A stretch of 46,484 nt of DNA from Polyangiaceae bacterium (GTDB taxonomy: Bacteria > Myxococcota_A > Polyangia > Polyangiales > Polyangiaceae). The DNA is taken from positions 1-46,484 of the forward strand of contig JANRKO010000052.1 in NCBI GenBank assembly GCA_033763455.1, in the 5' to 3' direction. Shown piece by piece: positions 1-46,484 of the stretch (position 1 is the first letter of the stretch; each line of letters starts with the position of its first letter). A program made the position numbers and the translations under genes. A model generated the notes under the pieces. The model was not told where the DNA came from. It did no database searches and saw only the letters and a list, made by a program, of their open reading frames with translations.

Positions 1-397
1 GTAGAAATACTCTGCTTCGGCGCGCTCGTGAGCGAGGCGGGCGATCTCCGGATCTGAAGAGAGGTTTTTGAGCGTGTTGGCTGCGTCAGTCATCGAAGGT
101 TCCTCTTGTTCTAGCTCTTCTAGCTCCTGCCGGCTCTTCACTGAAAGAAAACGGGCACAAAGCCGCACTTTACGTTCGAAATCTGACTCGGGCTCCCCGA
201 CTGGCTTGCGCCGCGGGGCCAGGCCCAGTTGTAGCACATGCAGCGACAGCGCTTCGCTGTAGATTTCCCCACTTTTGTCTCCTCGGAGCCGAAACACCTC
301 GTGAAAACCGTACTCTGGGTGCGGCGCGCCCACCTGCCAGACCACACCGATCGACGGAGTGATCTCTTTGTACGGCATGCCTCGCGTCAGCTGGTTA
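1..397 (-). pseudogene. 5'-truncated Rpn-family / PD-(D/E)XK nuclease (PDDEXK_2-type) gene fragment, running off the window edge
   Basis: Manual translation: HNQLTRGMPYKEITPSIGVVW...FHEVFRLRGDKSGEIYSEALSLHVLQL...MTDAANTLKNLSSDPEIARLAHERAEAEYFY. Matches the QLxRGxxYxxLxPxI...FHxxFxL...LxLHxxEL pattern. The N-terminal catalytic part is missing and the frame starts at the boundary of the 172-bp repeat. Confidence 0.7.
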
Positions 398-569
398 TGA
401 TGCTCCCTCGTGGGTGCGGAGAATCTACGGCCGCTAGCGCTTGCTTCGCGACGCGCTATCGAGGCCCTCTTGTCTGTGCTCGCGCGCGTTGTGCTTGCTC
501 GCACGTGGGTGCCCGGCGCGCTGCGCGCAGCCGAGGGACCTAACGGCTGGGGTGAGAATAGGGGGCGCT
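398..569. repeat. 172-bp structured non-coding repeat, copy 1 (upstream of Rpn gene)
   Basis: Aligns ungapped with 3649-3820 with 8 substitutions by manual count. Contains hairpins TAGCGC-TTGC-ttc-GCGA-c-GCGCTA and CGGCGCGC-tg-CGCGCAGCCG. Confidence 0.95.
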
Positions 570-650
570 GGGAAACGAGCGCTTATTCGCGGCCATTTTC
601 CACATGTTTCACTTGCACTCTGTTCGCCAAAAACGCTATACAAAGATGCT

Positions 651-1634
651 GTGGCCAACCATCACGACGTACTTGTCAAGGAAGCCTTCAGCTCCCTTGA
701 AGACGCCGCCGCCGAGTTCAAAGCCATATTGCCTGAAAGGCTCGTCCAGGCGCTCGACCTCAAGAAGCTCACATTGGTTCCCGGTTCTTTCCGCGACAAG
801 AAGCTCGCCGAAAGTCACACGGATATTCTCTACAGTGTTCCTCTCCGCGCTCGCTCGGCGCTCGTCTACGTGCTCTTCGAACATAAGAGCGACGCTGATC
901 GTTGGACAACCCTGCAGCTTCTCGGCTACATGCTGAACATCTGGGAACGCTTTCGAAAGGACAATCCCAACTCGACCCTGCTGCCGCCAATCATTCCGCT
1001 CGTCTTGCATCACAGCCGAGCCGGCTGGTCCCGCTCCACAAGCTTCAACTCTCTGTTCGATCCTGAGCTGCTCGCAATCCCCGGCGTGACCGAGGGGCTC
1101 CCCAACTTTCATTTTCATCTCGACGACATCAGCCATATTTCGGAAGCTGACCTCCGCGCCCGTGCGTTCAGCGCATTCTCCACCTTGGCTTTGGCTAGCC
1201 TCAGTCGCTCCCGCGCAGGCTCGGAAGACGCCTTTCTCCAAGCCCTGGCCCCGCTCGCCGACCTCTTTGCCCAGCTCCTTTCGGCTGCAGATGGGCCCCG
1301 TGCACTCCGCATCCTCTTCGAGTATATTTCCCGGGTCGCCCCAGGTGTTTCACCCCAGGATTTGGAACGCTATTTAGCCGCAAAATCTCCAGAAGTGCAG
1401 GATCTCGCCATGACCATCGCTGAACAGATCAAACAGGAAGGCCTTGTACAAGGCCGTGTCGAAGGCCGCGTGGAAGGCCAAGCATTAAGCGTGCTAAAGC
1501 AGCTCAAGCTCAAGTTCGGGCCAGTGCCAAGCACCACCGAAAGCGCGATTCTCGCCGCCTCACCAGAGAGGCTCGATCTCTACCTTGAACGTATCCTCAC
1601 GGCCCAGTCCATCGACGATGTGATCAAAAGTTAG
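651..1634 (+). CDS. Rpn/YhgA-like recombination-promoting nuclease (Transposase_31 family), copy 1
   Basis: HDxLVK N-terminus, SF...TDILYSV...YVLFEHKS (PD-(D/E)XK), LPPIIPLVLHH, and C-terminal MTIAEQ..EGxxxG repeats. GTG start at 651 chosen by alignment to copy 2. Confidence 0.92.
   Translation: MANHHDVLVKEAFSSLEDAAAEFKAILPERLVQALDLKKLTLVPGSFRDKKLAESHTDILYSVPLRARSALVYVLFEHKSDADRWTTLQLLGYMLNIWERFRKDNPNSTLLPPIIPLVLHHSRAGWSRSTSFNSLFDPELLAIPGVTEGLPNFHFHLDDISHISEADLRARAFSAFSTLALASLSRSRAGSEDAFLQALAPLADLFAQLLSAADGPRALRILFEYISRVAPGVSPQDLERYLAAKSPEVQDLAMTIAEQIKQEGLVQGRVEGRVEGQALSVLKQLKLKFGPVPSTTESAILAASPERLDLYLERILTAQSIDDVIKS
1410..1634 (+). CDS. Putative internally initiated RpnS (intragenic antitoxin) of Rpn copy 1
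   Basis: In-frame ATG (MTIAEQIKQEG) preceded by SD-like GCAGGA; the same arrangement is kept in copy 2. Confidence 0.55.
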   Translation: MTIAEQIKQEGLVQGRVEGRVEGQALSVLKQLKLKFGPVPSTTESAILAASPERLDLYLERILTAQSIDDVIKS

Positions 1635-1653
1635 CTTGAATTTGTGACATCAG

Positions 1654-1714
1654 GCCTAATTGATCGTTGAAGCAGCCGGCCGATGCGGCCGCTGCTTAAC
1701 GTGGGGCAGTAGGG
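1654..1714 (+). other. attC-like recombination site 1 (61 bp; R' degenerate)
   Basis: GCCTAAT-tgatc-GTTGAAGC-agccggccgatgcggccgct-GCTTAAC-gtggggc-AGTAGGG gives R''/5 nt/8-nt L''/stem/7-nt L'/7 nt/R', with two unpaired bases in the stem. Confidence 0.65.
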
Positions 1715-2310
1715 CGGCGCGAACCCCGAGGGGCATTGGTAATCGAAATAATCTTGATCTCATAGGTGCCGCAAGCCGCGTCCCTGCAACGTCCGGCAGC
1801 CCAAATTTCGCCGTCTCCAAGCATTATCCCCTGAGTGTTGGCGAAAATCGTATCGACCGTCGCTGTTCGAATCACCTCGCTCACCAACGGTCCGAACAGT
1901 GAGTCAAAGCTGGACACTAGCTCTTGCTCACTCATAACGTTAACCCGACGCCCATTTGCCCAAGCATTCAGCGGAAAGGCAACCAAGGACGCCACTGCCT
2001 GCTTGTTGCGCTGGGAAATCGCAGCCTTCAGTCTTCGGAGAAACAGTTCAACATCTTCCCGCTTGAGCCCCGCGTATTTAACCTCAGCTGGACTTCTTTC
2101 GACGGTTCCCTCTTTGACGTCCAGGTGATCGGGCATTCCTGGTGGACCACCGTCTATGTCGCGGGTTGAGGTCTCCGCATGCTTCGCGCCGGTATCAGCC
2201 GTAACAGGTCCTGAACGCCGGTCTCGACCTTGGCATGCGCAATAATGCGCTGAGTAGAACATCAAGAGCATCATCAGCCCCAGCCGGCCCCCTTTAGTAC
2301 GATCCACCAT
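1696..2310 (-). CDS. Putative exported/lipoprotein immunity protein for the RHS lysozyme toxin
   Basis: Overlaps the 3' end of the toxin frame. Hydrophobic N-terminus with Cys, then a compact domain (…VASLVAFPL…GIMLGDGEIW…C…C…IKIISI). Stop codon lies in the attC-like site. Confidence 0.6.
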   Translation of the reverse strand: MVDRTKGGRLGLMMLLMFYSAHYCACQGRDRRSGPVTADTGAKHAETSTRDIDGGPPGMPDHLDVKEGTVERSPAEVKYAGLKREDVELFLRRLKAAISQRNKQAVASLVAFPLNAWANGRRVNVMSEQELVSSFDSLFGPLVSEVIRTATVDTIFANTQGIMLGDGEIWAAGRCRDAACGTYEIKIISITNAPRGSRRPTAPR

Positions 2311-3648
2311 TGAACACCGCCGCCTCTCTAGCACGCCTGAAGACTAGCCCTTGATTCACCTGCCCGCCTGCTTTGTTATAGAGGGCGAACGAAGCGGCCG
2401 CTTGTTGGTAGTTTCCGGCATTCAGGTTCTGAAGCACTGCTGACTTCGCGAAAGCGCCCGTGCCAATGTTGTATGCCAAGCTAGTAAGAGCATCAAACTG
2501 GCGCTGAGTCACGGGAACCTTCACCAGGCTACTAACAGCCTGCGAACGCGGTTGGAGATCATTCATGAAGATTTCCTTGGCGCGTGCGTGGCTGATCCCG
2601 GCCTGAAATTCGGCGGATTCGGTTCCATCGATCGGTCCGTGGTGTACGAGGTGCCCATAGCCAATCGTCGCGTGGTTCGCAGAATCGTTGTACAACTGTG
2701 ACCGGAAGCCCTCGAATCCTGCGATCATGTCGGCCCCTGCCGAACTGATCTGCCGCGAGGCGGCAGGGCGCGGGGCGCTTGCGCCACCACCTCTGCTCGC
2801 CAGCCTTGCGTCCCCATATTGTTCGTCCAGCGCGCTGCGAAACGCCTTCAGGTTCGCGTCGATCTCAGCAGCCCACGCTGCACCCTCGCTCAACGCCTGC
2901 CTTATTGAGGCGTCGGGTGCGTCCCCCTCCTGCGCCTTCGCCTTCCCCGCCCCTGGCGGAACCTTCTCCGCCTGCCCCGAAGACTCAATCACTTTGTATG
3001 CAGCCCCAACCCCCACACTCACCGCGCTACTGAACCCCCCTGTCCCCGCAGCCATCCCCAACCCCTTCGCCGACATCTTCTGCCCAGTCGCGACAGAAAC
3101 AGCAACATAGCGCGCGGCACTCCCCACTGCGCCCAGGCCAATGGAGGTCGCGGCTGTCGGGTTTGTGCCGCCCATCGCTGATACTCCCCCGCTCACCCCG
3201 CCACTTAAGGCACCCGTGGCCAAACCCTTCGCTGATATCGATTCCCCGTGCAGTATGGAATTGGCCGCATTGCCGACCATACCGCTGGCAGCGCCCGCCA
3301 TCACACCGCTCCCGAGAACGCTTCCCACACCACCGGTAATGGCCCCCACCGCCGCAGATATTGCTACCTCTTTCCAGTCTACTGTGCCGTTGACCGCAAG
3401 CTGGGTCACCGTGCTCACCACCGCCCCGACGATGGCGCCGATGGCCATCTGCGCGAAGTTGCCGTCTGGATCGACCCCCATGAGGGGTGACCCATGCACG
3501 TACGCATACGGGTTAGCGTCGCCCTGTAGGTCATGGATCGTCACCGCATCGGGACTCATCCACCGTCCCAGCGCTGTCGAGTAATACCGGGCTCCGAAGT
3601 ACGAGAGGCCAACCTCGATATCCTCCTCTTTCCCTGTGAACTTATTTT
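2294..3648 (-). pseudogene. Orphan RHS C-terminal module: end of RHS core + Gly/Ala-rich segment + GH24 (phage-type) lysozyme toxin
   Basis: In-frame KFTGKEEDIEVGLSYFGARYYSTALGRWMSPD...NPYAYVHGSPLMGVDPDG (RHS core end, DPxG). C-terminal FEGFRSQLYNDSANHATIGYGH is an E-x8-D-x5-T triad, followed by QFDALTSLAYNIG and GLVFRRARE. Truncated at the 172-bp repeat; an ATG at 3559 could still give a 421-aa product. Confidence 0.88.
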
Positions 3649-3820
3649 TGATGCTCCCTCGTGGTTGCGGAGAATCTACAGCCGCTAGCGCTTGCTTCGC
3701 GGCGCGCTACCGAGGCCCTCTTGTCTGTGCTCGCGCGCGTTATGCTTGCTCGCACGCGGCTGCCCGGCGCGCTCCGCGCAGCCGAGGGACCTAACGGCTG
3801 GGGTGAGAATAGGGGGCGCT
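3649..3820. repeat. 172-bp structured non-coding repeat, copy 2
   Basis: About 95% identical to 398-569. Confidence 0.95.
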
Positions 3821-3898
3821 CGAACCCCCCTTTCGCTATCATTTTGCCTACATTCCCGCTTGCGTTCTGTTCTCCAATAGCGCTATGGAGAACGCGCT

Positions 3899-4870
3899 GT
3901 GGCCAAACATCACGACGTGCTCGTCAAGGAAGCCTTCAGCTCTCTTGAAGACGCCGCGGCTGAATTCAAAGCCATATTGCCTGAGCATCTCGTCAACGCG
4001 CTCGACCTCAAGAAGCTCACCTTGGTTCCAGGTTCCTTTCGCAAGAAGGAGCTTGCCGAGAGCCACACAGATATCCTCTACAGCGTTCCGCTTGGCGCGC
4101 GCTCCGCGCTCGTCTATGTACTTTTCGAACACAAGAGCGACGCTGATCGTTGGACAAACCTCCAGCTTCTCGGCTACATGGTAGACATTTGGGAAAACTT
4201 TCGAAAGAACAACCCGGGCGCCACGCTACTGCCGCCCATCATTCCGCTCGTCTTGCATCACAGCCTTGCCGGTTGGTCCCGCTCGACAAGCTTCAGCACC
4301 CTGTTCGATCCTGAGCTGCTCGCAATCCCCGGCGTGAGCGAGGGGCTCCCCAACTTTCACTTTCACCTCGACGACATCAGCGACATTTCTGAAGCCGAGC
4401 TCCGCGCTCGAGCGCTCAGCACATTTTCTACGCTCGCGTTGGCCAGCCTCAGTCGCTCCCGCAGGGGCTCGGAAACCGCCTTTCTCGACGCTTTGGCCCC
4501 GCTCGCCGACCTCTTCGTCCAGCTCCTCTCAGCCCCAAACGGTCCCCGTGCACTCCGCATCCTCTTCGAGTATATTTCCCGAGTCGCCCCAGGTGTTTCA
4601 CCCCAGGACCTGGAACGCTACTTGTCCGAAAAAAATCCCCAAGTGCAGGACCTCGCCATGACTATCGCTGAACAGCTCAAACAGGAAGGCATCGCGCAAG
4701 GCATCCTGCGAGGGCAAGCCTTGAGCCTTCTGAAGCAGCTCAAACTCAAGTTCGGACCGGTGCCAAGCACTACCGAAAGCGCGATTCTCGCTGCCTCCCC
4801 CGAGCAGCTCGATCTCTACCTTGAACGTATTCTCACGGCCCAGTCAATTGACGATGTGGTCCGGAGTTAG
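3899..4870 (+). CDS. Rpn/YhgA-like nuclease, copy 2
   Basis: Close paralog of 651-1634 with the same motifs (TDILYSV, FEHKS, MTIAEQ). Confidence 0.92.
   Translation: MAKHHDVLVKEAFSSLEDAAAEFKAILPEHLVNALDLKKLTLVPGSFRKKELAESHTDILYSVPLGARSALVYVLFEHKSDADRWTNLQLLGYMVDIWENFRKNNPGATLLPPIIPLVLHHSLAGWSRSTSFSTLFDPELLAIPGVSEGLPNFHFHLDDISDISEAELRARALSTFSTLALASLSRSRRGSETAFLDALAPLADLFVQLLSAPNGPRALRILFEYISRVAPGVSPQDLERYLSEKNPQVQDLAMTIAEQLKQEGIAQGILRGQALSLLKQLKLKFGPVPSTTESAILAASPEQLDLYLERILTAQSIDDVVRS
4658..4870 (+). CDS. Putative internally initiated RpnS of Rpn copy 2
   Basis: GCAGGA-cctcgcc-ATG in frame (MTIAEQLKQEG). Confidence 0.55.
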   Translation: MTIAEQLKQEGIAQGILRGQALSLLKQLKLKFGPVPSTTESAILAASPEQLDLYLERILTAQSIDDVVRS

Positions 4871-4895
4871 CTTGACGTGCAAGCCAGACATTCAG

Positions 4896-4956
4896 GCCTA
4901 ATGGATCGTTGAAGCAGCCGGCCGATGCGGCCGCTGCTTAACGTGGTGTATTAGGG
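4896..4956 (+). other. attC-like recombination site 2 (61 bp, AAT/ATT cores)
   Basis: GCCTAAT-ggatc-GTTGAAGC-agccggccgatgcggccgct-GCTTAAC-gtggtgt-ATTAGGG; R'' and R' are nearly complementary. Confidence 0.72.
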
Positions 4957-5597
4957 GAAGCCACCTTCGCGTTGATCGCCATCCACGGGCGAGCGTGCAT
5001 CCGCCATCCCCGAATTAGCAAACCGCAGCCACCGAACACGAACAAGAGGTCGATGTGATAGCCGCCCAGATTTAGGAAAATCGACAGGTAGATTGGAAAC
5101 GTGCGCAACCCACCCAGTAGACCCAATCCAATAAGCAACGCGCCCCCCACCATGGTTCCCTTCGCACGCCGACGCACGGCTTTGCCTGCTGCTAGTGCGA
5201 GTGCCAAGTCGCCTGCCGCAAGGTCGAACCCGCATTCACATCTGACTTGCACCGCGGGAGCGACTTGACCGCAGAGTCCACAAGTCTGCAGGGGACCAAG
5301 TCTGCCCGTTGCTAGCGCTCGAAGAGCAGGGTCAGAATCGTTCTCGGCGATGACCCGAAGCAACGTTTGATTGCGCAAGACACGAACCGCTGCTTCGCGA
5401 ACCTGGGTGCGCGCGTGAGAGCGAATATGATCGTCGGCAAAGAGGCGCTCTGCGGCGATCTCACGCACGTCGGGCGGTGCCTTGCTCTCCAGAATGAGCT
5501 CCAATGTGCCTCGGTCCGTGATACTTGCAATTGTGTCAGCCCGAACAACCGGGTTGGAGTGACGCCACTTCGGACGAAATGAATCTACAAATGACAT
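4938..5597 (-). CDS. Hypothetical membrane protein (N-terminal helical/HEAT-like repeats, Cys zinc ribbon, 2 TM)
   Basis: PKWRHSNPVVRA.../VREIAAERL/VREAAVRVL/LRALATGRL repeats, CGLCG..RCECG, two hydrophobic segments. Stop codon lies within attC-like site 2. Confidence 0.7.
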   Translation of the reverse strand: MSFVDSFRPKWRHSNPVVRADTIASITDRGTLELILESKAPPDVREIAAERLFADDHIRSHARTQVREAAVRVLRNQTLLRVIAENDSDPALRALATGRLGPLQTCGLCGQVAPAVQVRCECGFDLAAGDLALALAAGKAVRRRAKGTMVGGALLIGLGLLGGLRTFPIYLSIFLNLGGYHIDLLFVFGGCGLLIRGWRMHARPWMAINAKVASPNTPR

Positions 5598-5682
5598 CGC
5601 TGAGGCTTAGCCCAATTCCCAGGCCCGAAACCTTTATATCAAGCAATGAAGTACCCGCTCCCAGGTCCCCATAGCCCAACTT

Positions 5683-6018
5683 CTAGCCTTGAACTCGTGG
5701 GGCAGCTTCACCAATCCGCGTCCCACACTTCGCGCAGCGACTCCCGAGGTATGCCCTAGGGAGTCCTAGGAACAAGTCGTCCTCCCATCGGCGGGTTGAC
5801 CAAAAGGTGGCCCGACACTTGGGGCATCGAAAATTGGTAACGAAAGCGTGACCCAAGGCCATCATCGCCATGGCTGCCAGCAGGAACGGCCAGCGATACG
5901 GCGAACCTTGTCTGGTGAGGCTGTTTGCAGCAAAAAAGGAGAGGGCGCTCAGAAGTACCAACGCTCGCCAGCCCCGTAGGCGGCGCTTTGCCTGCACTGC
6001 ATTCTTGAGCTCGCTCAT
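5683..6018 (-). CDS. Small 2-TM protein with CxxC...CxxC, possible immunity protein
   Basis: Two TM segments then CPKC...CAKC; ATGA overlap with the upstream Gly-rich ORF. Confidence 0.6.
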   Translation of the reverse strand: MSELKNAVQAKRRLRGWRALVLLSALSFFAANSLTRQGSPYRWPFLLAAMAMMALGHAFVTNFRCPKCRATFWSTRRWEDDLFLGLPRAYLGSRCAKCGTRIGEAAPRVQG

Positions 6019-6347
6019 TGTATTGGGGTCGTGAACAAGTAGTCCAAAGGCACGGTCACTGTTGTCCCTACCACCCCACCCGCCCAGAGACCGGTCATTG
6101 GCCCAACGCCGACCTGCCCACTAAGTCCGCCCGCCGGCCCGGTAGTTCCCGTAAAACAGACTCCTGGTCCTTCGTATTTTACACCGTAACCAAGCCCGCC
6201 CAAGGTATCCAAACTACTGTAACCGCCTATGGCTGCTCCGGCTCCAAGGTACCCGCCCACGCCCGGGGTATAACTTGCGCTGCCAAGCGCGCCCACTCCG
6301 TCGAATCCCACGTAGACACCCGCGGATAGGTCTATCCCCCCACCCAA
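6015..6347 (-). pseudogene. Gly-rich hydrophobic fragment, probable polymorphic-toxin C-terminal remnant
   Basis: Gly-rich sequence without a convincing start/RBS, translationally coupled to a small TM gene. Confidence 0.4.
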
Positions 6348-6540
6348 GTAGCTGAGCCCGGATCGGAAGGCTGGGCTTCAGTGTCCTTCGGCTCCCGCAT
6401 TCCGCAAATGACATCCCTAAGCTATACTCTACTTCTGCCGGGTCCTGATCCTCCAGCTACTCCGAGAACACCCGAGGCTCCACCCATGGGCTGCACTACC
6501 TGGATAATTTGCGTATCTCCGCCGCAACACAGCGCTGCCC

Positions 6541-6645
6541 CAATCTGGTTACGTCACCATCAATGATGTTCGTGCTGCCGGATACTCTTCGGCGCTCCTC
6601 GAATACCACGTGCGTACCGGCCATCTGCAGCGCGTCATGCGCGGT
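6541..6645 (+). pseudogene. Fragment of AbiEi-type (type IV TA) antitoxin N-terminal wHTH
   Basis: Manual translation QSGYVTINDVRAAGYSSALLEYHVRTGHLQRVMRG matches the QxGYxT...GxS..L..HV..G.L.RV.RG pattern; no start codon and no C-terminal domain. Confidence 0.6.
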
Positions 6646-6925
6646 CAGCCCCCTCGCTCGACAAAGTCCTCACAGATTAACCTCTTCGAACTTTGCAACT
6701 GTGCGGCGGCCGAGAAACGCCGCCTCCACATCGACCACGAAAACCTCGATACTTCCGCCGACAACTAACTTTTCCATCCGCACACCTGATACACGGAAGT
6801 CCCACCCGTCTCTTTCGCACTCGAAACCTGGGATCCCCCGCGTCTACCCTGGCTTCGGGCGTCGCCTTCGCGTAGCTTTACGCCCACGCTCCGGCCGTAC
6901 CACCCCGGAGCCTTCAGGAGTCCTT

Positions 6926-8449
6926 ATGCGCGTTTCCTTCGCCCGATTTGGGTTTGCTTGTGCAATTGCCTTCACCGCATCTTCTGCTGCTGCCCTTTCC
7001 GGCACCACAGATCCACTTTTTATTCCGGCTAAAGATTGTTCGCTGCCTGGCGTCAACATGAACTGCGTGTTGTGGGAACCGGCCAATTATAACCCGGCGA
7101 CGAAATACCCGCTCATTGTGTACATGCATGGAGCAGGGCAATCGGGTTGGGACGCCAACCCCGCCTCCAATATGGAGAGGATAGAGAACACCAAGAATTT
7201 CGCTGCCATGCTCATGACCGTGGTGAGCGAAGAGATGGGGGTCACCAATGGCGAGTACCTGGTGATGATGCCGCAGGCGCCCGACTTTGAGACTACTCCT
7301 CCGAACGGCGGAGCCTACGTGCAATGGGACTGGGGCCAGCAGCAATCCTACTCGATGACAACCCTTGCGGAGAGCCCCACCATGCAGCGCGCGCGCGCCA
7401 TGATCGATCAGGTGCGGGGGACGCACAACGTAGACGCTGATCGTATCTACGCCATCGGAGTTTCTATGGGAGGTTTCGGTGCTTGGGATGCGGCCTCGCG
7501 CTACCCGGGGGTGTTTGCCGCAACTCTCCCGAGCGCAGGCGGTGGGTCACCGGATGCCGCTTCTCTGCTCAAGAACATGGCCATTTGGTCGCATCATAGC
7601 GATGCCGATGGCGCCGTACCCTCAAACAGCGATCGAGAAATGTTTCGCGCTGTCGCACTCGCTGGTGGGCGCCCTGTATACACAGAAACCATAAGCTCCG
7701 ATCACTCAGACGGAGGCGTTTCGAGCAATCCCAATTACCTCTCATGGATGTTAGCCCAACGTCGCGGAGTTCCAGCGACTTCCAATCCGGCGCTCGCCTT
7801 CGATCCGCCTGGCGGGGCACTTACATCGCCGGTAATGGTGACCATCTCGAGCGATCAAGGAAGCAACATCCGCTACACGCTTGACGGTACAGTGCCCTCT
7901 TCTTCAACGGGCATGGTGTACAATGGCCCCATTGCGCTCACGGATAGCGTGGTACTGATCGCCATGGTGGAGGGCGGCGGGGAAAGAGTCTTTCACGCGG
8001 CGCCGTTTCAGGTTGACGGCAAGCCGCTGCCTGCCGGAGCCGAACTTGTCAATGGCACACCCCCTCCCCTTCCTCCGGTAACGGGATCCGGGGGCTCGAA
8101 TAGCGGTCCAACAAGCGGGGGCGGAGGCACACCGAACGTCCCCAATCCCGCGAGCGGCGGAGCTTTTAACGCGAGCGGCGGCGCGGCGAGTGCCAGTGGC
8201 GGCTCTTCCGCCAATCCTTTCCCGTCTTCAACCGGAACCGCATCGGCTCCTGTCCCCAGCGGGACCACACCTGTCCCCGGCTCCACCCCCGCACCTGCCG
8301 GCGGCACAACCGCGCCCAAGGCTTCAAGGGGCGAGGCAAAGTCCGGCTGCGCGCTACACAGTTCGGGGCAAGGCGGAGAGGGCACACTCGCTATCTTCGG
8401 CTTAGTGCTCGGCGGCCTCGCTCTCTCTAGGCGCAAACGCTCCTTTTGA
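6926..8449 (+). CDS. Secreted alpha/beta-hydrolase (esterase/peptidase) with Fn3-associated domain, Pro/Gly/Ser linker and MYXO-CTERM
   Basis: AGGAG RBS then signal peptide; YPLIVYMHGAG; GVSMGG nucleophile elbow; IRYTLDGTVP; C-terminal SGCA...TM...RRKR. Confidence 0.85.
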   Translation: MRVSFARFGFACAIAFTASSAAALSGTTDPLFIPAKDCSLPGVNMNCVLWEPANYNPATKYPLIVYMHGAGQSGWDANPASNMERIENTKNFAAMLMTVVSEEMGVTNGEYLVMMPQAPDFETTPPNGGAYVQWDWGQQQSYSMTTLAESPTMQRARAMIDQVRGTHNVDADRIYAIGVSMGGFGAWDAASRYPGVFAATLPSAGGGSPDAASLLKNMAIWSHHSDADGAVPSNSDREMFRAVALAGGRPVYTETISSDHSDGGVSSNPNYLSWMLAQRRGVPATSNPALAFDPPGGALTSPVMVTISSDQGSNIRYTLDGTVPSSSTGMVYNGPIALTDSVVLIAMVEGGGERVFHAAPFQVDGKPLPAGAELVNGTPPPLPPVTGSGGSNSGPTSGGGGTPNVPNPASGGAFNASGGAASASGGSSANPFPSSTGTASAPVPSGTTPVPGSTPAPAGGTTAPKASRGEAKSGCALHSSGQGGEGTLAIFGLVLGGLALSRRKRSF

Positions 8450-8649
8450 GCGCTAGACACCTAAGCGCAAAGACGACGGTCTCAAAGATCCACACGGTGT
8501 GGGCAGCATGCAGGGCACCCCTCCGCGCTGCTCCTGAGGTACTTAGCATGCGAAGAGTTGCCTCAACCGCTGGAAAGGCAGCTCGGCCCCACCGTGAGCC
8601 CATAACTGCTTCCCTTCCCCTCGCCTAGGGCTCTAGCCTTGCGCGCCGC

Positions 8650-9183
8650 ATGAAATACTTCGTCTCCGTCGACGGCACCGAGTTCGCTGTAGACATCACG
8701 TCGAACCCGGATGGCTCGCTCAGCGGATCCCTGTGTGAGCCCTCCACCGCCGCGGATGGCTCGCTCCGTGTCTTTCCTCGCGTGCAAGTGGCACAGATTC
8801 AAGGCGGTTCGGTGGTGCACGTGGGCAACCGGCCCATGGAGGTGTTTCTCGAACCCGCACGGAATGGCCTCCGAAATGCGATCGTCGCGGGCTTTCGAGC
8901 TCCAACTACCATTCAGAGTGAGCGCGATCGCCAGCTTTTGGTGGGTAATCGGCAGGGGCGGTCGGGAACAGGTTGGCTCCGAAGTCCGATGCCTGGCCGC
9001 ATCATCAAGGTCACGGCCAAGGTAGGTGAACGAGTGGAGCGCGGGAGCGCCCTCGTGATTGTGGAGGCAATGAAAATGCAAAATGAGCTATTTGCGGAAC
9101 ATGCTGGCGTAGTGGGCGAAGTGCGAGTTTCCGCTGGCGATACGGTGGAACGCGACGCCGATTTGGTGCGGATCGACGCATGA
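8650..9183 (+). CDS. Biotin/lipoyl carrier protein (acyl-CoA carboxylase biotin-carrier subunit)
   Basis: SPMPGRI...IVEAMKMQNEL. Confidence 0.9.
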   Translation: MKYFVSVDGTEFAVDITSNPDGSLSGSLCEPSTAADGSLRVFPRVQVAQIQGGSVVHVGNRPMEVFLEPARNGLRNAIVAGFRAPTTIQSERDRQLLVGNRQGRSGTGWLRSPMPGRIIKVTAKVGERVERGSALVIVEAMKMQNELFAEHAGVVGEVRVSAGDTVERDADLVRIDA

Positions 9184-10169
9184 TCAATAAGCTTAGCTTC
9201 GCGCATCTGCCGACGCCTCTCTGGCACCACGATGCCCTGGATAGGCTCGTTGGGGCGGAAATTTGGGTCAAACGCGACGACATGACCTCGGGGGCCCAAG
9301 CTGGCAACAAGATCCGAAAGCTCGAATATTTGCTGGCAGATGCTCTCAGAAAGCGCTCCACTGCCGTGATAACCTGTGGGGGCCTCCAATCCAATCATGC
9401 TCGTGCTACGGCTCTTTTGTGCGCCCAGCTTGGCCTAGAATGCCATCTCTTTTTACGAACCAGCGCGCCTTCCGAACCACTACCGGCTACTGGCAACGTG
9501 CTACTCGATCGAATGGCGGGCGCAAAAGTTCACCTCATCACGAGCGCGCAGTATCAAGAACGCTCATCGCTGATGGCAGCTCTAGAGGCCAAGCTCCGCG
9601 CGCAAGGTACGGCGGCGTACGTGATCCCAGAAGGTGGCTCCAATGGGCTCGGCGCTTTCGGCTACGTCGAGGCCATCGCCGAAATCCGCCAACAGTTAGA
9701 CGCCGGCTTGGGCCCAGGGCGGGGTGCGGAATTCGACGCCGTGGTGCACGCGTGCGGTTCGGGTGGCACTGCCGCCGGAGTAGCGCTCGGTATTGGAAAA
9801 TGGGGAGTAGCGAGGCGTGCCATTGCCTTCGCTGTGTGCGACGACATTCGCTACTTCTCTGAGCAGATCGCTGCGATCATCCAAGATGCGCGTGGTCGTG
9901 AGCCGAGTTTGCCGGAACCGGGCCGCTGGTCCGTAGAGGATGCTTGGAAGGGTCCAGCGTATGGGATCGCAAGCGATGAGCAAAAGAGCTTCATCGTTGA
10001 GGTTTGCCGGAAAACAGGGCTCGTGTTGGATCCGGTCTACACGGGCAAAGCGCTGTTCGGCCTTTCTCGGCTGGAGCCAAAGCCCAATCGAGCGCTATTT
10101 CTGCACACGGGGGGCTTGCCTGGCCTTCTGGCAGAAGGCGAAACGTTCGAGGCCGCGTTAGCTCGTTAG
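9180..10169 (+). CDS. dcyD: D-cysteine desulfhydrase family PLP enzyme
   Basis: KRDD, GNKIRKLEY, QSNHAR, PEGGS; DPVYTGK and HTGG carry Thr rather than the ACC-deaminase E/L residues. Confidence 0.8.
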   Translation: MINKLSFAHLPTPLWHHDALDRLVGAEIWVKRDDMTSGAQAGNKIRKLEYLLADALRKRSTAVITCGGLQSNHARATALLCAQLGLECHLFLRTSAPSEPLPATGNVLLDRMAGAKVHLITSAQYQERSSLMAALEAKLRAQGTAAYVIPEGGSNGLGAFGYVEAIAEIRQQLDAGLGPGRGAEFDAVVHACGSGGTAAGVALGIGKWGVARRAIAFAVCDDIRYFSEQIAAIIQDARGREPSLPEPGRWSVEDAWKGPAYGIASDEQKSFIVEVCRKTGLVLDPVYTGKALFGLSRLEPKPNRALFLHTGGLPGLLAEGETFEAALAR

Positions 10170-10196
10170 CTCGTTAGCTCGTTAGCTCGCTAGCTC
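10157..10196. repeat. Tandem 8-bp repeat (GTTAGCTC)x4 + GCTAGCTC
   Basis: Read directly; spans the dcyD stop codon. Confidence 0.95.
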
Positions 10197-10208
10197 CTTT
10201 TGCAGGTT

Positions 10209-12422
10209 TCAATCTTCTTTGCGAATGAGCGGAACCTCTCGCAAACGCTTCTTGAACGCTTTGAAGCGCCCTAGCGCCTTCTCTTTAACTTCGGGGTTGG
10301 TAGACAGATCGTTCTTTTCGCCTGAATCTTTTGCAAGATCGTAAATGCCCAGCACCTTGCCATCGCTCATGATGACCTTCACGTCGTTCTCGATCAGCGC
10401 TTGTCGTTCCTCGTTGTAAGGGCCCGCACTCATGTCGATGAAGATGGGGCGCGCGGAAAGCTGGGGTAAAAAGAGCTCAGCCAGGAGCGACTGGCCGCTC
10501 ATAAAATCGCGATCTTTTCCGCTGGGTGCCGGGACATCCAAGAGGTCCAGCAAGGTGGGCGCTACGTCGATGATGGAACGGCGCTCCTTTACCCGGCGCG
10601 GAGCAACGCCCGGCACATAGAGCAGAAGCGGAACGCGCACGAGCTCTTCCCACACCTCGTACCCATGCCGATACATCCCGTGTTCACCGAACGCTTCGCC
10701 ATGATCGCTCGTGAACACGATCGCGGTGTTTTTCATCAGACCGCTTGCTTCTAGGTAATCGAGGAGGCGCCCGATCTGTTGGTCTACGAAGGCCACCTCG
10801 CCGTCGTAACGTTCACGGCCTTTGTGCCCAAAATCAAATTGGCGATGCGGCACATATTCGGCATGGGGATCCACGTAGTGCACCCACATGTAGAAAGGCT
10901 GCGCCGTATTTTTCGGGTCTTTTAAGACCTCAAGAGCATTGTCGGTGAGCTCATCCCCATTAGAGGTTTGGTCGCCCTCAATGATGTGTTTGGTGGGTGC
11001 CGCGCGCTTATCGATCTGATCAAAGCCGCGTTCGAAGCCGTAGCCGGCCTCATGAAAGTACCAATAGGCTTGCACGCTCAGAGTGCGGATCTTGCCTTGG
11101 ATACGCTCGGGCACGAAGCGATCGAGCGGTCCAAACTTGTTGAAGTGTCGAAAGCCGATATCCGTTTCGCTCCCGTATTTACCGATCAACATTGGCGACA
11201 AGCTCTTGCTTGTATAGCTAGCCAAGGAATACGCGTTTTCGTATATTACGGCTTTTTTCGCGAGTTTATCCAAATTGGGGGAGACATTGCGCGCGTATCC
11301 GAGGTAACCCAAGTTGGCGCGGAGTGTATCCACCGTGATAACGATTACGTTTAAGCCTTTGGGGATTTGTGGGGGGTGCGCAATGTGCGGCACTGCCGGC
11401 ACCGTAGAGGGCGCTTCTACGCTTTTCTCGGCATCTCGCCCTGAGCAATCTTCATCAATGTGGTTTCCCTCAAGGTCGTCCGCCGTTGGATTCATTCGCG
11501 GATCTTGATCGTTGCAATCCCCCCCCCCGAACCACGCGCTAAATCCGTCAGCATCACGATCCGTGAGTTTACGCAACGGCGCCAACGTCAGCTTGGTGAG
11601 CGGCGCATGGCGTTCGAGCGCACGCACCGTGCCGGCGTCGGAAAACGCCGCACTGGCGCTCCCTACAAAAACACCGAGAGCTAGAAGCGGGGTCACCACT
11701 AAGAGCCCTGCGGCCATCCGAGCTACCCCTGGAAGCACCACCACATAAGCTGCCACTCCCATCATTGCCAACAACCCCACGGCCCTCAAATCGAGCTCTT
11801 GTCGGCGAAAAACGCCCAAAGCTTGGTAGCTCGGCCCCTGTCCGCTCGTGGTGCCGATAAATACGAACAGGAGCACACCAGCCACCAAGCCGGCTGCTGC
11901 TAAACCCCAACTTCGCACAACGTTGGGAGCCGTTAACCTTGATTTACCAAGAATCTGCGCCAAAGCCACCCCCACCGCACCTAGCGTGAAGGTGGCGACG
12001 ATAGCAGAAAAGCTCAAAGCCACTCCTGCGCTCCGCGCAACGCTCTCGGTTCCGAGCAGCCGAGTACTGAGCGTTGCGCCCAACACCCATGCTAGCAACA
12101 AAAGCACCGCCGCAACCGAGCCAAGCCTTGCGTACAGGGCGCGCTTTTCAACGGAAAGGGTTTCGAGCCAAGCCCGAAGATGTGCCAATGGCCCCCGTGC
12201 ACCATGCACAAACAACGACGCAAAAAGCACCAACAGCGAAACTCCGAGCCCCATGAACGCGTGGATCCCCACCTGGGCATGAAACGCCGCAAGCCAGGCT
12301 CCCGTTTGAGCGGCCACCCAACGTGCCTCCCAAGCCGCGGCCGCCACGCTCGAAAGAAGGCCCACAGTAAAGACATTGGCTGCGCGCGCGACCCAAGTTG
12401 CGCTGTTCGGCTGGGAACTCAT
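10209..12422 (-). CDS. Multi-TM sulfatase-like hydrolase/transferase with MopE-type Cys/Asp metal-binding repeat
   Basis: N-terminal TMs; DADG..GGDCND..NP..E..IDEDCSG; NVIVITVDTLRA; HYVDPH; TSDHGEAFGEHG; VPLL. Confidence 0.85.
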   Translation of the reverse strand: MSSQPNSATWVARAANVFTVGLLSSVAAAAWEARWVAAQTGAWLAAFHAQVGIHAFMGLGVSLLVLFASLFVHGARGPLAHLRAWLETLSVEKRALYARLGSVAAVLLLLAWVLGATLSTRLLGTESVARSAGVALSFSAIVATFTLGAVGVALAQILGKSRLTAPNVVRSWGLAAAGLVAGVLLFVFIGTTSGQGPSYQALGVFRRQELDLRAVGLLAMMGVAAYVVVLPGVARMAAGLLVVTPLLALGVFVGSASAAFSDAGTVRALERHAPLTKLTLAPLRKLTDRDADGFSAWFGGGDCNDQDPRMNPTADDLEGNHIDEDCSGRDAEKSVEAPSTVPAVPHIAHPPQIPKGLNVIVITVDTLRANLGYLGYARNVSPNLDKLAKKAVIYENAYSLASYTSKSLSPMLIGKYGSETDIGFRHFNKFGPLDRFVPERIQGKIRTLSVQAYWYFHEAGYGFERGFDQIDKRAAPTKHIIEGDQTSNGDELTDNALEVLKDPKNTAQPFYMWVHYVDPHAEYVPHRQFDFGHKGRERYDGEVAFVDQQIGRLLDYLEASGLMKNTAIVFTSDHGEAFGEHGMYRHGYEVWEELVRVPLLLYVPGVAPRRVKERRSIIDVAPTLLDLLDVPAPSGKDRDFMSGQSLLAELFLPQLSARPIFIDMSAGPYNEERQALIENDVKVIMSDGKVLGIYDLAKDSGEKNDLSTNPEVKEKALGRFKAFKKRLREVPLIRKED

Positions 12423-12444
12423 AGTCCCTCGTGCATACGCCGGA

Positions 12445-13428
12445 TCAGGGCTTTTCGGGAGGCTCTATTGGCGCCGGGGCGGCCGCTCGGCGCGACAGGG
12501 GGTGGCTCTTGTCGTAGACGGCGAAGAGCTGATCCAGCGAAAGATGCGTGTAGCGCTGGGTCGTGGAAAGGCTGGTGTGGCCGAGCATTTCCTGGATCGA
12601 ACGCAAATCCGCGCCACCTTCCAGCAAGTGCGTTGCGAAGGAATGCCGCAGGGCATGCGGGTGCAAATCTGGCCGAGCCGCCCCAAGAGCGCCGTAACGC
12701 CGGGTAAAATATTGGATGGCGCGCACCGTCATGCGCGCACCCCGCTGATTCAACAAGAGCGCCGTGGGATGCTGCATCCCAGTCTTCGGATGCACGAGCT
12801 CCGATCGGAGCGGCAAGTAGTCGTTGAGCACAGCGAGCGCCTGGGTGCCCAAAGGAACCAACCGCTCTTTGTTCCCCTTTCCCACTACGCGGATAAGCCC
12901 AGTTTGGCGATCCACATCACCCACATCCAAGCTGCCCAATTCGCTCACACGCAGGCCCGAGCCATAGAGCAGCTCCAGCGCCAAAGCATCGCGCAGCTTC
13001 ACTGCGGACTTCGATAGTGGCTGCAAGAGGGGTGATTCCATCACCTCAGAGGCGCCATGTGGGCTAAGAAATGCGGGCATTTTGCGGCGCACTTTGGGGC
13101 TCGCCAAGAGCGTCGTGGGATTTTTCACGACGAGGCGCTGGCGTTCCAAAAAAGAAAAGAATGCACGCACCGCGGCTAACTTGCGTCCCAAGGTGGCCGG
13201 CACTACGCGCTCAGCTAGATCGCCCAGCCAAGCTCGCAACACTAAGCGGTCCACATCTACGGGAGTGGTGATGTTCGGGAAGCGCTCCTCCAGAAAGGTA
13301 AGTAACTGGTCAAGATCGCGCCGGTAAGCGTTCACGGTGTTCGCAGGCGAACGGCGCACCTCTACGAGCGAAGCAACAAACTCAGCCAGGGCACGACGCA
13401 GCGCTGTGTCCGCGCCAGAGGTCGTCAT
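12445..13428 (-). CDS. xerC: Tyrosine recombinase XerC/XerD
   Basis: SANTVNAYRRDL-like N-domain, LLYGSGLRVSEL, GKGNKER, HPHALRHSFATHLLEGGADLRSIQEMLGH..LSTTQRYTH. Confidence 0.88.
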   Translation of the reverse strand: MTTSGADTALRRALAEFVASLVEVRRSPANTVNAYRRDLDQLLTFLEERFPNITTPVDVDRLVLRAWLGDLAERVVPATLGRKLAAVRAFFSFLERQRLVVKNPTTLLASPKVRRKMPAFLSPHGASEVMESPLLQPLSKSAVKLRDALALELLYGSGLRVSELGSLDVGDVDRQTGLIRVVGKGNKERLVPLGTQALAVLNDYLPLRSELVHPKTGMQHPTALLLNQRGARMTVRAIQYFTRRYGALGAARPDLHPHALRHSFATHLLEGGADLRSIQEMLGHTSLSTTQRYTHLSLDQLFAVYDKSHPLSRRAAAPAPIEPPEKP

Positions 13429-14003
13429 GCGGCACCAGCGCCTCGTTGCCCGAGCTCACCTTCGGCGCGAATCGCCCAGCGTGCCAACAAACCAAGCACC
13501 GAGCCCAGCCCAAGAAGCACGAAAAAGCCGGCAAATGGCGAGGCATGGGCGGAGGTGAGCTGGCGGAGCGCCGCCTGGTAGCGCGCGTCGCGCTGATCGA
13601 CAGGGCTGCCATCGTTGAGCACTTGCAAGAGCGCCAGCTTAGAATTGGCGAGGGTCAGCTCCGCTTGGCGAGGCACGTGCACGTAGCTCGTTTCAAGGGC
13701 CGCGGCACGCATGGCACGGTAGGCCATTTGTGCTAGCCGCCAATCGCCGCGAGCCTCGGCGCCTGAGGCCGCCGCGCGCAAACGGGTGAACGCAAGCTCG
13801 GTATGTTCGGCAAAGGGCACGTACGCCAACGCCGCGCGCCGCGCATGCACCGTGGAAGCCCACACGTCGCCCCGATGAAAGGCTTCGTCGCTCAGGCGCA
13901 TCTGCACGGTACCATCCCGCACCGAACGCACCCCAAGCGTTACTCCCGCGAGCAACGTGGCCAAAAGGCCCACTAATAACCAGCGAAAGCTAGGGCCTCT
14001 CAC
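13425..14003 (-). CDS. Hypothetical membrane protein
   Basis: N- and C-terminal TM segments; GTGA overlap with the upstream gene and overlap with the xerC start. Confidence 0.7.
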   Translation of the reverse strand: MRGPSFRWLLVGLLATLLAGVTLGVRSVRDGTVQMRLSDEAFHRGDVWASTVHARRAALAYVPFAEHTELAFTRLRAAASGAEARGDWRLAQMAYRAMRAAALETSYVHVPRQAELTLANSKLALLQVLNDGSPVDQRDARYQAALRQLTSAHASPFAGFFVLLGLGSVLGLLARWAIRAEGELGQRGAGAA

Positions 14004-14932
14004 AAAAAATCCCTGCGTCTGAAGATCCCCGCGGCCAGCGCCAGCAAGAAGAGCGACCATCCCAATGCCTGCAACGCGGCACTCCCTATGTAGGGCAGGA
14101 GCTCGACACCGGAGGACTCGCCCGTCAGCAAGGTGCGCGGCGGAACATAAAACATGAGGTTCGGCACAACTCGGCTCAAGGCCTCACCAGCATCATGAAT
14201 GGCCTCCCCAAACACGCGCGCCGGGAGGTGAGCCAGAGTGTCGGCGGAGCGACCGACGATGAACACGCCCAGAGTGAAGACGGCGCTCAAGAACGGTGAG
14301 GAAAAAGCCGCAAAAACGGTGGCTACCGCGCTCACGATGCACACTTCGAGGACGGTGAGAACGGCCGAGCCCAGAAGCACTCGGCGATCATCAGGGGCAC
14401 CAGCGGCCATGAACCAGCCTACCAAGAGCAGGCAAAAAGCCCAAAAAATCGGTATATAGGTGCGCCTTCGGGGTAGAAGCAAAGCAGCGCCCCCAGCCAG
14501 CGCCAGGCTGAGCGCGCCAACCCCTGCGATTAAGGACAAGCTCTGATCGGTGAGTGCGCCGAGCGCCAGGAGCAACACTGCCGTGTTCGCGGCCACAAAC
14601 GTGGCCATCGTGAGCACCGTGCCCAGAAACTTCCCGAGCAAATATTCGGTTCGGCTAATGGGGCGGGCCAAGATCGGGAAAATCGTCTTGAGCTCCAGCT
14701 CGCGGTAGAGCGACGTGGCGCCAAGAATGATGGCCACCAAAATCCCATAGATGGAAATCGAAGCCGCCCCAAGGTCACTCACCACGCGAAGGCTGTCGCG
14801 GAGGGCATAAGCGCCCACCACCAAGGAATAGCCGCCGGTGGCGAGGGCCAAGGCGAAAAGTCCGTGCAAAATACGGGCGCGCACCGCCTCGCGGTACGTG
14901 TTCAGGGTGATGGCTCCGATGCGGTGCAGCAT
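14000..14932 (-). CDS. ABC transporter permease (PilI-like ABC-2 family)
   Basis: ITLNTYREAVR, ELELKTIFPILARPISRTEYLLGKFLG, C-terminal FRRRDF. Confidence 0.85.
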   Translation of the reverse strand: MLHRIGAITLNTYREAVRARILHGLFALALATGGYSLVVGAYALRDSLRVVSDLGAASISIYGILVAIILGATSLYRELELKTIFPILARPISRTEYLLGKFLGTVLTMATFVAANTAVLLLALGALTDQSLSLIAGVGALSLALAGGAALLLPRRRTYIPIFWAFCLLLVGWFMAAGAPDDRRVLLGSAVLTVLEVCIVSAVATVFAAFSSPFLSAVFTLGVFIVGRSADTLAHLPARVFGEAIHDAGEALSRVVPNLMFYVPPRTLLTGESSGVELLPYIGSAALQALGWSLFLLALAAGIFRRRDFL

Positions 14933-14981
14933 GATCGACGATATTTATCCGATATTGGCCGAGGTACCAAGTGTGCGGCGG

Positions 14982-17225
14982 CTAAGGCGCCTTTGTGATG
15001 AATACATTAACGGCCCAGGGCCCCACGCTCTGGGCGAACCCATCTACCTGCAGGAAGTAGTCGCCCGGCTCCAAAGTTAGGTCTAGGAACGCGAGAAATG
15101 AGCCGGTTACTGAGGCTGCGCACGCTTCAGGGACTTCTGTTCCCGGGCACGTGGGGCCCCGCCGCACATTCAACAGCACGTCGTAGCCGCTGCCGTCCGA
15201 ATCGATCACCACGCGGCTCCGTTCGCTCAGCGTAAACTTCAAGAGTTGATCGGCAGCTCCTCCTTTTACGAAGCTGCCAAAGTCGCAACTGGCGTCGAAA
15301 TCAGCATTAAAGTTGGCCGTGTTGCCCGTAAAAAGGCCTCCCGCCGGCGGGATTTGGATGGCGTTTGCGCAAGCATCGGCACTCGCCACAGGTGTGGGGG
15401 CCCGGGCTTTTCGTACCCATGGTGTCAGATTAACGCTAGAGCCTAAGGCCGATTCAACGGCCACCCGGTAATCACCCGGGGCAAGGTTCGCGAGCCCTAA
15501 GCGCAGTGGACTTAGAAACGAGGATCTGCAAGCCACTCTAGCCGTGGCGTCACAAGCTGACTCAAATGCACCCACGCTGATCACGTCGTCTCTGGCGCCC
15601 TGAGCCACCAGAAGCACGTCCGAGGGCTCCTGAATTTTTAGCCGCAAAGCAGCGTCCACCGCGCCGCCGAGGCACGAAGCCTGCACAGCATCCACATGGC
15701 CAGAAAGCGCCACCGTATTGCCTTGATTCAGCAAAAGGTCCCGCGCGGTGGAGCAAGCGTTATCCAAAGGGGCTGCCGTGGGTGCCGAAAGCTCCAAAGA
15801 AACGCCCACATTGGTCGGACCGAAAGCACTCACCGCTACGAAGTAAGTTCCTGGTCCGAGCGCGCGCATAAAGAGCTCATTATTCGTCCCCACTCGGCAA
15901 GTAAGCTCACTTGCCTCGTCTGGCGCAGAGCCCGCAATCTCGAGGCAGCGAGCATCTCGCAAGGAAATCACAGGCACTCCCAGGTTATCTTCTGCCGCGG
16001 CAAACAAATGCACGTCTTTCGCCTCAGCCAGGGTAAATGTGTACAGAAGGTCCCCGGCCGGCAAAGGCCCGTAGCCAAACGTTGAATCCCCCGCACAGCG
16101 CGAAGCAAGCTCGGTCTTCACATCTACGAGCTTGGCCACTAAGGGTGTGCCGGGCACAAGCGGGAGCGCTGTCGCACACGTTTCGTGCGCTTGAAGCGGC
16201 GCCACGGGTAAGAAGCGCACGTCCAGAAAAACAGGCTCATCCGCCGTCGAAAACACGTAAAGCGGGTGCACTCCGGGGGCCAGCGCATGCAGTTTGGTGC
16301 GCGCCACAGCCCCGGCATCTGACCACGGGAACGAACCAACGCACCGAGTTTCGGTTGCTGGGTTCCCGCACACCTCCGACGCACCCAGCTTAAGTCGACC
16401 GCGCGCCGTTGTGGCCACCACCTCCACGTCTTGCGCGTCCCCAGGGGGAACCTTTATTGCCACCACGACGTCCCGAAACGGAGTTTTGGCGTCCATGCCA
16501 GAGCCCCCGGTTTGTACGAGCTGGGTAGTCTCGCAGCTCAACGCGTAGTCGCTCCTGGCTGCCGCCAAAGTTGCCTGATAACTGCCAGAGGCTTCTACTA
16601 GTAAAGGGTCCGCACAGGTATCGTTCTTGGGCCCCGCGCATGGCATCTCATCGGCCGCCCCATTGCAATTGTCGTCGCGAGTATTGTCGCAAACCTCAAC
16701 AGCACCGCTACTTATTCTAGCGTTCGTATCGTCGCAATCGCCTCCAGCGCAGTGCCAATCAGGGTCACCATCCCCATCTGCATCCCGCGCACTGTGTTCG
16801 CAGGTGCGGGATGCCTCCACGCATACATCGATAGTGCAAGTATTGTTGTCCGAACACGCGATGGGGTCGCCTGCGCGGCAACCAAGAGTGTTGTCGCAAT
16901 ATTCACTGCCGTTGCAGAACTTCTCATCAGCGCAGCTGGCGTCGTTAGGAACAAACCGGCAGCGCCCCAGGTTCCCGTCGCAGGTGTTCACCGTGCAGGG
17001 TAATTGATCGTCACATTGGGCGTCTAAGGAACACGGCCCGCCGATGGTTGGTTCTCGGTTCTCCCCCGGCACCATTGGCGACAAGGGTGCTTGCCCACCA
17101 GCACCCCCAAGCGTGGATGTGGGCATCACGAACGGACTCGGGGCCGAACTCTCAGAACAGGCACCGAGCAATACGGCGACCCCCGCGGCCATGCAGACAA
17201 TGTGGGAGCGCAGCGTCATCGTCAC
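14982..17225 (-). CDS. Cys-rich lipoprotein with CTxD-type repeats, MopE-type metal-binding motif and PPC-like domains
   Basis: Lipobox LGAC; C-D-xx-C-T-x-D-x-C repeats; DADGDG..GGDCDD..EVCDNTRDDNCNG; repeated NDTC..P / PG.Y...V units. Confidence 0.8.
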   Translation of the reverse strand: MTMTLRSHIVCMAAGVAVLLGACSESSAPSPFVMPTSTLGGAGGQAPLSPMVPGENREPTIGGPCSLDAQCDDQLPCTVNTCDGNLGRCRFVPNDASCADEKFCNGSEYCDNTLGCRAGDPIACSDNNTCTIDVCVEASRTCEHSARDADGDGDPDWHCAGGDCDDTNARISSGAVEVCDNTRDDNCNGAADEMPCAGPKNDTCADPLLVEASGSYQATLAAARSDYALSCETTQLVQTGGSGMDAKTPFRDVVVAIKVPPGDAQDVEVVATTARGRLKLGASEVCGNPATETRCVGSFPWSDAGAVARTKLHALAPGVHPLYVFSTADEPVFLDVRFLPVAPLQAHETCATALPLVPGTPLVAKLVDVKTELASRCAGDSTFGYGPLPAGDLLYTFTLAEAKDVHLFAAAEDNLGVPVISLRDARCLEIAGSAPDEASELTCRVGTNNELFMRALGPGTYFVAVSAFGPTNVGVSLELSAPTAAPLDNACSTARDLLLNQGNTVALSGHVDAVQASCLGGAVDAALRLKIQEPSDVLLVAQGARDDVISVGAFESACDATARVACRSSFLSPLRLGLANLAPGDYRVAVESALGSSVNLTPWVRKARAPTPVASADACANAIQIPPAGGLFTGNTANFNADFDASCDFGSFVKGGAADQLLKFTLSERSRVVIDSDGSGYDVLLNVRRGPTCPGTEVPEACAASVTGSFLAFLDLTLEPGDYFLQVDGFAQSVGPWAVNVFITKAP

Positions 17226-17307
17226 TTGGCGCGAGCATAGCGCTACCTAGGCACTTGGGGCAGCGTTCTTGCTAGAAGGGAATCGTAGCGCGTGGCATCA
17301 TGCTTGG

Positions 17308-18687
17308 GTGGGACAAGATCGCTTAACTCGCCAAGAACTCGGCTGGCTCCTGGCACAGGAGGCCCGAGGCGCGGCTAAGGCGCTCCGCTCGGATATCGTC
17401 CGGCCGCCCTCCGCGGCCGCCATCATCACCCAAGCGGAGCCCGAGCCCGCTGCCGTCGAAACCACGCTAGATCAGCTGGACGACGCCATCAGCATGTTCG
17501 CGGCGCTTCAGTCTGGGCCCCAGGTTCAACGCCGGGGGCGCATCGATCTAGCAGCGCTTCTCTACGCGGTCGCCCCCAAGGCCCGCATCGCAATGGAGCC
17601 AGGAGCCGGTACGGAAGTGTTCGGCGTCGAAGCCGAGCTGCGGCGCATGCTGCACGTGCTGGTCAACCACACCACCACAAGTTTTTCGGGCCAAGATTCT
17701 TCCTCCCCAGAAGTTCGTATTCACCGCCAGGGCGATTGGGTGCGTATCAGCGTTGAACTCGGTCCTGATAGCTCGCCCACCGCAGAGCTGGAACGCCGCT
17801 GGCTGAGTCGGATGACGGTGCGTCACGGCGGCAGGCTCGATCTGGTCGCCGGAACGCTTTCGATCTTGCTGCCTGCCGACGGCGCCAGCGATCAAAGCGA
17901 GGTGGCGGAGCTCAGAAAAGAGTTGGAGCAAGCACAGCAACTCGGCGAAGCCTACGCACGCGAGCTGGCGAGTGTGTTCGCCACGGGGGATGCCCCTCAG
18001 CTTGCTGGGCCAAGCGAAAGCGCCATCCCGCAGGCCACCGAATTTGGCTTAGCCATTCGCTTTTCCACGCAGCTCTCTAGGATCTTGCGGCGTTTTTCGG
18101 ATTCACTGCGCGCGGATGCGGACGCACTCAAGGAAAACGGCGCCGACATTGCGCCTCTTGAGTTGCGTCTCCATGGCCTCAACTCACTCCTCTTGGAGCT
18201 TTCCCGAGCCGCTGAAACACCCGAAGCCGAGCGCTCTACCGATTTTGACCTCACCCAAGCCGTCCAAGCAGCCATCCTTGAGCTCACCACCAAAGCGGAA
18301 CGTAATGACGTAAGTTTTAGCGTCAATCTTCCTCAGCGCATGGCTAGCCGCACTCACAAGCACACGGCGGAGCTGTTGCTAAAGTGCTTGCTCACGCACG
18401 CTATCGATGCCAGCCCACGTGGCTCCAAAGTTCTGCTGCGCCTGACCCAGGCAGCCGAAGAGGCCCGCCTTGCGATCGAGGATGCTGGGCCGGTGGTCCC
18501 GGTGGCAGCTCGGGAATCGCTGGTGGCCGGGCGGCTGGATCCAACGTCGGTCGGTCGACCCTCGGGCGTTTCATTGCTTTTGGCCAATGCTGCCGTCGGC
18601 AAGCTTGGTGGGTGCCTGTTGCTCGGGGAATCCCAGAGCGGCAATGCGCTCCTTCAAGCGGTTTTCCCGCTCTATCAGCTGGGCTAA
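17308..18687 (+). CDS. Degenerate histidine-kinase-like protein (two HisKA/HATPase-like halves)
   Basis: LAQEARG at the H-box position, ID/FDL..V, THAIDASP at the N-box position, IEDAGP, GVSL; start approximate. Confidence 0.65.
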   Translation: MGQDRLTRQELGWLLAQEARGAAKALRSDIVRPPSAAAIITQAEPEPAAVETTLDQLDDAISMFAALQSGPQVQRRGRIDLAALLYAVAPKARIAMEPGAGTEVFGVEAELRRMLHVLVNHTTTSFSGQDSSSPEVRIHRQGDWVRISVELGPDSSPTAELERRWLSRMTVRHGGRLDLVAGTLSILLPADGASDQSEVAELRKELEQAQQLGEAYARELASVFATGDAPQLAGPSESAIPQATEFGLAIRFSTQLSRILRRFSDSLRADADALKENGADIAPLELRLHGLNSLLLELSRAAETPEAERSTDFDLTQAVQAAILELTTKAERNDVSFSVNLPQRMASRTHKHTAELLLKCLLTHAIDASPRGSKVLLRLTQAAEEARLAIEDAGPVVPVAARESLVAGRLDPTSVGRPSGVSLLLANAAVGKLGGCLLLGESQSGNALLQAVFPLYQLG

Positions 18688-18750
18688 CGCAGAAAAGTCG
18701 CACTTGGGGGCTAACCCGCCGCAGAAGATCCACGCTAGCCTAGCTTTGTC

Positions 18751-19119
18751 ATGAGGATTCTCGTCGTTGAAGATCAGGACTCGATTCGCCGTATGATCGA
18801 GGCGTTGGTGAAAGCGCGTGGCTTTGAGGTTGAGCCTGTATCCTCAGGAGCCAAAGCCATTGATGTAGCGCTCACGAACCCACCAGATGTAGTGTTGTTA
18901 GATCTCATGATGCCGGGCCAATACGACGGCTTCGCGGTGTGTGAACGCCTTCGCGCTGAGCCCTCCACGCGCAAAGTTCCGATCGTTATCATTAGCGCCC
19001 TCGACGACGATCAATCACGGCAGCGGGCTACCGCCGCTGGTGCTACAGCTTTTTTCACCAAGCCCTTTAGCCCCATCGCGCTGCTCAAGGAATTGGAGCG
19101 CTTCAAGGCGCAACTATAA
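18751..19119 (+). CDS. Single-domain response regulator (REC)
   Basis: ILVVEDQ, LLDLMMP, ISA, FTKPF. Confidence 0.93.
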   Translation: MRILVVEDQDSIRRMIEALVKARGFEVEPVSSGAKAIDVALTNPPDVVLLDLMMPGQYDGFAVCERLRAEPSTRKVPIVIISALDDDQSRQRATAAGATAFFTKPFSPIALLKELERFKAQL

Positions 19120-19155
19120 GGTAAACGCCTGCGAGATTTGGCGGCCGCTCAAACG

Positions 19156-19545
19156 CTAGCTTTTGAGGGACCCCAACAAATCGCGCGCTCGAAGCCGAGC
19201 CGTTTGCAGAAGGCCCGGCACTTCAAGTGCGGGAATGCGCAACCGCTGAGCTAGGTCCTTCAGCATCGCAAGTTCTTTTTCGTGCTGCTCCCCATCCACC
19301 ATGGTCAGTAGCACTGCGTGTTGCAGTAGCACGCGGCGATCGTCCAAGCTGAGGTCAGACACGGCAATGTCATCCAGCGTTTTGGGCTCACGTGCAAAGG
19401 CCCGTATCTCGTGCGCCTCGCTCGGGGTGGCGTGGTAACCCGCCAAGAGCCCGTCAATCACCTGTGTCTCCTCGGCGGTAACGCGGCCATCGGCCCAGGC
19501 CACACTCACTAACGCCTTCAAAATTGCAATATCCTGCACGTGCAT
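19156..19545 (-). CDS. TerB-family protein
   Basis: VAWADGRVTAEE ... VDGEQHEKE..L..LA..L. Confidence 0.8.
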   Translation of the reverse strand: MHVQDIAILKALVSVAWADGRVTAEETQVIDGLLAGYHATPSEAHEIRAFAREPKTLDDIAVSDLSLDDRRVLLQHAVLLTMVDGEQHEKELAMLKDLAQRLRIPALEVPGLLQTARLRARDLLGSLKS

Positions 19546-19578
19546 CGTAGAAATACGATACAGCTCAGAGCTCGTGCG

Positions 19579-21267
19579 TCAATCGGCGAAGATGGTGTGC
19601 TCGGCCCGGTCGGCGCTCCGCTTCGGCGTGAGGCTTTGTCCAGGTACGGGGATCCGCTTCCAGGAGCGCTCCGCTTCGCCCGCCCTAGCCACGATTACTT
19701 CCAAGGGTTCGCCGCACTTTAGCAGCTCAAAGCTCGGGTTTGGGCCAGGCTTGGTGGAGGCGGGTTGCTGGGAGTTGGCGTTGGCAGGCCGCACAGTCAC
19801 GCTCGCATGCTCCCTCACGCCACGAACCTTGAGTCTCGCCTGGCATATGCCTTTCGCTCCCACCGGCGTGTGTTGAGAACCTGGAGCGATATTCGCACGG
19901 GCATGTGTGTTCACTCCTCGCCCGGCCGCAGCAGCCACAACGTCCGTGAGCTCGGCACGGTAGCGGGTGGCCGCAGCGCCGCCCATTACCAGAATCGTGA
20001 GGAGAGCCACCACGAAGCCCCCCTTGGGTGTCACGTCGGGCCCGGCAGCGGGCTTCTCCGTGATTTCCGCAGCGACTGGGGGTGGCGTGAGGTTCGAAAG
20101 CCAAGCGTCCGCATGCGGTGTCAGCTCCACGTCACACATCCCCTTCAAATCGTGGCGCACTTCTCGATCGGAACGCAGAAGGGCCGCATTGAAGCGCGAT
20201 AACAGCGAGTCTAGGTGGCTCTTCCCAATCTCAATAGGCGGCGGCGTGGGCTCCAGCATCTCAACATCGCCCGGGGCTAAAGATTGGAAGATGTCCACGT
20301 CTTCGGGGGCGACAGGGACGAACTGCTCCACCTCGCTGAGAACCTCACGTTGCCCCAACTCGACGCCCTCTTGAGCCTGAAAATCTTCCGACGTTTCGAA
20401 CCAACCACCGCCGCGATGTTCGGGCCTCACCTCAAGCGTCCCAAATAAGGAGGGATCGGTTTTTTGGGGGCGCTCCATCATGGTCACCACCTGCGTGCCC
20501 AAAAACGGCGTCTGATCATTGCGGGGCATCAGCGTACCCACATCCAGGGTACGGCGGACGCGAGGTTGCGGCACTGTGGCTTCCTCGCGCCCTGCAACGG
20601 TTGCTTTTTCGGGCTGTGCCGGCGTGCATTCCGTGCGAAAGTGCAGCGCTGTTCCCTGGCCATTCGGCACCTTCCGAGCGCGATCCTCTTTGCTATCAGT
20701 TTTTGCTACTTCAGCTGTAGCGTCGGCCAATCGCGTACGGGGAAGGCCGGAGGGATCGCTCGCGCCGACGGATGCAGACGCTTGGCGGGGCACTTGTTCG
20801 CCCATCCACCCCGCCAACATCTTTTCGACCTGTACACGAGGCTTCTCGAGCAACCCTCGCTTTTGGGCTCTCTCTGTATCCCTGCAAAGCCGCGCGAGCG
20901 ATCTACGAGCAGCGGGCCGGTTCAACGGCACCAGCGCGCCCTGAAGTTCCAATGCGAGTGGCCCAAGACCTCGGCTCTCGGTTTCCGCGATGCGCACAAC
21001 GGCTCGCGCCGGCCGGTGTGCACCTACTAAGAGCTGCCGTAAAAGCTTGCGCAGTGCCGTTTCACACTCAGCGGATGTGGCCTTGGGCCCGCTGAGCACG
21101 CAAACGTCACCTTCGGGCGTCAGAACCACATCACCCAGCCCAACGTTCCTCGGCCCCGCCGCCAAGGCTTGGGCCAAACAATAAGTCACAAACCCGGAAT
21201 TTTCGCCGGTAAGGCAGGCCTGTTGCGCGCCGGCAGCGGCCAAAACTTCCAACAACGTGACGCTCAT
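19579..21267 (-). CDS. Hypothetical single-TM protein with long disordered linker
   Basis: Likely start MSVTLLEV, because the upstream ORF extension overlaps the divergent gene; TM GGFVVALLTILVMGG. Confidence 0.65.
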   Translation of the reverse strand: MSVTLLEVLAAAGAQQACLTGENSGFVTYCLAQALAAGPRNVGLGDVVLTPEGDVCVLSGPKATSAECETALRKLLRQLLVGAHRPARAVVRIAETESRGLGPLALELQGALVPLNRPAARRSLARLCRDTERAQKRGLLEKPRVQVEKMLAGWMGEQVPRQASASVGASDPSGLPRTRLADATAEVAKTDSKEDRARKVPNGQGTALHFRTECTPAQPEKATVAGREEATVPQPRVRRTLDVGTLMPRNDQTPFLGTQVVTMMERPQKTDPSLFGTLEVRPEHRGGGWFETSEDFQAQEGVELGQREVLSEVEQFVPVAPEDVDIFQSLAPGDVEMLEPTPPPIEIGKSHLDSLLSRFNAALLRSDREVRHDLKGMCDVELTPHADAWLSNLTPPPVAAEITEKPAAGPDVTPKGGFVVALLTILVMGGAAATRYRAELTDVVAAAAGRGVNTHARANIAPGSQHTPVGAKGICQARLKVRGVREHASVTVRPANANSQQPASTKPGPNPSFELLKCGEPLEVIVARAGEAERSWKRIPVPGQSLTPKRSADRAEHTIFAD

Positions 21268-21387
21268 GGGGGCAACCTTGCTACCCAAGGCATAGGCTAG
21301 CGCGGGCAAATGGGACAAAGACCTTGCAGAAACAACTTCCAGGCAAGCCCTCCCCAAGCGGCAAGCGTCGAGTAAGATGCGCGGCTT

Positions 21388-23235
21388 ATGGCTACCTGTC
21401 CCCAATGCGGCGCCGAAGGCGAAGCAACCCAGAGTGCGTGCGCCGTGTGTGGCACCCGGCTCCAAGTCGCCCGCGAACCGCTCCCCGCGCAGCCACCTGG
21501 GCAGGGCCAGTTCATGAAGACCATGTTGGGCATGCCGTCGCAGCCCCCGGCAGCAGGTCCTTCCACCAATCCGCCAGCGGTCGCCACCAATCCCGGACCC
21601 GCATCGCCAGCACCTGCACCCTCCGCCTCTACTCCGGCACCTGCACCGGCTGCAGCCTTCGGGCGCACCATGCTCGGAATCGCCCCTTCTGCCCCGCTTC
21701 CCCAAACCACACCCGCAGGCTCCCCACCCACAGCACCTTGGGGAACGGCGCCCGCGCATGAAGCCCCGCTCGACGCCAAACGGACGATGCTCGGCGGCAT
21801 GGGAGCCCCTAGTTCTTTTGCCTCGCCTCCCGCTGCCGCACCGCAACCACAGCTTCCCGCCCAGAGCAACACGCAGCCTGGAGGCACTTCGGCGCCCCTT
21901 CCGAACCCTGCGCTAGCGGGCGGCAACCGAACCATCTTGGGCGTGGCTCGCCCAGGAATTGCGCCGCTCAACCCGGGCATGGCCAAGCCCCTGGAGCCGC
22001 AACAAGAATACGCCGACGAGCCCTTGGAACCTATTGCCGGGCTAGCACCGAAATCGGCGGGGCAAAAGCGTGGGTTGTTATTCCTACTGTTGGGCACCGG
22101 CCTAGCCGGCACCGCGTTGGCAGCTTTCTTCTTGTGGAAAAGCCCACCCAAGGTGAGTGTCGCGGTAGCGTTAGGTAAGAATGGCGAAGAGGTGCTCCAG
22201 GTAGAATGTCCCGAGTGCGCCGAAGGAACTGAAATAACGCTTGGACGGAGCCGTGCGAAGTTCGCCCAACACAAGGCGGAGCTTCAGCCCGAGGTGCCGC
22301 TCAAGGTCGGAAAAAATGATCTAGAATTGGGGCTGGTGAGCTCCAATGGCAAAACCACGCCGCTACAAATATCGGTTCCTATTCGCTACCGGGTAACGCC
22401 GCGTTTGGCGAGGCTCAGTGAAACGCCCCCCGTATTGGAAGTGGCAGTCGAAGCCGCGAACACCACAAGCGTCGTTGTGGGTACCAAGCCACTCACATTG
22501 AACTCGAGCGGCGTCGGCTCCTTTGCCTTGGACATTACACCCGATGTAACCGGACAAGCGTCCGAGGTGCGGGCGCTGGAACGCCAGGTGCCCTATGAGC
22601 TCAGCTTCTCAGACAGCGACGCAGTGAAGAGTGTTGTTACCTTTCAGCTTAGAATCATTCCCCTTCGCGTAGAAGCACCCGGTGATTCCATTACCATCGA
22701 GAAAGAGACCTTCCGCTTGGCGGGGCAAACGGAGCCGGGTGCCGAAGTTTCGGTAAGCGGCCGCAAGCTTGAGGTGGCTCCGAACGGTACCTTCAGTCAA
22801 ACAATGCGAATTTCCGCCGCAGGGGAGACCACCTTTTGGGTGCGCGCAAGTCGGGAAGGCCAAGCTCCGCGCCTCGTAGCAGTGAAGGCGAAGCGAGTTT
22901 CAAGTCTTGCAGCCGAAGCTCAAGCGCTCGATGCGTTGGCATTGAAGTCGTACACCTCGGTCGTGCAAGACCTAAAGGGTCAAGTTGGGAAACCCATCGC
23001 GTGGAAAGGTAAGCTTGTGGAGGCTCGCCAGCTTGCCAACGCGTGGGTCTTGTTGATGGATGCAAGCAGTGGCTGCAGTAGCGCGCCTTGCCTGGCACGT
23101 GTCGCTTTCGGCGGCGAAGGCAGCTTTGCAAAGGGTGACGTCGTGAACCTGTATGGAGTACTTGAGGGAAGCGTTGATGGTCCGCGCTCGGGCACAACGA
23201 TTCCGGTCGTGCGCGCCAATTTTATCGTCCGATGA
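21388..23235 (+). CDS. Zinc-ribbon / Pro-rich / TM / Ig-like and OB-like domain protein
   Basis: CPQCG..CAVCG; Pro-rich linker with (K/R)T(M/I)LG repeats; TM; GQTEPGAEVSVSG Ig-like segment. Confidence 0.75.
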   Translation: MATCPQCGAEGEATQSACAVCGTRLQVAREPLPAQPPGQGQFMKTMLGMPSQPPAAGPSTNPPAVATNPGPASPAPAPSASTPAPAPAAAFGRTMLGIAPSAPLPQTTPAGSPPTAPWGTAPAHEAPLDAKRTMLGGMGAPSSFASPPAAAPQPQLPAQSNTQPGGTSAPLPNPALAGGNRTILGVARPGIAPLNPGMAKPLEPQQEYADEPLEPIAGLAPKSAGQKRGLLFLLLGTGLAGTALAAFFLWKSPPKVSVAVALGKNGEEVLQVECPECAEGTEITLGRSRAKFAQHKAELQPEVPLKVGKNDLELGLVSSNGKTTPLQISVPIRYRVTPRLARLSETPPVLEVAVEAANTTSVVVGTKPLTLNSSGVGSFALDITPDVTGQASEVRALERQVPYELSFSDSDAVKSVVTFQLRIIPLRVEAPGDSITIEKETFRLAGQTEPGAEVSVSGRKLEVAPNGTFSQTMRISAAGETTFWVRASREGQAPRLVAVKAKRVSSLAAEAQALDALALKSYTSVVQDLKGQVGKPIAWKGKLVEARQLANAWVLLMDASSGCSSAPCLARVAFGGEGSFAKGDVVNLYGVLEGSVDGPRSGTTIPVVRANFIVR

Positions 23236-24353
23236 AACGCTGGCAGTCGGCCCTGGTTTTTACGGCACTCCTTCGGAGTGCCGCAGCCGATGCTGCGCCC
23301 GAGGACAACGCTGATCGTTCCTCGTCTTTAGCGCACGCCGTGTCAGTGGCCAGCGTGCTGCCTTCCCGCAGTCTCCCGAAAGAGCTGCTCCTCCTCTGGG
23401 AGGCTCGCCAGAATTTTGGTGCCGTGGAAGGCTTCGCCGTTGGCGATGGTGGCATTTTTCTGGCTTCCGGTGCGCGCGGGGGCTCGGTGGCGCTCAATCG
23501 GAAAGGACAGCCCATTTGGTCGAACGGCGGTGCCTCGGGCTGGTTGCTCAGTCCACTGGCAGCGCGGTTCGGCTTTGTCGCGGTGGTGAGCCCGCTTTCC
23601 CTCGTGGGTTGGTCAGAGCGCGGCACTTTGCTTTACGAGCTGGCTCTCCGCGCTGACGAAACCGTTGAAAACCTGATGCTAGCTGCGCTCAGCAACGGCA
23701 GCGTGGCCCTGGTAAGTGGCAGACATTTGTTTGTCGTGGATGCCACGGGTCGCCAAACACTCGAGCTCCTCCTTCCAGAAAAGGCAGTAGCTCTCGTGGA
23801 AGTCGGCGCTGAGCTCACCGTTGCCCTAGCTTCAGGGCGAGTCGTGTCAGTTTCGACTTGGGGCACCATCCACTACCGCGGCGCTATTGGTCGGCAACCT
23901 GAGGCGGCGATGGCCTACCGGGAAGATTTGCTGATTGCTACGAGCGAGGGTGTCCACCTGCTGAACCTCACCTCGCGACGCTCGCGGCTGGTCTTGGCTT
24001 ACGAGCCAGAGGAACGACTCCTGGCACTAGAAACGAACGCCTTGGGCTTCCAACTCATCTCTCGAAGCGGCCAGCTCAGGCGCGTGGATCTTGGCGGGCG
24101 CCTAGCATTCTCGCTCAAGTTGGAGCCCGGGCAGGCGACGGCTGGCGGCCCTAACTTCTTCATGACCACGGACGACATCGGACAGACGGCCGTCGCCACC
24201 CCGGAAGGGCGCCTACTCATCGTCAGCCCCGAAGGAGCCGTTCGAGCCCAGCAGACGCTCTTTTGTGCCCGAGTTACGCTGCTTTCCCAGAGGTCCGGCC
24301 AAGTCCTTGTGGGGTGCAGTGACGGCAAAATCGTTGCCTACGGCGCCGGTTAA
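23232..24353 (+). CDS. Secreted beta-propeller (PQQ-like repeat) protein
   Basis: Signal peptide; repeated V.ALN..G...W / L.IVS..G units; C-terminal VGCSDGKIVAY; ATGA overlap. Confidence 0.6.
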   Translation: MKRWQSALVFTALLRSAAADAAPEDNADRSSSLAHAVSVASVLPSRSLPKELLLLWEARQNFGAVEGFAVGDGGIFLASGARGGSVALNRKGQPIWSNGGASGWLLSPLAARFGFVAVVSPLSLVGWSERGTLLYELALRADETVENLMLAALSNGSVALVSGRHLFVVDATGRQTLELLLPEKAVALVEVGAELTVALASGRVVSVSTWGTIHYRGAIGRQPEAAMAYREDLLIATSEGVHLLNLTSRRSRLVLAYEPEERLLALETNALGFQLISRSGQLRRVDLGGRLAFSLKLEPGQATAGGPNFFMTTDDIGQTAVATPEGRLLIVSPEGAVRAQQTLFCARVTLLSQRSGQVLVGCSDGKIVAYGAG

Positions 24354-24443
24354 GGTTGACGTGTGGCCCCCGGTGCTCATGATTAGACTCTGATGAGTTG
24401 GCCGGAGAAATTCGGTCGCGTTTATACCCGCCGAGAGAGCCCT

Positions 24444-24767
24444 ATGATTTCAATCACCGCCCTGGCAGCCGACAAAGTTAAAGAGATTTCCGCAAGCGAA
24501 GGGCTCTCGGGGCATGGGCTGCGCCTACGTGTGATTGGGGGAGGCTGTGCGGGCTTCCAATATGATTTGTACTTCGAGGAGCAGCCTACAGAGATGGACG
24601 AAACGTTCGAGTCCAACGGCGTGCGCCTTTTTGTAGATCCTTTGAGCTATCAATACTTGGACGGCACCGAGGTTGATTTCGCCGAAGGCCCCCAAGGGTC
24701 TGGCTTTAAGTTCGGCAATCCCAACGTCACCAGCACTTGCGGCTGCGGTTCTTCGTTTCAAGCATAA
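24444..24767 (+). CDS. A-type Fe-S carrier (HesB/IscA/ErpA family)
   Basis: GGGCAGFQY and TCGCGSSF motifs. Confidence 0.93.
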   Translation: MISITALAADKVKEISASEGLSGHGLRLRVIGGGCAGFQYDLYFEEQPTEMDETFESNGVRLFVDPLSYQYLDGTEVDFAEGPQGSGFKFGNPNVTSTCGCGSSFQA

Positions 24768-25133
24768 CCGCTCAAGTGGTCAAGCCGCGGTCGGCCGCGG
24801 CTACTTCAAAGTGGCACGTGAGCTGAACCGTGCGAGGTTGCATCGACCTTAGTGCACGGTCCGCATGACCTGACGCGTGTCTGTTTCCGTTCTTGGGCTG
24901 GCAATTGCCTGGGCGTCCAGGAACAGCGCGCCATCGTACGCGTGCACATGACAAACGTGTGACACAGCGGGATTTGTGCGCGTGGCTTCTGTTCATGCGT
25001 CCCGAATCGATCACCAATCGTACGAAGCTGCAGGTTGGGGGAATTGACGGAAACCAGACATGGTTACGTTACGTAGTCATTGGCGGCGGTCGAGGTACGG
25101 TTGCCCGGCCGGTGCGTGAAAGGCAGTTATCTT

Positions 25134-26012
25134 ATGAAGCACTCCAGCGAAAGCGCAGTCAACCACTACATCACGGCGGTAAAGCACCTTCCTGCGCTGA
25201 GTCGAGCAGAGGAGCTTGAGCTCACCACCGTCTACGCCAAAACGGGTGACACCCAAGCCAAGGATAAGCTCATCCAAACGCACCTCCGTTACGTCGTGGC
25301 GATCGCACTCAAGTATCGGCGTTACGGCGTACCTGTGGCAGAGCTCATCGGTGAAGGCAATTTCGGCCTGTTGCACGCCCTTACGAAGTTCGATCCCGAG
25401 CGAGGCTTTCGCTTCGTCACCTACGCGGCGTATTGGATTAGGGCGTACGTGCTGAACTACGTCATCCGCTCCTGGAGTATGGTGGGCGTTGGGTCGGGCG
25501 CCCTTCGTTCCAAAATGTTCTTTAAGCTGCGGCGGGAACGCGTTCGCCTCTTGAACCTCGTGGGCGAGCCGGAAAAGGCCGATGAGCTCTTGGCGCAGCA
25601 GCTCAAGCTCCCGACCGAGAAGGTGAAAGACATGGTGCGCCGGCTTGAACAGAGAGATCTCTCCCTGGACGCCAAAGTCTTCGACGATTCTGGGGCCACC
25701 TTGGGGGATAGCTTGCCCGCCATGAATGAAAACCAAGAAGAAGTCGCGAGCAACAACGAGCGGCAGGGCCAAATCCAGTCCACGGTGAATTCGGCCCTTG
25801 GCGTTTTGGACGAACGTGAGCGTTTCATCGTCAACTTCCGCCTCATGGCGGACAATGAAGATGCGCTTTCCCTCGCCGAGATCGGGCGCCGCCTCGGTGT
25901 CTCGCGCGAACGCGCTCGTCAGCTCGAAACCCGAGCGAAGCGCAAGCTCCGCGGGCGCATCGAGGAGCTTTCTGGAAGCGCCCCACAGAGTTGGGTGAAC
26001 GACGCAGCTTAA
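25134..26012 (+). CDS. RpoH/sigma-32-type RNA polymerase sigma factor
   Basis: Region 2 HLRYVVAIA..EGNFGL..KFDPERGFRFVTYAAYWIRA; RpoH-box-like RSKMFFKLRR; region 4 SLAEIG..LGVSRERARQLE. Confidence 0.9.
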   Translation: MKHSSESAVNHYITAVKHLPALSRAEELELTTVYAKTGDTQAKDKLIQTHLRYVVAIALKYRRYGVPVAELIGEGNFGLLHALTKFDPERGFRFVTYAAYWIRAYVLNYVIRSWSMVGVGSGALRSKMFFKLRRERVRLLNLVGEPEKADELLAQQLKLPTEKVKDMVRRLEQRDLSLDAKVFDDSGATLGDSLPAMNENQEEVASNNERQGQIQSTVNSALGVLDERERFIVNFRLMADNEDALSLAEIGRRLGVSRERARQLETRAKRKLRGRIEELSGSAPQSWVNDAA

Positions 26013-26193
26013 CGTGATGCTGAGGTATTGGGTGCACCGAGCTCGGGCTTAGGCGTACAGACTTTGGCTGCCCTCCCCCGGCTGCCGCTGGATGCGGCAG
26101 CGCGCCCCCTCCCCGATGTCTCCGCGGCGGAGCCATGCGTGGGGCACCACAAAGAAGCCACGTCTGCTGCTTGGATCTCCCAGGCCCTGTTGC

Positions 26194-27701
26194 GTCGCCC
26201 ATAATGGGTGAAGCAGCCGGATTTGCTTGCAAACTCGATCTCGGTTTGATCTTTTGTCTGCCAGAAAACGGGGAGTTGATCCTCGAAAGGCGGCAAAATG
26301 AACTGAGAAATCCGGGATAAGGACCCCTCAGGGGGAGTTGTTTCGAGTGCGGCTTGAAGTGCTTGTCGATCCGAAGCACCCACTGGTCGAGCTTGGGAAA
26401 CGAGTCGACTGGGCGTGGTTTGAAGGCCAGTACGATGGGCTATTCACAGAAAATGGCCGACCGGCCTTGTCTGTACGGCTTGTGGTGGGCCTGACAATTC
26501 TCAAGCACATGGAGAACTTGTCTGATGAGCAAGTGGTCCTGCGGTGGGTTGAGAATCCGTACTGGCAACACTTCTGCGGTCGGGAGTTCTTTGAGCACAG
26601 GTTGCCATGTAACCCATCAAGCCTAACTCGCTGGCGTAACCGATGCGGAGAGGAAGGGGTCAAGAAAATGCTCTCTGAAAGCCTTCGTGTCGCCGCTGAA
26701 GATGGGCAGCTGAAAGCTCAGGCACTCACCGAGGTCGTTGTGGATACAACGGTGCAGCCCAAGGACATCACGTACCCAACTGATGCCAAACTGCTGGAGT
26801 CGGCCCGCAGAAATCTGGCTAAGGAAGCCGTTAATGCGGGCCTTGAGTTGCGCCGCAGCTACAAGCGCATGGGTCGCTTGTATGCAGTCAAAGCCGCTCG
26901 CTATCGTCACGCCAAGCAGTTCAATCGAGCCAAGAGGAGCGAGAAAAAACTCCGCACGTTCTTGGGTGCTCTCATGCGCGACGTGCGCCGAAAGGCTGAA
27001 AAAGTTGGCGTAACCATCGAAGGCGCGCTCCAGCAGGCTCTGCTGATTGCGCAGCGTATTCACCACCAGGTGGCTGACAAAAAATCAAAGAACAAGGTCT
27101 AAGCGTGCATCAGCCACATGTGGCCTGTATCGCCAAAGGCAAAGCACACCAGCCGTTTGAGTTTGGGAGCAAAGTCAGCATCGCAACCACCGTCAAAGGC
27201 TGCTGGGTCGTCGGCATCGAGAACTTTCGCGGCAATCCCTTCGACGGCGCTACGCTGAGGACCGCCATCGCTGGTGTTACCAGCGTAACTGGTTGCGAAG
27301 TGAAGCGCGCATTTGTGGACAAGGGTTACCGAGGAAGAAAACACCATCCCAGGGGCGTGCAGGTGTTGATCTCGGGCCGCAAGAATCTGAAACCAGCACT
27401 CGCGCGAAAACTGAAGCGGCGTCAGTCCGTCGAGCCCATCATTGGCCATCTGAAAACAGACCATCGTCTCAGGCGAAACTTCCTCCACGGCGAGCTCGGC
27501 GACATCCTCAACGCCGTCCTCGCCGGCGTTGGCTTCAACTTCCGCAAGCTCATGCGCGCCTGGCGCGACGCCTGGGTTTTGCTTGTCCAATTCGTGATGG
27601 CACTCGTACGGCTATTTTTCCAAAACCAGGCCGCCCATCGACTCTTGCCTGGGGCTTAGAGTCCCAGCGACCTTTTTGGGAAGGCGTTATTCAGAAGGGA
27701 C
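26194..27701 (+). mobile_element. IS5-family insertion sequence (inactivated)
   Basis: Ends GTCGCCCATAAT... and ...TTATTCAGAAGGGAC, flanked by the direct repeat TGTTGC (26188-26193 and 27702-27707). Confidence 0.85.
26338..27659 (+). pseudogene. IS5-family DDE transposase interrupted by an in-frame TAA (27100-27102)
   Basis: ENPYWQHFCG, VVDTTVQPKDITYPTD, KV*SVHQPHVACIAKGKAHQPFEFGSKV, FVDKGYRG, RRQSVEPIIGHLKTDH; both halves are in one frame. Confidence 0.9.
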
Positions 27702-27754
27702 TGTTGCCTTGGATGCTACCAGTAACGAACGCGCCATTTGGCGAGAGCATCCAG

Positions 27755-28420
27755 CTATCGTTTCAGATTAACAACTACTCGATTATCACAGATTTCGCAA
27801 TTTTCACCCGGGGCAGCTGCACCCCCAACCATCAACACCGTCGATATAACGTCCCGCTGAGAGCGGCACCCCACTTTCTTAAAAATACGATTCCAATGGG
27901 TGGCGACAGTTTGGCGTGCACACCCAAGTTCGGAAGCTGCCTCGTCATTGTTAAGGCCTTCAAGGGCGCAGCGCAGCAAGTCCCGCTGTTTAGCACTCAG
28001 CCTATACCTAGAGACGATGTTCTCGATGGAGGGCAGGGGGAGTGATTTGCCTTCTGTACGCGCCCGAGACCTAATAAGTAATTGCACGAGAAGCGCCCAT
28101 TGCGCTGGCTCGCCGGGAGCAGGCCCAACGAAATCGAAGACGTCCCATGCTTTGAGCACGTCGCAGAAACAGAGCGATCCGAGGAGCGCCATCGTGCGAG
28201 AACCACAGGGCTCGTGAAATTCCCCGGCCTCGCTCCATCGAAGGGTGGTGGTGTCAGTGAAAACCACTTCAAAATCCGCCCGTTCGCGGTTCAGGGCGCT
28301 CTGCCACAAAGCAGTCTGGGCGACGCGGAACCCACCGGCACGTATGGCTTTCGACCAAGCGCCCCGCGTTGCCTCGCAGCCACTCACAACGTGAACCAGA
28401 ACGTCACCACCGCTTCTCAT
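27755..28420 (-). CDS. LuxR-family HTH regulator with degenerate N-terminal domain
   Basis: LSAKQRDLL..ALEGLNNDEAASELGCARQTVATHWNRIFKKVGCRSQ. Confidence 0.85.
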   Translation of the reverse strand: MRSGGDVLVHVVSGCEATRGAWSKAIRAGGFRVAQTALWQSALNRERADFEVVFTDTTTLRWSEAGEFHEPCGSRTMALLGSLCFCDVLKAWDVFDFVGPAPGEPAQWALLVQLLIRSRARTEGKSLPLPSIENIVSRYRLSAKQRDLLRCALEGLNNDEAASELGCARQTVATHWNRIFKKVGCRSQRDVISTVLMVGGAAAPGENCEICDNRVVVNLKR

Positions 28421-28657
28421 CCTTCGTCTTCCTCCCGCAAGCCCATTTAGACTGCGATGGGCTCCGCCGCAACCCTAGCGGGATTTGCTGACCGGCGAAC
28501 CGGGATCGCGGCCAACAATCGACTCGGCGACGGGTATCCTGAATTCCCATCTGGATTCCGATAACGTCTTGCTCGTGGCCGACGAATCCCAGGCGGGTGG
28601 CGCCGTCGCTGCCGATTTCGAGTGCCCAACAGAGTAGTCGGCCTTCATAGCGTGCGG

Positions 28658-28673
28658 TGTGAGTTTGTTCACA
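28658..28673. promoter_or_regulatory. CRP/FNR-family consensus binding site
   Basis: Perfect TGTGA-gtttgt-TCACA in the divergent intergenic region, with extra TGTGA half-sites downstream. Confidence 0.55.
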
Positions 28674-28891
28674 CGCATATCGCATGTTTGTGACCAAACG
28701 CATGTATCAACGTGGCTTTCACGATTCCTAGCCAGCACGAATTGTGATCAAAAGAGGGACTTGTAGCAAATGTGAACCCCACATAAACGAAGGTGCACTC
28801 GCTGCTTCCAGCGCGAACCCCCGGAACGCGAAGCAAAACGGTGTTGCTGCTGGGGCAAATAAAGAGAGAAATCAACCGAAAGGAACGCTAA

Positions 28892-29206
28892 ATGAAAAGT
28901 TTAAGTATCATACTACTAGTGACTTCTCTGCCCTTGGGCGGATGCTCCGCCGCACAGGACGGCTACGTGGAGGATGCACCAGGTACTGTGTCGTCGCCGC
29001 TTGTGGCCCTGGACGACGCGAAGGTGGTAACGGCTACCAACAAGGCGAACCGGGCTCCCGTTAAGGTATCTCCGACCGGAGCCAAGTTCGCGGCCACGAT
29101 TGTCGAGCCTGGTGCGGACCTGGCCACGTCCGATGACGTTGGCGTTGAGGTTGAAGCCAGCCCAGGCTCGAGGGAACTGACCGTCGTTAAGGGAGGATCA
29201 AAATGA
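28892..29206 (+). CDS. Small lipoprotein, unknown function
   Basis: AAGGAA RBS; lipobox LGGC; ATGA overlap with the next gene. Confidence 0.7.
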   Translation: MKSLSIILLVTSLPLGGCSAAQDGYVEDAPGTVSSPLVALDDAKVVTATNKANRAPVKVSPTGAKFAATIVEPGADLATSDDVGVEVEASPGSRELTVVKGGSK

Positions 29207-29700
29207 AACGGCATGCACTTAAGGTGGCAAGCGCCCTGGCTCTGGGGTTAGCGGCCGTCGGGTCCGCGAGCAACGCTTCGGCTTGGCTCAAGTTTAAGAA
29301 CAACACAGCGAATACCATCTGGACGAGTCACGCATGGGCCTCGACCAGCGGATTCGGCTGCGGCTACTGGGATGCGTGTGACAAGACCGATTCAAATGTT
29401 ACGGGTTATCGCGTCCGCGGCTGGTGGGCAATCGCCCCAGGCGGTATCGTGACAGTCCAGAGCGAGAACTTCGGAAACGCGTGGCATCAGTACTATGCAG
29501 AGGACGCGGTCGGCCACAAATGGAATGGGGGCGGCTACACATTTTTCACGCCGCACGCTAGCGCCTATGGCCATTGTGGGGATTTCACAGGCTTTGGAGA
29601 AGCCGCTTCCGACTTCACCGTACACCGGTGGCTGTCCACAAGCCGCTGTTGTGGCGTCACATGTTCTCCCGACAACTACACATTAACGTTTGTTCCCTAA
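29203..29700 (+). CDS. Secreted Cys-containing DUF1036-like protein
   Basis: GGAGG RBS; signal peptide ending ASA; L.F.N.T..TIW, RGWWAIAPG, YYAE..GHKWNG motifs; 6 Cys. Confidence 0.7.
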   Translation: MKRHALKVASALALGLAAVGSASNASAWLKFKNNTANTIWTSHAWASTSGFGCGYWDACDKTDSNVTGYRVRGWWAIAPGGIVTVQSENFGNAWHQYYAEDAVGHKWNGGGYTFFTPHASAYGHCGDFTGFGEAASDFTVHRWLSTSRCCGVTCSPDNYTLTFVP

Positions 29701-29823
29701 AAACAAATTGGTCTATAAGAAACAGCGCCTTACACCCCCTGTGTTCCGTGGCACGTGCCTGAATGACCGTGCCGCGGGCACTCCAAGATGCCGGGCACAT
29801 TCATCACGCAGGACCAGGAAACA

Positions 29824-30864
29824 ATGTTCCAAACGCTATCAAAAAGAAACTTGCTGCCAGTTCTTACAGCAGTCGTGCTGTCTGTCGCTTGCTCAAGGAC
29901 GCAGGCCTCGGAGGCCCGGAGTCTCAACCCGGTGGTAGCCAAATATGGGGACACATCGATCCGTCTCGATGAGTTGGATCGTGACCTTGGGTCGCAGCTT
30001 TTTGAACTGAGGAGCTCGGCGATCTTCGACAGGATAGTAGAAGATCAGGTGAATTGGGAGGCAAGAAAGCTTGGGATTACTCCCGATCAGTTCTTTCGCG
30101 CCGAGGCGAACAAGTTGACACGTGCCCCAGAGGAATCGGAACTAAGACGCGAGTACGACAAGCGGGTGCTCGCTGGCGACCAGCCCGTCGCTGCCACGTT
30201 TGAAGCCGCGCGTGACGAGATTCTCGATGAAATTGAGAATTCTCGCAGGACCACGGCCATGCGGGAATTGAGAGAAAAGCTTCTTGATCAAGCCCACGCC
30301 CAGATCGATCTGAATGCTCTGGGTAAAACTCGACCAGTTCTCGAAACCAAACGACCAAGCACGGGAAGCACCCACCCGAAGATAATCATTCACGAGTACG
30401 TGGACCTTACAAGTTCGTTCTGTGCAGACGCAAATCTAACGCTCCAAAAAGTCTTGACGGAGTTCGGAGATAATGTGCGAATCGTATTTAAGCAGAAGCC
30501 AGACCCGAAGAGTGCGCTTAGCAAGCAGGCAGCTGAGGCGGCACTCTGTGCTCAAGATCAGGGGCAATACACGTCGTACAGACAGGCGGTTTTTGAGAAC
30601 CAAGGGTCCTTGAGTCAAGAGCGTCTCCTAGCGCTGGCCGCCGAGGTCGGGATGGATCCCGATAAATTTGGGAAATGCGTCAAGAAGGAGGTTCATCAGA
30701 AACAGATTAGCGAGGACGTGCGTGAGGCAGCGGTGAACGGGTTCGAGGGAACCCCCGCGTTCTCCGTGAATGGCGTCCGGCTGTCCGGCGCGCACCCGTT
30801 TAGCACTTTTGCACGCCTAATCAGGTTTGAATTGGGCGAATACCCTGTTACAGCAACCAGGTGA
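29824..30864 (+). CDS. DsbA/thioredoxin-fold lipoprotein with SxxC site
   Basis: Lipobox VAC; EYVDLTSSFC, AAEAALCAQDQG, GTPAFSVNG..LSGAHP. Confidence 0.8.
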   Translation: MFQTLSKRNLLPVLTAVVLSVACSRTQASEARSLNPVVAKYGDTSIRLDELDRDLGSQLFELRSSAIFDRIVEDQVNWEARKLGITPDQFFRAEANKLTRAPEESELRREYDKRVLAGDQPVAATFEAARDEILDEIENSRRTTAMRELREKLLDQAHAQIDLNALGKTRPVLETKRPSTGSTHPKIIIHEYVDLTSSFCADANLTLQKVLTEFGDNVRIVFKQKPDPKSALSKQAAEAALCAQDQGQYTSYRQAVFENQGSLSQERLLALAAEVGMDPDKFGKCVKKEVHQKQISEDVREAAVNGFEGTPAFSVNGVRLSGAHPFSTFARLIRFELGEYPVTATR

Positions 30865-30923
30865 GCGTTGACCTGGCTTCGATCAACGGGCGGACGGGTG
30901 TTTCGCCGCAGGGCGCCCGTTAG

Positions 30924-33338
30924 ATGCTCACGGATTACGTCGGTGAGTGGCTTTCGTGTCCTCACTTTGGATCCCCGCGCCGGCGAAACGGTGCCAGGGA
31001 TTGTGTGTCGAAATGCCGTGTCTGGGACGGGCTGGGCTGGGCCCTCCTGGCCGTTGCGGGAATGTTATTCGATGGCAGCCTGGCCATTGCAGCCCTACCA
31101 CTCGGGTCGTCGGCTCAGTCGCGAGAGGAAATCACCAAACCGCTTGCCCTTTCGCCGTTAACCGCGATGTATCCGGAAGGAGCGTCGGGAGACGCGACTG
31201 TGGTTCTCGAGCTAACGGTTGATCTCGACGGAGACGCGACGTCAATCGTGGTGATCCAGGGTGATTCGCCATTTGCAGAAGAGGCGCAGATAGCGGCCTC
31301 GGCTTGGCGGTTTGAGCCCGCGAAACGGGGCGAAAAGCCCGTACCTGCACGGATTCGAGTAGGTGTGGAGTTCCGTCAACCATCCGAACCATCCTTTGAC
31401 GAAAGGCCCGTGGGCCAGCCAACGGTACGCGTGCCCAGCCAACCACAAAAGTCTCCGAGTGCGGCGCATGGGCTCGCCGTGACAGTGCAAGGCGACCGCC
31501 TCCGAAGTACCGCGACGGTGCTCAGTGCGCGAGAGATCCGGCTGACGCCAGGGGCTTTTGGGGATCCTTTGAGGTCCGTGGAATCGCTGCCTGGAGTTAC
31601 GCCGCTGCGAATGGGCCTGCCCTATTTCTACTTGCGTGGGGCCCCGCCAAGCAACACCGGTTACCTGGTGGACGGCATCCGCGTGCCCCAACTCTACCAC
31701 TTGATGTTTGGTCCGTCTGTGCTCCATCCGGGAGTGCTTGAGTCGGTCAATGTCTATCCCTCCGTGTACCCAGTTGAGTACGGCGGTTTCGCGGGCGGTG
31801 TGATTGCCGCAGAGACCAAGTCGCAGCCCGCAAACGCGCGTGAGGTGGATGTGAGGGTAGTCGACGCAGGCGCGCTCGTAAGCCAGGAGTCCACGAGCAC
31901 GAACTGGTCCGTTCTGGGTGCTGGGCGCTATTCCTACACGGGAGCCATCCTCTCGTTGGTTCAGCGCCAGACTGAGCTCGGTTATTGGGACTACCAAACC
32001 AAGGCAATCTATCAGTTAACTCCGAAGAGTCGCGTGAGCCTTTTCGCATTCGGGGGCGCCGACGTGCTAAAGAACGCCCCCGATTCAGCCAGCCAACACG
32101 CGCCCAAGCGAACAGTACTGGATTCGGCCTTCCATCGAGTCGCGTTGACCTACGAGCGTGAGTTGAAAGCCGCTCGACTCTCAGCGCGCGCATATGTTGG
32201 GCTGGATCGGAGTATCAACGGCCAGTTTGGAACCACCGAGCGCGTGGGGGAAACCCAGCAGGACTGGAAACTTAAGGATTCACTTTTCGGAGGCTCTGTG
32301 CGTCTCGATCAGACGTGGTCGCCGTCCGCGGATTTTCGAGTTGCGGTAGAAGGGCAGGCGGATAGCTATCACATTGTGGTTCCGCTCGGTGAAGATACGC
32401 GCCTGCAGGACCGCGTGGACCTGCGGCTCACATCTTGGACGGATGTGAAGTTGCGGGCTTCACCCAACATCACCGTGCAGCCTGGACTGCGAACAGACCT
32501 TTATGTTTCGGGAGTTCGGCACCCAGTGGCGCCAGATCCGCGGGCCATGGCGTGGTTCGATGTGGGAAGGGGGTGGAGTCTATTCAACGGCGTTGCGCTT
32601 ACCAATCAACCCCCGGGGTTTCTCGTCGTGCTTCCCGGTGTCCCGACTACGGGTTTGAACGGACCACTGCAGCGGTCGATCCAATCGGTGGCGGGGATTG
32701 AAGGGCACCCCGTGGAAAAACTCACGGCCAAATTCAGCCTTTATCAGAGTGCCTCGTTCAATCTCACAGATCCGTTTGCGATCGCCGCGCGCGACAACCA
32801 AGGTTCGGGCACCGGGAGCGCTGCCGCCGGACCTCCCCCGGAACCTACGACTACTTCCTCGCGAGTTGCTGAGCGCAGTTTCGGCCACGCCGCGGGGATC
32901 GAAGGTAAGATCGAGCGCCAATTCCATCACGGATATGGCGGATTTGTTTCCTATACGCTCTCCCGTTCAACGCGCACGTATGCGACCGGGCGAGAGCTTG
33001 CTGCTTATGACCGAACCCATATTTTCACCATCAGCGGCGCCGGTGACTTAGGACGACAGTGGCTCGGCGGGGCTCGGGGAACGGCATTCTCAGGCGTGCC
33101 CGCACAGAGCGTAGGCAAAAATCCTGCTAAACGGGCGCACCCCTCTTACCATGTAGATCTACGACTCGAGAAACGTTGGCCTCTTGCGGGTGGGGCTTCT
33201 TGGTCACTCATCTTCGAAGTGTACAATGCGACGTTCAGCAAGGATGTCGTAAGTTACACGTGTGCGGACGGAGCATGCGAGCTAGATGAAGAGGGGCCGA
33301 TCGTGATCCCGAGCGTGGGGCTACAAGGCGTTTGGTAA
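30924..33338 (+). CDS. TonB-dependent receptor with N-terminal TonB-C-like domain
   Basis: VVLELTVD..G..AWRFEPA..G.PV (TonB_C); plug PGAFGDPLRSVESLPGV..LRG..TGYLVDGI.VP.LYH; C-terminal PSVGLQGVW. Start uncertain. Confidence 0.85.
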   Translation: MLTDYVGEWLSCPHFGSPRRRNGARDCVSKCRVWDGLGWALLAVAGMLFDGSLAIAALPLGSSAQSREEITKPLALSPLTAMYPEGASGDATVVLELTVDLDGDATSIVVIQGDSPFAEEAQIAASAWRFEPAKRGEKPVPARIRVGVEFRQPSEPSFDERPVGQPTVRVPSQPQKSPSAAHGLAVTVQGDRLRSTATVLSAREIRLTPGAFGDPLRSVESLPGVTPLRMGLPYFYLRGAPPSNTGYLVDGIRVPQLYHLMFGPSVLHPGVLESVNVYPSVYPVEYGGFAGGVIAAETKSQPANAREVDVRVVDAGALVSQESTSTNWSVLGAGRYSYTGAILSLVQRQTELGYWDYQTKAIYQLTPKSRVSLFAFGGADVLKNAPDSASQHAPKRTVLDSAFHRVALTYERELKAARLSARAYVGLDRSINGQFGTTERVGETQQDWKLKDSLFGGSVRLDQTWSPSADFRVAVEGQADSYHIVVPLGEDTRLQDRVDLRLTSWTDVKLRASPNITVQPGLRTDLYVSGVRHPVAPDPRAMAWFDVGRGWSLFNGVALTNQPPGFLVVLPGVPTTGLNGPLQRSIQSVAGIEGHPVEKLTAKFSLYQSASFNLTDPFAIAARDNQGSGTGSAAAGPPPEPTTTSSRVAERSFGHAAGIEGKIERQFHHGYGGFVSYTLSRSTRTYATGRELAAYDRTHIFTISGAGDLGRQWLGGARGTAFSGVPAQSVGKNPAKRAHPSYHVDLRLEKRWPLAGGASWSLIFEVYNATFSKDVVSYTCADGACELDEEGPIVIPSVGLQGVW

Positions 33339-33674
33339 CCGTTCCTTCCGGAAGGGCAAACGAAAGCCGGCGCTCGGACGCGCCGTTCTCCCGCTTGCCC
33401 AACCCCAAGAATATTTCGGCTAACGCGCTAGCACCACCTCCCGATGATCGCCCCTCCCGTGGCTCCCGCTTCGGGAGACACTGGGTGAGGGGCAAGCTGC
33501 CGCTTCAAGCGGCAGCAGGGGTGGGCATCCAACCCAATCGGTGGGTCCCACTGCGAATGTCTTCGCTCGCCGCTGAATCAGAGGTCTCCTCGCGACGGCG
33601 GCCTTACGATCAGGATCTCCTCGCGACAGGCGCCCTGGAGTACTCGCAAAATTTCTGGTACTCCTCGCGGGCCA

Positions 33675-34048
33675 GCGCAGTTCAGGCTGCCGCTCGGGGG
33701 CTTTGGTCCCCGGGAGGAAAGTCCGGGCTCTATAGGGCAGGATGCCGGGTAACGCCCGGTGGGGGTAACCTCGAGGAAAGTGCAACAGAAAATAGACCGC
33801 CCGCACCGTTTCGGCGTTGCGGGTAAGGGTGAAACGGTGGAGTAAAAGCCCACCGCACAACTGGTAACAGTGGTGGCAAGGCAAACCCCATCCAGAGCAA
33901 GACCCCGTATGGGAGCGTTTGAGGGCTGCCCGCCCGAGCTCCTGGGTAGGTCGCATGAGGCATTCGGCGACGGATGTCCCAGATGAATGGTAGCCGTCCC
34001 ACGAAGGGCAACCGACGCGGGAAACAGAACCCGGCTTACGAACAGCGC
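33675..34048 (+). ncRNA. rnpB: RNase P RNA (type A)
   Basis: GAGGAAAGTCCGGGCTC, GAAAGTGCAACAGAAA, GGGTGAAACGGTGG, GGCAAACCCCA..GAGCAAG, AGATGAATG, ACAGAACCCGGCTTA; P1 pairing GCGCAGTTC/GAACAGCGC. Confidence 0.97.
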
Positions 34049-34053
34049 CGACC

Positions 34054-34088
34054 GTGCCAGTGACTCAACATCACTGGCGCGTCTTTTT
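34054..34088 (+). terminator. Probable intrinsic terminator of rnpB
   Basis: Stem GTGCCAGTGA-ctcaaca-TCACTGGCGC followed by gtcTTTTT. Confidence 0.6.
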
Positions 34089-34176
34089 GTGCGATGTACC
34101 CCCCAAACCAGTGAGCATCGCGCGACGTGCGCGCCATTGCGACCCGCACTCGGCCCGGCACAGCACCGGCCTGCGA

Positions 34177-35799
34177 CTACTGGGAGAAAAACTTGAAGGG
34201 CACGTTCACGGTGGTGCTCTCCGAAGTCGGCGGGAACTGCCACCCACGCACTCGCTGCTGGATGCAGGAAGCCAGGCCACGATAGCCAGGTGGATCCCCG
34301 GAGGTTGTCACGCCTTGAACACTTCCGGTGGTACCCACGGTGATTTGCACCGACACGCTTGCAGAGGGGGGCGCGTTGCGATCGCGAGAATCGAGCGCAG
34401 GCTGCCAGCATGCACGCTTCACGCTTCCGCTATACTTAGCCACAACTGCCTGAACGGAGCTGGCATCGAGCGGTGGGCCACCTGAAGTTGGCGGCCGAGT
34501 GCCCGCGGGGCCCCCAAGTGCTGGGCCACCCAACTTGAGCCCACCGAGGCCCTTGAGCGTCTCCGCAGGTTTCGCGGGTAGTTCCGTGGTCGCAGCGGAA
34601 GGCGCAGAGGTGCCGTTAGCCTTAGATGGTCGCTTGGATCTGGGCTGGCCTGGTTGCTCGCCTGGGTGATCAGCGTCCTCAGTGCCAGGTGCCTGTCCTG
34701 CACCAGGGTTCTGAGCCACGGTGGCTGCCTGAGCTGCGGCGCCAGGTTTCTCGATGTAGACAATTTCTTTGGTGTCGTCCGAAAAAAAGACAAAACCCAA
34801 TGTCAGCCCCACGCCCCCTGCCAAAAGCCCCAGAAAGGCGACCCACCCAACGTTGCTCTTTTGCTTAGGCGCAGGCCAATCGCTCGTGCTTGCCGTGGTT
34901 ACTGCACGACTGGTGTCGCTGTCAGTCGCCGAACTTGAAAAGGGATCGGCCATTACAACTTCGGGCCGTGCCGCCGCGGCTGCCGCAATTACCAGCGCTG
35001 CAGGTGCCGCTTGAATACTCGACAGCCCCTCCTCGATCACCGCTGCAAGCTCTGGGAACGAGCCAAGCGGCTTCCATTCCTCGAAGCCATCTTTCCAAAC
35101 CAAAGATTCGAGCCCAACCACTCCCGCCATAGCTTTGGCTCGAAGCTCACTCAGCTTGATGGGGCCGATGGGCGAACCATTGACGCCGACGAACCATTCA
35201 TCCGCCGACTGGGGTGGCGCTACCTCCGTAACGGCAACGGGCGCAGGCGTGGCTACGGCGGCGGAAAATGCCCCCGCAAGTCCACCGCCAAACACTGCAG
35301 CAGCTGGGGTGCGTTCGGCGGGGACACTGACTGAAACCGGCGGCTGCAATCGCACCGGTTCCGCTAAATCTGCGGCGACCGTGGGGTTGCTCAAGGTGGG
35401 ACCATCGGTGCGCCGAGGCGGAGGCGCCGTACCCCGGGGCGCGGAGGGAGCCGGCGGGCGCTTGGCAGGCGCTGGAACCGGTCGCACGCCGGGTACCGCA
35501 CCAACTGTGGGGCTCGGTACGCCAGGTGCGCCGCCAACTGTGGTGCTCGGTGCCCGCACGACCGGATTCGCCGGCGCTGGCTTGGGTGCGGCTATTATCG
35601 GCGCGTTCGGCGGGGCCACTTCCGTCGATGACGGAGGCTCGGCGTCCAGAGGCCCTGGCACCAAAGATGGCGGGGCGATGTTCTGCGCGACATCGATAAT
35701 TTCCCCACATTTTCTGCACTTAATCCGAACAGCACGCCCGACGACCTTTTCGTCCGCTATTTGGTACTTAGCCTTACAGTTTGAACAGAGGAATTTCAT
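34177..35799 (-). CDS. GltJ/AgmX-like protein: zinc ribbon + GYF_2 + TM + TonB-C-like (AgmX/PglI) domain
   Basis: MKFLCSNCKAKYQIADEKV..KCRKCG; WFVGVNGSPIGP..LVWKDGFEEWKPL; TM; VKRACW..CIQQRVRGWQFP..VNVPFKF. Confidence 0.8.
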   Translation of the reverse strand: MKFLCSNCKAKYQIADEKVVGRAVRIKCRKCGEIIDVAQNIAPPSLVPGPLDAEPPSSTEVAPPNAPIIAAPKPAPANPVVRAPSTTVGGAPGVPSPTVGAVPGVRPVPAPAKRPPAPSAPRGTAPPPRRTDGPTLSNPTVAADLAEPVRLQPPVSVSVPAERTPAAAVFGGGLAGAFSAAVATPAPVAVTEVAPPQSADEWFVGVNGSPIGPIKLSELRAKAMAGVVGLESLVWKDGFEEWKPLGSFPELAAVIEEGLSSIQAAPAALVIAAAAAARPEVVMADPFSSSATDSDTSRAVTTASTSDWPAPKQKSNVGWVAFLGLLAGGVGLTLGFVFFSDDTKEIVYIEKPGAAAQAATVAQNPGAGQAPGTEDADHPGEQPGQPRSKRPSKANGTSAPSAATTELPAKPAETLKGLGGLKLGGPALGGPAGTRPPTSGGPPLDASSVQAVVAKYSGSVKRACWQPALDSRDRNAPPSASVSVQITVGTTGSVQGVTTSGDPPGYRGLASCIQQRVRGWQFPPTSESTTVNVPFKFFSQ

Positions 35800-35874
35800 T
35801 CAGAATCGCTTTGAGCAGACAGGCTGTGGCGGCGGGCTTGGCTTTCGTGATGGACGCTCCACACCAGACGGCCT

Positions 35875-37380
35875 TTATACCAGACCCTGAAGGTGCGCCT
35901 GAATGGATTGGCGGGTGGCGTCGTCTGGCGCCAGGGTAAGCGCCTTTTCCCAAGTTTCCGAGGCTTTGTTCCGAAAGCCGGCTTTTACGTAGAGAATGGC
36001 TAGGTTTTTCACGGCTGGGAAGTGGGTGCCGTTGATATCAACAGCCGTTTCGAGCTCGCGAATAGCCTCGTACACTTTTCCTCGGCGCCCGTAGAGAAGC
36101 CCCAGGTGAAAATGGAGCCGGTAGGCCAGTGGGTCAATCACCAGACCGCGCTCAAGGTGCGCAATGGCCTCCTCCTCCCGACCGGCCTTGTAGGCGGCGA
36201 TCCCGGCCTCAAGTGCGCGCTCCACGTCGGTTGCCAAGCCTTCTTCGGATTCTCGGGAAGCCACCTCCGTGTGGTCGAAACAGGCCGATACTGCAGCAAG
36301 CAGGTCCCCGATGCGGAACGGCTTCTCGAGGAAGTGGTCAACGCCATAGCCGTGTTTGAGATCTTCCGCATAACGCCAACCTCTGTACACGGCGCTCACC
36401 ATGATGATGGGAATATGGCCATAGCGGCGGCTGCCCTTGATTCGCCGAGCAATCTCAAAGCCGTGTACCTCCGGGAGCATGGCGTCGAGCACGATCAGAT
36501 CCGGGGTGCGTTCCTTCACCATGCGAAGCGCGCGGAGGCCCGTCTCTGCCTCCATGACTCGAAAACCTCGGCTCTCAAGCAATCGACGCACCAGCTTCCT
36601 GATCTCGGTTTCGTCGTCCACCACGAGCGCCACTCTAGTGCCCGGGCTAACGGCTGACTCGAGCTCATGCTCGGGCAACGCCGTAACCACACTGAGCTCG
36701 CGGGATGTATCGCCGAAGCCGTCATCGCCATCGCCGTCGGTGCTCGAAAGATCTTGAGCGCTGTCGCTCATCACAAGGTTGGCGCCACCTGGCACGGGTT
36801 CGTCTGCCGCAGGCGGGTTCTCTTCCACTTCAAAGCCCTGGTGCAGAGAGACATTAGCCGTTGGCCGCAGGAACTTCCCGGCGCGATCAATCCCCAACTT
36901 CTGCAAGACATCGGCAGGACAACGCGGACCAACGTAGTACACCTCGCCCTGGGCTTTTCGCGCGTACGCCTCCGAAATCAGCTTCGCCAACGCCGTCGCG
37001 AGCGCGACGTAACAGTAGACTTTCTTGCCGGTAACGAATTCCAGCTCGTCCACCACATTGCGCTCCCCTGGATTCGCAAGCGCCACAAATATTCGCTCAT
37101 CCCTGATCAGCACTGGAACCAGCTGGTGCTTCTCGGCGATTTCCCGGGGCACCAAATCCAAGTGCTCTAGGTTGATGCACACTTGGCCCAGATCTATTCC
37201 GGGAATGCCATGTTGCTCGCTCAGCCCCTTGAGTGCGTCCGTCTCGGAAATAACCCCGGTGTGAGCCAAATGTGACGCAAGCCGGCCTTGCTTCTGCGAT
37301 CCAAGAGCGTCCTTCAGCTGGTCCCCACTGAGGGCCCGCTGTTGGAGCAGGATCTTGCCAAGTTGCTTCTTCTCCGACAT
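35875..37380 (-). CDS. MshEN/GspE-N + REC + TPR regulator
   Basis: QLGKILL...L..AL..Q..RLASHL..G.ISE..AL..Q; ALVVDD..VLDAMLP..EKPF; C-terminal TPRs. Confidence 0.82.
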   Translation of the reverse strand: MSEKKQLGKILLQQRALSGDQLKDALGSQKQGRLASHLAHTGVISETDALKGLSEQHGIPGIDLGQVCINLEHLDLVPREIAEKHQLVPVLIRDERIFVALANPGERNVVDELEFVTGKKVYCYVALATALAKLISEAYARKAQGEVYYVGPRCPADVLQKLGIDRAGKFLRPTANVSLHQGFEVEENPPAADEPVPGGANLVMSDSAQDLSSTDGDGDDGFGDTSRELSVVTALPEHELESAVSPGTRVALVVDDETEIRKLVRRLLESRGFRVMEAETGLRALRMVKERTPDLIVLDAMLPEVHGFEIARRIKGSRRYGHIPIIMVSAVYRGWRYAEDLKHGYGVDHFLEKPFRIGDLLAAVSACFDHTEVASRESEEGLATDVERALEAGIAAYKAGREEEAIAHLERGLVIDPLAYRLHFHLGLLYGRRGKVYEAIRELETAVDINGTHFPAVKNLAILYVKAGFRNKASETWEKALTLAPDDATRQSIQAHLQGLV

Positions 37381-37470
37381 CGGGACTACTGAACAAACAT
37401 AGCGCGCACCGAATCCCGCGGAAAGCGCGAGCTCGGGAGTTTCTCTTCCGGCCCGCAATTCGGCCTAGCC

Positions 37471-38601
37471 TCACGGCTCTATGTTAAGCCGCTCCAGCCT
37501 TCGGGCTGCCCACGGCTCAAACTCGCCTTGCAAGATCGAAAGGCGCGCCTCGGCCACCAGGCTCTGATAAAGGTGAAGGTTGTGCACGGTGATGAGGCGA
37601 AGAGCCGTCATCTCGCCTGCCATGTAGGCGTGTCGAATGAAGGCTCGTGAAAAGCCCAGCTCGCAGGTCGGGCAAGAACACCCGGGCTCAAGCACCCTTG
37701 GATCGTCTCTGAACTTTTGGTTGCGGATAACCAGCTTGCCGTTCGTGAGAAATGCCTGCCCATTGCGGGCGTTGCGCGTAGGGAGGACGCAGTCGAACAT
37801 ATCCACCCCGGCCCCAATAGCTCGAATCAAGTCTTGTTGGGTTCCCACGCCCATAAGGTAGCGCGGGCGAGCCGCGTCCATTCTAAACACCACCTCGCGC
37901 AAAGTCTGGTGCATCAGCTCCGGTGGTTCCCCCACGCTAAAACCACCGAGGGCGAGCCCCTCAAAAGGCAACGACGCCAACTCCTCAGCGTGACGCAAGC
38001 GTAAAGCGACGTTCGAACCGCCTTGCACGATTCCAAAGACTGCCTGCCCCACACGGCGGGACGCCAAACAACGCTTCGCCCACCGCGTGGTCTGCTCAAC
38101 GGCCTGCACTAGTTCTTCTGGAGAAGAGTTTGCGGGTGCGCAGATATCCAGCTGCATCGCGATATCGCTACCGAGGAGCCCCTGTACTCGCATCGCCTCT
38201 TCTGGTGAAAGGAAGCACCGCTTTCCGTCTAGGTGCGACGAAAATTCAAACCCGGCGTCGCTCGTGCGCGTTCGTTGGGCGAGCGAGAATGCCTGAAATC
38301 CGCCAGAATCAGTCACAATCACGTGGGGAAATCTTGAAAAACTGTGGAGGCCACCAAGCTCGGCGATAAGCTCGGGCCCCGGGCGCAACCACAAGTGATA
38401 CGTGTTCATGATCGCCATGCGCGCGCCCATCTCGGTGAGCGTGCGTGGCTCCAGGCCTTTGACCGTAGCCTGCGTTGCCACAGGCATGAAAGCTGGGGTT
38501 TGCACCGACCCGTGATCCGTAGCGAGCGTGCCAGCACGGGCTTTGCCAGACGTTGCTTGAACTTTAAAGCTCAACACTTGCGGCCTCGACACGGGATCCA
38601 C
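37471..38601 (-). CDS. tgt: tRNA-guanine transglycosylase
   Basis: TPAFMPVAT, NTYHL, TDSGGFQ, GIVQGG, DMFDCVLPTRNARNG, CxCxxC..HNL. Confidence 0.97.
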   Translation of the reverse strand: MDPVSRPQVLSFKVQATSGKARAGTLATDHGSVQTPAFMPVATQATVKGLEPRTLTEMGARMAIMNTYHLWLRPGPELIAELGGLHSFSRFPHVIVTDSGGFQAFSLAQRTRTSDAGFEFSSHLDGKRCFLSPEEAMRVQGLLGSDIAMQLDICAPANSSPEELVQAVEQTTRWAKRCLASRRVGQAVFGIVQGGSNVALRLRHAEELASLPFEGLALGGFSVGEPPELMHQTLREVVFRMDAARPRYLMGVGTQQDLIRAIGAGVDMFDCVLPTRNARNGQAFLTNGKLVIRNQKFRDDPRVLEPGCSCPTCELGFSRAFIRHAYMAGEMTALRLITVHNLHLYQSLVAEARLSILQGEFEPWAARRLERLNIEP

Positions 38602-39617
38602 ATCGCATCCCCGTAGGAAAGAAACCTGTAACCATCTGCCACCGCAGCGCGATAGGCTCCTAGCGTCGGGGCATGGCCGGCGAATGCCGCCACTAACATG
38701 AGCAGGGTGCTTTGTGGCATATGAAAATTGGTAAGCAGCGCGTCCACGACTCGGAAATCGTATCCTGGTGTGATGAAGAGCTGAGTGCTTCCGGAGAAGG
38801 CACTGAGGCGCCCCCCCTCCCCTCGGGCGGCGGCCGTTTCCAGCGCTCGCACCACCGTTGTTCCCACGGCCACAACCGGCCGCCCCTCGCGTTTTGCGGC
38901 CTCAATTCTCTGCACCAAGTCCGGAGACACATCCATTTCCTCGGAATGCATCACGTGGTCGGCAATATTCTCGACGCTCACGGGACGGAAGGTTCCTACG
39001 CCCACGTGCAGTGTCAATTTCCCAAACTCCACGCCCCGCGCGGCAAGCCGTGCGAGTAAGGGCTCGGTGAGGTGAAGGCCGGCAGTGGGTGCCGCCACCG
39101 AGCCACTTTTCTGTGCAAACACCGTCTGGTAGCGCTCAACATCCATCGCCTCCGCTTCTCGCTTCAGATACGGGGGGATCGGGACGTTCCCAAATCGATG
39201 CATGATTTCCCGAAGGGAAAGCTCGCCGACGCTGCGCACCTTGATCGAGCCGTCCGCTAGAGATTCTGCGATCTCAATCTTCCCCTCCCCCACGCAGATG
39301 GTTTGCCCAGGTTTGAGGCCCTTGCTGGATCGCCCCAGGGCCAACCAGGTTTCACCTCCCGAGTCGGGACCGAGCAGCAACAGTTCCACGCTGCCGCCCG
39401 AGGCCTGTTTCACTCCACGGAGACGCGCGCGCATCACTCGCGTTTCGTTCAGCACCACTAGTGACCCCGGCTCTACCCAATCGGGCCAGTCCCGAACCTG
39501 GTGATGCGATATCCCGCTGGGCCCAAGCATCAACAGCCGCGCCCCATCGCGTTCTTTCAATGGGTGCCGAGCGATCTGCTCGTCGGGCAGATCGTAGTGA
39601 AAAAAGTCCGCGCGCAC
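38571..39617 (-). CDS. queA: S-adenosylmethionine:tRNA ribosyltransferase-isomerase
   Basis: FHYDLP..IA, PIPPYL, RYQTVFA, AAPTAGLH, VGTTVVRALE, TNFHMPQSTL, YRFLSYGDAM. Confidence 0.97.
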   Translation of the reverse strand: MRADFFHYDLPDEQIARHPLKERDGARLLMLGPSGISHHQVRDWPDWVEPGSLVVLNETRVMRARLRGVKQASGGSVELLLLGPDSGGETWLALGRSSKGLKPGQTICVGEGKIEIAESLADGSIKVRSVGELSLREIMHRFGNVPIPPYLKREAEAMDVERYQTVFAQKSGSVAAPTAGLHLTEPLLARLAARGVEFGKLTLHVGVGTFRPVSVENIADHVMHSEEMDVSPDLVQRIEAAKREGRPVVAVGTTVVRALETAAARGEGGRLSAFSGSTQLFITPGYDFRVVDALLTNFHMPQSTLLMLVAAFAGHAPTLGAYRAAVADGYRFLSYGDAMWIPCRGRKC

Positions 39618-39632
39618 AGTTTTCCCAGCCGT

Positions 39633-41060
39633 TTAACGACTTTCGTACGTCACGCCTAGGCGGGTCATCTTTCGCCACAACGTGGTAGGGCTGATGTGGA
39701 GAGCCTCTGCGGCACGTTCGCGACTTCCACCAAACGTTTCCAACGCTTCCACTACCGCGCGGCGTTCGGCATCATCTACAATGTCCGCAAGCGTCCTCTG
39801 GCGACCATCTTTGGTTTCCGGCGCAGTCTCCGGCAAAATGTCGTCGGCGGTGATAATCCCACCGGAGCACAACGCAACGGCCTGCTCCACCATGTTTTCG
39901 AGCTCACGCACGTTCCCCGGCAACGAATACGTCACAACCTTCTCGATAACGCCCTCGGCAAGCTTCGCGCGGGTGTTCATCTTCTTGTTGTATTTGTCGA
40001 GAAAGAACTCCACAAGGAGCGGTATGTCTTCGCGCCTCTCCCTTAGCGGAGGCAGCTGGAAGCGCACCACATTCAAGCGGTAATAAAGATCCTCGCGAAA
40101 CCGCCGGTCTTCCACGGCGTAACGTAGGTCCACATTCGTGGCGGCTATCACGCGTATGTCGATGTGCTGCGTTTTGTTCTCGCCAATCCTCCGAATTTCC
40201 CCTTCCTGAATGGCGCGCAGCAGCTTGGCCTGAAAGCTCAACGTTGTTTCGGCAATTTCATCGAAGAAAAATGTGCCGCCGTCGGCCTCTTCAAATAGGC
40301 CCTTGCGGGCCGCAATGGCGCCCGTGAAAGCGCCCCGCGCGTGCCCAAAGAGCTCGCTCTCCAGCAACGTTTCGCTAATCGCGGCGCAGTTAACCGTTAC
40401 AAAGGGATGCGCGCCACGTTTGCTGTTAGCGTGAACGGCACGGGCAATGAGCTCTTTGCCAGTACCGCTTTCCCCAGTAATAAGTACCGTGGCGTCCGTG
40501 GGCGCGATCTTCACCACACGGGTCATGATGTCACGCACGGCCTGGGAGCGACCCACGATATTGGCAAAGTGGTAGCGTTCTTTGAACTCCTCTTGAAAGA
40601 GGCGCATCTGCCCGTGAAGCCTGCGCGTTTCTAGCGCCTTATTCACCTTAACCAGCAACTCTTCTTCGGCGAACGGCTTCTGAATGTAGTCAAAAGCACC
40701 GAGGCGCATCGCTTGCACAGCGCTTTCGATGGTACCGTACGCGGTCATTACCACCACCTCGGTCATAGGCTGCGCTTCCTTCACAGCGCGCAGTACTTCA
40801 ATTCCGTCGCAGTCCCCCATGCGCAGATCCGTCAGCACCAGGTCATAAGCTCCGGTGGCCCCCATCTCTTTGCCGGCCTGGCCGTCCGCGGCTTCCTCGA
40901 CATCGCAACCCGCGCCGCGCAGCAACATAGAGAGCGTGGTGCGCATGTTGCGCTGATCATCCACCACCAAGATCTTGGCACCCGCTAGCGGCCCAGCTGA
41001 AGGTTCCGCATTGGCCAAGGTGGTGGTGGTTTCGGTTTTGCCGGATGCTGTCACACTCAC
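39633..41060 (-). CDS. Sigma54-dependent response regulator (NtrC family)
   Basis: [46 protein letters not shown]; Fis-type HTH. Confidence 0.96.
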
Positions 41061-41102
41061 TGTCTCCGTTTGGCTGGTGTAGCAACGCCTTGGCCCAAAA
41101 CG

Positions 41103-42425
41103 CTACTCAGCCGCAAGATCGACGGCGCTTGGGTGCCCTTTTGACTGGGGGACATTTCCGGCTGCACCTGCCGTGGAGTGGGCGATAAAAAGGGCTAATA
41201 GGCTGGCAACCGCGAGCACCAAGGTGGCCCCAATAATCGCCACGTGGCGTGGTTGAGCCTGCACCCGAGCCAGCTGTTCGCGCAGCCTTCGCCCTGTTCG
41301 GCCCGCTACTTGCGAGTCTCCGTGCGCCTCAACGCCAGGCTGGGAGTGCTCCCAGGGAGTGGCCGGGGCGCCTGGGCCCGTAGGCGTAAACGCTGGATCG
41401 GGCGAAAGCAAACTAGGGTGAGCCTGGCGCTCAGAACCAAGCTCGATGAGCACATCCCTGACCGCTTGTCGGCGCGCTTCAATTCGTTCCCCCAACACGC
41501 GCTTCAGAAGGCCAGCGAGGCCGGAAGCGGTAACGACGATGCGCTCTCGTTTCAGGAAATCCTCAAGATCATCCTTCAACGCGTCGGCGGTTTGGTACCG
41601 GCTTTCCGGCGTTGGCGCCAAAGCCTTGAGGACGATGCGTTCAAGCTCTGGCGAATACCCAGCAACAACGCTCGAAGGTCGGGGCACCGTGCAGGTTAGC
41701 ACCAACCGCAAGGTATCAATCTCATTTTTCCCCTTAAACAGTCGCCGGTTAGTCGTTAACTCGTAAAGGACTATCCCCAGCGAGAAAACATCGCTCCGCC
41801 GATCGACGCTTTTGCCCCGCGCCTGCTCGGGCGACATATACGAAAATTTACCCTTCAACTGACCTATCTGGGTGGCCTCCGTGAGGCGCCCCACCGCTTT
41901 AGCGATGCCAAAATCCACCAATTTTACGGCCCCCGCGCGGCTGAGTAGAATGTTGTGCGGTGAGATGTCTCGGTGCACCACACCCCGCGGCTTTCCATCT
42001 GCCCCGATAAGCTCGTGGGCCGCATGGAGCCCCGCGGCGGCATCCGCGATGATCTTTACGGCCATCTCCGGTGGGATCGGGCGGCGTTTGCCCGCCTCCT
42101 GCATGATCGCCTGGAGGGATTCGCCTTCCACCCATTCCATCGCCATGAACATGAGGCCCCCCTGTTGCGAGGCCTCGTAGACCTTCACGACGTTGGGGTG
42201 ACGAATGGCCGATACGAGGCGCACCTCGTCCACAAACATGCTGACAAAATCCCCCTCAGCTTCGTCCAAATCGCTCAGCATCACCTTAATCGCGACCAAG
42301 CGGTCTTCTTCCGGCCGCGCTGTCAGCATCCGGGCCACCCACACCGAAGCCATGCCGCCACGCCCCACGGCCAGCAGCAGCTGGTAGTTGGCGAGTCGGG
42401 ATCCTTTGCGCAGCTCGGTGGTCAT
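41103..42425 (-). CDS. Membrane-anchored Hanks-type Ser/Thr protein kinase
   Basis: GRGGMASV, VAIK, HRDISPHN, DFG, YMSPEQ, DVFSLG; C-terminal TM. Confidence 0.95.
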   Translation of the reverse strand: MTTELRKGSRLANYQLLLAVGRGGMASVWVARMLTARPEEDRLVAIKVMLSDLDEAEGDFVSMFVDEVRLVSAIRHPNVVKVYEASQQGGLMFMAMEWVEGESLQAIMQEAGKRRPIPPEMAVKIIADAAAGLHAAHELIGADGKPRGVVHRDISPHNILLSRAGAVKLVDFGIAKAVGRLTEATQIGQLKGKFSYMSPEQARGKSVDRRSDVFSLGIVLYELTTNRRLFKGKNEIDTLRLVLTCTVPRPSSVVAGYSPELERIVLKALAPTPESRYQTADALKDDLEDFLKRERIVVTASGLAGLLKRVLGERIEARRQAVRDVLIELGSERQAHPSLLSPDPAFTPTGPGAPATPWEHSQPGVEAHGDSQVAGRTGRRLREQLARVQAQPRHVAIIGATLVLAVASLLALFIAHSTAGAAGNVPQSKGHPSAVDLAAE

Positions 42426-42651
42426 GACTTGCTCTGGGCGGACACCACTCCGAGCGGTAGCTCGGCGGGGCTCCCCCAATGGACCTACGGTGGCCCTTCT
42501 ACTAGGGTAAGGGCCGGAACCCTCCCGCGCGAGGAGTCAATTGGCGTTCAGATAGTACTTTTCTAGGGGCCACCCGAGCGGCGAGTAGGGTATATGCCGC
42601 AGCCTTCGCACGGACACCCACCCACCAACCGACCCCAAGGAAGCCAACGCA

Positions 42652-43095
42652 ATGTCCTCACTGATGGAACAACTGGCCCAGTCACCAAAACGTGAAGCCG
42701 TCGTGCGCGACGCGTGCACGGTACTCAACCAAGAAGTTGCCGACAAAGGAGGCCTCTCGGGCCTTGCCATCAAAGGCGCATTTAAGCTGCTCGAGGGGAT
42801 CAAGCCTGGGTTTGTCACAGAGGTCGTGGACGCTCTGCTCAACGATTTTCTGACCTCTCTCGACCCCATCTACCAGGAGGCGCTCGAGCGCCAAGTGAAG
42901 CCAGGCGCCCACCTCACGGCAAATGGCTCCCGGGTTGCTGACGCCTTGCTCCAGGTCACCGATCGCAAGGCTGAACACGCCACCCGCCAGGCCATCAAAA
43001 AGACGTACGAAAAACTCCGCCCTACGGCCAAAAAGCATGTTGAATCCGCGGTACCCCGGCTTGCTCAGCTCCTTGAGCGGCACGCGGCTAGCTGA
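42652..43095 (+). CDS. Conserved hypothetical protein (DUF6918-like)
   Basis: AAGGAA RBS; EVADKGGLSGLAIK..IKPGF..ADALL.VTD..YEKLRPTAKKHV pattern. Confidence 0.7.
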   Translation: MSSLMEQLAQSPKREAVVRDACTVLNQEVADKGGLSGLAIKGAFKLLEGIKPGFVTEVVDALLNDFLTSLDPIYQEALERQVKPGAHLTANGSRVADALLQVTDRKAEHATRQAIKKTYEKLRPTAKKHVESAVPRLAQLLERHAAS

Positions 43096-43157
43096 GGCCC
43101 ATTTCCGGAGGGGCCCGCCCGTATTGAGCGTGGGGGCAGCGGAAGTGTGCACAATTG

Positions 43158-43186
43158 TTGACTTCTGGCGTCCACACACTAGAAAT
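43158..43186 (+). promoter_or_regulatory. Possible sigma70 promoter for the oxidoreductase operon
   Basis: TTGACT-N16-TAGAAAT in the intergenic region. Confidence 0.35.
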
Positions 43187-43353
43187 CTGAGCAGCAGGTG
43201 CGGCTCGCTGAATTCTCTTGGTAACCGTCCTGAAAAAGTTCGGCATTGCGCTCGCCGCTCCAGTGCGTCACACGCAGATGCCCAACAATCCGGAAGATCC
43301 CCGGGGCCGGCAGACACGCCCTGCGCCCCAAAGAAAGGTCACAGACACACCAC

Positions 43354-45228
43354 ATGGCAACCGAGGCCGATCGAGTAGAGAGCAACTCGCAGTCTTCTAA
43401 TTCTGTTGAGAAAGTCCCGAGCGCCATCGTGCGCTTCTGCGGCGACTCAGGTGATGGCATGCAGGTAACTGGTGACCAGTTTACCAGTGCGGCAGCGCTC
43501 GCTGGGAACGATCTTTCGACGTTCCCCGACTTCCCAGCCGAAATCCGTGCCCCCACCGGAACGCTGTATGGCGTATCTGGCTTCCAGATCAATTTCGCCT
43601 CGCGCGATGTGTTCACGCCCGGCGACGCACCAGATGTGCTGGTGGCAATGAATCCCGCCGCCTTAAAGACCAACCTGAAAGATCTGAAGCGCGGCGGCCT
43701 GCTTGTGGTGAATTCGGGTGCCTTCAATGCGCTCAACCTTAAGAAAGCCAACTACGAGGCCAACCCGCTCGAAGATGGCTCGCTCGCAGGCTACCAGGTG
43801 ATGTCGATCGACATCAGCAAGCTAACGGTCACCGCCGTTGCCGAGGCCGGCCTCTCCAGTAAAGATGCCGGGCGCTGCAAGAACTTCTGGACCCTCGGGT
43901 TGATGTTCTGGATCTACGGTCGGGATCTTGCGCCCACTCTGAAGTGGATCGACAGCAAGTTCAAAAAGTCTGCTTCAGTGGCGCTCGCCAACACGCTAGC
44001 GCTCAAAGCGGGTTACGCCTACGGCGAAGCAGCAGAAGTTTTCCACCATCGCTATGAGGTCCCTAAGGCTCCCGTAGCAGCGGGCACCTATCGCAACATC
44101 GGGGGCAACACAGCCATGGCGTGGGGCTTGGTCGCCGCCACTCAACTCACAGGGCTCCCTGTCACGCTCGGTGCTTACCCCATCACCCCCGCCAGTGACG
44201 TGCTGCACGAGCTCAGCCGCTTCAAGCACTTTGGCGTTACTACCATCCAAGCTGAAGACGAAATCGCCGCCATCTGTGCCGCGATTGGCGCATCTTACGC
44301 AGGCAGCCTGGGTGTCACCGCAACCAGCGGGCCCGGTATGGCGCTCAAGATGGAGGCGGTGGGCCTTGCTGTGTCCGTTGAATTGCCGCTCGTAATCCTC
44401 AACATCCAGCGCGGCGGGCCCAGCACCGGCTTACCCACCAAAACCGAACAAGCGGATTTGTTCCAAGCAGTGCATGGTCGTAACGGCGAGGCCCCGGTAT
44501 GTGTGCTAGCAGCCGCGACGCCGGGCGATTGCTTTCACATGGTGCTCGAAGCCGTGCGCATCGCCACCAAGTACATGACTCCGGTGATTCTGTTGAGCGA
44601 CGGGTACCTCGCTAACGGTGCTGAGCCTTGGAAGATCCCGGATGTTAACAGCCTGCCGAAGATCAAGGTGGAGTTCCGCAAGGATCCAGAAGGCTTCCAC
44701 CCATTCCTCAGGGACCCGCAGACGCTGGCGCGCCCTTGGGCCATTCCCGGTACGCCTGGCCTTTTGCACCGCATTGGTGGTCTCGAAAAAGACTACAAAT
44801 CAGGCCATATTTCGTACGATCCGCAGAACCACGAGCTCATGTGTCAAACGCGAGCAGCCAAGATTGAGGGCATCGCTCAAGATGTGCCCGAGCTCGAAAT
44901 GGTGGTCGGCGAAGATAGCGGGAAGCTTTTGGTTTTGGGTTGGGGTTCTACATACGGCGCCATTCGTGAAGGCGTCCAGCGTTGTCGCGAGCGCGGCTTG
45001 AGCGTGTCGCACGCCCATGTGCGCCACCTGAATCCTTTCCCCAAAAATCTCGGCGAAGTGCTGAAGCGCTTCGACCGGGTGCTCGTCCCCGAGCTGAACT
45101 TGGGTCAGCTCGTCCAACTCATCCGCGCCAAGTACCTGGTGCCCGCGGAAAGTTACCCGAAGATCCAGGGCCAACCGTTCAAGATCGACGAGATCGAAGC
45201 AAAGATCCGTTCGATGCTGGAGAGCTGA
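43354..45228 (+). CDS. korA: 2-oxoacid:ferredoxin oxidoreductase, alpha subunit (gamma-alpha fusion)
   Basis: GDSGDGMQ, PAEIRAP, YPITPAS, QAEDEIAA, QRGGPSTGLPTK, PELNLGQL. Confidence 0.92.
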   Translation: MATEADRVESNSQSSNSVEKVPSAIVRFCGDSGDGMQVTGDQFTSAAALAGNDLSTFPDFPAEIRAPTGTLYGVSGFQINFASRDVFTPGDAPDVLVAMNPAALKTNLKDLKRGGLLVVNSGAFNALNLKKANYEANPLEDGSLAGYQVMSIDISKLTVTAVAEAGLSSKDAGRCKNFWTLGLMFWIYGRDLAPTLKWIDSKFKKSASVALANTLALKAGYAYGEAAEVFHHRYEVPKAPVAAGTYRNIGGNTAMAWGLVAATQLTGLPVTLGAYPITPASDVLHELSRFKHFGVTTIQAEDEIAAICAAIGASYAGSLGVTATSGPGMALKMEAVGLAVSVELPLVILNIQRGGPSTGLPTKTEQADLFQAVHGRNGEAPVCVLAAATPGDCFHMVLEAVRIATKYMTPVILLSDGYLANGAEPWKIPDVNSLPKIKVEFRKDPEGFHPFLRDPQTLARPWAIPGTPGLLHRIGGLEKDYKSGHISYDPQNHELMCQTRAAKIEGIAQDVPELEMVVGEDSGKLLVLGWGSTYGAIREGVQRCRERGLSVSHAHVRHLNPFPKNLGEVLKRFDRVLVPELNLGQLVQLIRAKYLVPAESYPKIQGQPFKIDEIEAKIRSMLES

Positions 45229-45230
45229 TC

Positions 45231-46256
<1,026 letters not shown>

Positions 46257-46484
46257 TCCCCGCGAGCTCAAAGCCAGCAGTTCCTCCCAGCATCACCTCA
46301 ATTTCTCCTCCCACACTCCGACTTTCTGAGCTAGAAGGCCCCCCTCATGTGCGTCACGAAGCTGCAGCTGACCAGCGGGTGCCGGCCTGGAGACGATCCG
46401 GGTCGAAGTCTCGTCAGCGGAAATACCGAAAGGTCGTTGTATCGAGTCTTGCGTCTTGCATCGCGAGGTGCCGGGCGAAGCGTA

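Follow-up and report, generated by a model that had tools for sequence, protein, structure and literature searches.

Sites of the attC type carry boxes of the consensus RYYYAAC/GTTRRRY, a complete integron joins an intI gene to an adjacent attI and a cassette array, and attC sites without an integrase are usually grouped into a CALIN by a 4 kb spacing rule. As reported in PMC2811028, AAC/GTT are the only conserved nucleotides of attC and attI, and IntI1 requires the first nucleotide to be identical in both partner sites; in its IntI1 assays, a changed first nucleotide keeps full activity if both partners carry it. Defence and toxin-antitoxin (TA) systems are described among integron and CALIN cassettes (bioRxiv 10.1101/2024.07.02.601686); its main text makes no mention of 'Rpn'. 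A full-text literature search for Rpn defence genes as integron cassettes returned nothing related, judging by titles and the openings of abstracts.

Rpn proteins are described as promoting RecA-independent recombination (PMC5350276), and the rpn genes of E. coli as having no defined ends and not being autonomously mobile (PMC10400941). The repeats in these proteins are reported to lie 8-20 residues past the start of the intragenic antitoxin RpnS (PMC10400941; PMC5350276).

We analysed a 46,484-nt stretch of DNA from a Polyangiaceae bacterium (JANRKO010000052.1, the window), whose left end holds two rpn genes among unrelated genes on the opposite strand. Our preferred reading, to which we give a probability of roughly 0.55, is that of an integrase-less cluster of attC-type cassettes inside an orphan RHS array.

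Two Rpn units in an accessory island

The first 6.5 kb of the window (1-6.5 kb) form the right half of an island of ~12 kb. This region is accessory: in a related metagenome-assembled genome, G201, the island is missing at the syntenic place, where the DNA ending at position 15001 of contig C36 is joined across ~450 nt to window position 7032 onwards. The backbone shared with this relative restarts at 6887-7032. G201 has one unit elsewhere, with 83% identity as against 68-76% for the backbone.

Units A (398-1714) and B (3649-4956) consist of four collinear direct-repeat blocks spaced 3236-3251 nt apart. In a pairwise alignment, the likeness sets in abruptly at 398/3649 and stops within a few bases of 1714/4956; a stretch at 570-650/3821-3898 is weakly kept, and a single 12-nt indel falls within the gene. 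A blastn search of the genome with unit A recovered unit B over 1326 columns at 84.5% identity. The alignment confirms the two sharply bounded units of the sequence-only reading, with an upstream element 95%, an Rpn gene ~85% and a 3' site 94% identical, and the minus-strand genes between and beside them are, as it had stated, mutually unrelated.

Features of the island's right end, in window coordinates
Feature	Position	Strand	Remarks
Repeat block 1	395-569/3646-3820		175 nt, 95% identity
Repeat block 2	648-947/3896-4195		86% identity
Repeat block 3	1462-1639/4698-4875		85% identity
Repeat block 4	1650-1714/4892-4956		65 nt, 94% identity
Truncated second Rpn-like gene, PDDEXK_2 type	1..504	-	5'-truncated; cut off at left end of repeat A
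Upstream repeat A	398..569	+	non-coding; first 70 nt a dispersed repeat with conserved hairpin
Spacer	570..650	+	poorly conserved; weak -35/-10-like hexamers, read by eye, directly 5' of GTG start
rpn copy A	651..1634	+	327 aa; PD-(D/E)XK nuclease, C-terminal RpnS-like part, internal Met, two GRVE repeats
attC-type site A	1654..1715	+	short class; A-T crossover pair; 1R box degenerate, AGT; R1 25.1 bits, full length
212-aa ORF, presumed immunity gene	1696..2334	-	downstream of toxin tip; stop inside site A
Orphan RHS C-terminal module	2294..3643	-	~60 residues of RHS core, Gly-rich linker, lysozyme-family tip
Upstream repeat B	3649..3820	+	abuts RHS core remnant
rpn copy B	3899..4870	+	323 aa; without GRVE repeat
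attC-type site B	4896..4956	+	short class; R1 26.3 bits, full length
219-aa ORF	4938..5597	-	stop is the same TAA inside site B
Two small ORFs	5683..6347	-	111 aa with Cys pairs (by eye); 110 aa, Gly-rich; right end of island

Further copies of the unit, with different neighbours and different cargo, were found elsewhere, as had been predicted. On contig C36, a VapBC-like pair is bracketed by the same upstream repeat and 3' site, and the unit ends are conserved across genomes with differing flanks. Within the genome the ends appear homogenised: upstream repeats A and B differ at 9 of 173 positions, and A differs from the G201 copy at 31. For the rpn genes, dS is 0.51 inside this genome and 0.54 across genomes. 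We considered a recent duplication of the two rpn genes and ruled it out, since a dS of 0.51 implies no recent copying and marks them as old paralogues. No inverted repeat joining the unit ends was detected by the repeat search, and no target-site duplication was found at the flanks of eight upstream-repeat copies; the unit thus lacks the terminal inverted repeats and target-site duplication of an insertion sequence or transposon.

Both rpn copies are members of PF04754 (Transposase_31, YhgA-like; 145.9 bits for A and 141.3 for B, cut-off 21). Copy A also matches DUF4351 at 18.8 bits, under the cut-off of 25, and the NCBIfam RpnA and Rpn models under their cut-offs; a comparison with solved structures by sequence gave no match. 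Read from the translation, D58, E77 and K79 are probably the PD-(D/E)XK residues. In the predicted RpnS part, the four-residue repeat is present 2, 0, 0, 3 and 3 times among five close homologues, always in 12-nt steps (GRVE twice in A and not at all in B; GREE-GRVE-GIVQ at metagenome locus L054). The strong PF04754 match and the purifying selection on the two copies (dN/dS 0.15) recall the known Rpn toxins with intragenic antitoxin (PMC10400941; PMC5350276), as does the internal Met, which lies 13 residues ahead of the varying repeats and fits the reported 8-20. Unlike the E. coli rpn genes as described in PMC10400941, these have both ends defined, and the 3' end is attC-like. The proteins may act against phages. 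The truncated gene at the left end runs on into contig C36 or C14, a 63-nt overlap being identical to the ends of both, on which its KAEG four-residue repeats number 5 (C36) and 2 (C14); its residues 36-164 match profile positions 94-218 of 229 in PF12784 at 22.4 bits, under the cut-off of 27.4.

The upstream repeat, for which the copy at C36:19188-19357 is 92% identical to A, lacks codon periodicity, and its frames are interrupted by indels. The sequence-only reading called it a leader. It is not an integron feature: its first 70 nt are one member of a dispersed hairpin repeat, of which model R3 finds 11 copies in this genome, often adjoining RHS core remnants, and the hairpin shows compensatory changes. 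Six further places (two on C2, one each on C33, C62, C73 and C89) have these 70 nt without any Rpn gene. The repeat is real, but it lies upstream of the only promoter-like hexamers seen by eye and so need not belong to the Rpn transcript. Because a consensus scan of positions 300-5100 returned 0 promoter-like sites, we can only infer a promoter within the spacer.

The RHS module between the units matches TIGR03696 (Rhs_assc_core) at 62.8 bits (cut-off 32.5) over residues 1-61, and its tip matches PF00959 (Phage_lysozyme; 131.8 bits). The module's reading frame opens where the repeat ends, at their junction, and the module combines, like an orphan RHS, a core fragment without the repeat shell and a variable tip. 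The 212-aa ORF has no Pfam or NCBIfam match, and its position after the RHS-CT suggests an immunity function; the 219-aa ORF has no family match in Pfam or NCBIfam either, and the two small ORFs yielded sub-threshold zinc-ribbon hints only. The arrangement is that of orphan rhs toxin/immunity arrays: on the minus strand, a short RHS core piece (TIGR03696) leads into a variable tip, with a small ORF downstream. A classical locus of a main rhs gene plus orphans lies on contig C38 of the same genome. Unlike in such arrays, the assembly contains neither a main rhs gene whose core matches (best match 36%) nor any matching full-length rhs gene; an inverted Rpn or VapBC gene, together with its attC-type site, stands between one orphan and the next; and the core remnants end at the fixed end of the upstream repeat, which they meet at four different truncation points. 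The region had been read as alternating cassettes. This is not its anatomy, because none of the RHS toxin-tip/immunity modules has an attC itself.

The 3' sites and their crossover triplet

The 3' sites were compared with a home-made covariance model, R1, built solely from the eight true attC sites of the genome's own integron (contig C15) and so representing one attC family (effective sequence number 1.37). The window sites match it with E-values of 2e-4 to 6e-4, which are valid for 75-89 kb and borderline genome-wide. Four of five related copies elsewhere also match, at 22.7-41.4 bits; full-length plus-strand scores are 41.4 on C71, 29.1 on C38, 28.0 at L034 in a relative, 22.7 on C14 and 21.6 at the metagenome loci L054/L056. 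The exception is the C36 copy, whose 13.4 bits are within the noise. All other matches stayed at or below 16.7 bits in four filter-off searches covering ~235 kb in total. In a genome-wide run, in which 150 of 1377 candidates were scored, the short sites were absent from the list; both AAC and GTT were found in 16 of the 22 R1 hits, and AAT/ATT in 0.

The alignment to R1 is in register throughout: a 1L box, a 5-nt spacer, a GTT(G) 2L box with an extrahelical G, a 2R box ending in AAC, a 7-nt spacer and a 1R box. The bottom-strand fold of site B (z-score -6.0) has the layout of the true attC at C15:10545-10632: in both, an asymmetric loop separates the outer stem from an inner stem that bears two single-base bulges. 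Site A has a DNA fold z-score of -3.2 to -3.6, and the tail z-scores of the site folds range from -3.2 to -7.0. The short sites thus show the imperfect inner inverted repeat, extrahelical bases, asymmetric spacer (a loop of 6/4 nt between outer and inner stem) and terminal loop of an attC. Across eight short sites, 88.3% of cells pair, as against 25-49% in slid controls; five pairs have changed on both sides, a number reached by 2 of 500 shuffles, and the outer stem covaries as well. The 61-nt site therefore folds as claimed, and model, fold and covariation together uphold its likeness to attC. The short sites are homologous to integron attC in sequence layout and fold.

The crossover triplet is where they depart from it. 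In all eight short sites, which come from two genomes and one metagenome contig, 1L closes with T and 1R opens with A, so that an A-T pair on both arms replaces the G-C pair of the canonical AAC/GTT crossover that the genome's canonical sites carry. The 1L box is GCCTAAT (ending in CAT on C14) and the 1R box ATTAGGN (beginning with AGT in site A); in the set of six short sites compared with the R1 hits of the genome, 1L ends in T in all and 1R starts with ATT in five. The other box positions fit the consensus, giving 5-6 of 7. Since A stands in place of G at the triplet in all eight, we treat the short sites as a separate class; they measure 61-63 nt, and the genome's own canonical attC sites 79-90 nt. 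The change recalls the engineered attC and attI sites with an altered first GTT nucleotide described in PMC2811028: here too the first nucleotide and its pairing partner have changed together, the arrangement that retained full activity if both partner sites had it. The engineered sites are laboratory mutants used with IntI1; those described here would be a natural, putative site family beside a canonical array.

Integrase, movement and competing explanations

A true integron integrase is encoded in the genome, as had been anticipated, on contig C15 (TIGR02249, 427.7 bits; cut-off 265), together with an array of canonical attC sites; this contig is syntenic with G201 at backbone identity. In the window itself, in agreement with the sequence-only reading, no protein exceeds the TIGR02249 cut-off. 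Its only tyrosine recombinase (12445-13428) is XerC/D-like and lies in conserved backbone (best model XerC, 298 bits; cut-off 335). The window does not show the intI, adjacent attI and cassette array of a complete integron. The sites at C36:20246 and window 1654 and 4896, which share the plus strand, are separated by ~2.0 and 3.2 kb and have no integrase nearby, constitute a CALIN, a call that depends on the C36-C52 join and on R1 hits counting as attC.

Like CALINs, the locus has several attC-type sites in a single orientation without a nearby intI, and its cargo is toxin/antitoxin- or defence-like, seemingly with its own promoter. As in integron arrays, sites within the genome are more alike than their cargo, and a complete integron is present elsewhere in the same genome. 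Unlike integron and CALIN cassettes, it has a short site class with A-T, not G-C, at the crossover, intervals of 2-3 kb between sites that hold genes in both orientations, orphan RHS modules among them, and a second conserved non-coding element 5' of each cargo gene. No attC adjoins the upstream repeats on their left, which leaves the 5' end of the unit without a site; a 'cassette' defined by the 3' sites alone would measure 2-3 kb and contain genes of both orientations. The integron reading is thus supported in part: by attC likeness, additional copies, the integrase elsewhere and the island, and not by alternation, leader, crossover pair or observed movement.

As to the last, the sequence-only reading spoke of a recombinase-shuffled array. 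Four sequencing runs, which gave short low-depth contigs, showed no excision or shuffling event: no joints, circles or deletion forms were seen. One contig from another sample carries the final 297 nt of unit B with 0 differences and departs at 4958, just past the site. At three metagenome loci (L055, L057 and L059), the site of a close Rpn gene is kept no further than its first box, beyond which the sequence diverges, the L057 gene being nearly identical to that of L054 (dS 0.012). This divergence point is not the place expected for integrase-mediated exchange.

We favour a cluster of attC-type cassettes within an orphan RHS array, made of three kinds of parts: minus-strand modules of an orphan RHS tip and a presumed immunity gene, plus-strand TA-type genes, and the 172-nt upstream element. 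The plus-strand genes, two Rpn here and the VapBC-like pair on the adjoining contig, would be self-contained, each ending in a 61-63-nt site. The bottom-strand fold of these sites may be, or may have been, the substrate of an integron integrase acting in trans, for which the IntI on C15 is a candidate. If two such sites recombined, the intervening DNA would be released as a circle, which would be reinserted at another site of the same class. Given that IntI1 needs the same first nucleotide in both partners (PMC2811028), the A-T short sites would recombine with one another and only inefficiently with the main array, as a private exchange group.

Somewhat unlikely, in our judgement, is that the sites are fossils, descended from attC and no longer recombined, the G-to-A crossover change being inactivating, and homologous recombination, gene conversion and RHS-type C-terminal displacement being the sole ways in which the island still changes. 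The triplet, non-canonical throughout the eight sites and AGT in site A, fits such decay, as do the loss of 9-11 nt of one arm at L054/L056, the retention of the first box only at L055/L057/L059, the lack of joints in the four low-depth runs and the age of the Rpn copies (dS 0.51); RHS core remnants of four lengths at a fixed repeat end are what illegitimate or deletion events would give. Drift after inactivation, however, should break pairing, and both arms retain the A-T pair in all eight sites while five other pairs covary. The sites have also diverged by 6% as against a dS of 0.51 in the adjoining gene, and IntI1 is reported to regain full activity when both partners share the changed first nucleotide (PMC2811028).

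We consider improbable a mobile or homing unit run by Rpn, the alternative named in the sequence-only reading, in which the upstream repeat and 3' hairpin are ends acting in cis, Rpn moves the module by break-induced recombination and the VapBC copy is a non-autonomous derivative. It would account for two sharp ends that are kept across genomes with different flanks, enclose non-Rpn cargo as well and are homogenised within the genome, and for left flanks consisting of genes truncated at various points against a fixed end; Rpn proteins are, moreover, reported to promote RecA-independent recombination (PMC5350276). Against it, neither terminal inverted repeats nor target duplications were found, the first 70 nt of the upstream repeat occur at the six Rpn-free places, three other full-length Rpn paralogues (C23, C33, C76) lack the short attC-type site, E. 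coli rpn genes are reported without defined ends or autonomous mobility (PMC10400941), and attC better explains the 3' end.

It is very hard to credit that the 3' element is a GC-rich, terminator-like hairpin resembling attC by chance and the units plain ancient duplications: the hairpin sits between convergent ORFs, GC-rich DNA folds well and the window sites score a modest 25-26 bits, but no T-run follows the stem, terminator-like sites are not commoner than in shuffles, all boxes and both spacers are in register with true attC on one strand only, seven loci score 21.6-41.4 bits over a background of at most 16.7, and the outer stem covaries too.

Meaning for Rpn genes and integron specificity

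The presence of Rpn genes with integron-type sites among spare toxin tips, in a variable island, hints at how such genes move. A bolder extension of the cassette-cluster interpretation, which we regard as unlikely, is that one integrase serves two orthogonal integron circuits, the canonical GTT array and a private network of ATT-class sites and hairpin repeats that shuffles Rpn, VapBC and RHS tips between islands and related species. If true, this would be a natural case of a changed target specificity that has so far been made only by mutagenesis, and it would provide a concrete vehicle for the mobility of rpn genes.

Two Rpn units in an accessory island

The sequence-only reading had described two copies of one Rpn unit with sharp bounds and minus-strand genes between them, and a repeat search, an alignment and profile searches confirmed this. 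In window 1-9000 we found four collinear direct-repeat blocks spaced by 3236-3251 nt, and in the pairwise alignment the similarity between units A and B begins abruptly at 398/3649 and ends abruptly near 1714/4956. Between the upstream repeat and the gene, 570-650/3821-3898 is weakly conserved; the gene itself carries one 12-nt indel. Both products match PF04754 (Rpn/YhgA-like; 145.9 bits for copy A and 141.3 bits for copy B, cut-off 21), and the C-terminus of both weakly resembles DUF4351 (18.8-18.9 bits, under the cut-off of 25). Between the units lie a minus-strand ORF of 212 aa (1696-2334), for which a family search gave no match, and an RHS orphan, a toxin-tip module headed by an RHS core remnant, whose C-terminal end belongs to the lysozyme family (PF00959, 131.8 bits). 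A second Rpn-like gene, of the PDDEXK_2 type and truncated at its 5' end, lies to the left of unit A; it covers only profile positions 94-218 at 22.4 bits, below the cut-off of 27.4. An Rfam scan of window 1-7000 (E up to 5) and a tRNA/tmRNA scan of the whole window returned no matches; in consensus scans there were no promoter-like sites, and terminator-like sites did not exceed their frequency in shuffles. The 10-nt palindrome ATAGC GCTAT (3875-3884), immediately before rpn copy B, overlaps a -10-like hexamer. It recurs just upstream of a decayed remnant on contig C36, is imperfect in copy A and at locus L034 of the related MAG G201, and could be an operator.

Repeat blocks of the window, further copies in the assembly (G000; blastn) and full-length matches of the attC covariance model R1; C numbers are G000 contigs
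Feature	Position	Strand	Length	Identity, score or note
Repeat block 1	395-569/3646-3820		175 nt	95%
Repeat block 2	648-947/3896-4195			86%
Repeat block 3	1462-1639/4698-4875			85%
Repeat block 4	1650-1714/4892-4956		65 nt	94%
RHS orphan ORF	2294-3643	-		TIGR03696 core, residues 1-61, 62.8 bits (cut-off 32.5)
Upstream repeat, further copy	C36:19188-19357			92%
Upstream repeat, further copy	C87:61609-61776			75%
Upstream repeat, further copy	C48			partial
3' site, further copy	C36:20244-20304
3' site, further copy	C14:33028-33101
3' site, further copy	C71:694-755
R1 match	C71	+	full length	41.4 bits
R1 match, lone site	C38:41532-41594	+	full length	29.1 bits
R1 match	L034	+	full length	28.0 bits
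R1 match, site B	4896-4956	+	full length	26.3 bits
R1 match, site A	1654-1715	+	full length	25.1 bits
R1 match	C14	+	full length	22.7 bits
R1 match	L054/L056 (metagenome)	+	full length	21.6 bits

The window contig starts with the 63 nt in which both C36 and C14 end. In G201, which we reached via L034, the backbone matches the window from about 7033 on at 68-76% DNA identity. On contig C15 of G201, a match to C36:8481-15001 is followed, after about 450 nt, by a match to window 7032-8046; since G201 joins the two in this way, C36 and the window contig flank one locus. At the protein level the alignment of the flanking genes with G201 starts at residues 85 and 127. At this locus G201 lacks about 12 kb (11.8-12.7 kb) of G000, namely C36 from about 15.0-15.3 kb to its end and the window from 1 to about 6.5-7.0 kb, and the comparison argues that the region is an accessory island. 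A single complete unit is present at another place in G201 (L034 3744-5050), with 83% identity to each of A and B; it adjoins an AAA-ATPase gene, followed by a small minus-strand ORF and an RHS orphan whose N-terminal part has 87% DNA identity to the C36 orphan. In the decayed remnant at C36:16985-17158 (about 4990-5160 of locus L001), the promoter region and initial codons of Rpn run into a short piece from inside the gene and then into the 3' end of the PDDEXK_2-type gene; this shows that deletions occurred earlier inside the same island. At C38:133-10623 lies a classical rhs locus, in which a 2044-aa main gene precedes two orphan tips with a small ORF behind each; no Rpn gene was seen in it. 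At least 30 G000 contigs (for example window 46346-46484 and C36:1-140) end in a repeat of about 140 nt, with 95-100% identity between the copies seen; it is probably the terminus of an insertion sequence at which the assembly breaks.

The two rpn genes differ by a dS of 0.51 and a dN of 0.078 (dN/dS 0.15, Nei-Gojobori), and purifying selection acts on both. Each copy is about as distant from its homologues in G201 (dS 0.54-0.55) and in metagenomes (0.50-0.61) as from the other, so they are no recent duplication. Upstream repeat A has 9 differences from B in 173 aligned positions, against 13 from the C36 copy and 31 from the G201 copy. Being close within G000 and far in G201, the ends have therefore been homogenised within the genome, whereas the genes have not. 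The rpn copies also vary by whole four-residue repeats starting 13 residues past an internal Met: GRVE-GRVE in copy A, none in copy B and G201, and GREE-GRVE-GIVQ in two metagenome copies. The internal Met and the repeat variation match the hallmark of the RpnS antitoxin, repeats 8-20 residues past the RpnS start, as described in passages of PMC10400941. The truncated PDDEXK_2-type gene is repeat-variable too (KAEG five times on C36, twice on C14). A PDB sequence search with RpnA gave no match.

The 3' sites and the genome's own integron

The array was first seen without an integrase, which left open whether the genome holds an IntI; it does, at G000 C15:7145-8158 (TIGR02249, 427.7 bits, cut-off 265), followed by a cassette array with canonical sites such as GCCCAAC ... 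GTTGGGC. C15 is syntenic with G201 at backbone identity and thus belongs to this lineage. Its stretch 7145-13642 (locus L013) is a complete chromosomal integron, with intI, an attI-side junction near 8370-8390 and at least 8 attC sites; three near-identical 540-nt cassettes stand in tandem at 8335-9990. About 12 more attC-model matches lie at C1:708-6758, C16:499-919, C41:2567-6473 and C58:14717-14798.

Using eight attC sites of C15 only, to which RNAalifold gives a textbook attC fold with 5 covarying pairs, we built the covariance model R1 (effective sequence number 1.37). It was run with filters off over about 235 kb in total, including 48 kb around other Rpn/PDDEXK_2 paralogues. The 3' sites of the units, called attC-shaped from the sequence alone, passed with this home-made model: beyond the matches in the table and two canonical attC sites in G201, all scores in the 235 kb were at most 16.7 bits. 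The C36 copy reached just 13.4 bits, and nothing in the 48 kb around the paralogues exceeded 13.2 bits. E-values are rough and valid for the stretches searched; genome-wide, canonical sites alone were listed among the 150 of 1377 candidates scored. The lone C38 site (1033-1095 of locus L080) sits between succinate dehydrogenase genes and small accessory ORFs, and its R boxes resemble the canonical GTCCAAC/GTTGGAC of G000 except for T and A at the crossover pair.

Folded as single-stranded DNA, the bottom strand of site B has a 6-bp stem on the outside, then an asymmetric loop of 6/4 nt, and inside it a stem that carries two single-base bulges and ends in a 3-nt loop; the true attC at C15:10545-10632 has the same layout with a longer terminal part. 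Tail z-scores of the site folds range from -3.2 to -7.0. In the class of eight short sites (61-63 nt), 88.3% of cells pair, against 25-49% when the partner is slid by 1-3 columns, and five pairs have changed on both sides, a number matched by 2 of 500 shuffles. Four unrelated minus-strand ORFs to the right of four sites cross box 1R and share a TAA stop in box 2R (window 1696-1698 and 4938-4940, C71:765, L034:5053), in an identical frame ending ...PR or ...SR; a fifth such ORF, in the metagenome locus L054, uses a different frame.

The short sites differ from the canonical ones at the crossover. AAC with GTT occurs in 16 of the 22 R1 matches listed in G000 and AAT/ATT in none (150 of 1377 candidates scored). 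In the short sites of G000 the first box ends in T (6/6) and the last starts with ATT (5/6; AGT in site A), and the crossover pair is T-A in all eight, G201 and L054 included. For IntI1, passages of PMC2811028 report that changing the first GTT nucleotide in one partner lowers recombination 1000- to 10000-fold, and that the same change in both partners restores it fully. If this rule holds here, the short sites would exchange with one another and hardly with the main array. A model of the short sites (R2) gave five matches (25.7-28.6 bits) in 150 other genomes of the order; they have no R boxes and were rejected. As far as sampled, the class is narrow.

Other cargo and the upstream repeat

An array implied further copies with different neighbours, and blastn of G000 (92 contigs, 93.67% complete, 2.84% contamination) revealed them on C36, C14 and C71, besides the one at L034 of G201. 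On C36 an upstream repeat and a 3' site enclose a 76-aa ORF overlapping a PIN-domain ORF (PF01850 19.3 bits and TIGR00028 27.1 bits, both under their cut-offs); this cargo looks like a VapBC-type pair replacing Rpn. The C71 site is preceded by a more distant Rpn C-terminus and a DUF559 fragment. L054, a 97-kb microbial-mat contig, follows the same grammar as the window: an RHS remnant, an upstream repeat and a DUF559 gene come first, then an RHS orphan, a further upstream repeat, Rpn and the site.

The upstream repeat, originally taken as a leader within the integron cassette, did not hold up as such. Searches with nhmmer and with R3, a model of its first 70 nt, found 11 copies in G000, 1 and 4 weaker matches in two genomes of the same family, of which 23 were sampled, and isolated weak ones beyond. 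Its left end is fixed, a T-run and then TGCTCCC; beyond it lies either an RHS core remnant, truncated at one of four points (window B, C36, L054 copy 1, and L054 copy 2 with the metagenome loci L056 and L057), or another gene. RHS core fragments lie 190-260 nt from the C2 and C33 copies, and an RHS fragment stands within 300 nt on the left side in 4 of the 11 G000 copies. Given the dispersed copies and the RHS remnants beyond the fixed end, we conclude that the repeat is not an integron part. Its whole RNA fold is not distinctive (z-scores -0.95 and +0.13) and it matches no Rfam family; one hairpin alone is conserved over 13 copies, in which several pairs have changed in a compensatory way and the plus strand has G-T pairs. 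A coding reading was rejected, as differences are even over codon positions (e.g. 14/13/17) and indels break the frames. Between the repeat and the GTG start are weak hexamers and a variable spacer. A blastn-type search for the repeat in the order gave short GC-rich matches in 19 of 200 other genomes (at most 82 nt, E 8e-7 to 9e-4), taken as chance. On C87 a half copy (59734-59803) and the full copy flank a minus-strand gene for a 590-aa lipoprotein-like protein; the G201 counterpart of the full copy (C258) follows an orthologous nucleotidyltransferase-like gene, so C87 may hold the oldest copy. The final 50 nt of the upstream repeat (520-569 and 3771-3820), with ...CCTAAC and ATAGGGG on either side of a G-rich spacer, bear a loose resemblance to the right half of a short attC, and the attC model gave no match to them.

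Exchange and the mobility of rpn

Two features count against active integron-type exchange: the 5' side of the unit has no second site, and the pieces bounded by 3' sites alone would be 2-3 kb long with genes on both strands. Moreover, the close Rpn homologues of three metagenome loci (L055, L057 and L059) keep the first box GGCCTAAT plus 2 nt and then continue into a common unrelated sequence. Canonical integrase exchange would break the site at its other end, so this too argues against it; the rpn genes of L057 and L054 differ by a dS of 0.012. Contigs of four public runs, too short and shallow to bear on excision, contained no joints. In another study, a 397-nt contig matches the final 297 nt of unit B exactly and parts from the window sequence at 4958, immediately beyond the site, which weakly hints that the neighbour there differs.

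Most likely, the window holds part of a cluster of attC-type cassettes that lacks a local integrase and carries Rpn twice and a VapBC-like pair. These cassettes most likely form a class of their own, with an A-T crossover, and sit within an array of orphan RHS toxins on a variable island; their sites may be active, fossil or the substrate of another enzyme. Defence and toxin-antitoxin cassettes are described in integrons and CALINs in parts of 10.1101/2024.07.02.601686. A literature search confined to main texts found no published link between Rpn and integrons: "integron" occurs 0 times in PMC10400941 and "Rpn" 0 times in the main text of 10.1101/2024.07.02.601686. For E. coli, passages of PMC10400941 report horizontal transfer of rpn without defined ends and propose hitchhiking, whereas the rpn genes here have defined ends, the 3' one like an integron cassette site. 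Such ends offer a testable vehicle for rpn mobility. A natural class of attC sites whose crossover nucleotide has changed, alongside a canonical array, would mean that integron specificity can split within one genome, as laboratory work predicted to be possible (in passages of PMC2811028). Finally, the interleaving of Rpn with orphan RHS modules would link two variable weapon stores, one anti-phage and one anti-bacterial.

Follow-up and report, generated by a model that had tools for sequence, protein, structure and literature searches.

attC-like hairpins with a paired AAT/ATT change beside Rhs toxin and Rpn-type nuclease modules in a Polyangiales genome

Two described systems come close to the locus reported here. 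In orphan Rhs modules of polymorphic toxin loci, a truncated Rhs core and a variable toxin are followed by a small ORF. Sedentary chromosomal integrons, in turn, carry attC sites that are imperfect palindromes of the form R''-spacer-L''...L'-spacer-R', and the GTT/AAC triplet is generally taken as the single invariant of integron sites. As stated by Frumerie et al. (PMC2811028), all integrons characterised so far show the triplet GTT/AAC, which these authors proposed to be kept for the exchangeability of cassettes between integrons and not for reasons of mechanism. In their account, IntI1 accepts any first base of GTT provided that both partners share it: a change in one partner only lowered recombination 1,000- to 10,000-fold, recombination was restored once both partners bore the same base, and a G-to-A site was cleaved in vitro (PMC2811028). 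These data concern IntI1 and class 1 sites, and not the integrase of the genome studied here. Sites of this type are also described away from integrases, clusters of attC sites and single sites without an integron integrase being termed CALIN and SALIN, respectively (Cury 2016, PMC4889954; Loot et al., 10.1101/2022.09.11.507474), while genomic insertion sites have been given the consensus 5'-GWT-3' (10.1101/2022.09.11.507474).

In this study, we examined a stretch of 46,484 nucleotides (the window) from a Polyangiaceae bacterium (GCA_033763455.1, contig JANRKO010000052.1), in which two hairpins, sites a and b, resemble attC sites but carry AAT/ATT in place of AAC/GTT (Table 1). We refer to AAT/ATT attC-like sites as class 2. 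Sites a and b bracket a 3.2 kb module. It combines an Rhs-CT lysozyme toxin in antisense orientation, next to its putative immunity gene, with a structured segment of 180 nt and an Rpn nuclease gene in sense orientation.

Table 1. Features of the locus in window coordinates
Feature	Position	Strand	Remarks
5'-truncated PD-(D/E)XK (PDDEXK_2-like) fragment	1..394	-	22.4 bits, cut-off of 27.4 not reached; profile positions 94-218
Conserved, strongly self-paired 5' segment, copy 1	395..572	+	Left end of the repeat; unit begins at 395, after G394
Rpn/YhgA-like PD-(D/E)XK nuclease gene 1	651..1634	+	Transposase_31, 2.7e-42; weak DUF4351 C-terminal match
Class-2 attC-like site a	1654..1714	+	R1 covariance model, 90.7 bits
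Site a, R'' GCCTAAT	1654-1660
Site a, bulged G and C	1669, 1676
Site a, apical loop	1683-1685
Site a, R' AGTAGGG	1708-1714
Site a, predicted crossover	1708/1709
212-aa ORF, putative immunity gene	1696..2334	-	Downstream of toxin; assigned by position only
Orphan Rhs C-terminal toxin module	2294..3706	-	5'-truncated Rhs-associated core, Gly-zipper region, lysozyme domain
Conserved 5' segment, copy 2	3646..3822	+	95% identical to copy 1
Rpn/YhgA-like nuclease gene 2	3899..4870	+	Transposase_31, 4e-41; paralogue of gene 1, 80% aa identity
Class-2 attC-like site b	4896..4956	+	R1 covariance model, 93.4 bits
Site b, R'' GCCTAAT	4896-4902
Site b, R' ATTAGGG	4950-4956
Site b, predicted crossover	4950/4951
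219-aa ORF	4938..5597	-	Predicted membrane and zinc-ribbon-like features

Sites a and b are imperfect palindromes with 94% identity. Inside R'', each consists of a 5-nt spacer, GTT-G-AAGCAG-C-CGGCCG, the loop ATG, CGGCCG-CTGCTT-AAC and a 7-nt spacer before R'. R'' pairs with R' and L'' with L' within a single strand, as seen in DNA folds of both strands and in the pairing across twelve sites described below. The two bulges, of one base each, are found on the plus-strand 5' arm and hence, in the bottom strand, on the 3' arm (R''/L''); the extrahelical bases are about 6 bp apart and are accompanied by an asymmetric unpaired central spacer, with the same spacing as in the published T-N6-G arrangement of attC bulges (PMC3518468). 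The attC geometry that a sequence-only reading had proposed for these positions, including the 5-nt spacer and a second bulged base, is thus present, as are the GCCTAAT/ATTAGGG core and the decayed R' that it assigned to site a. What separates the class-2 sites from attC sites is the triplet of RYYYAAC/GTTRRRY, the remaining R-box consensus being retained. In 81-nt windows, the fold z-scores of site b were -3.7 and -4.1, and those of site a only -1.9 and -1.8. The 35-nt core occurs in two exact copies in the window against none expected from 100 shuffles.

To place these hairpins, we used a covariance model (R1) built from six AAT/ATT hairpins only. It found matches in 10 of 151 genomes of the family, and its full-length matches show RYYYAAC...GTTRRRY at the R-box positions of the model. 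The matches include canonical arrays: beside intI on contig C15 of this genome (15-22.5 bits, filters off) and on G163:C39, where at least six sites directly follow intI (443.5 bits), and also on G132:C230, with five sites within ~3 kb. C15 encodes an intact IntI (TIGR02249, 427.7 bits, cut-off 265), behind which lie an attI-like junction and an array of six attC sites on the plus strand. Site b and the canonical sites C15_3 and C15_4 share the R stem, the 5- and 7-nt spacers, the two one-base bulges 6 bp apart and their position on the bottom-strand 3' arm. Together, the canonical attC sites of C15, G163 and G132 agree with class 2 in this architecture and in the L-box words CGTTG.AGC.GACGG ... 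CCGC.GCT.AACG; in length, class 2 (57-70 nt) is comparable to the G163 sites (60-63 nt). They differ in the crossover pair (C:G, against T:A in class 2), in lying in an array beside intI, and in that class-2 sites delimit two-strand modules of ~3 kb. By this homology, the hairpins are assigned to the attC lineage, as had been claimed from the window. In G064 and G005, R1 matched with its inner stem alone, and in the G003 integron it recognised no sites. An order-level model search matched 2 of 151 genomes; its only foreign match, in G197, was dropped because it had no R boxes.

The same data bear on another explanation, namely that the hairpins are ordinary bidirectional terminators or REP-like palindromes between convergent genes, with no link to integrons. 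Convergent ORFs do flank 10 of the 12 class-2 sites and the stem is G+C-rich, as such elements would have it. Against this stand the lack of a T-run on either strand, a terminator scan of 300-5700 that returned four terminator-like sites and passed over both a and b, the match of the hairpin-only R1 to canonical attC arrays beside intI, and a copy number of about 7 in this 6.6 Mb genome, far below that of REP families. We therefore regard this origin, which the sequence-only reading had itself raised, as very improbable, and rejected it on the terminator scan and the attC homology. Likewise, the idea that the hairpin is a mere terminator or the end of a duplicated rpn gene was dropped once R1 had matched attC arrays beside intI.

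The twelve class-2 sites come from two genomes of the same genus and one metagenome contig, and were compared with 22 canonical sites, seven from this genome and 15 from six other genomes. R'' position 7 is T and R' position 1 is A in all 12, whereas these positions are C and G in all 22 canonical sites. The R'' triplet is AAT in ten class-2 sites and CAT in two (C14 and C23), and the R' triplet is ATT in eleven and AGT in site a. Across the family, 89% of cells are paired and 7 of 21 pairs have changed on both sides, a level reached in 0 of 500 shuffles. The first bulged G is invariant, and both bulges keep their positions in 11 of 12 sites despite ~40% divergence. The class-2 hairpin is maintained by compensatory changes. 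In this respect it resembles the GTT mutants of Frumerie et al., in which the first GTT base and its AAC partner were altered together and the fold was kept; those mutants, however, were laboratory constructs in attC-aadA7, VCR and attI1 used with IntI1 (PMC2811028), whereas class 2 is a natural change shared by 12 or more sites, beside a different IntI and with predicted activity.

How this conservation arose is a point on which our preferred explanation, active recombination sites, and its main rival part. According to the rival, which we consider possible though doubtful, the sites are relics of attC in which the change from C:G to T:A at the crossover pair isolated the cassettes from the G↓TT integron and thereby fixed the toxin/immunity and nuclease modules in the chromosome, the hairpin being kept by descent or as an end for convergent transcripts, while duplication, together with homologous recombination through the 1.3 kb repeats and the Rhs-core fragments, spreads and diversifies the modules. 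A single origin of class 2 was not rejected by the AU test (p 0.43), nor was it shown by the site tree, which has too few columns, so the T:A pair in 12 of 12 sites may reflect inheritance and not selection. Partial decay also fits relics: site a has AGT, C14 and C23 have CAT, and G001:C242a carries an internal deletion. Further, Cury et al. proposed degenerate CALIN sites as a step towards cassette fixation (PMC4889954), which we count in favour of this view. On the other side, both R-box arms have changed together, with a third of the pairs compensatory; the bulges, of which a plain terminator needs none, stay in place in 11 of 12 sites; and the T-run of a transcript end is missing.

Class-2 sites occur singly or in pairs, on contigs other than that of the intI array. 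Sites a and b do not belong to the integron array itself. The window contains no IntI, and its tyrosine recombinase at 12445-13428 is XerC-like. We found neither an A↓TT attI nor a second integron integrase, and in G001, which carries four class-2 sites, no IntI was found (assembly 95% complete); both results suit sites cut off from their integron. The sites also recall CALIN and SALIN elements, in which attC-type sites are likewise distant from intI with an IntI encoded elsewhere in the genome. At 3,242 nt apart, the two window sites fall inside the 4 kb cluster limit for CALIN, their attC status hinging on the triplet criterion, and they differ from the elements described in these sources, which have conserved AAC/GTT (PMC4889954; 10.1101/2022.09.11.507474). 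Rfam offered no family for the sites or the 5' segment: at the gathering threshold the window contained only RNase P (33674-34053), and a search of 300-1800 in E-value mode gave no match.

Within the window, both sites are the right-hand ends of a direct repeat of ~1.32 kb (395-1714 and 3646-4956; BLAST, 84% identity over 1329 nt), which contains in order the structured 180-nt segment, the Rpn-type nuclease gene and the site. They are alike because they were duplicated within the repeat and do not represent two independent occurrences. The nuclease genes matched Transposase_31 (PF04754) with 145.1 and 141.3 bits (cut-off 21), and every match to NCBIfam RpnA and the Rpn subfamilies stayed under cut-off. 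Their stops precede R'' by 19 nt at site a and 25 nt at site b, the usual orientation of cassette genes. The PDDEXK_2-like gene is truncated where the first repeat unit starts, and paralogue contigs part from the window sequence after 394. In the second copy, the left ~30 nt of the 5' segment overlap the minus-strand truncated Rhs-core frame, and in sequencing runs X1 and X2 different cargo follows 3822. The left end of the unit (TTATGA or TTTTGA) fits the expected R' remainder only in part.

Alternatively, the hairpin might be the right end of a mobile unit, with the 5' segment and the rpn gene before it, that is moved by the Rpn protein or by other transposition and owes its attC likeness to a captured attC. 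Three intact occurrences are known, two in the window and one in G001:C79 (83% identity), the left end abuts 5'-truncated genes (the PDDEXK_2 fragment at 394/395 and the Rhs core at ~3650), and copies lie at contig ends. Nevertheless, this explanation appears improbable: an intact rpn gene stands directly upstream of only 3 of 12 sites, other sites have DUF559 or PIN genes or, as at C38, G001:C184 and L069, lack a sense gene altogether; on C36, a VapB-like/PIN pair lies between this 5' segment and the hairpin; and neither terminal inverted repeats nor target duplications were seen at the repeat unit.

The minus-strand content of the module points to Rhs toxins. The toxin frame is open from 3706, with a first ATG at 3559, and its Rhs-associated core (TIGR03696, 64.5 bits, cut-off 32.5, profile positions 16-75 of 76) is followed by a lysozyme domain (Phage_lysozyme, 1.9e-38, 132 bits), the order of core and variable toxin domain that defines an Rhs C-terminal toxin. 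The 5'-truncated core, variable toxin domain and small downstream ORF are shared with orphan Rhs modules; different from these, each module here ends at an inverted attC-like hairpin, and a nuclease gene unit separates the modules. Toxin modules that begin at the 5' side with Rhs-core fragments, like orphan Rhs modules, are also what fixation and diversification by homologous recombination would leave. The toxin and putative immunity arrangement recurs at 5 of 12 class-2 sites, and between genomes the core fragment is conserved whereas toxin and downstream ORF vary.

The sequence-only reading likened the ORFs ending in the sites to cassette ORFs, which run into their attC. Both of these minus-strand ORFs do stop at the same place, at the TTA of L', with the endings TAPR (site a) and NTPR (site b), and their last four codons and stop lie inside the site. 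Such an end is weak evidence, because two of the three minus-strand frames hit a stop there anyway, and it is the plus-strand Rpn-like genes, which had gone unseen, that have the orientation usual for cassettes. The inversion of the sites relative to these ORFs holds and recurs elsewhere, all five Rhs toxin operons facing the R' side. Its attribution to internally inverted attC sites of deltaproteobacterial integrons does not agree with the integrons we found: the attC sites of C15 and G163 are themselves ordinary, as is the layout of C15, with intI divergent from a plus-strand array, intI being co-oriented with the array in G163. Neither ORF matched a Pfam or NCBIfam family or showed detectable similarity to the neighbours of the other, and GC3 gave no distinction between real and spurious ORFs.

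Class-2 sites mark junctions of changing flanking DNA. Similarity between flanks breaks off at the R' end of the sites, which speaks against relics and lends indirect support to recombination by an integron integrase through the bottom strand; a contig of an unrelated run (X2), for instance, is identical to window positions 4662-4958 and then diverges, 2 nt beyond R', and its continuation is absent from this genome. At the C38 locus, an empty-site comparison showed synteny with G002 to stop before the site. In the Logan contigs of four runs, which drop rare forms, no recombination joints were seen. The modules themselves measure ~3 kb, have genes on both strands and include the 1.3 kb repeat, whereas ordinary cassettes hold one gene; duplication with homologous recombination could yield such modules, and the 84% identical direct repeats are in keeping with that route.

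Weighing these observations, we tentatively favour, at somewhat less than an even balance, the explanation that the hairpins are diverged attC-type recombination sites in which the exchange pair has changed from C:G (AAC/GTT) to T:A (AAT/ATT), and that they would form an insulated cassette pool. The IntI of C15 would still bind the folded bottom strand and cut it between A and T of 5'-AAT-3'. Since the exchanged base would have to pair in the partner site, A↓TT sites would be able to recombine with each other, but only with very low efficiency with the main integron, whose attI and attC are G↓TT. From the behaviour of IntI1, recombination between two A↓TT sites is predicted to be possible, and that with G↓TT sites to be ~1000-fold weaker. 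Recombination among A↓TT sites could excise, exchange or reinsert modules, and its outcome would be a separate cassette pool holding toxin/immunity and nuclease modules.

A more far-reaching version, which we think unlikely, gives the genome a second integron "address": a G↓TT integron and an A↓TT family would be served by one integrase, the latter as an insulated pool of inverted Rhs toxin/immunity modules and nuclease genes. Toxin tips could then be swapped by crossing over at the site together with homologous exchange within the Rhs core; such a swap is conceivable because a full-length Rhs gene, in G001:C184, ends at the same type of site. If true, polymorphic-toxin diversification would have a site-specific 3' junction. 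In either version, a natural, compensated A↓TT/AA↓T lineage beside a canonical integron would provide a natural test of the exchangeability proposal of Frumerie et al. and show how a cassette pool becomes insulated or locked. It would also tie integron-type sites to the polymorphic toxin modules of Rhs type, for which little is understood of the junctions used in 3' exchange. Even inactive sites would still document a path of one base pair to the chromosomal fixation of cassettes.

Tools and primers that depend on the triplet would miss or under-score A↓TT sites, and our literature search, with subscription papers outside its scope, found neither natural AAT/ATT attC sites nor an association of attC sites with Rhs modules described, nor anything relevant on attC, integron and polymorphic toxin combined. 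A BLAST search of the hairpin against 61 relatives gave full-length matches in G000 and G001 only, and partial ones of 20-30 nt in five others. Within the data searched, class 2 was found only in one Polyangiales genus and on one metagenome contig. A strict A↓TT pattern, which requires the class-2 L boxes and is escaped by A↓TT families with other L boxes, occurred at two loci among 185,579 species genomes, both in one named Polyangiales MAG, and on one contig of a metagenome collection.

The two hairpins in the window (sites a and b, both on the + strand) are built as the sequence-only reading had described them, with attC geometry in spacers, boxes and bulges. Each opens with R'' GCCTAAT, followed by a 5-nt spacer, the 8-letter left box GTTGAAGC, stem and loop, the opposing 7-letter right box GCTTAAC, a 7-nt spacer and R'; the second bulged base, a C, precedes a CGGCCG/CGGCCG stem with a 3-nt loop at both. 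The AAT/ATT core claimed for them agrees with the sequence in R'' at both sites and in R' at site b, the decayed R' proposed for site a is present, and the two minus-strand ORFs do share a stop, at the right-box TTA. The window contains exactly two copies of the 35-nt core, where none would be expected. Single-strand DNA folding yields a hairpin on each strand, with z-scores of -3.7 and -4.1 for site b and weaker ones (-1.9 and -1.8) for site a. In bottom-strand folds, site b and two sites of an integron on contig C15 of the same genome follow a common plan of R stem, asymmetric internal loop and bulges, with two one-base bulges on the 3' arm, 6 bp apart, which is the spacing given in PMC3518468 for efficient attC sites.

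The C15 integron is canonical and complete. Its intact integrase (TIGR02249, 427.7 bits against a cut-off of 265) is encoded on the minus strand, and the attI-like junction is followed by six + strand attC sites reaching the contig end, of the form (G)YCCAAC, 5 nt, CGTTGCAGCTGACG..., ...CGCAGCTGAACG, 7 nt, GTTGGRC. A covariance model made from six AAT/ATT hairpins only matched in 10 of 151 genomes of the family and in two of 151 sampled across the order, one of the latter matches being false-looking and dropped. In the full-length foreign matches, RYYYAAC and GTTRRRY lie exactly at the AAT and ATT positions of the model. Matched sites form arrays in relatives, five within about 3 kb in G132 (contig C230) and at least six in G163 (contig C39), immediately behind an intI scoring 443.5 bits; the C15 array, too, is recovered by the model once the filters are switched off. 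Given these matches, the arrays beside intI and the shared fold plan, the sites with an AAT/ATT core (A|TT, here class 2) are shown to descend from a common ancestor with attC. As to the canonical arrays themselves (AAC/GTT, G|TT), the first two C15 cassettes are near-duplicates, another site of the type is on C1, and immunity-type genes are also found in canonical cassettes of the family (WapI-like on C15, SUKH-1 in G132). In G163, intI is co-stranded with the array and transcribed toward it; the layout in the window's own genome is divergent.

Class 2 comprises 12 sites. The window's genome (6.56 Mb, 92 contigs, 93.7% complete) has five close copies, of which two lie in the window (C52) and the others on C14, C36 and C71, to which the covariance model adds two more distant ones (C38 and C23); a genome of the same genus, G001, adds four (C79, C184 and C242, the last with two). 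When 185,579 species genomes were scanned with a strict pattern, only two loci came up, both of a Polyangiales MAG, and a metagenome collection gave one contig, L069. Such scattered copies fit the single attC sites of a preprint (10.1101/2022.09.11.507474). Identity drops to roughly 55-60% over the compared columns, and the first bulged G and the fold are retained in all class-2 sites. Paired cells amount to 89% over the 12 sites, with changes on both sides in 7 of 21 pairs, a level reached by 0 of 500 shuffles and lost when partners are slid.

What sets the class apart is the strand-exchange pair, T at the R'' end and A at the R' start in 12 of 12 sites, as against C and G in all 22 canonical sites tabulated (7 from the window's genome and 15 from G163, G132, G078, G020, G107 and G061). 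The R'' triplet is AAT at ten sites (CAT on C14 and C23) and the R' triplet ATT at eleven (AGT at site a); the AAC/GTT triplet, the sole sequence criterion of attC, is absent from class 2. On a tree of the sites (56 columns) three class changes are required, and the AU test does not reject a single origin of class 2 (p 0.43), so that the uniform T:A may be inherited.

The two copies of a direct repeat of 1.32 kb end on the right in sites a and b. They are 84% identical over 1329 nt (BLAST) and consist of a 180-nt self-folding segment (95% identity between the window copies), a + strand Rpn/YhgA-type gene (PF04754, E 2.7e-42 and 4e-41; C-terminal DUF4351 and all NCBIfam Rpn matches below cut-off) and the hairpin, separated from the rpn stop codon by 19 or 25 nt. 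Since the hairpin lies directly 3' of rpn, this is the gene in cassette orientation, not the minus-strand ORF. The segment, confined to this genus among 41 genomes searched and without a match in Rfam, is predicted to form a single long hairpin with branches, which the two ends of the segment close; across 4 copies, 4 pairs are compensatory. Different + strand genes follow it (DUF559, rpn or a VapB-like/PIN pair) and 5'-truncated genes adjoin it on the left; it may serve as a promoter/leader or mark where a mobile unit ends. Paralogue contigs of the truncated gene at the window's left edge run beyond position 394 in sequencing run X1.

Features of the window and related loci (window coordinates unless a contig is named)
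Feature	Position (strand)	Remark
PD-(D/E)XK gene	1-394 (-)	PDDEXK_2-like, below cut-off; lacks first ~90 residues, truncated precisely at start of repeat unit
Direct repeat, two copies	395-1714; 3646-4956	
~180-nt segment	395-572; 3646-3822; C36 19185-19361; C87 61609-61780	part on C48; further copies G001:C79, G001:C258, G003:C226
Site a	1654-1714 (+)	
R' of site a	1708-1714	AGTAGGG
ORF at site a	1696-2334 (-)	ends TAPR*
Window Rhs	2294-3706 (-)	'phage lysozyme' ORF, an orphan Rhs C-terminal toxin
Site b	4896-4956 (+)	
R' of site b	4950-4956	ATTAGGG
ORF at site b	4938-5597 (-)	ends NTPR*
Two small ORFs	5683-6347 (-)	110 aa, glycine-rich; 111 aa, CxxC pairs and hydrophobic stretches
Tyrosine recombinase	12445-13428 (-)	XerC/XerD-like
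RNase P RNA	33674-34053 (+)	bacterial class A, 303.6 bits
Canonical integron	C15 (L013) 7145-13642	
attI-like junction	C15, near 8370-8390	
WapI-like gene	C15 12766-13215	
intI and attC array	G163:C39 45826-53935 (L087)	
~57-nt stretch	C38 41456-41512 (L060 5456-5512)	14 nt left of the C38 site
Genes near C71 site	C71 (L016) 2531-4778	rve-type transposase; MmeI-like methyltransferase/helicase
G001:C79 Rhs		core fragment 45% identical over 176 residues; toxin and downstream ORF unrelated to the window's
L069 Rhs		Rhs tip and 156-aa ORF
G001:C184 Rhs		long Rhs protein with PT-HINT domain and 101-aa ORF
G001:C242 Rhs		Rhs tip, Imm40 gene, 157-aa ORF

On the R' side, a mechanically called minus-strand ORF extends into the site or stops no more than 25 nt away at 8 of 12 sites; with a limit of 60 nt the count is 10, and of the 11 sites inspected the remaining one is at a contig end. 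Operons for Rhs polymorphic toxins face this side at five. The window's Rhs tip has an open frame that continues 5' of the ATG into an Rhs-associated core lacking its 5' part (TIGR03696, 64.5 bits against a cut-off of 32.5), giving the order truncated core, Gly-zipper region, lysozyme domain and then the ORF at site a. The 157-aa ORF of G001:C242 has its stop codon within the right box, in the frame that both window ORFs use there. On the R'' side, + strand nuclease-type genes stand at five sites, namely rpn at three, DUF559 at G001:C242 and a VapB-like/PIN pair on C36 (PIN match below cut-off, reading frame apparently broken), with remnants on C14 and C71. The modules bracketed by two sites, 3,242 nt in the window and 2,862 nt in G001:C242, are alike in layout and different in genes. 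A paralogous Rhs core fragment on C36 carries another tip.

Comparison of copies indicates that the left and right flanks of class-2 sites combine freely. The rpn-type left flank occurs with three right flanks, C14 and C36 agree to the right of the site and differ to its left, and C36 and C71 have 45 nt in common on the left only. Run X2, which belongs to a different study, contains a 397-nt contig that matches window positions 4662-4958 exactly and whose next 100 nt are unlike the window, a 20-nt word of this continuation being absent from the window's genome; as a single contig of about 5-fold depth, it is only a hint of exchange at the site. Site-site joints were not seen in the assembled contigs.

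For IntI1, Frumerie et al. (PMC2811028) describe a same first base in both partners as the sole triplet requirement. If only one partner is changed at the first base, recombination falls 1,000- to 10,000-fold; the same change in both restores it, and in vitro cleavage of a G-to-A site was observed; these authors note that GTT was kept in all integrons characterised until then, and propose that its conservation keeps cassettes exchangeable among integrons. Class-2 sites resemble a natural counterpart of these first-base mutants, and all structural determinants that could be checked are retained. Provided that the C15 integrase still binds them, class-2 sites would recombine with one another and hardly with the main array. 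We give this reading a little less than an even chance. The main rival, which we think sooner wrong than right, is that the T:A change locked the modules in place; the hairpin would then persist through descent or as the end of transcripts, and duplication and homologous recombination would move the modules. Several points speak against activity: neither an A|TT attI nor a second integrase was found, G001 has class-2 sites and no IntI was found there, the modules are atypical of cassettes in size and gene content, and site a shows some decay. The window's own recombinase also counts against it, being XerC-like (298 bits, a little short of the 335 set as cut-off for XerC) and not an integron integrase. 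In the open papers covered, no report of natural A|TT sites or of attC-type sites at Rhs modules was found.

Further observations concern the surroundings of the sites. The C71 site sits amid mobile and defence genes. Near the C38 site, the ~57-nt stretch recurs at contig ends in two relatives (G001:C21, G001:C183 and G002:C474), behind an apparent transposase-gene end, and looks like the remnant of an insertion-sequence end. The two small ORFs upstream of the ORF at site b, for which a family search gave no match, could be another toxin/immunity set.
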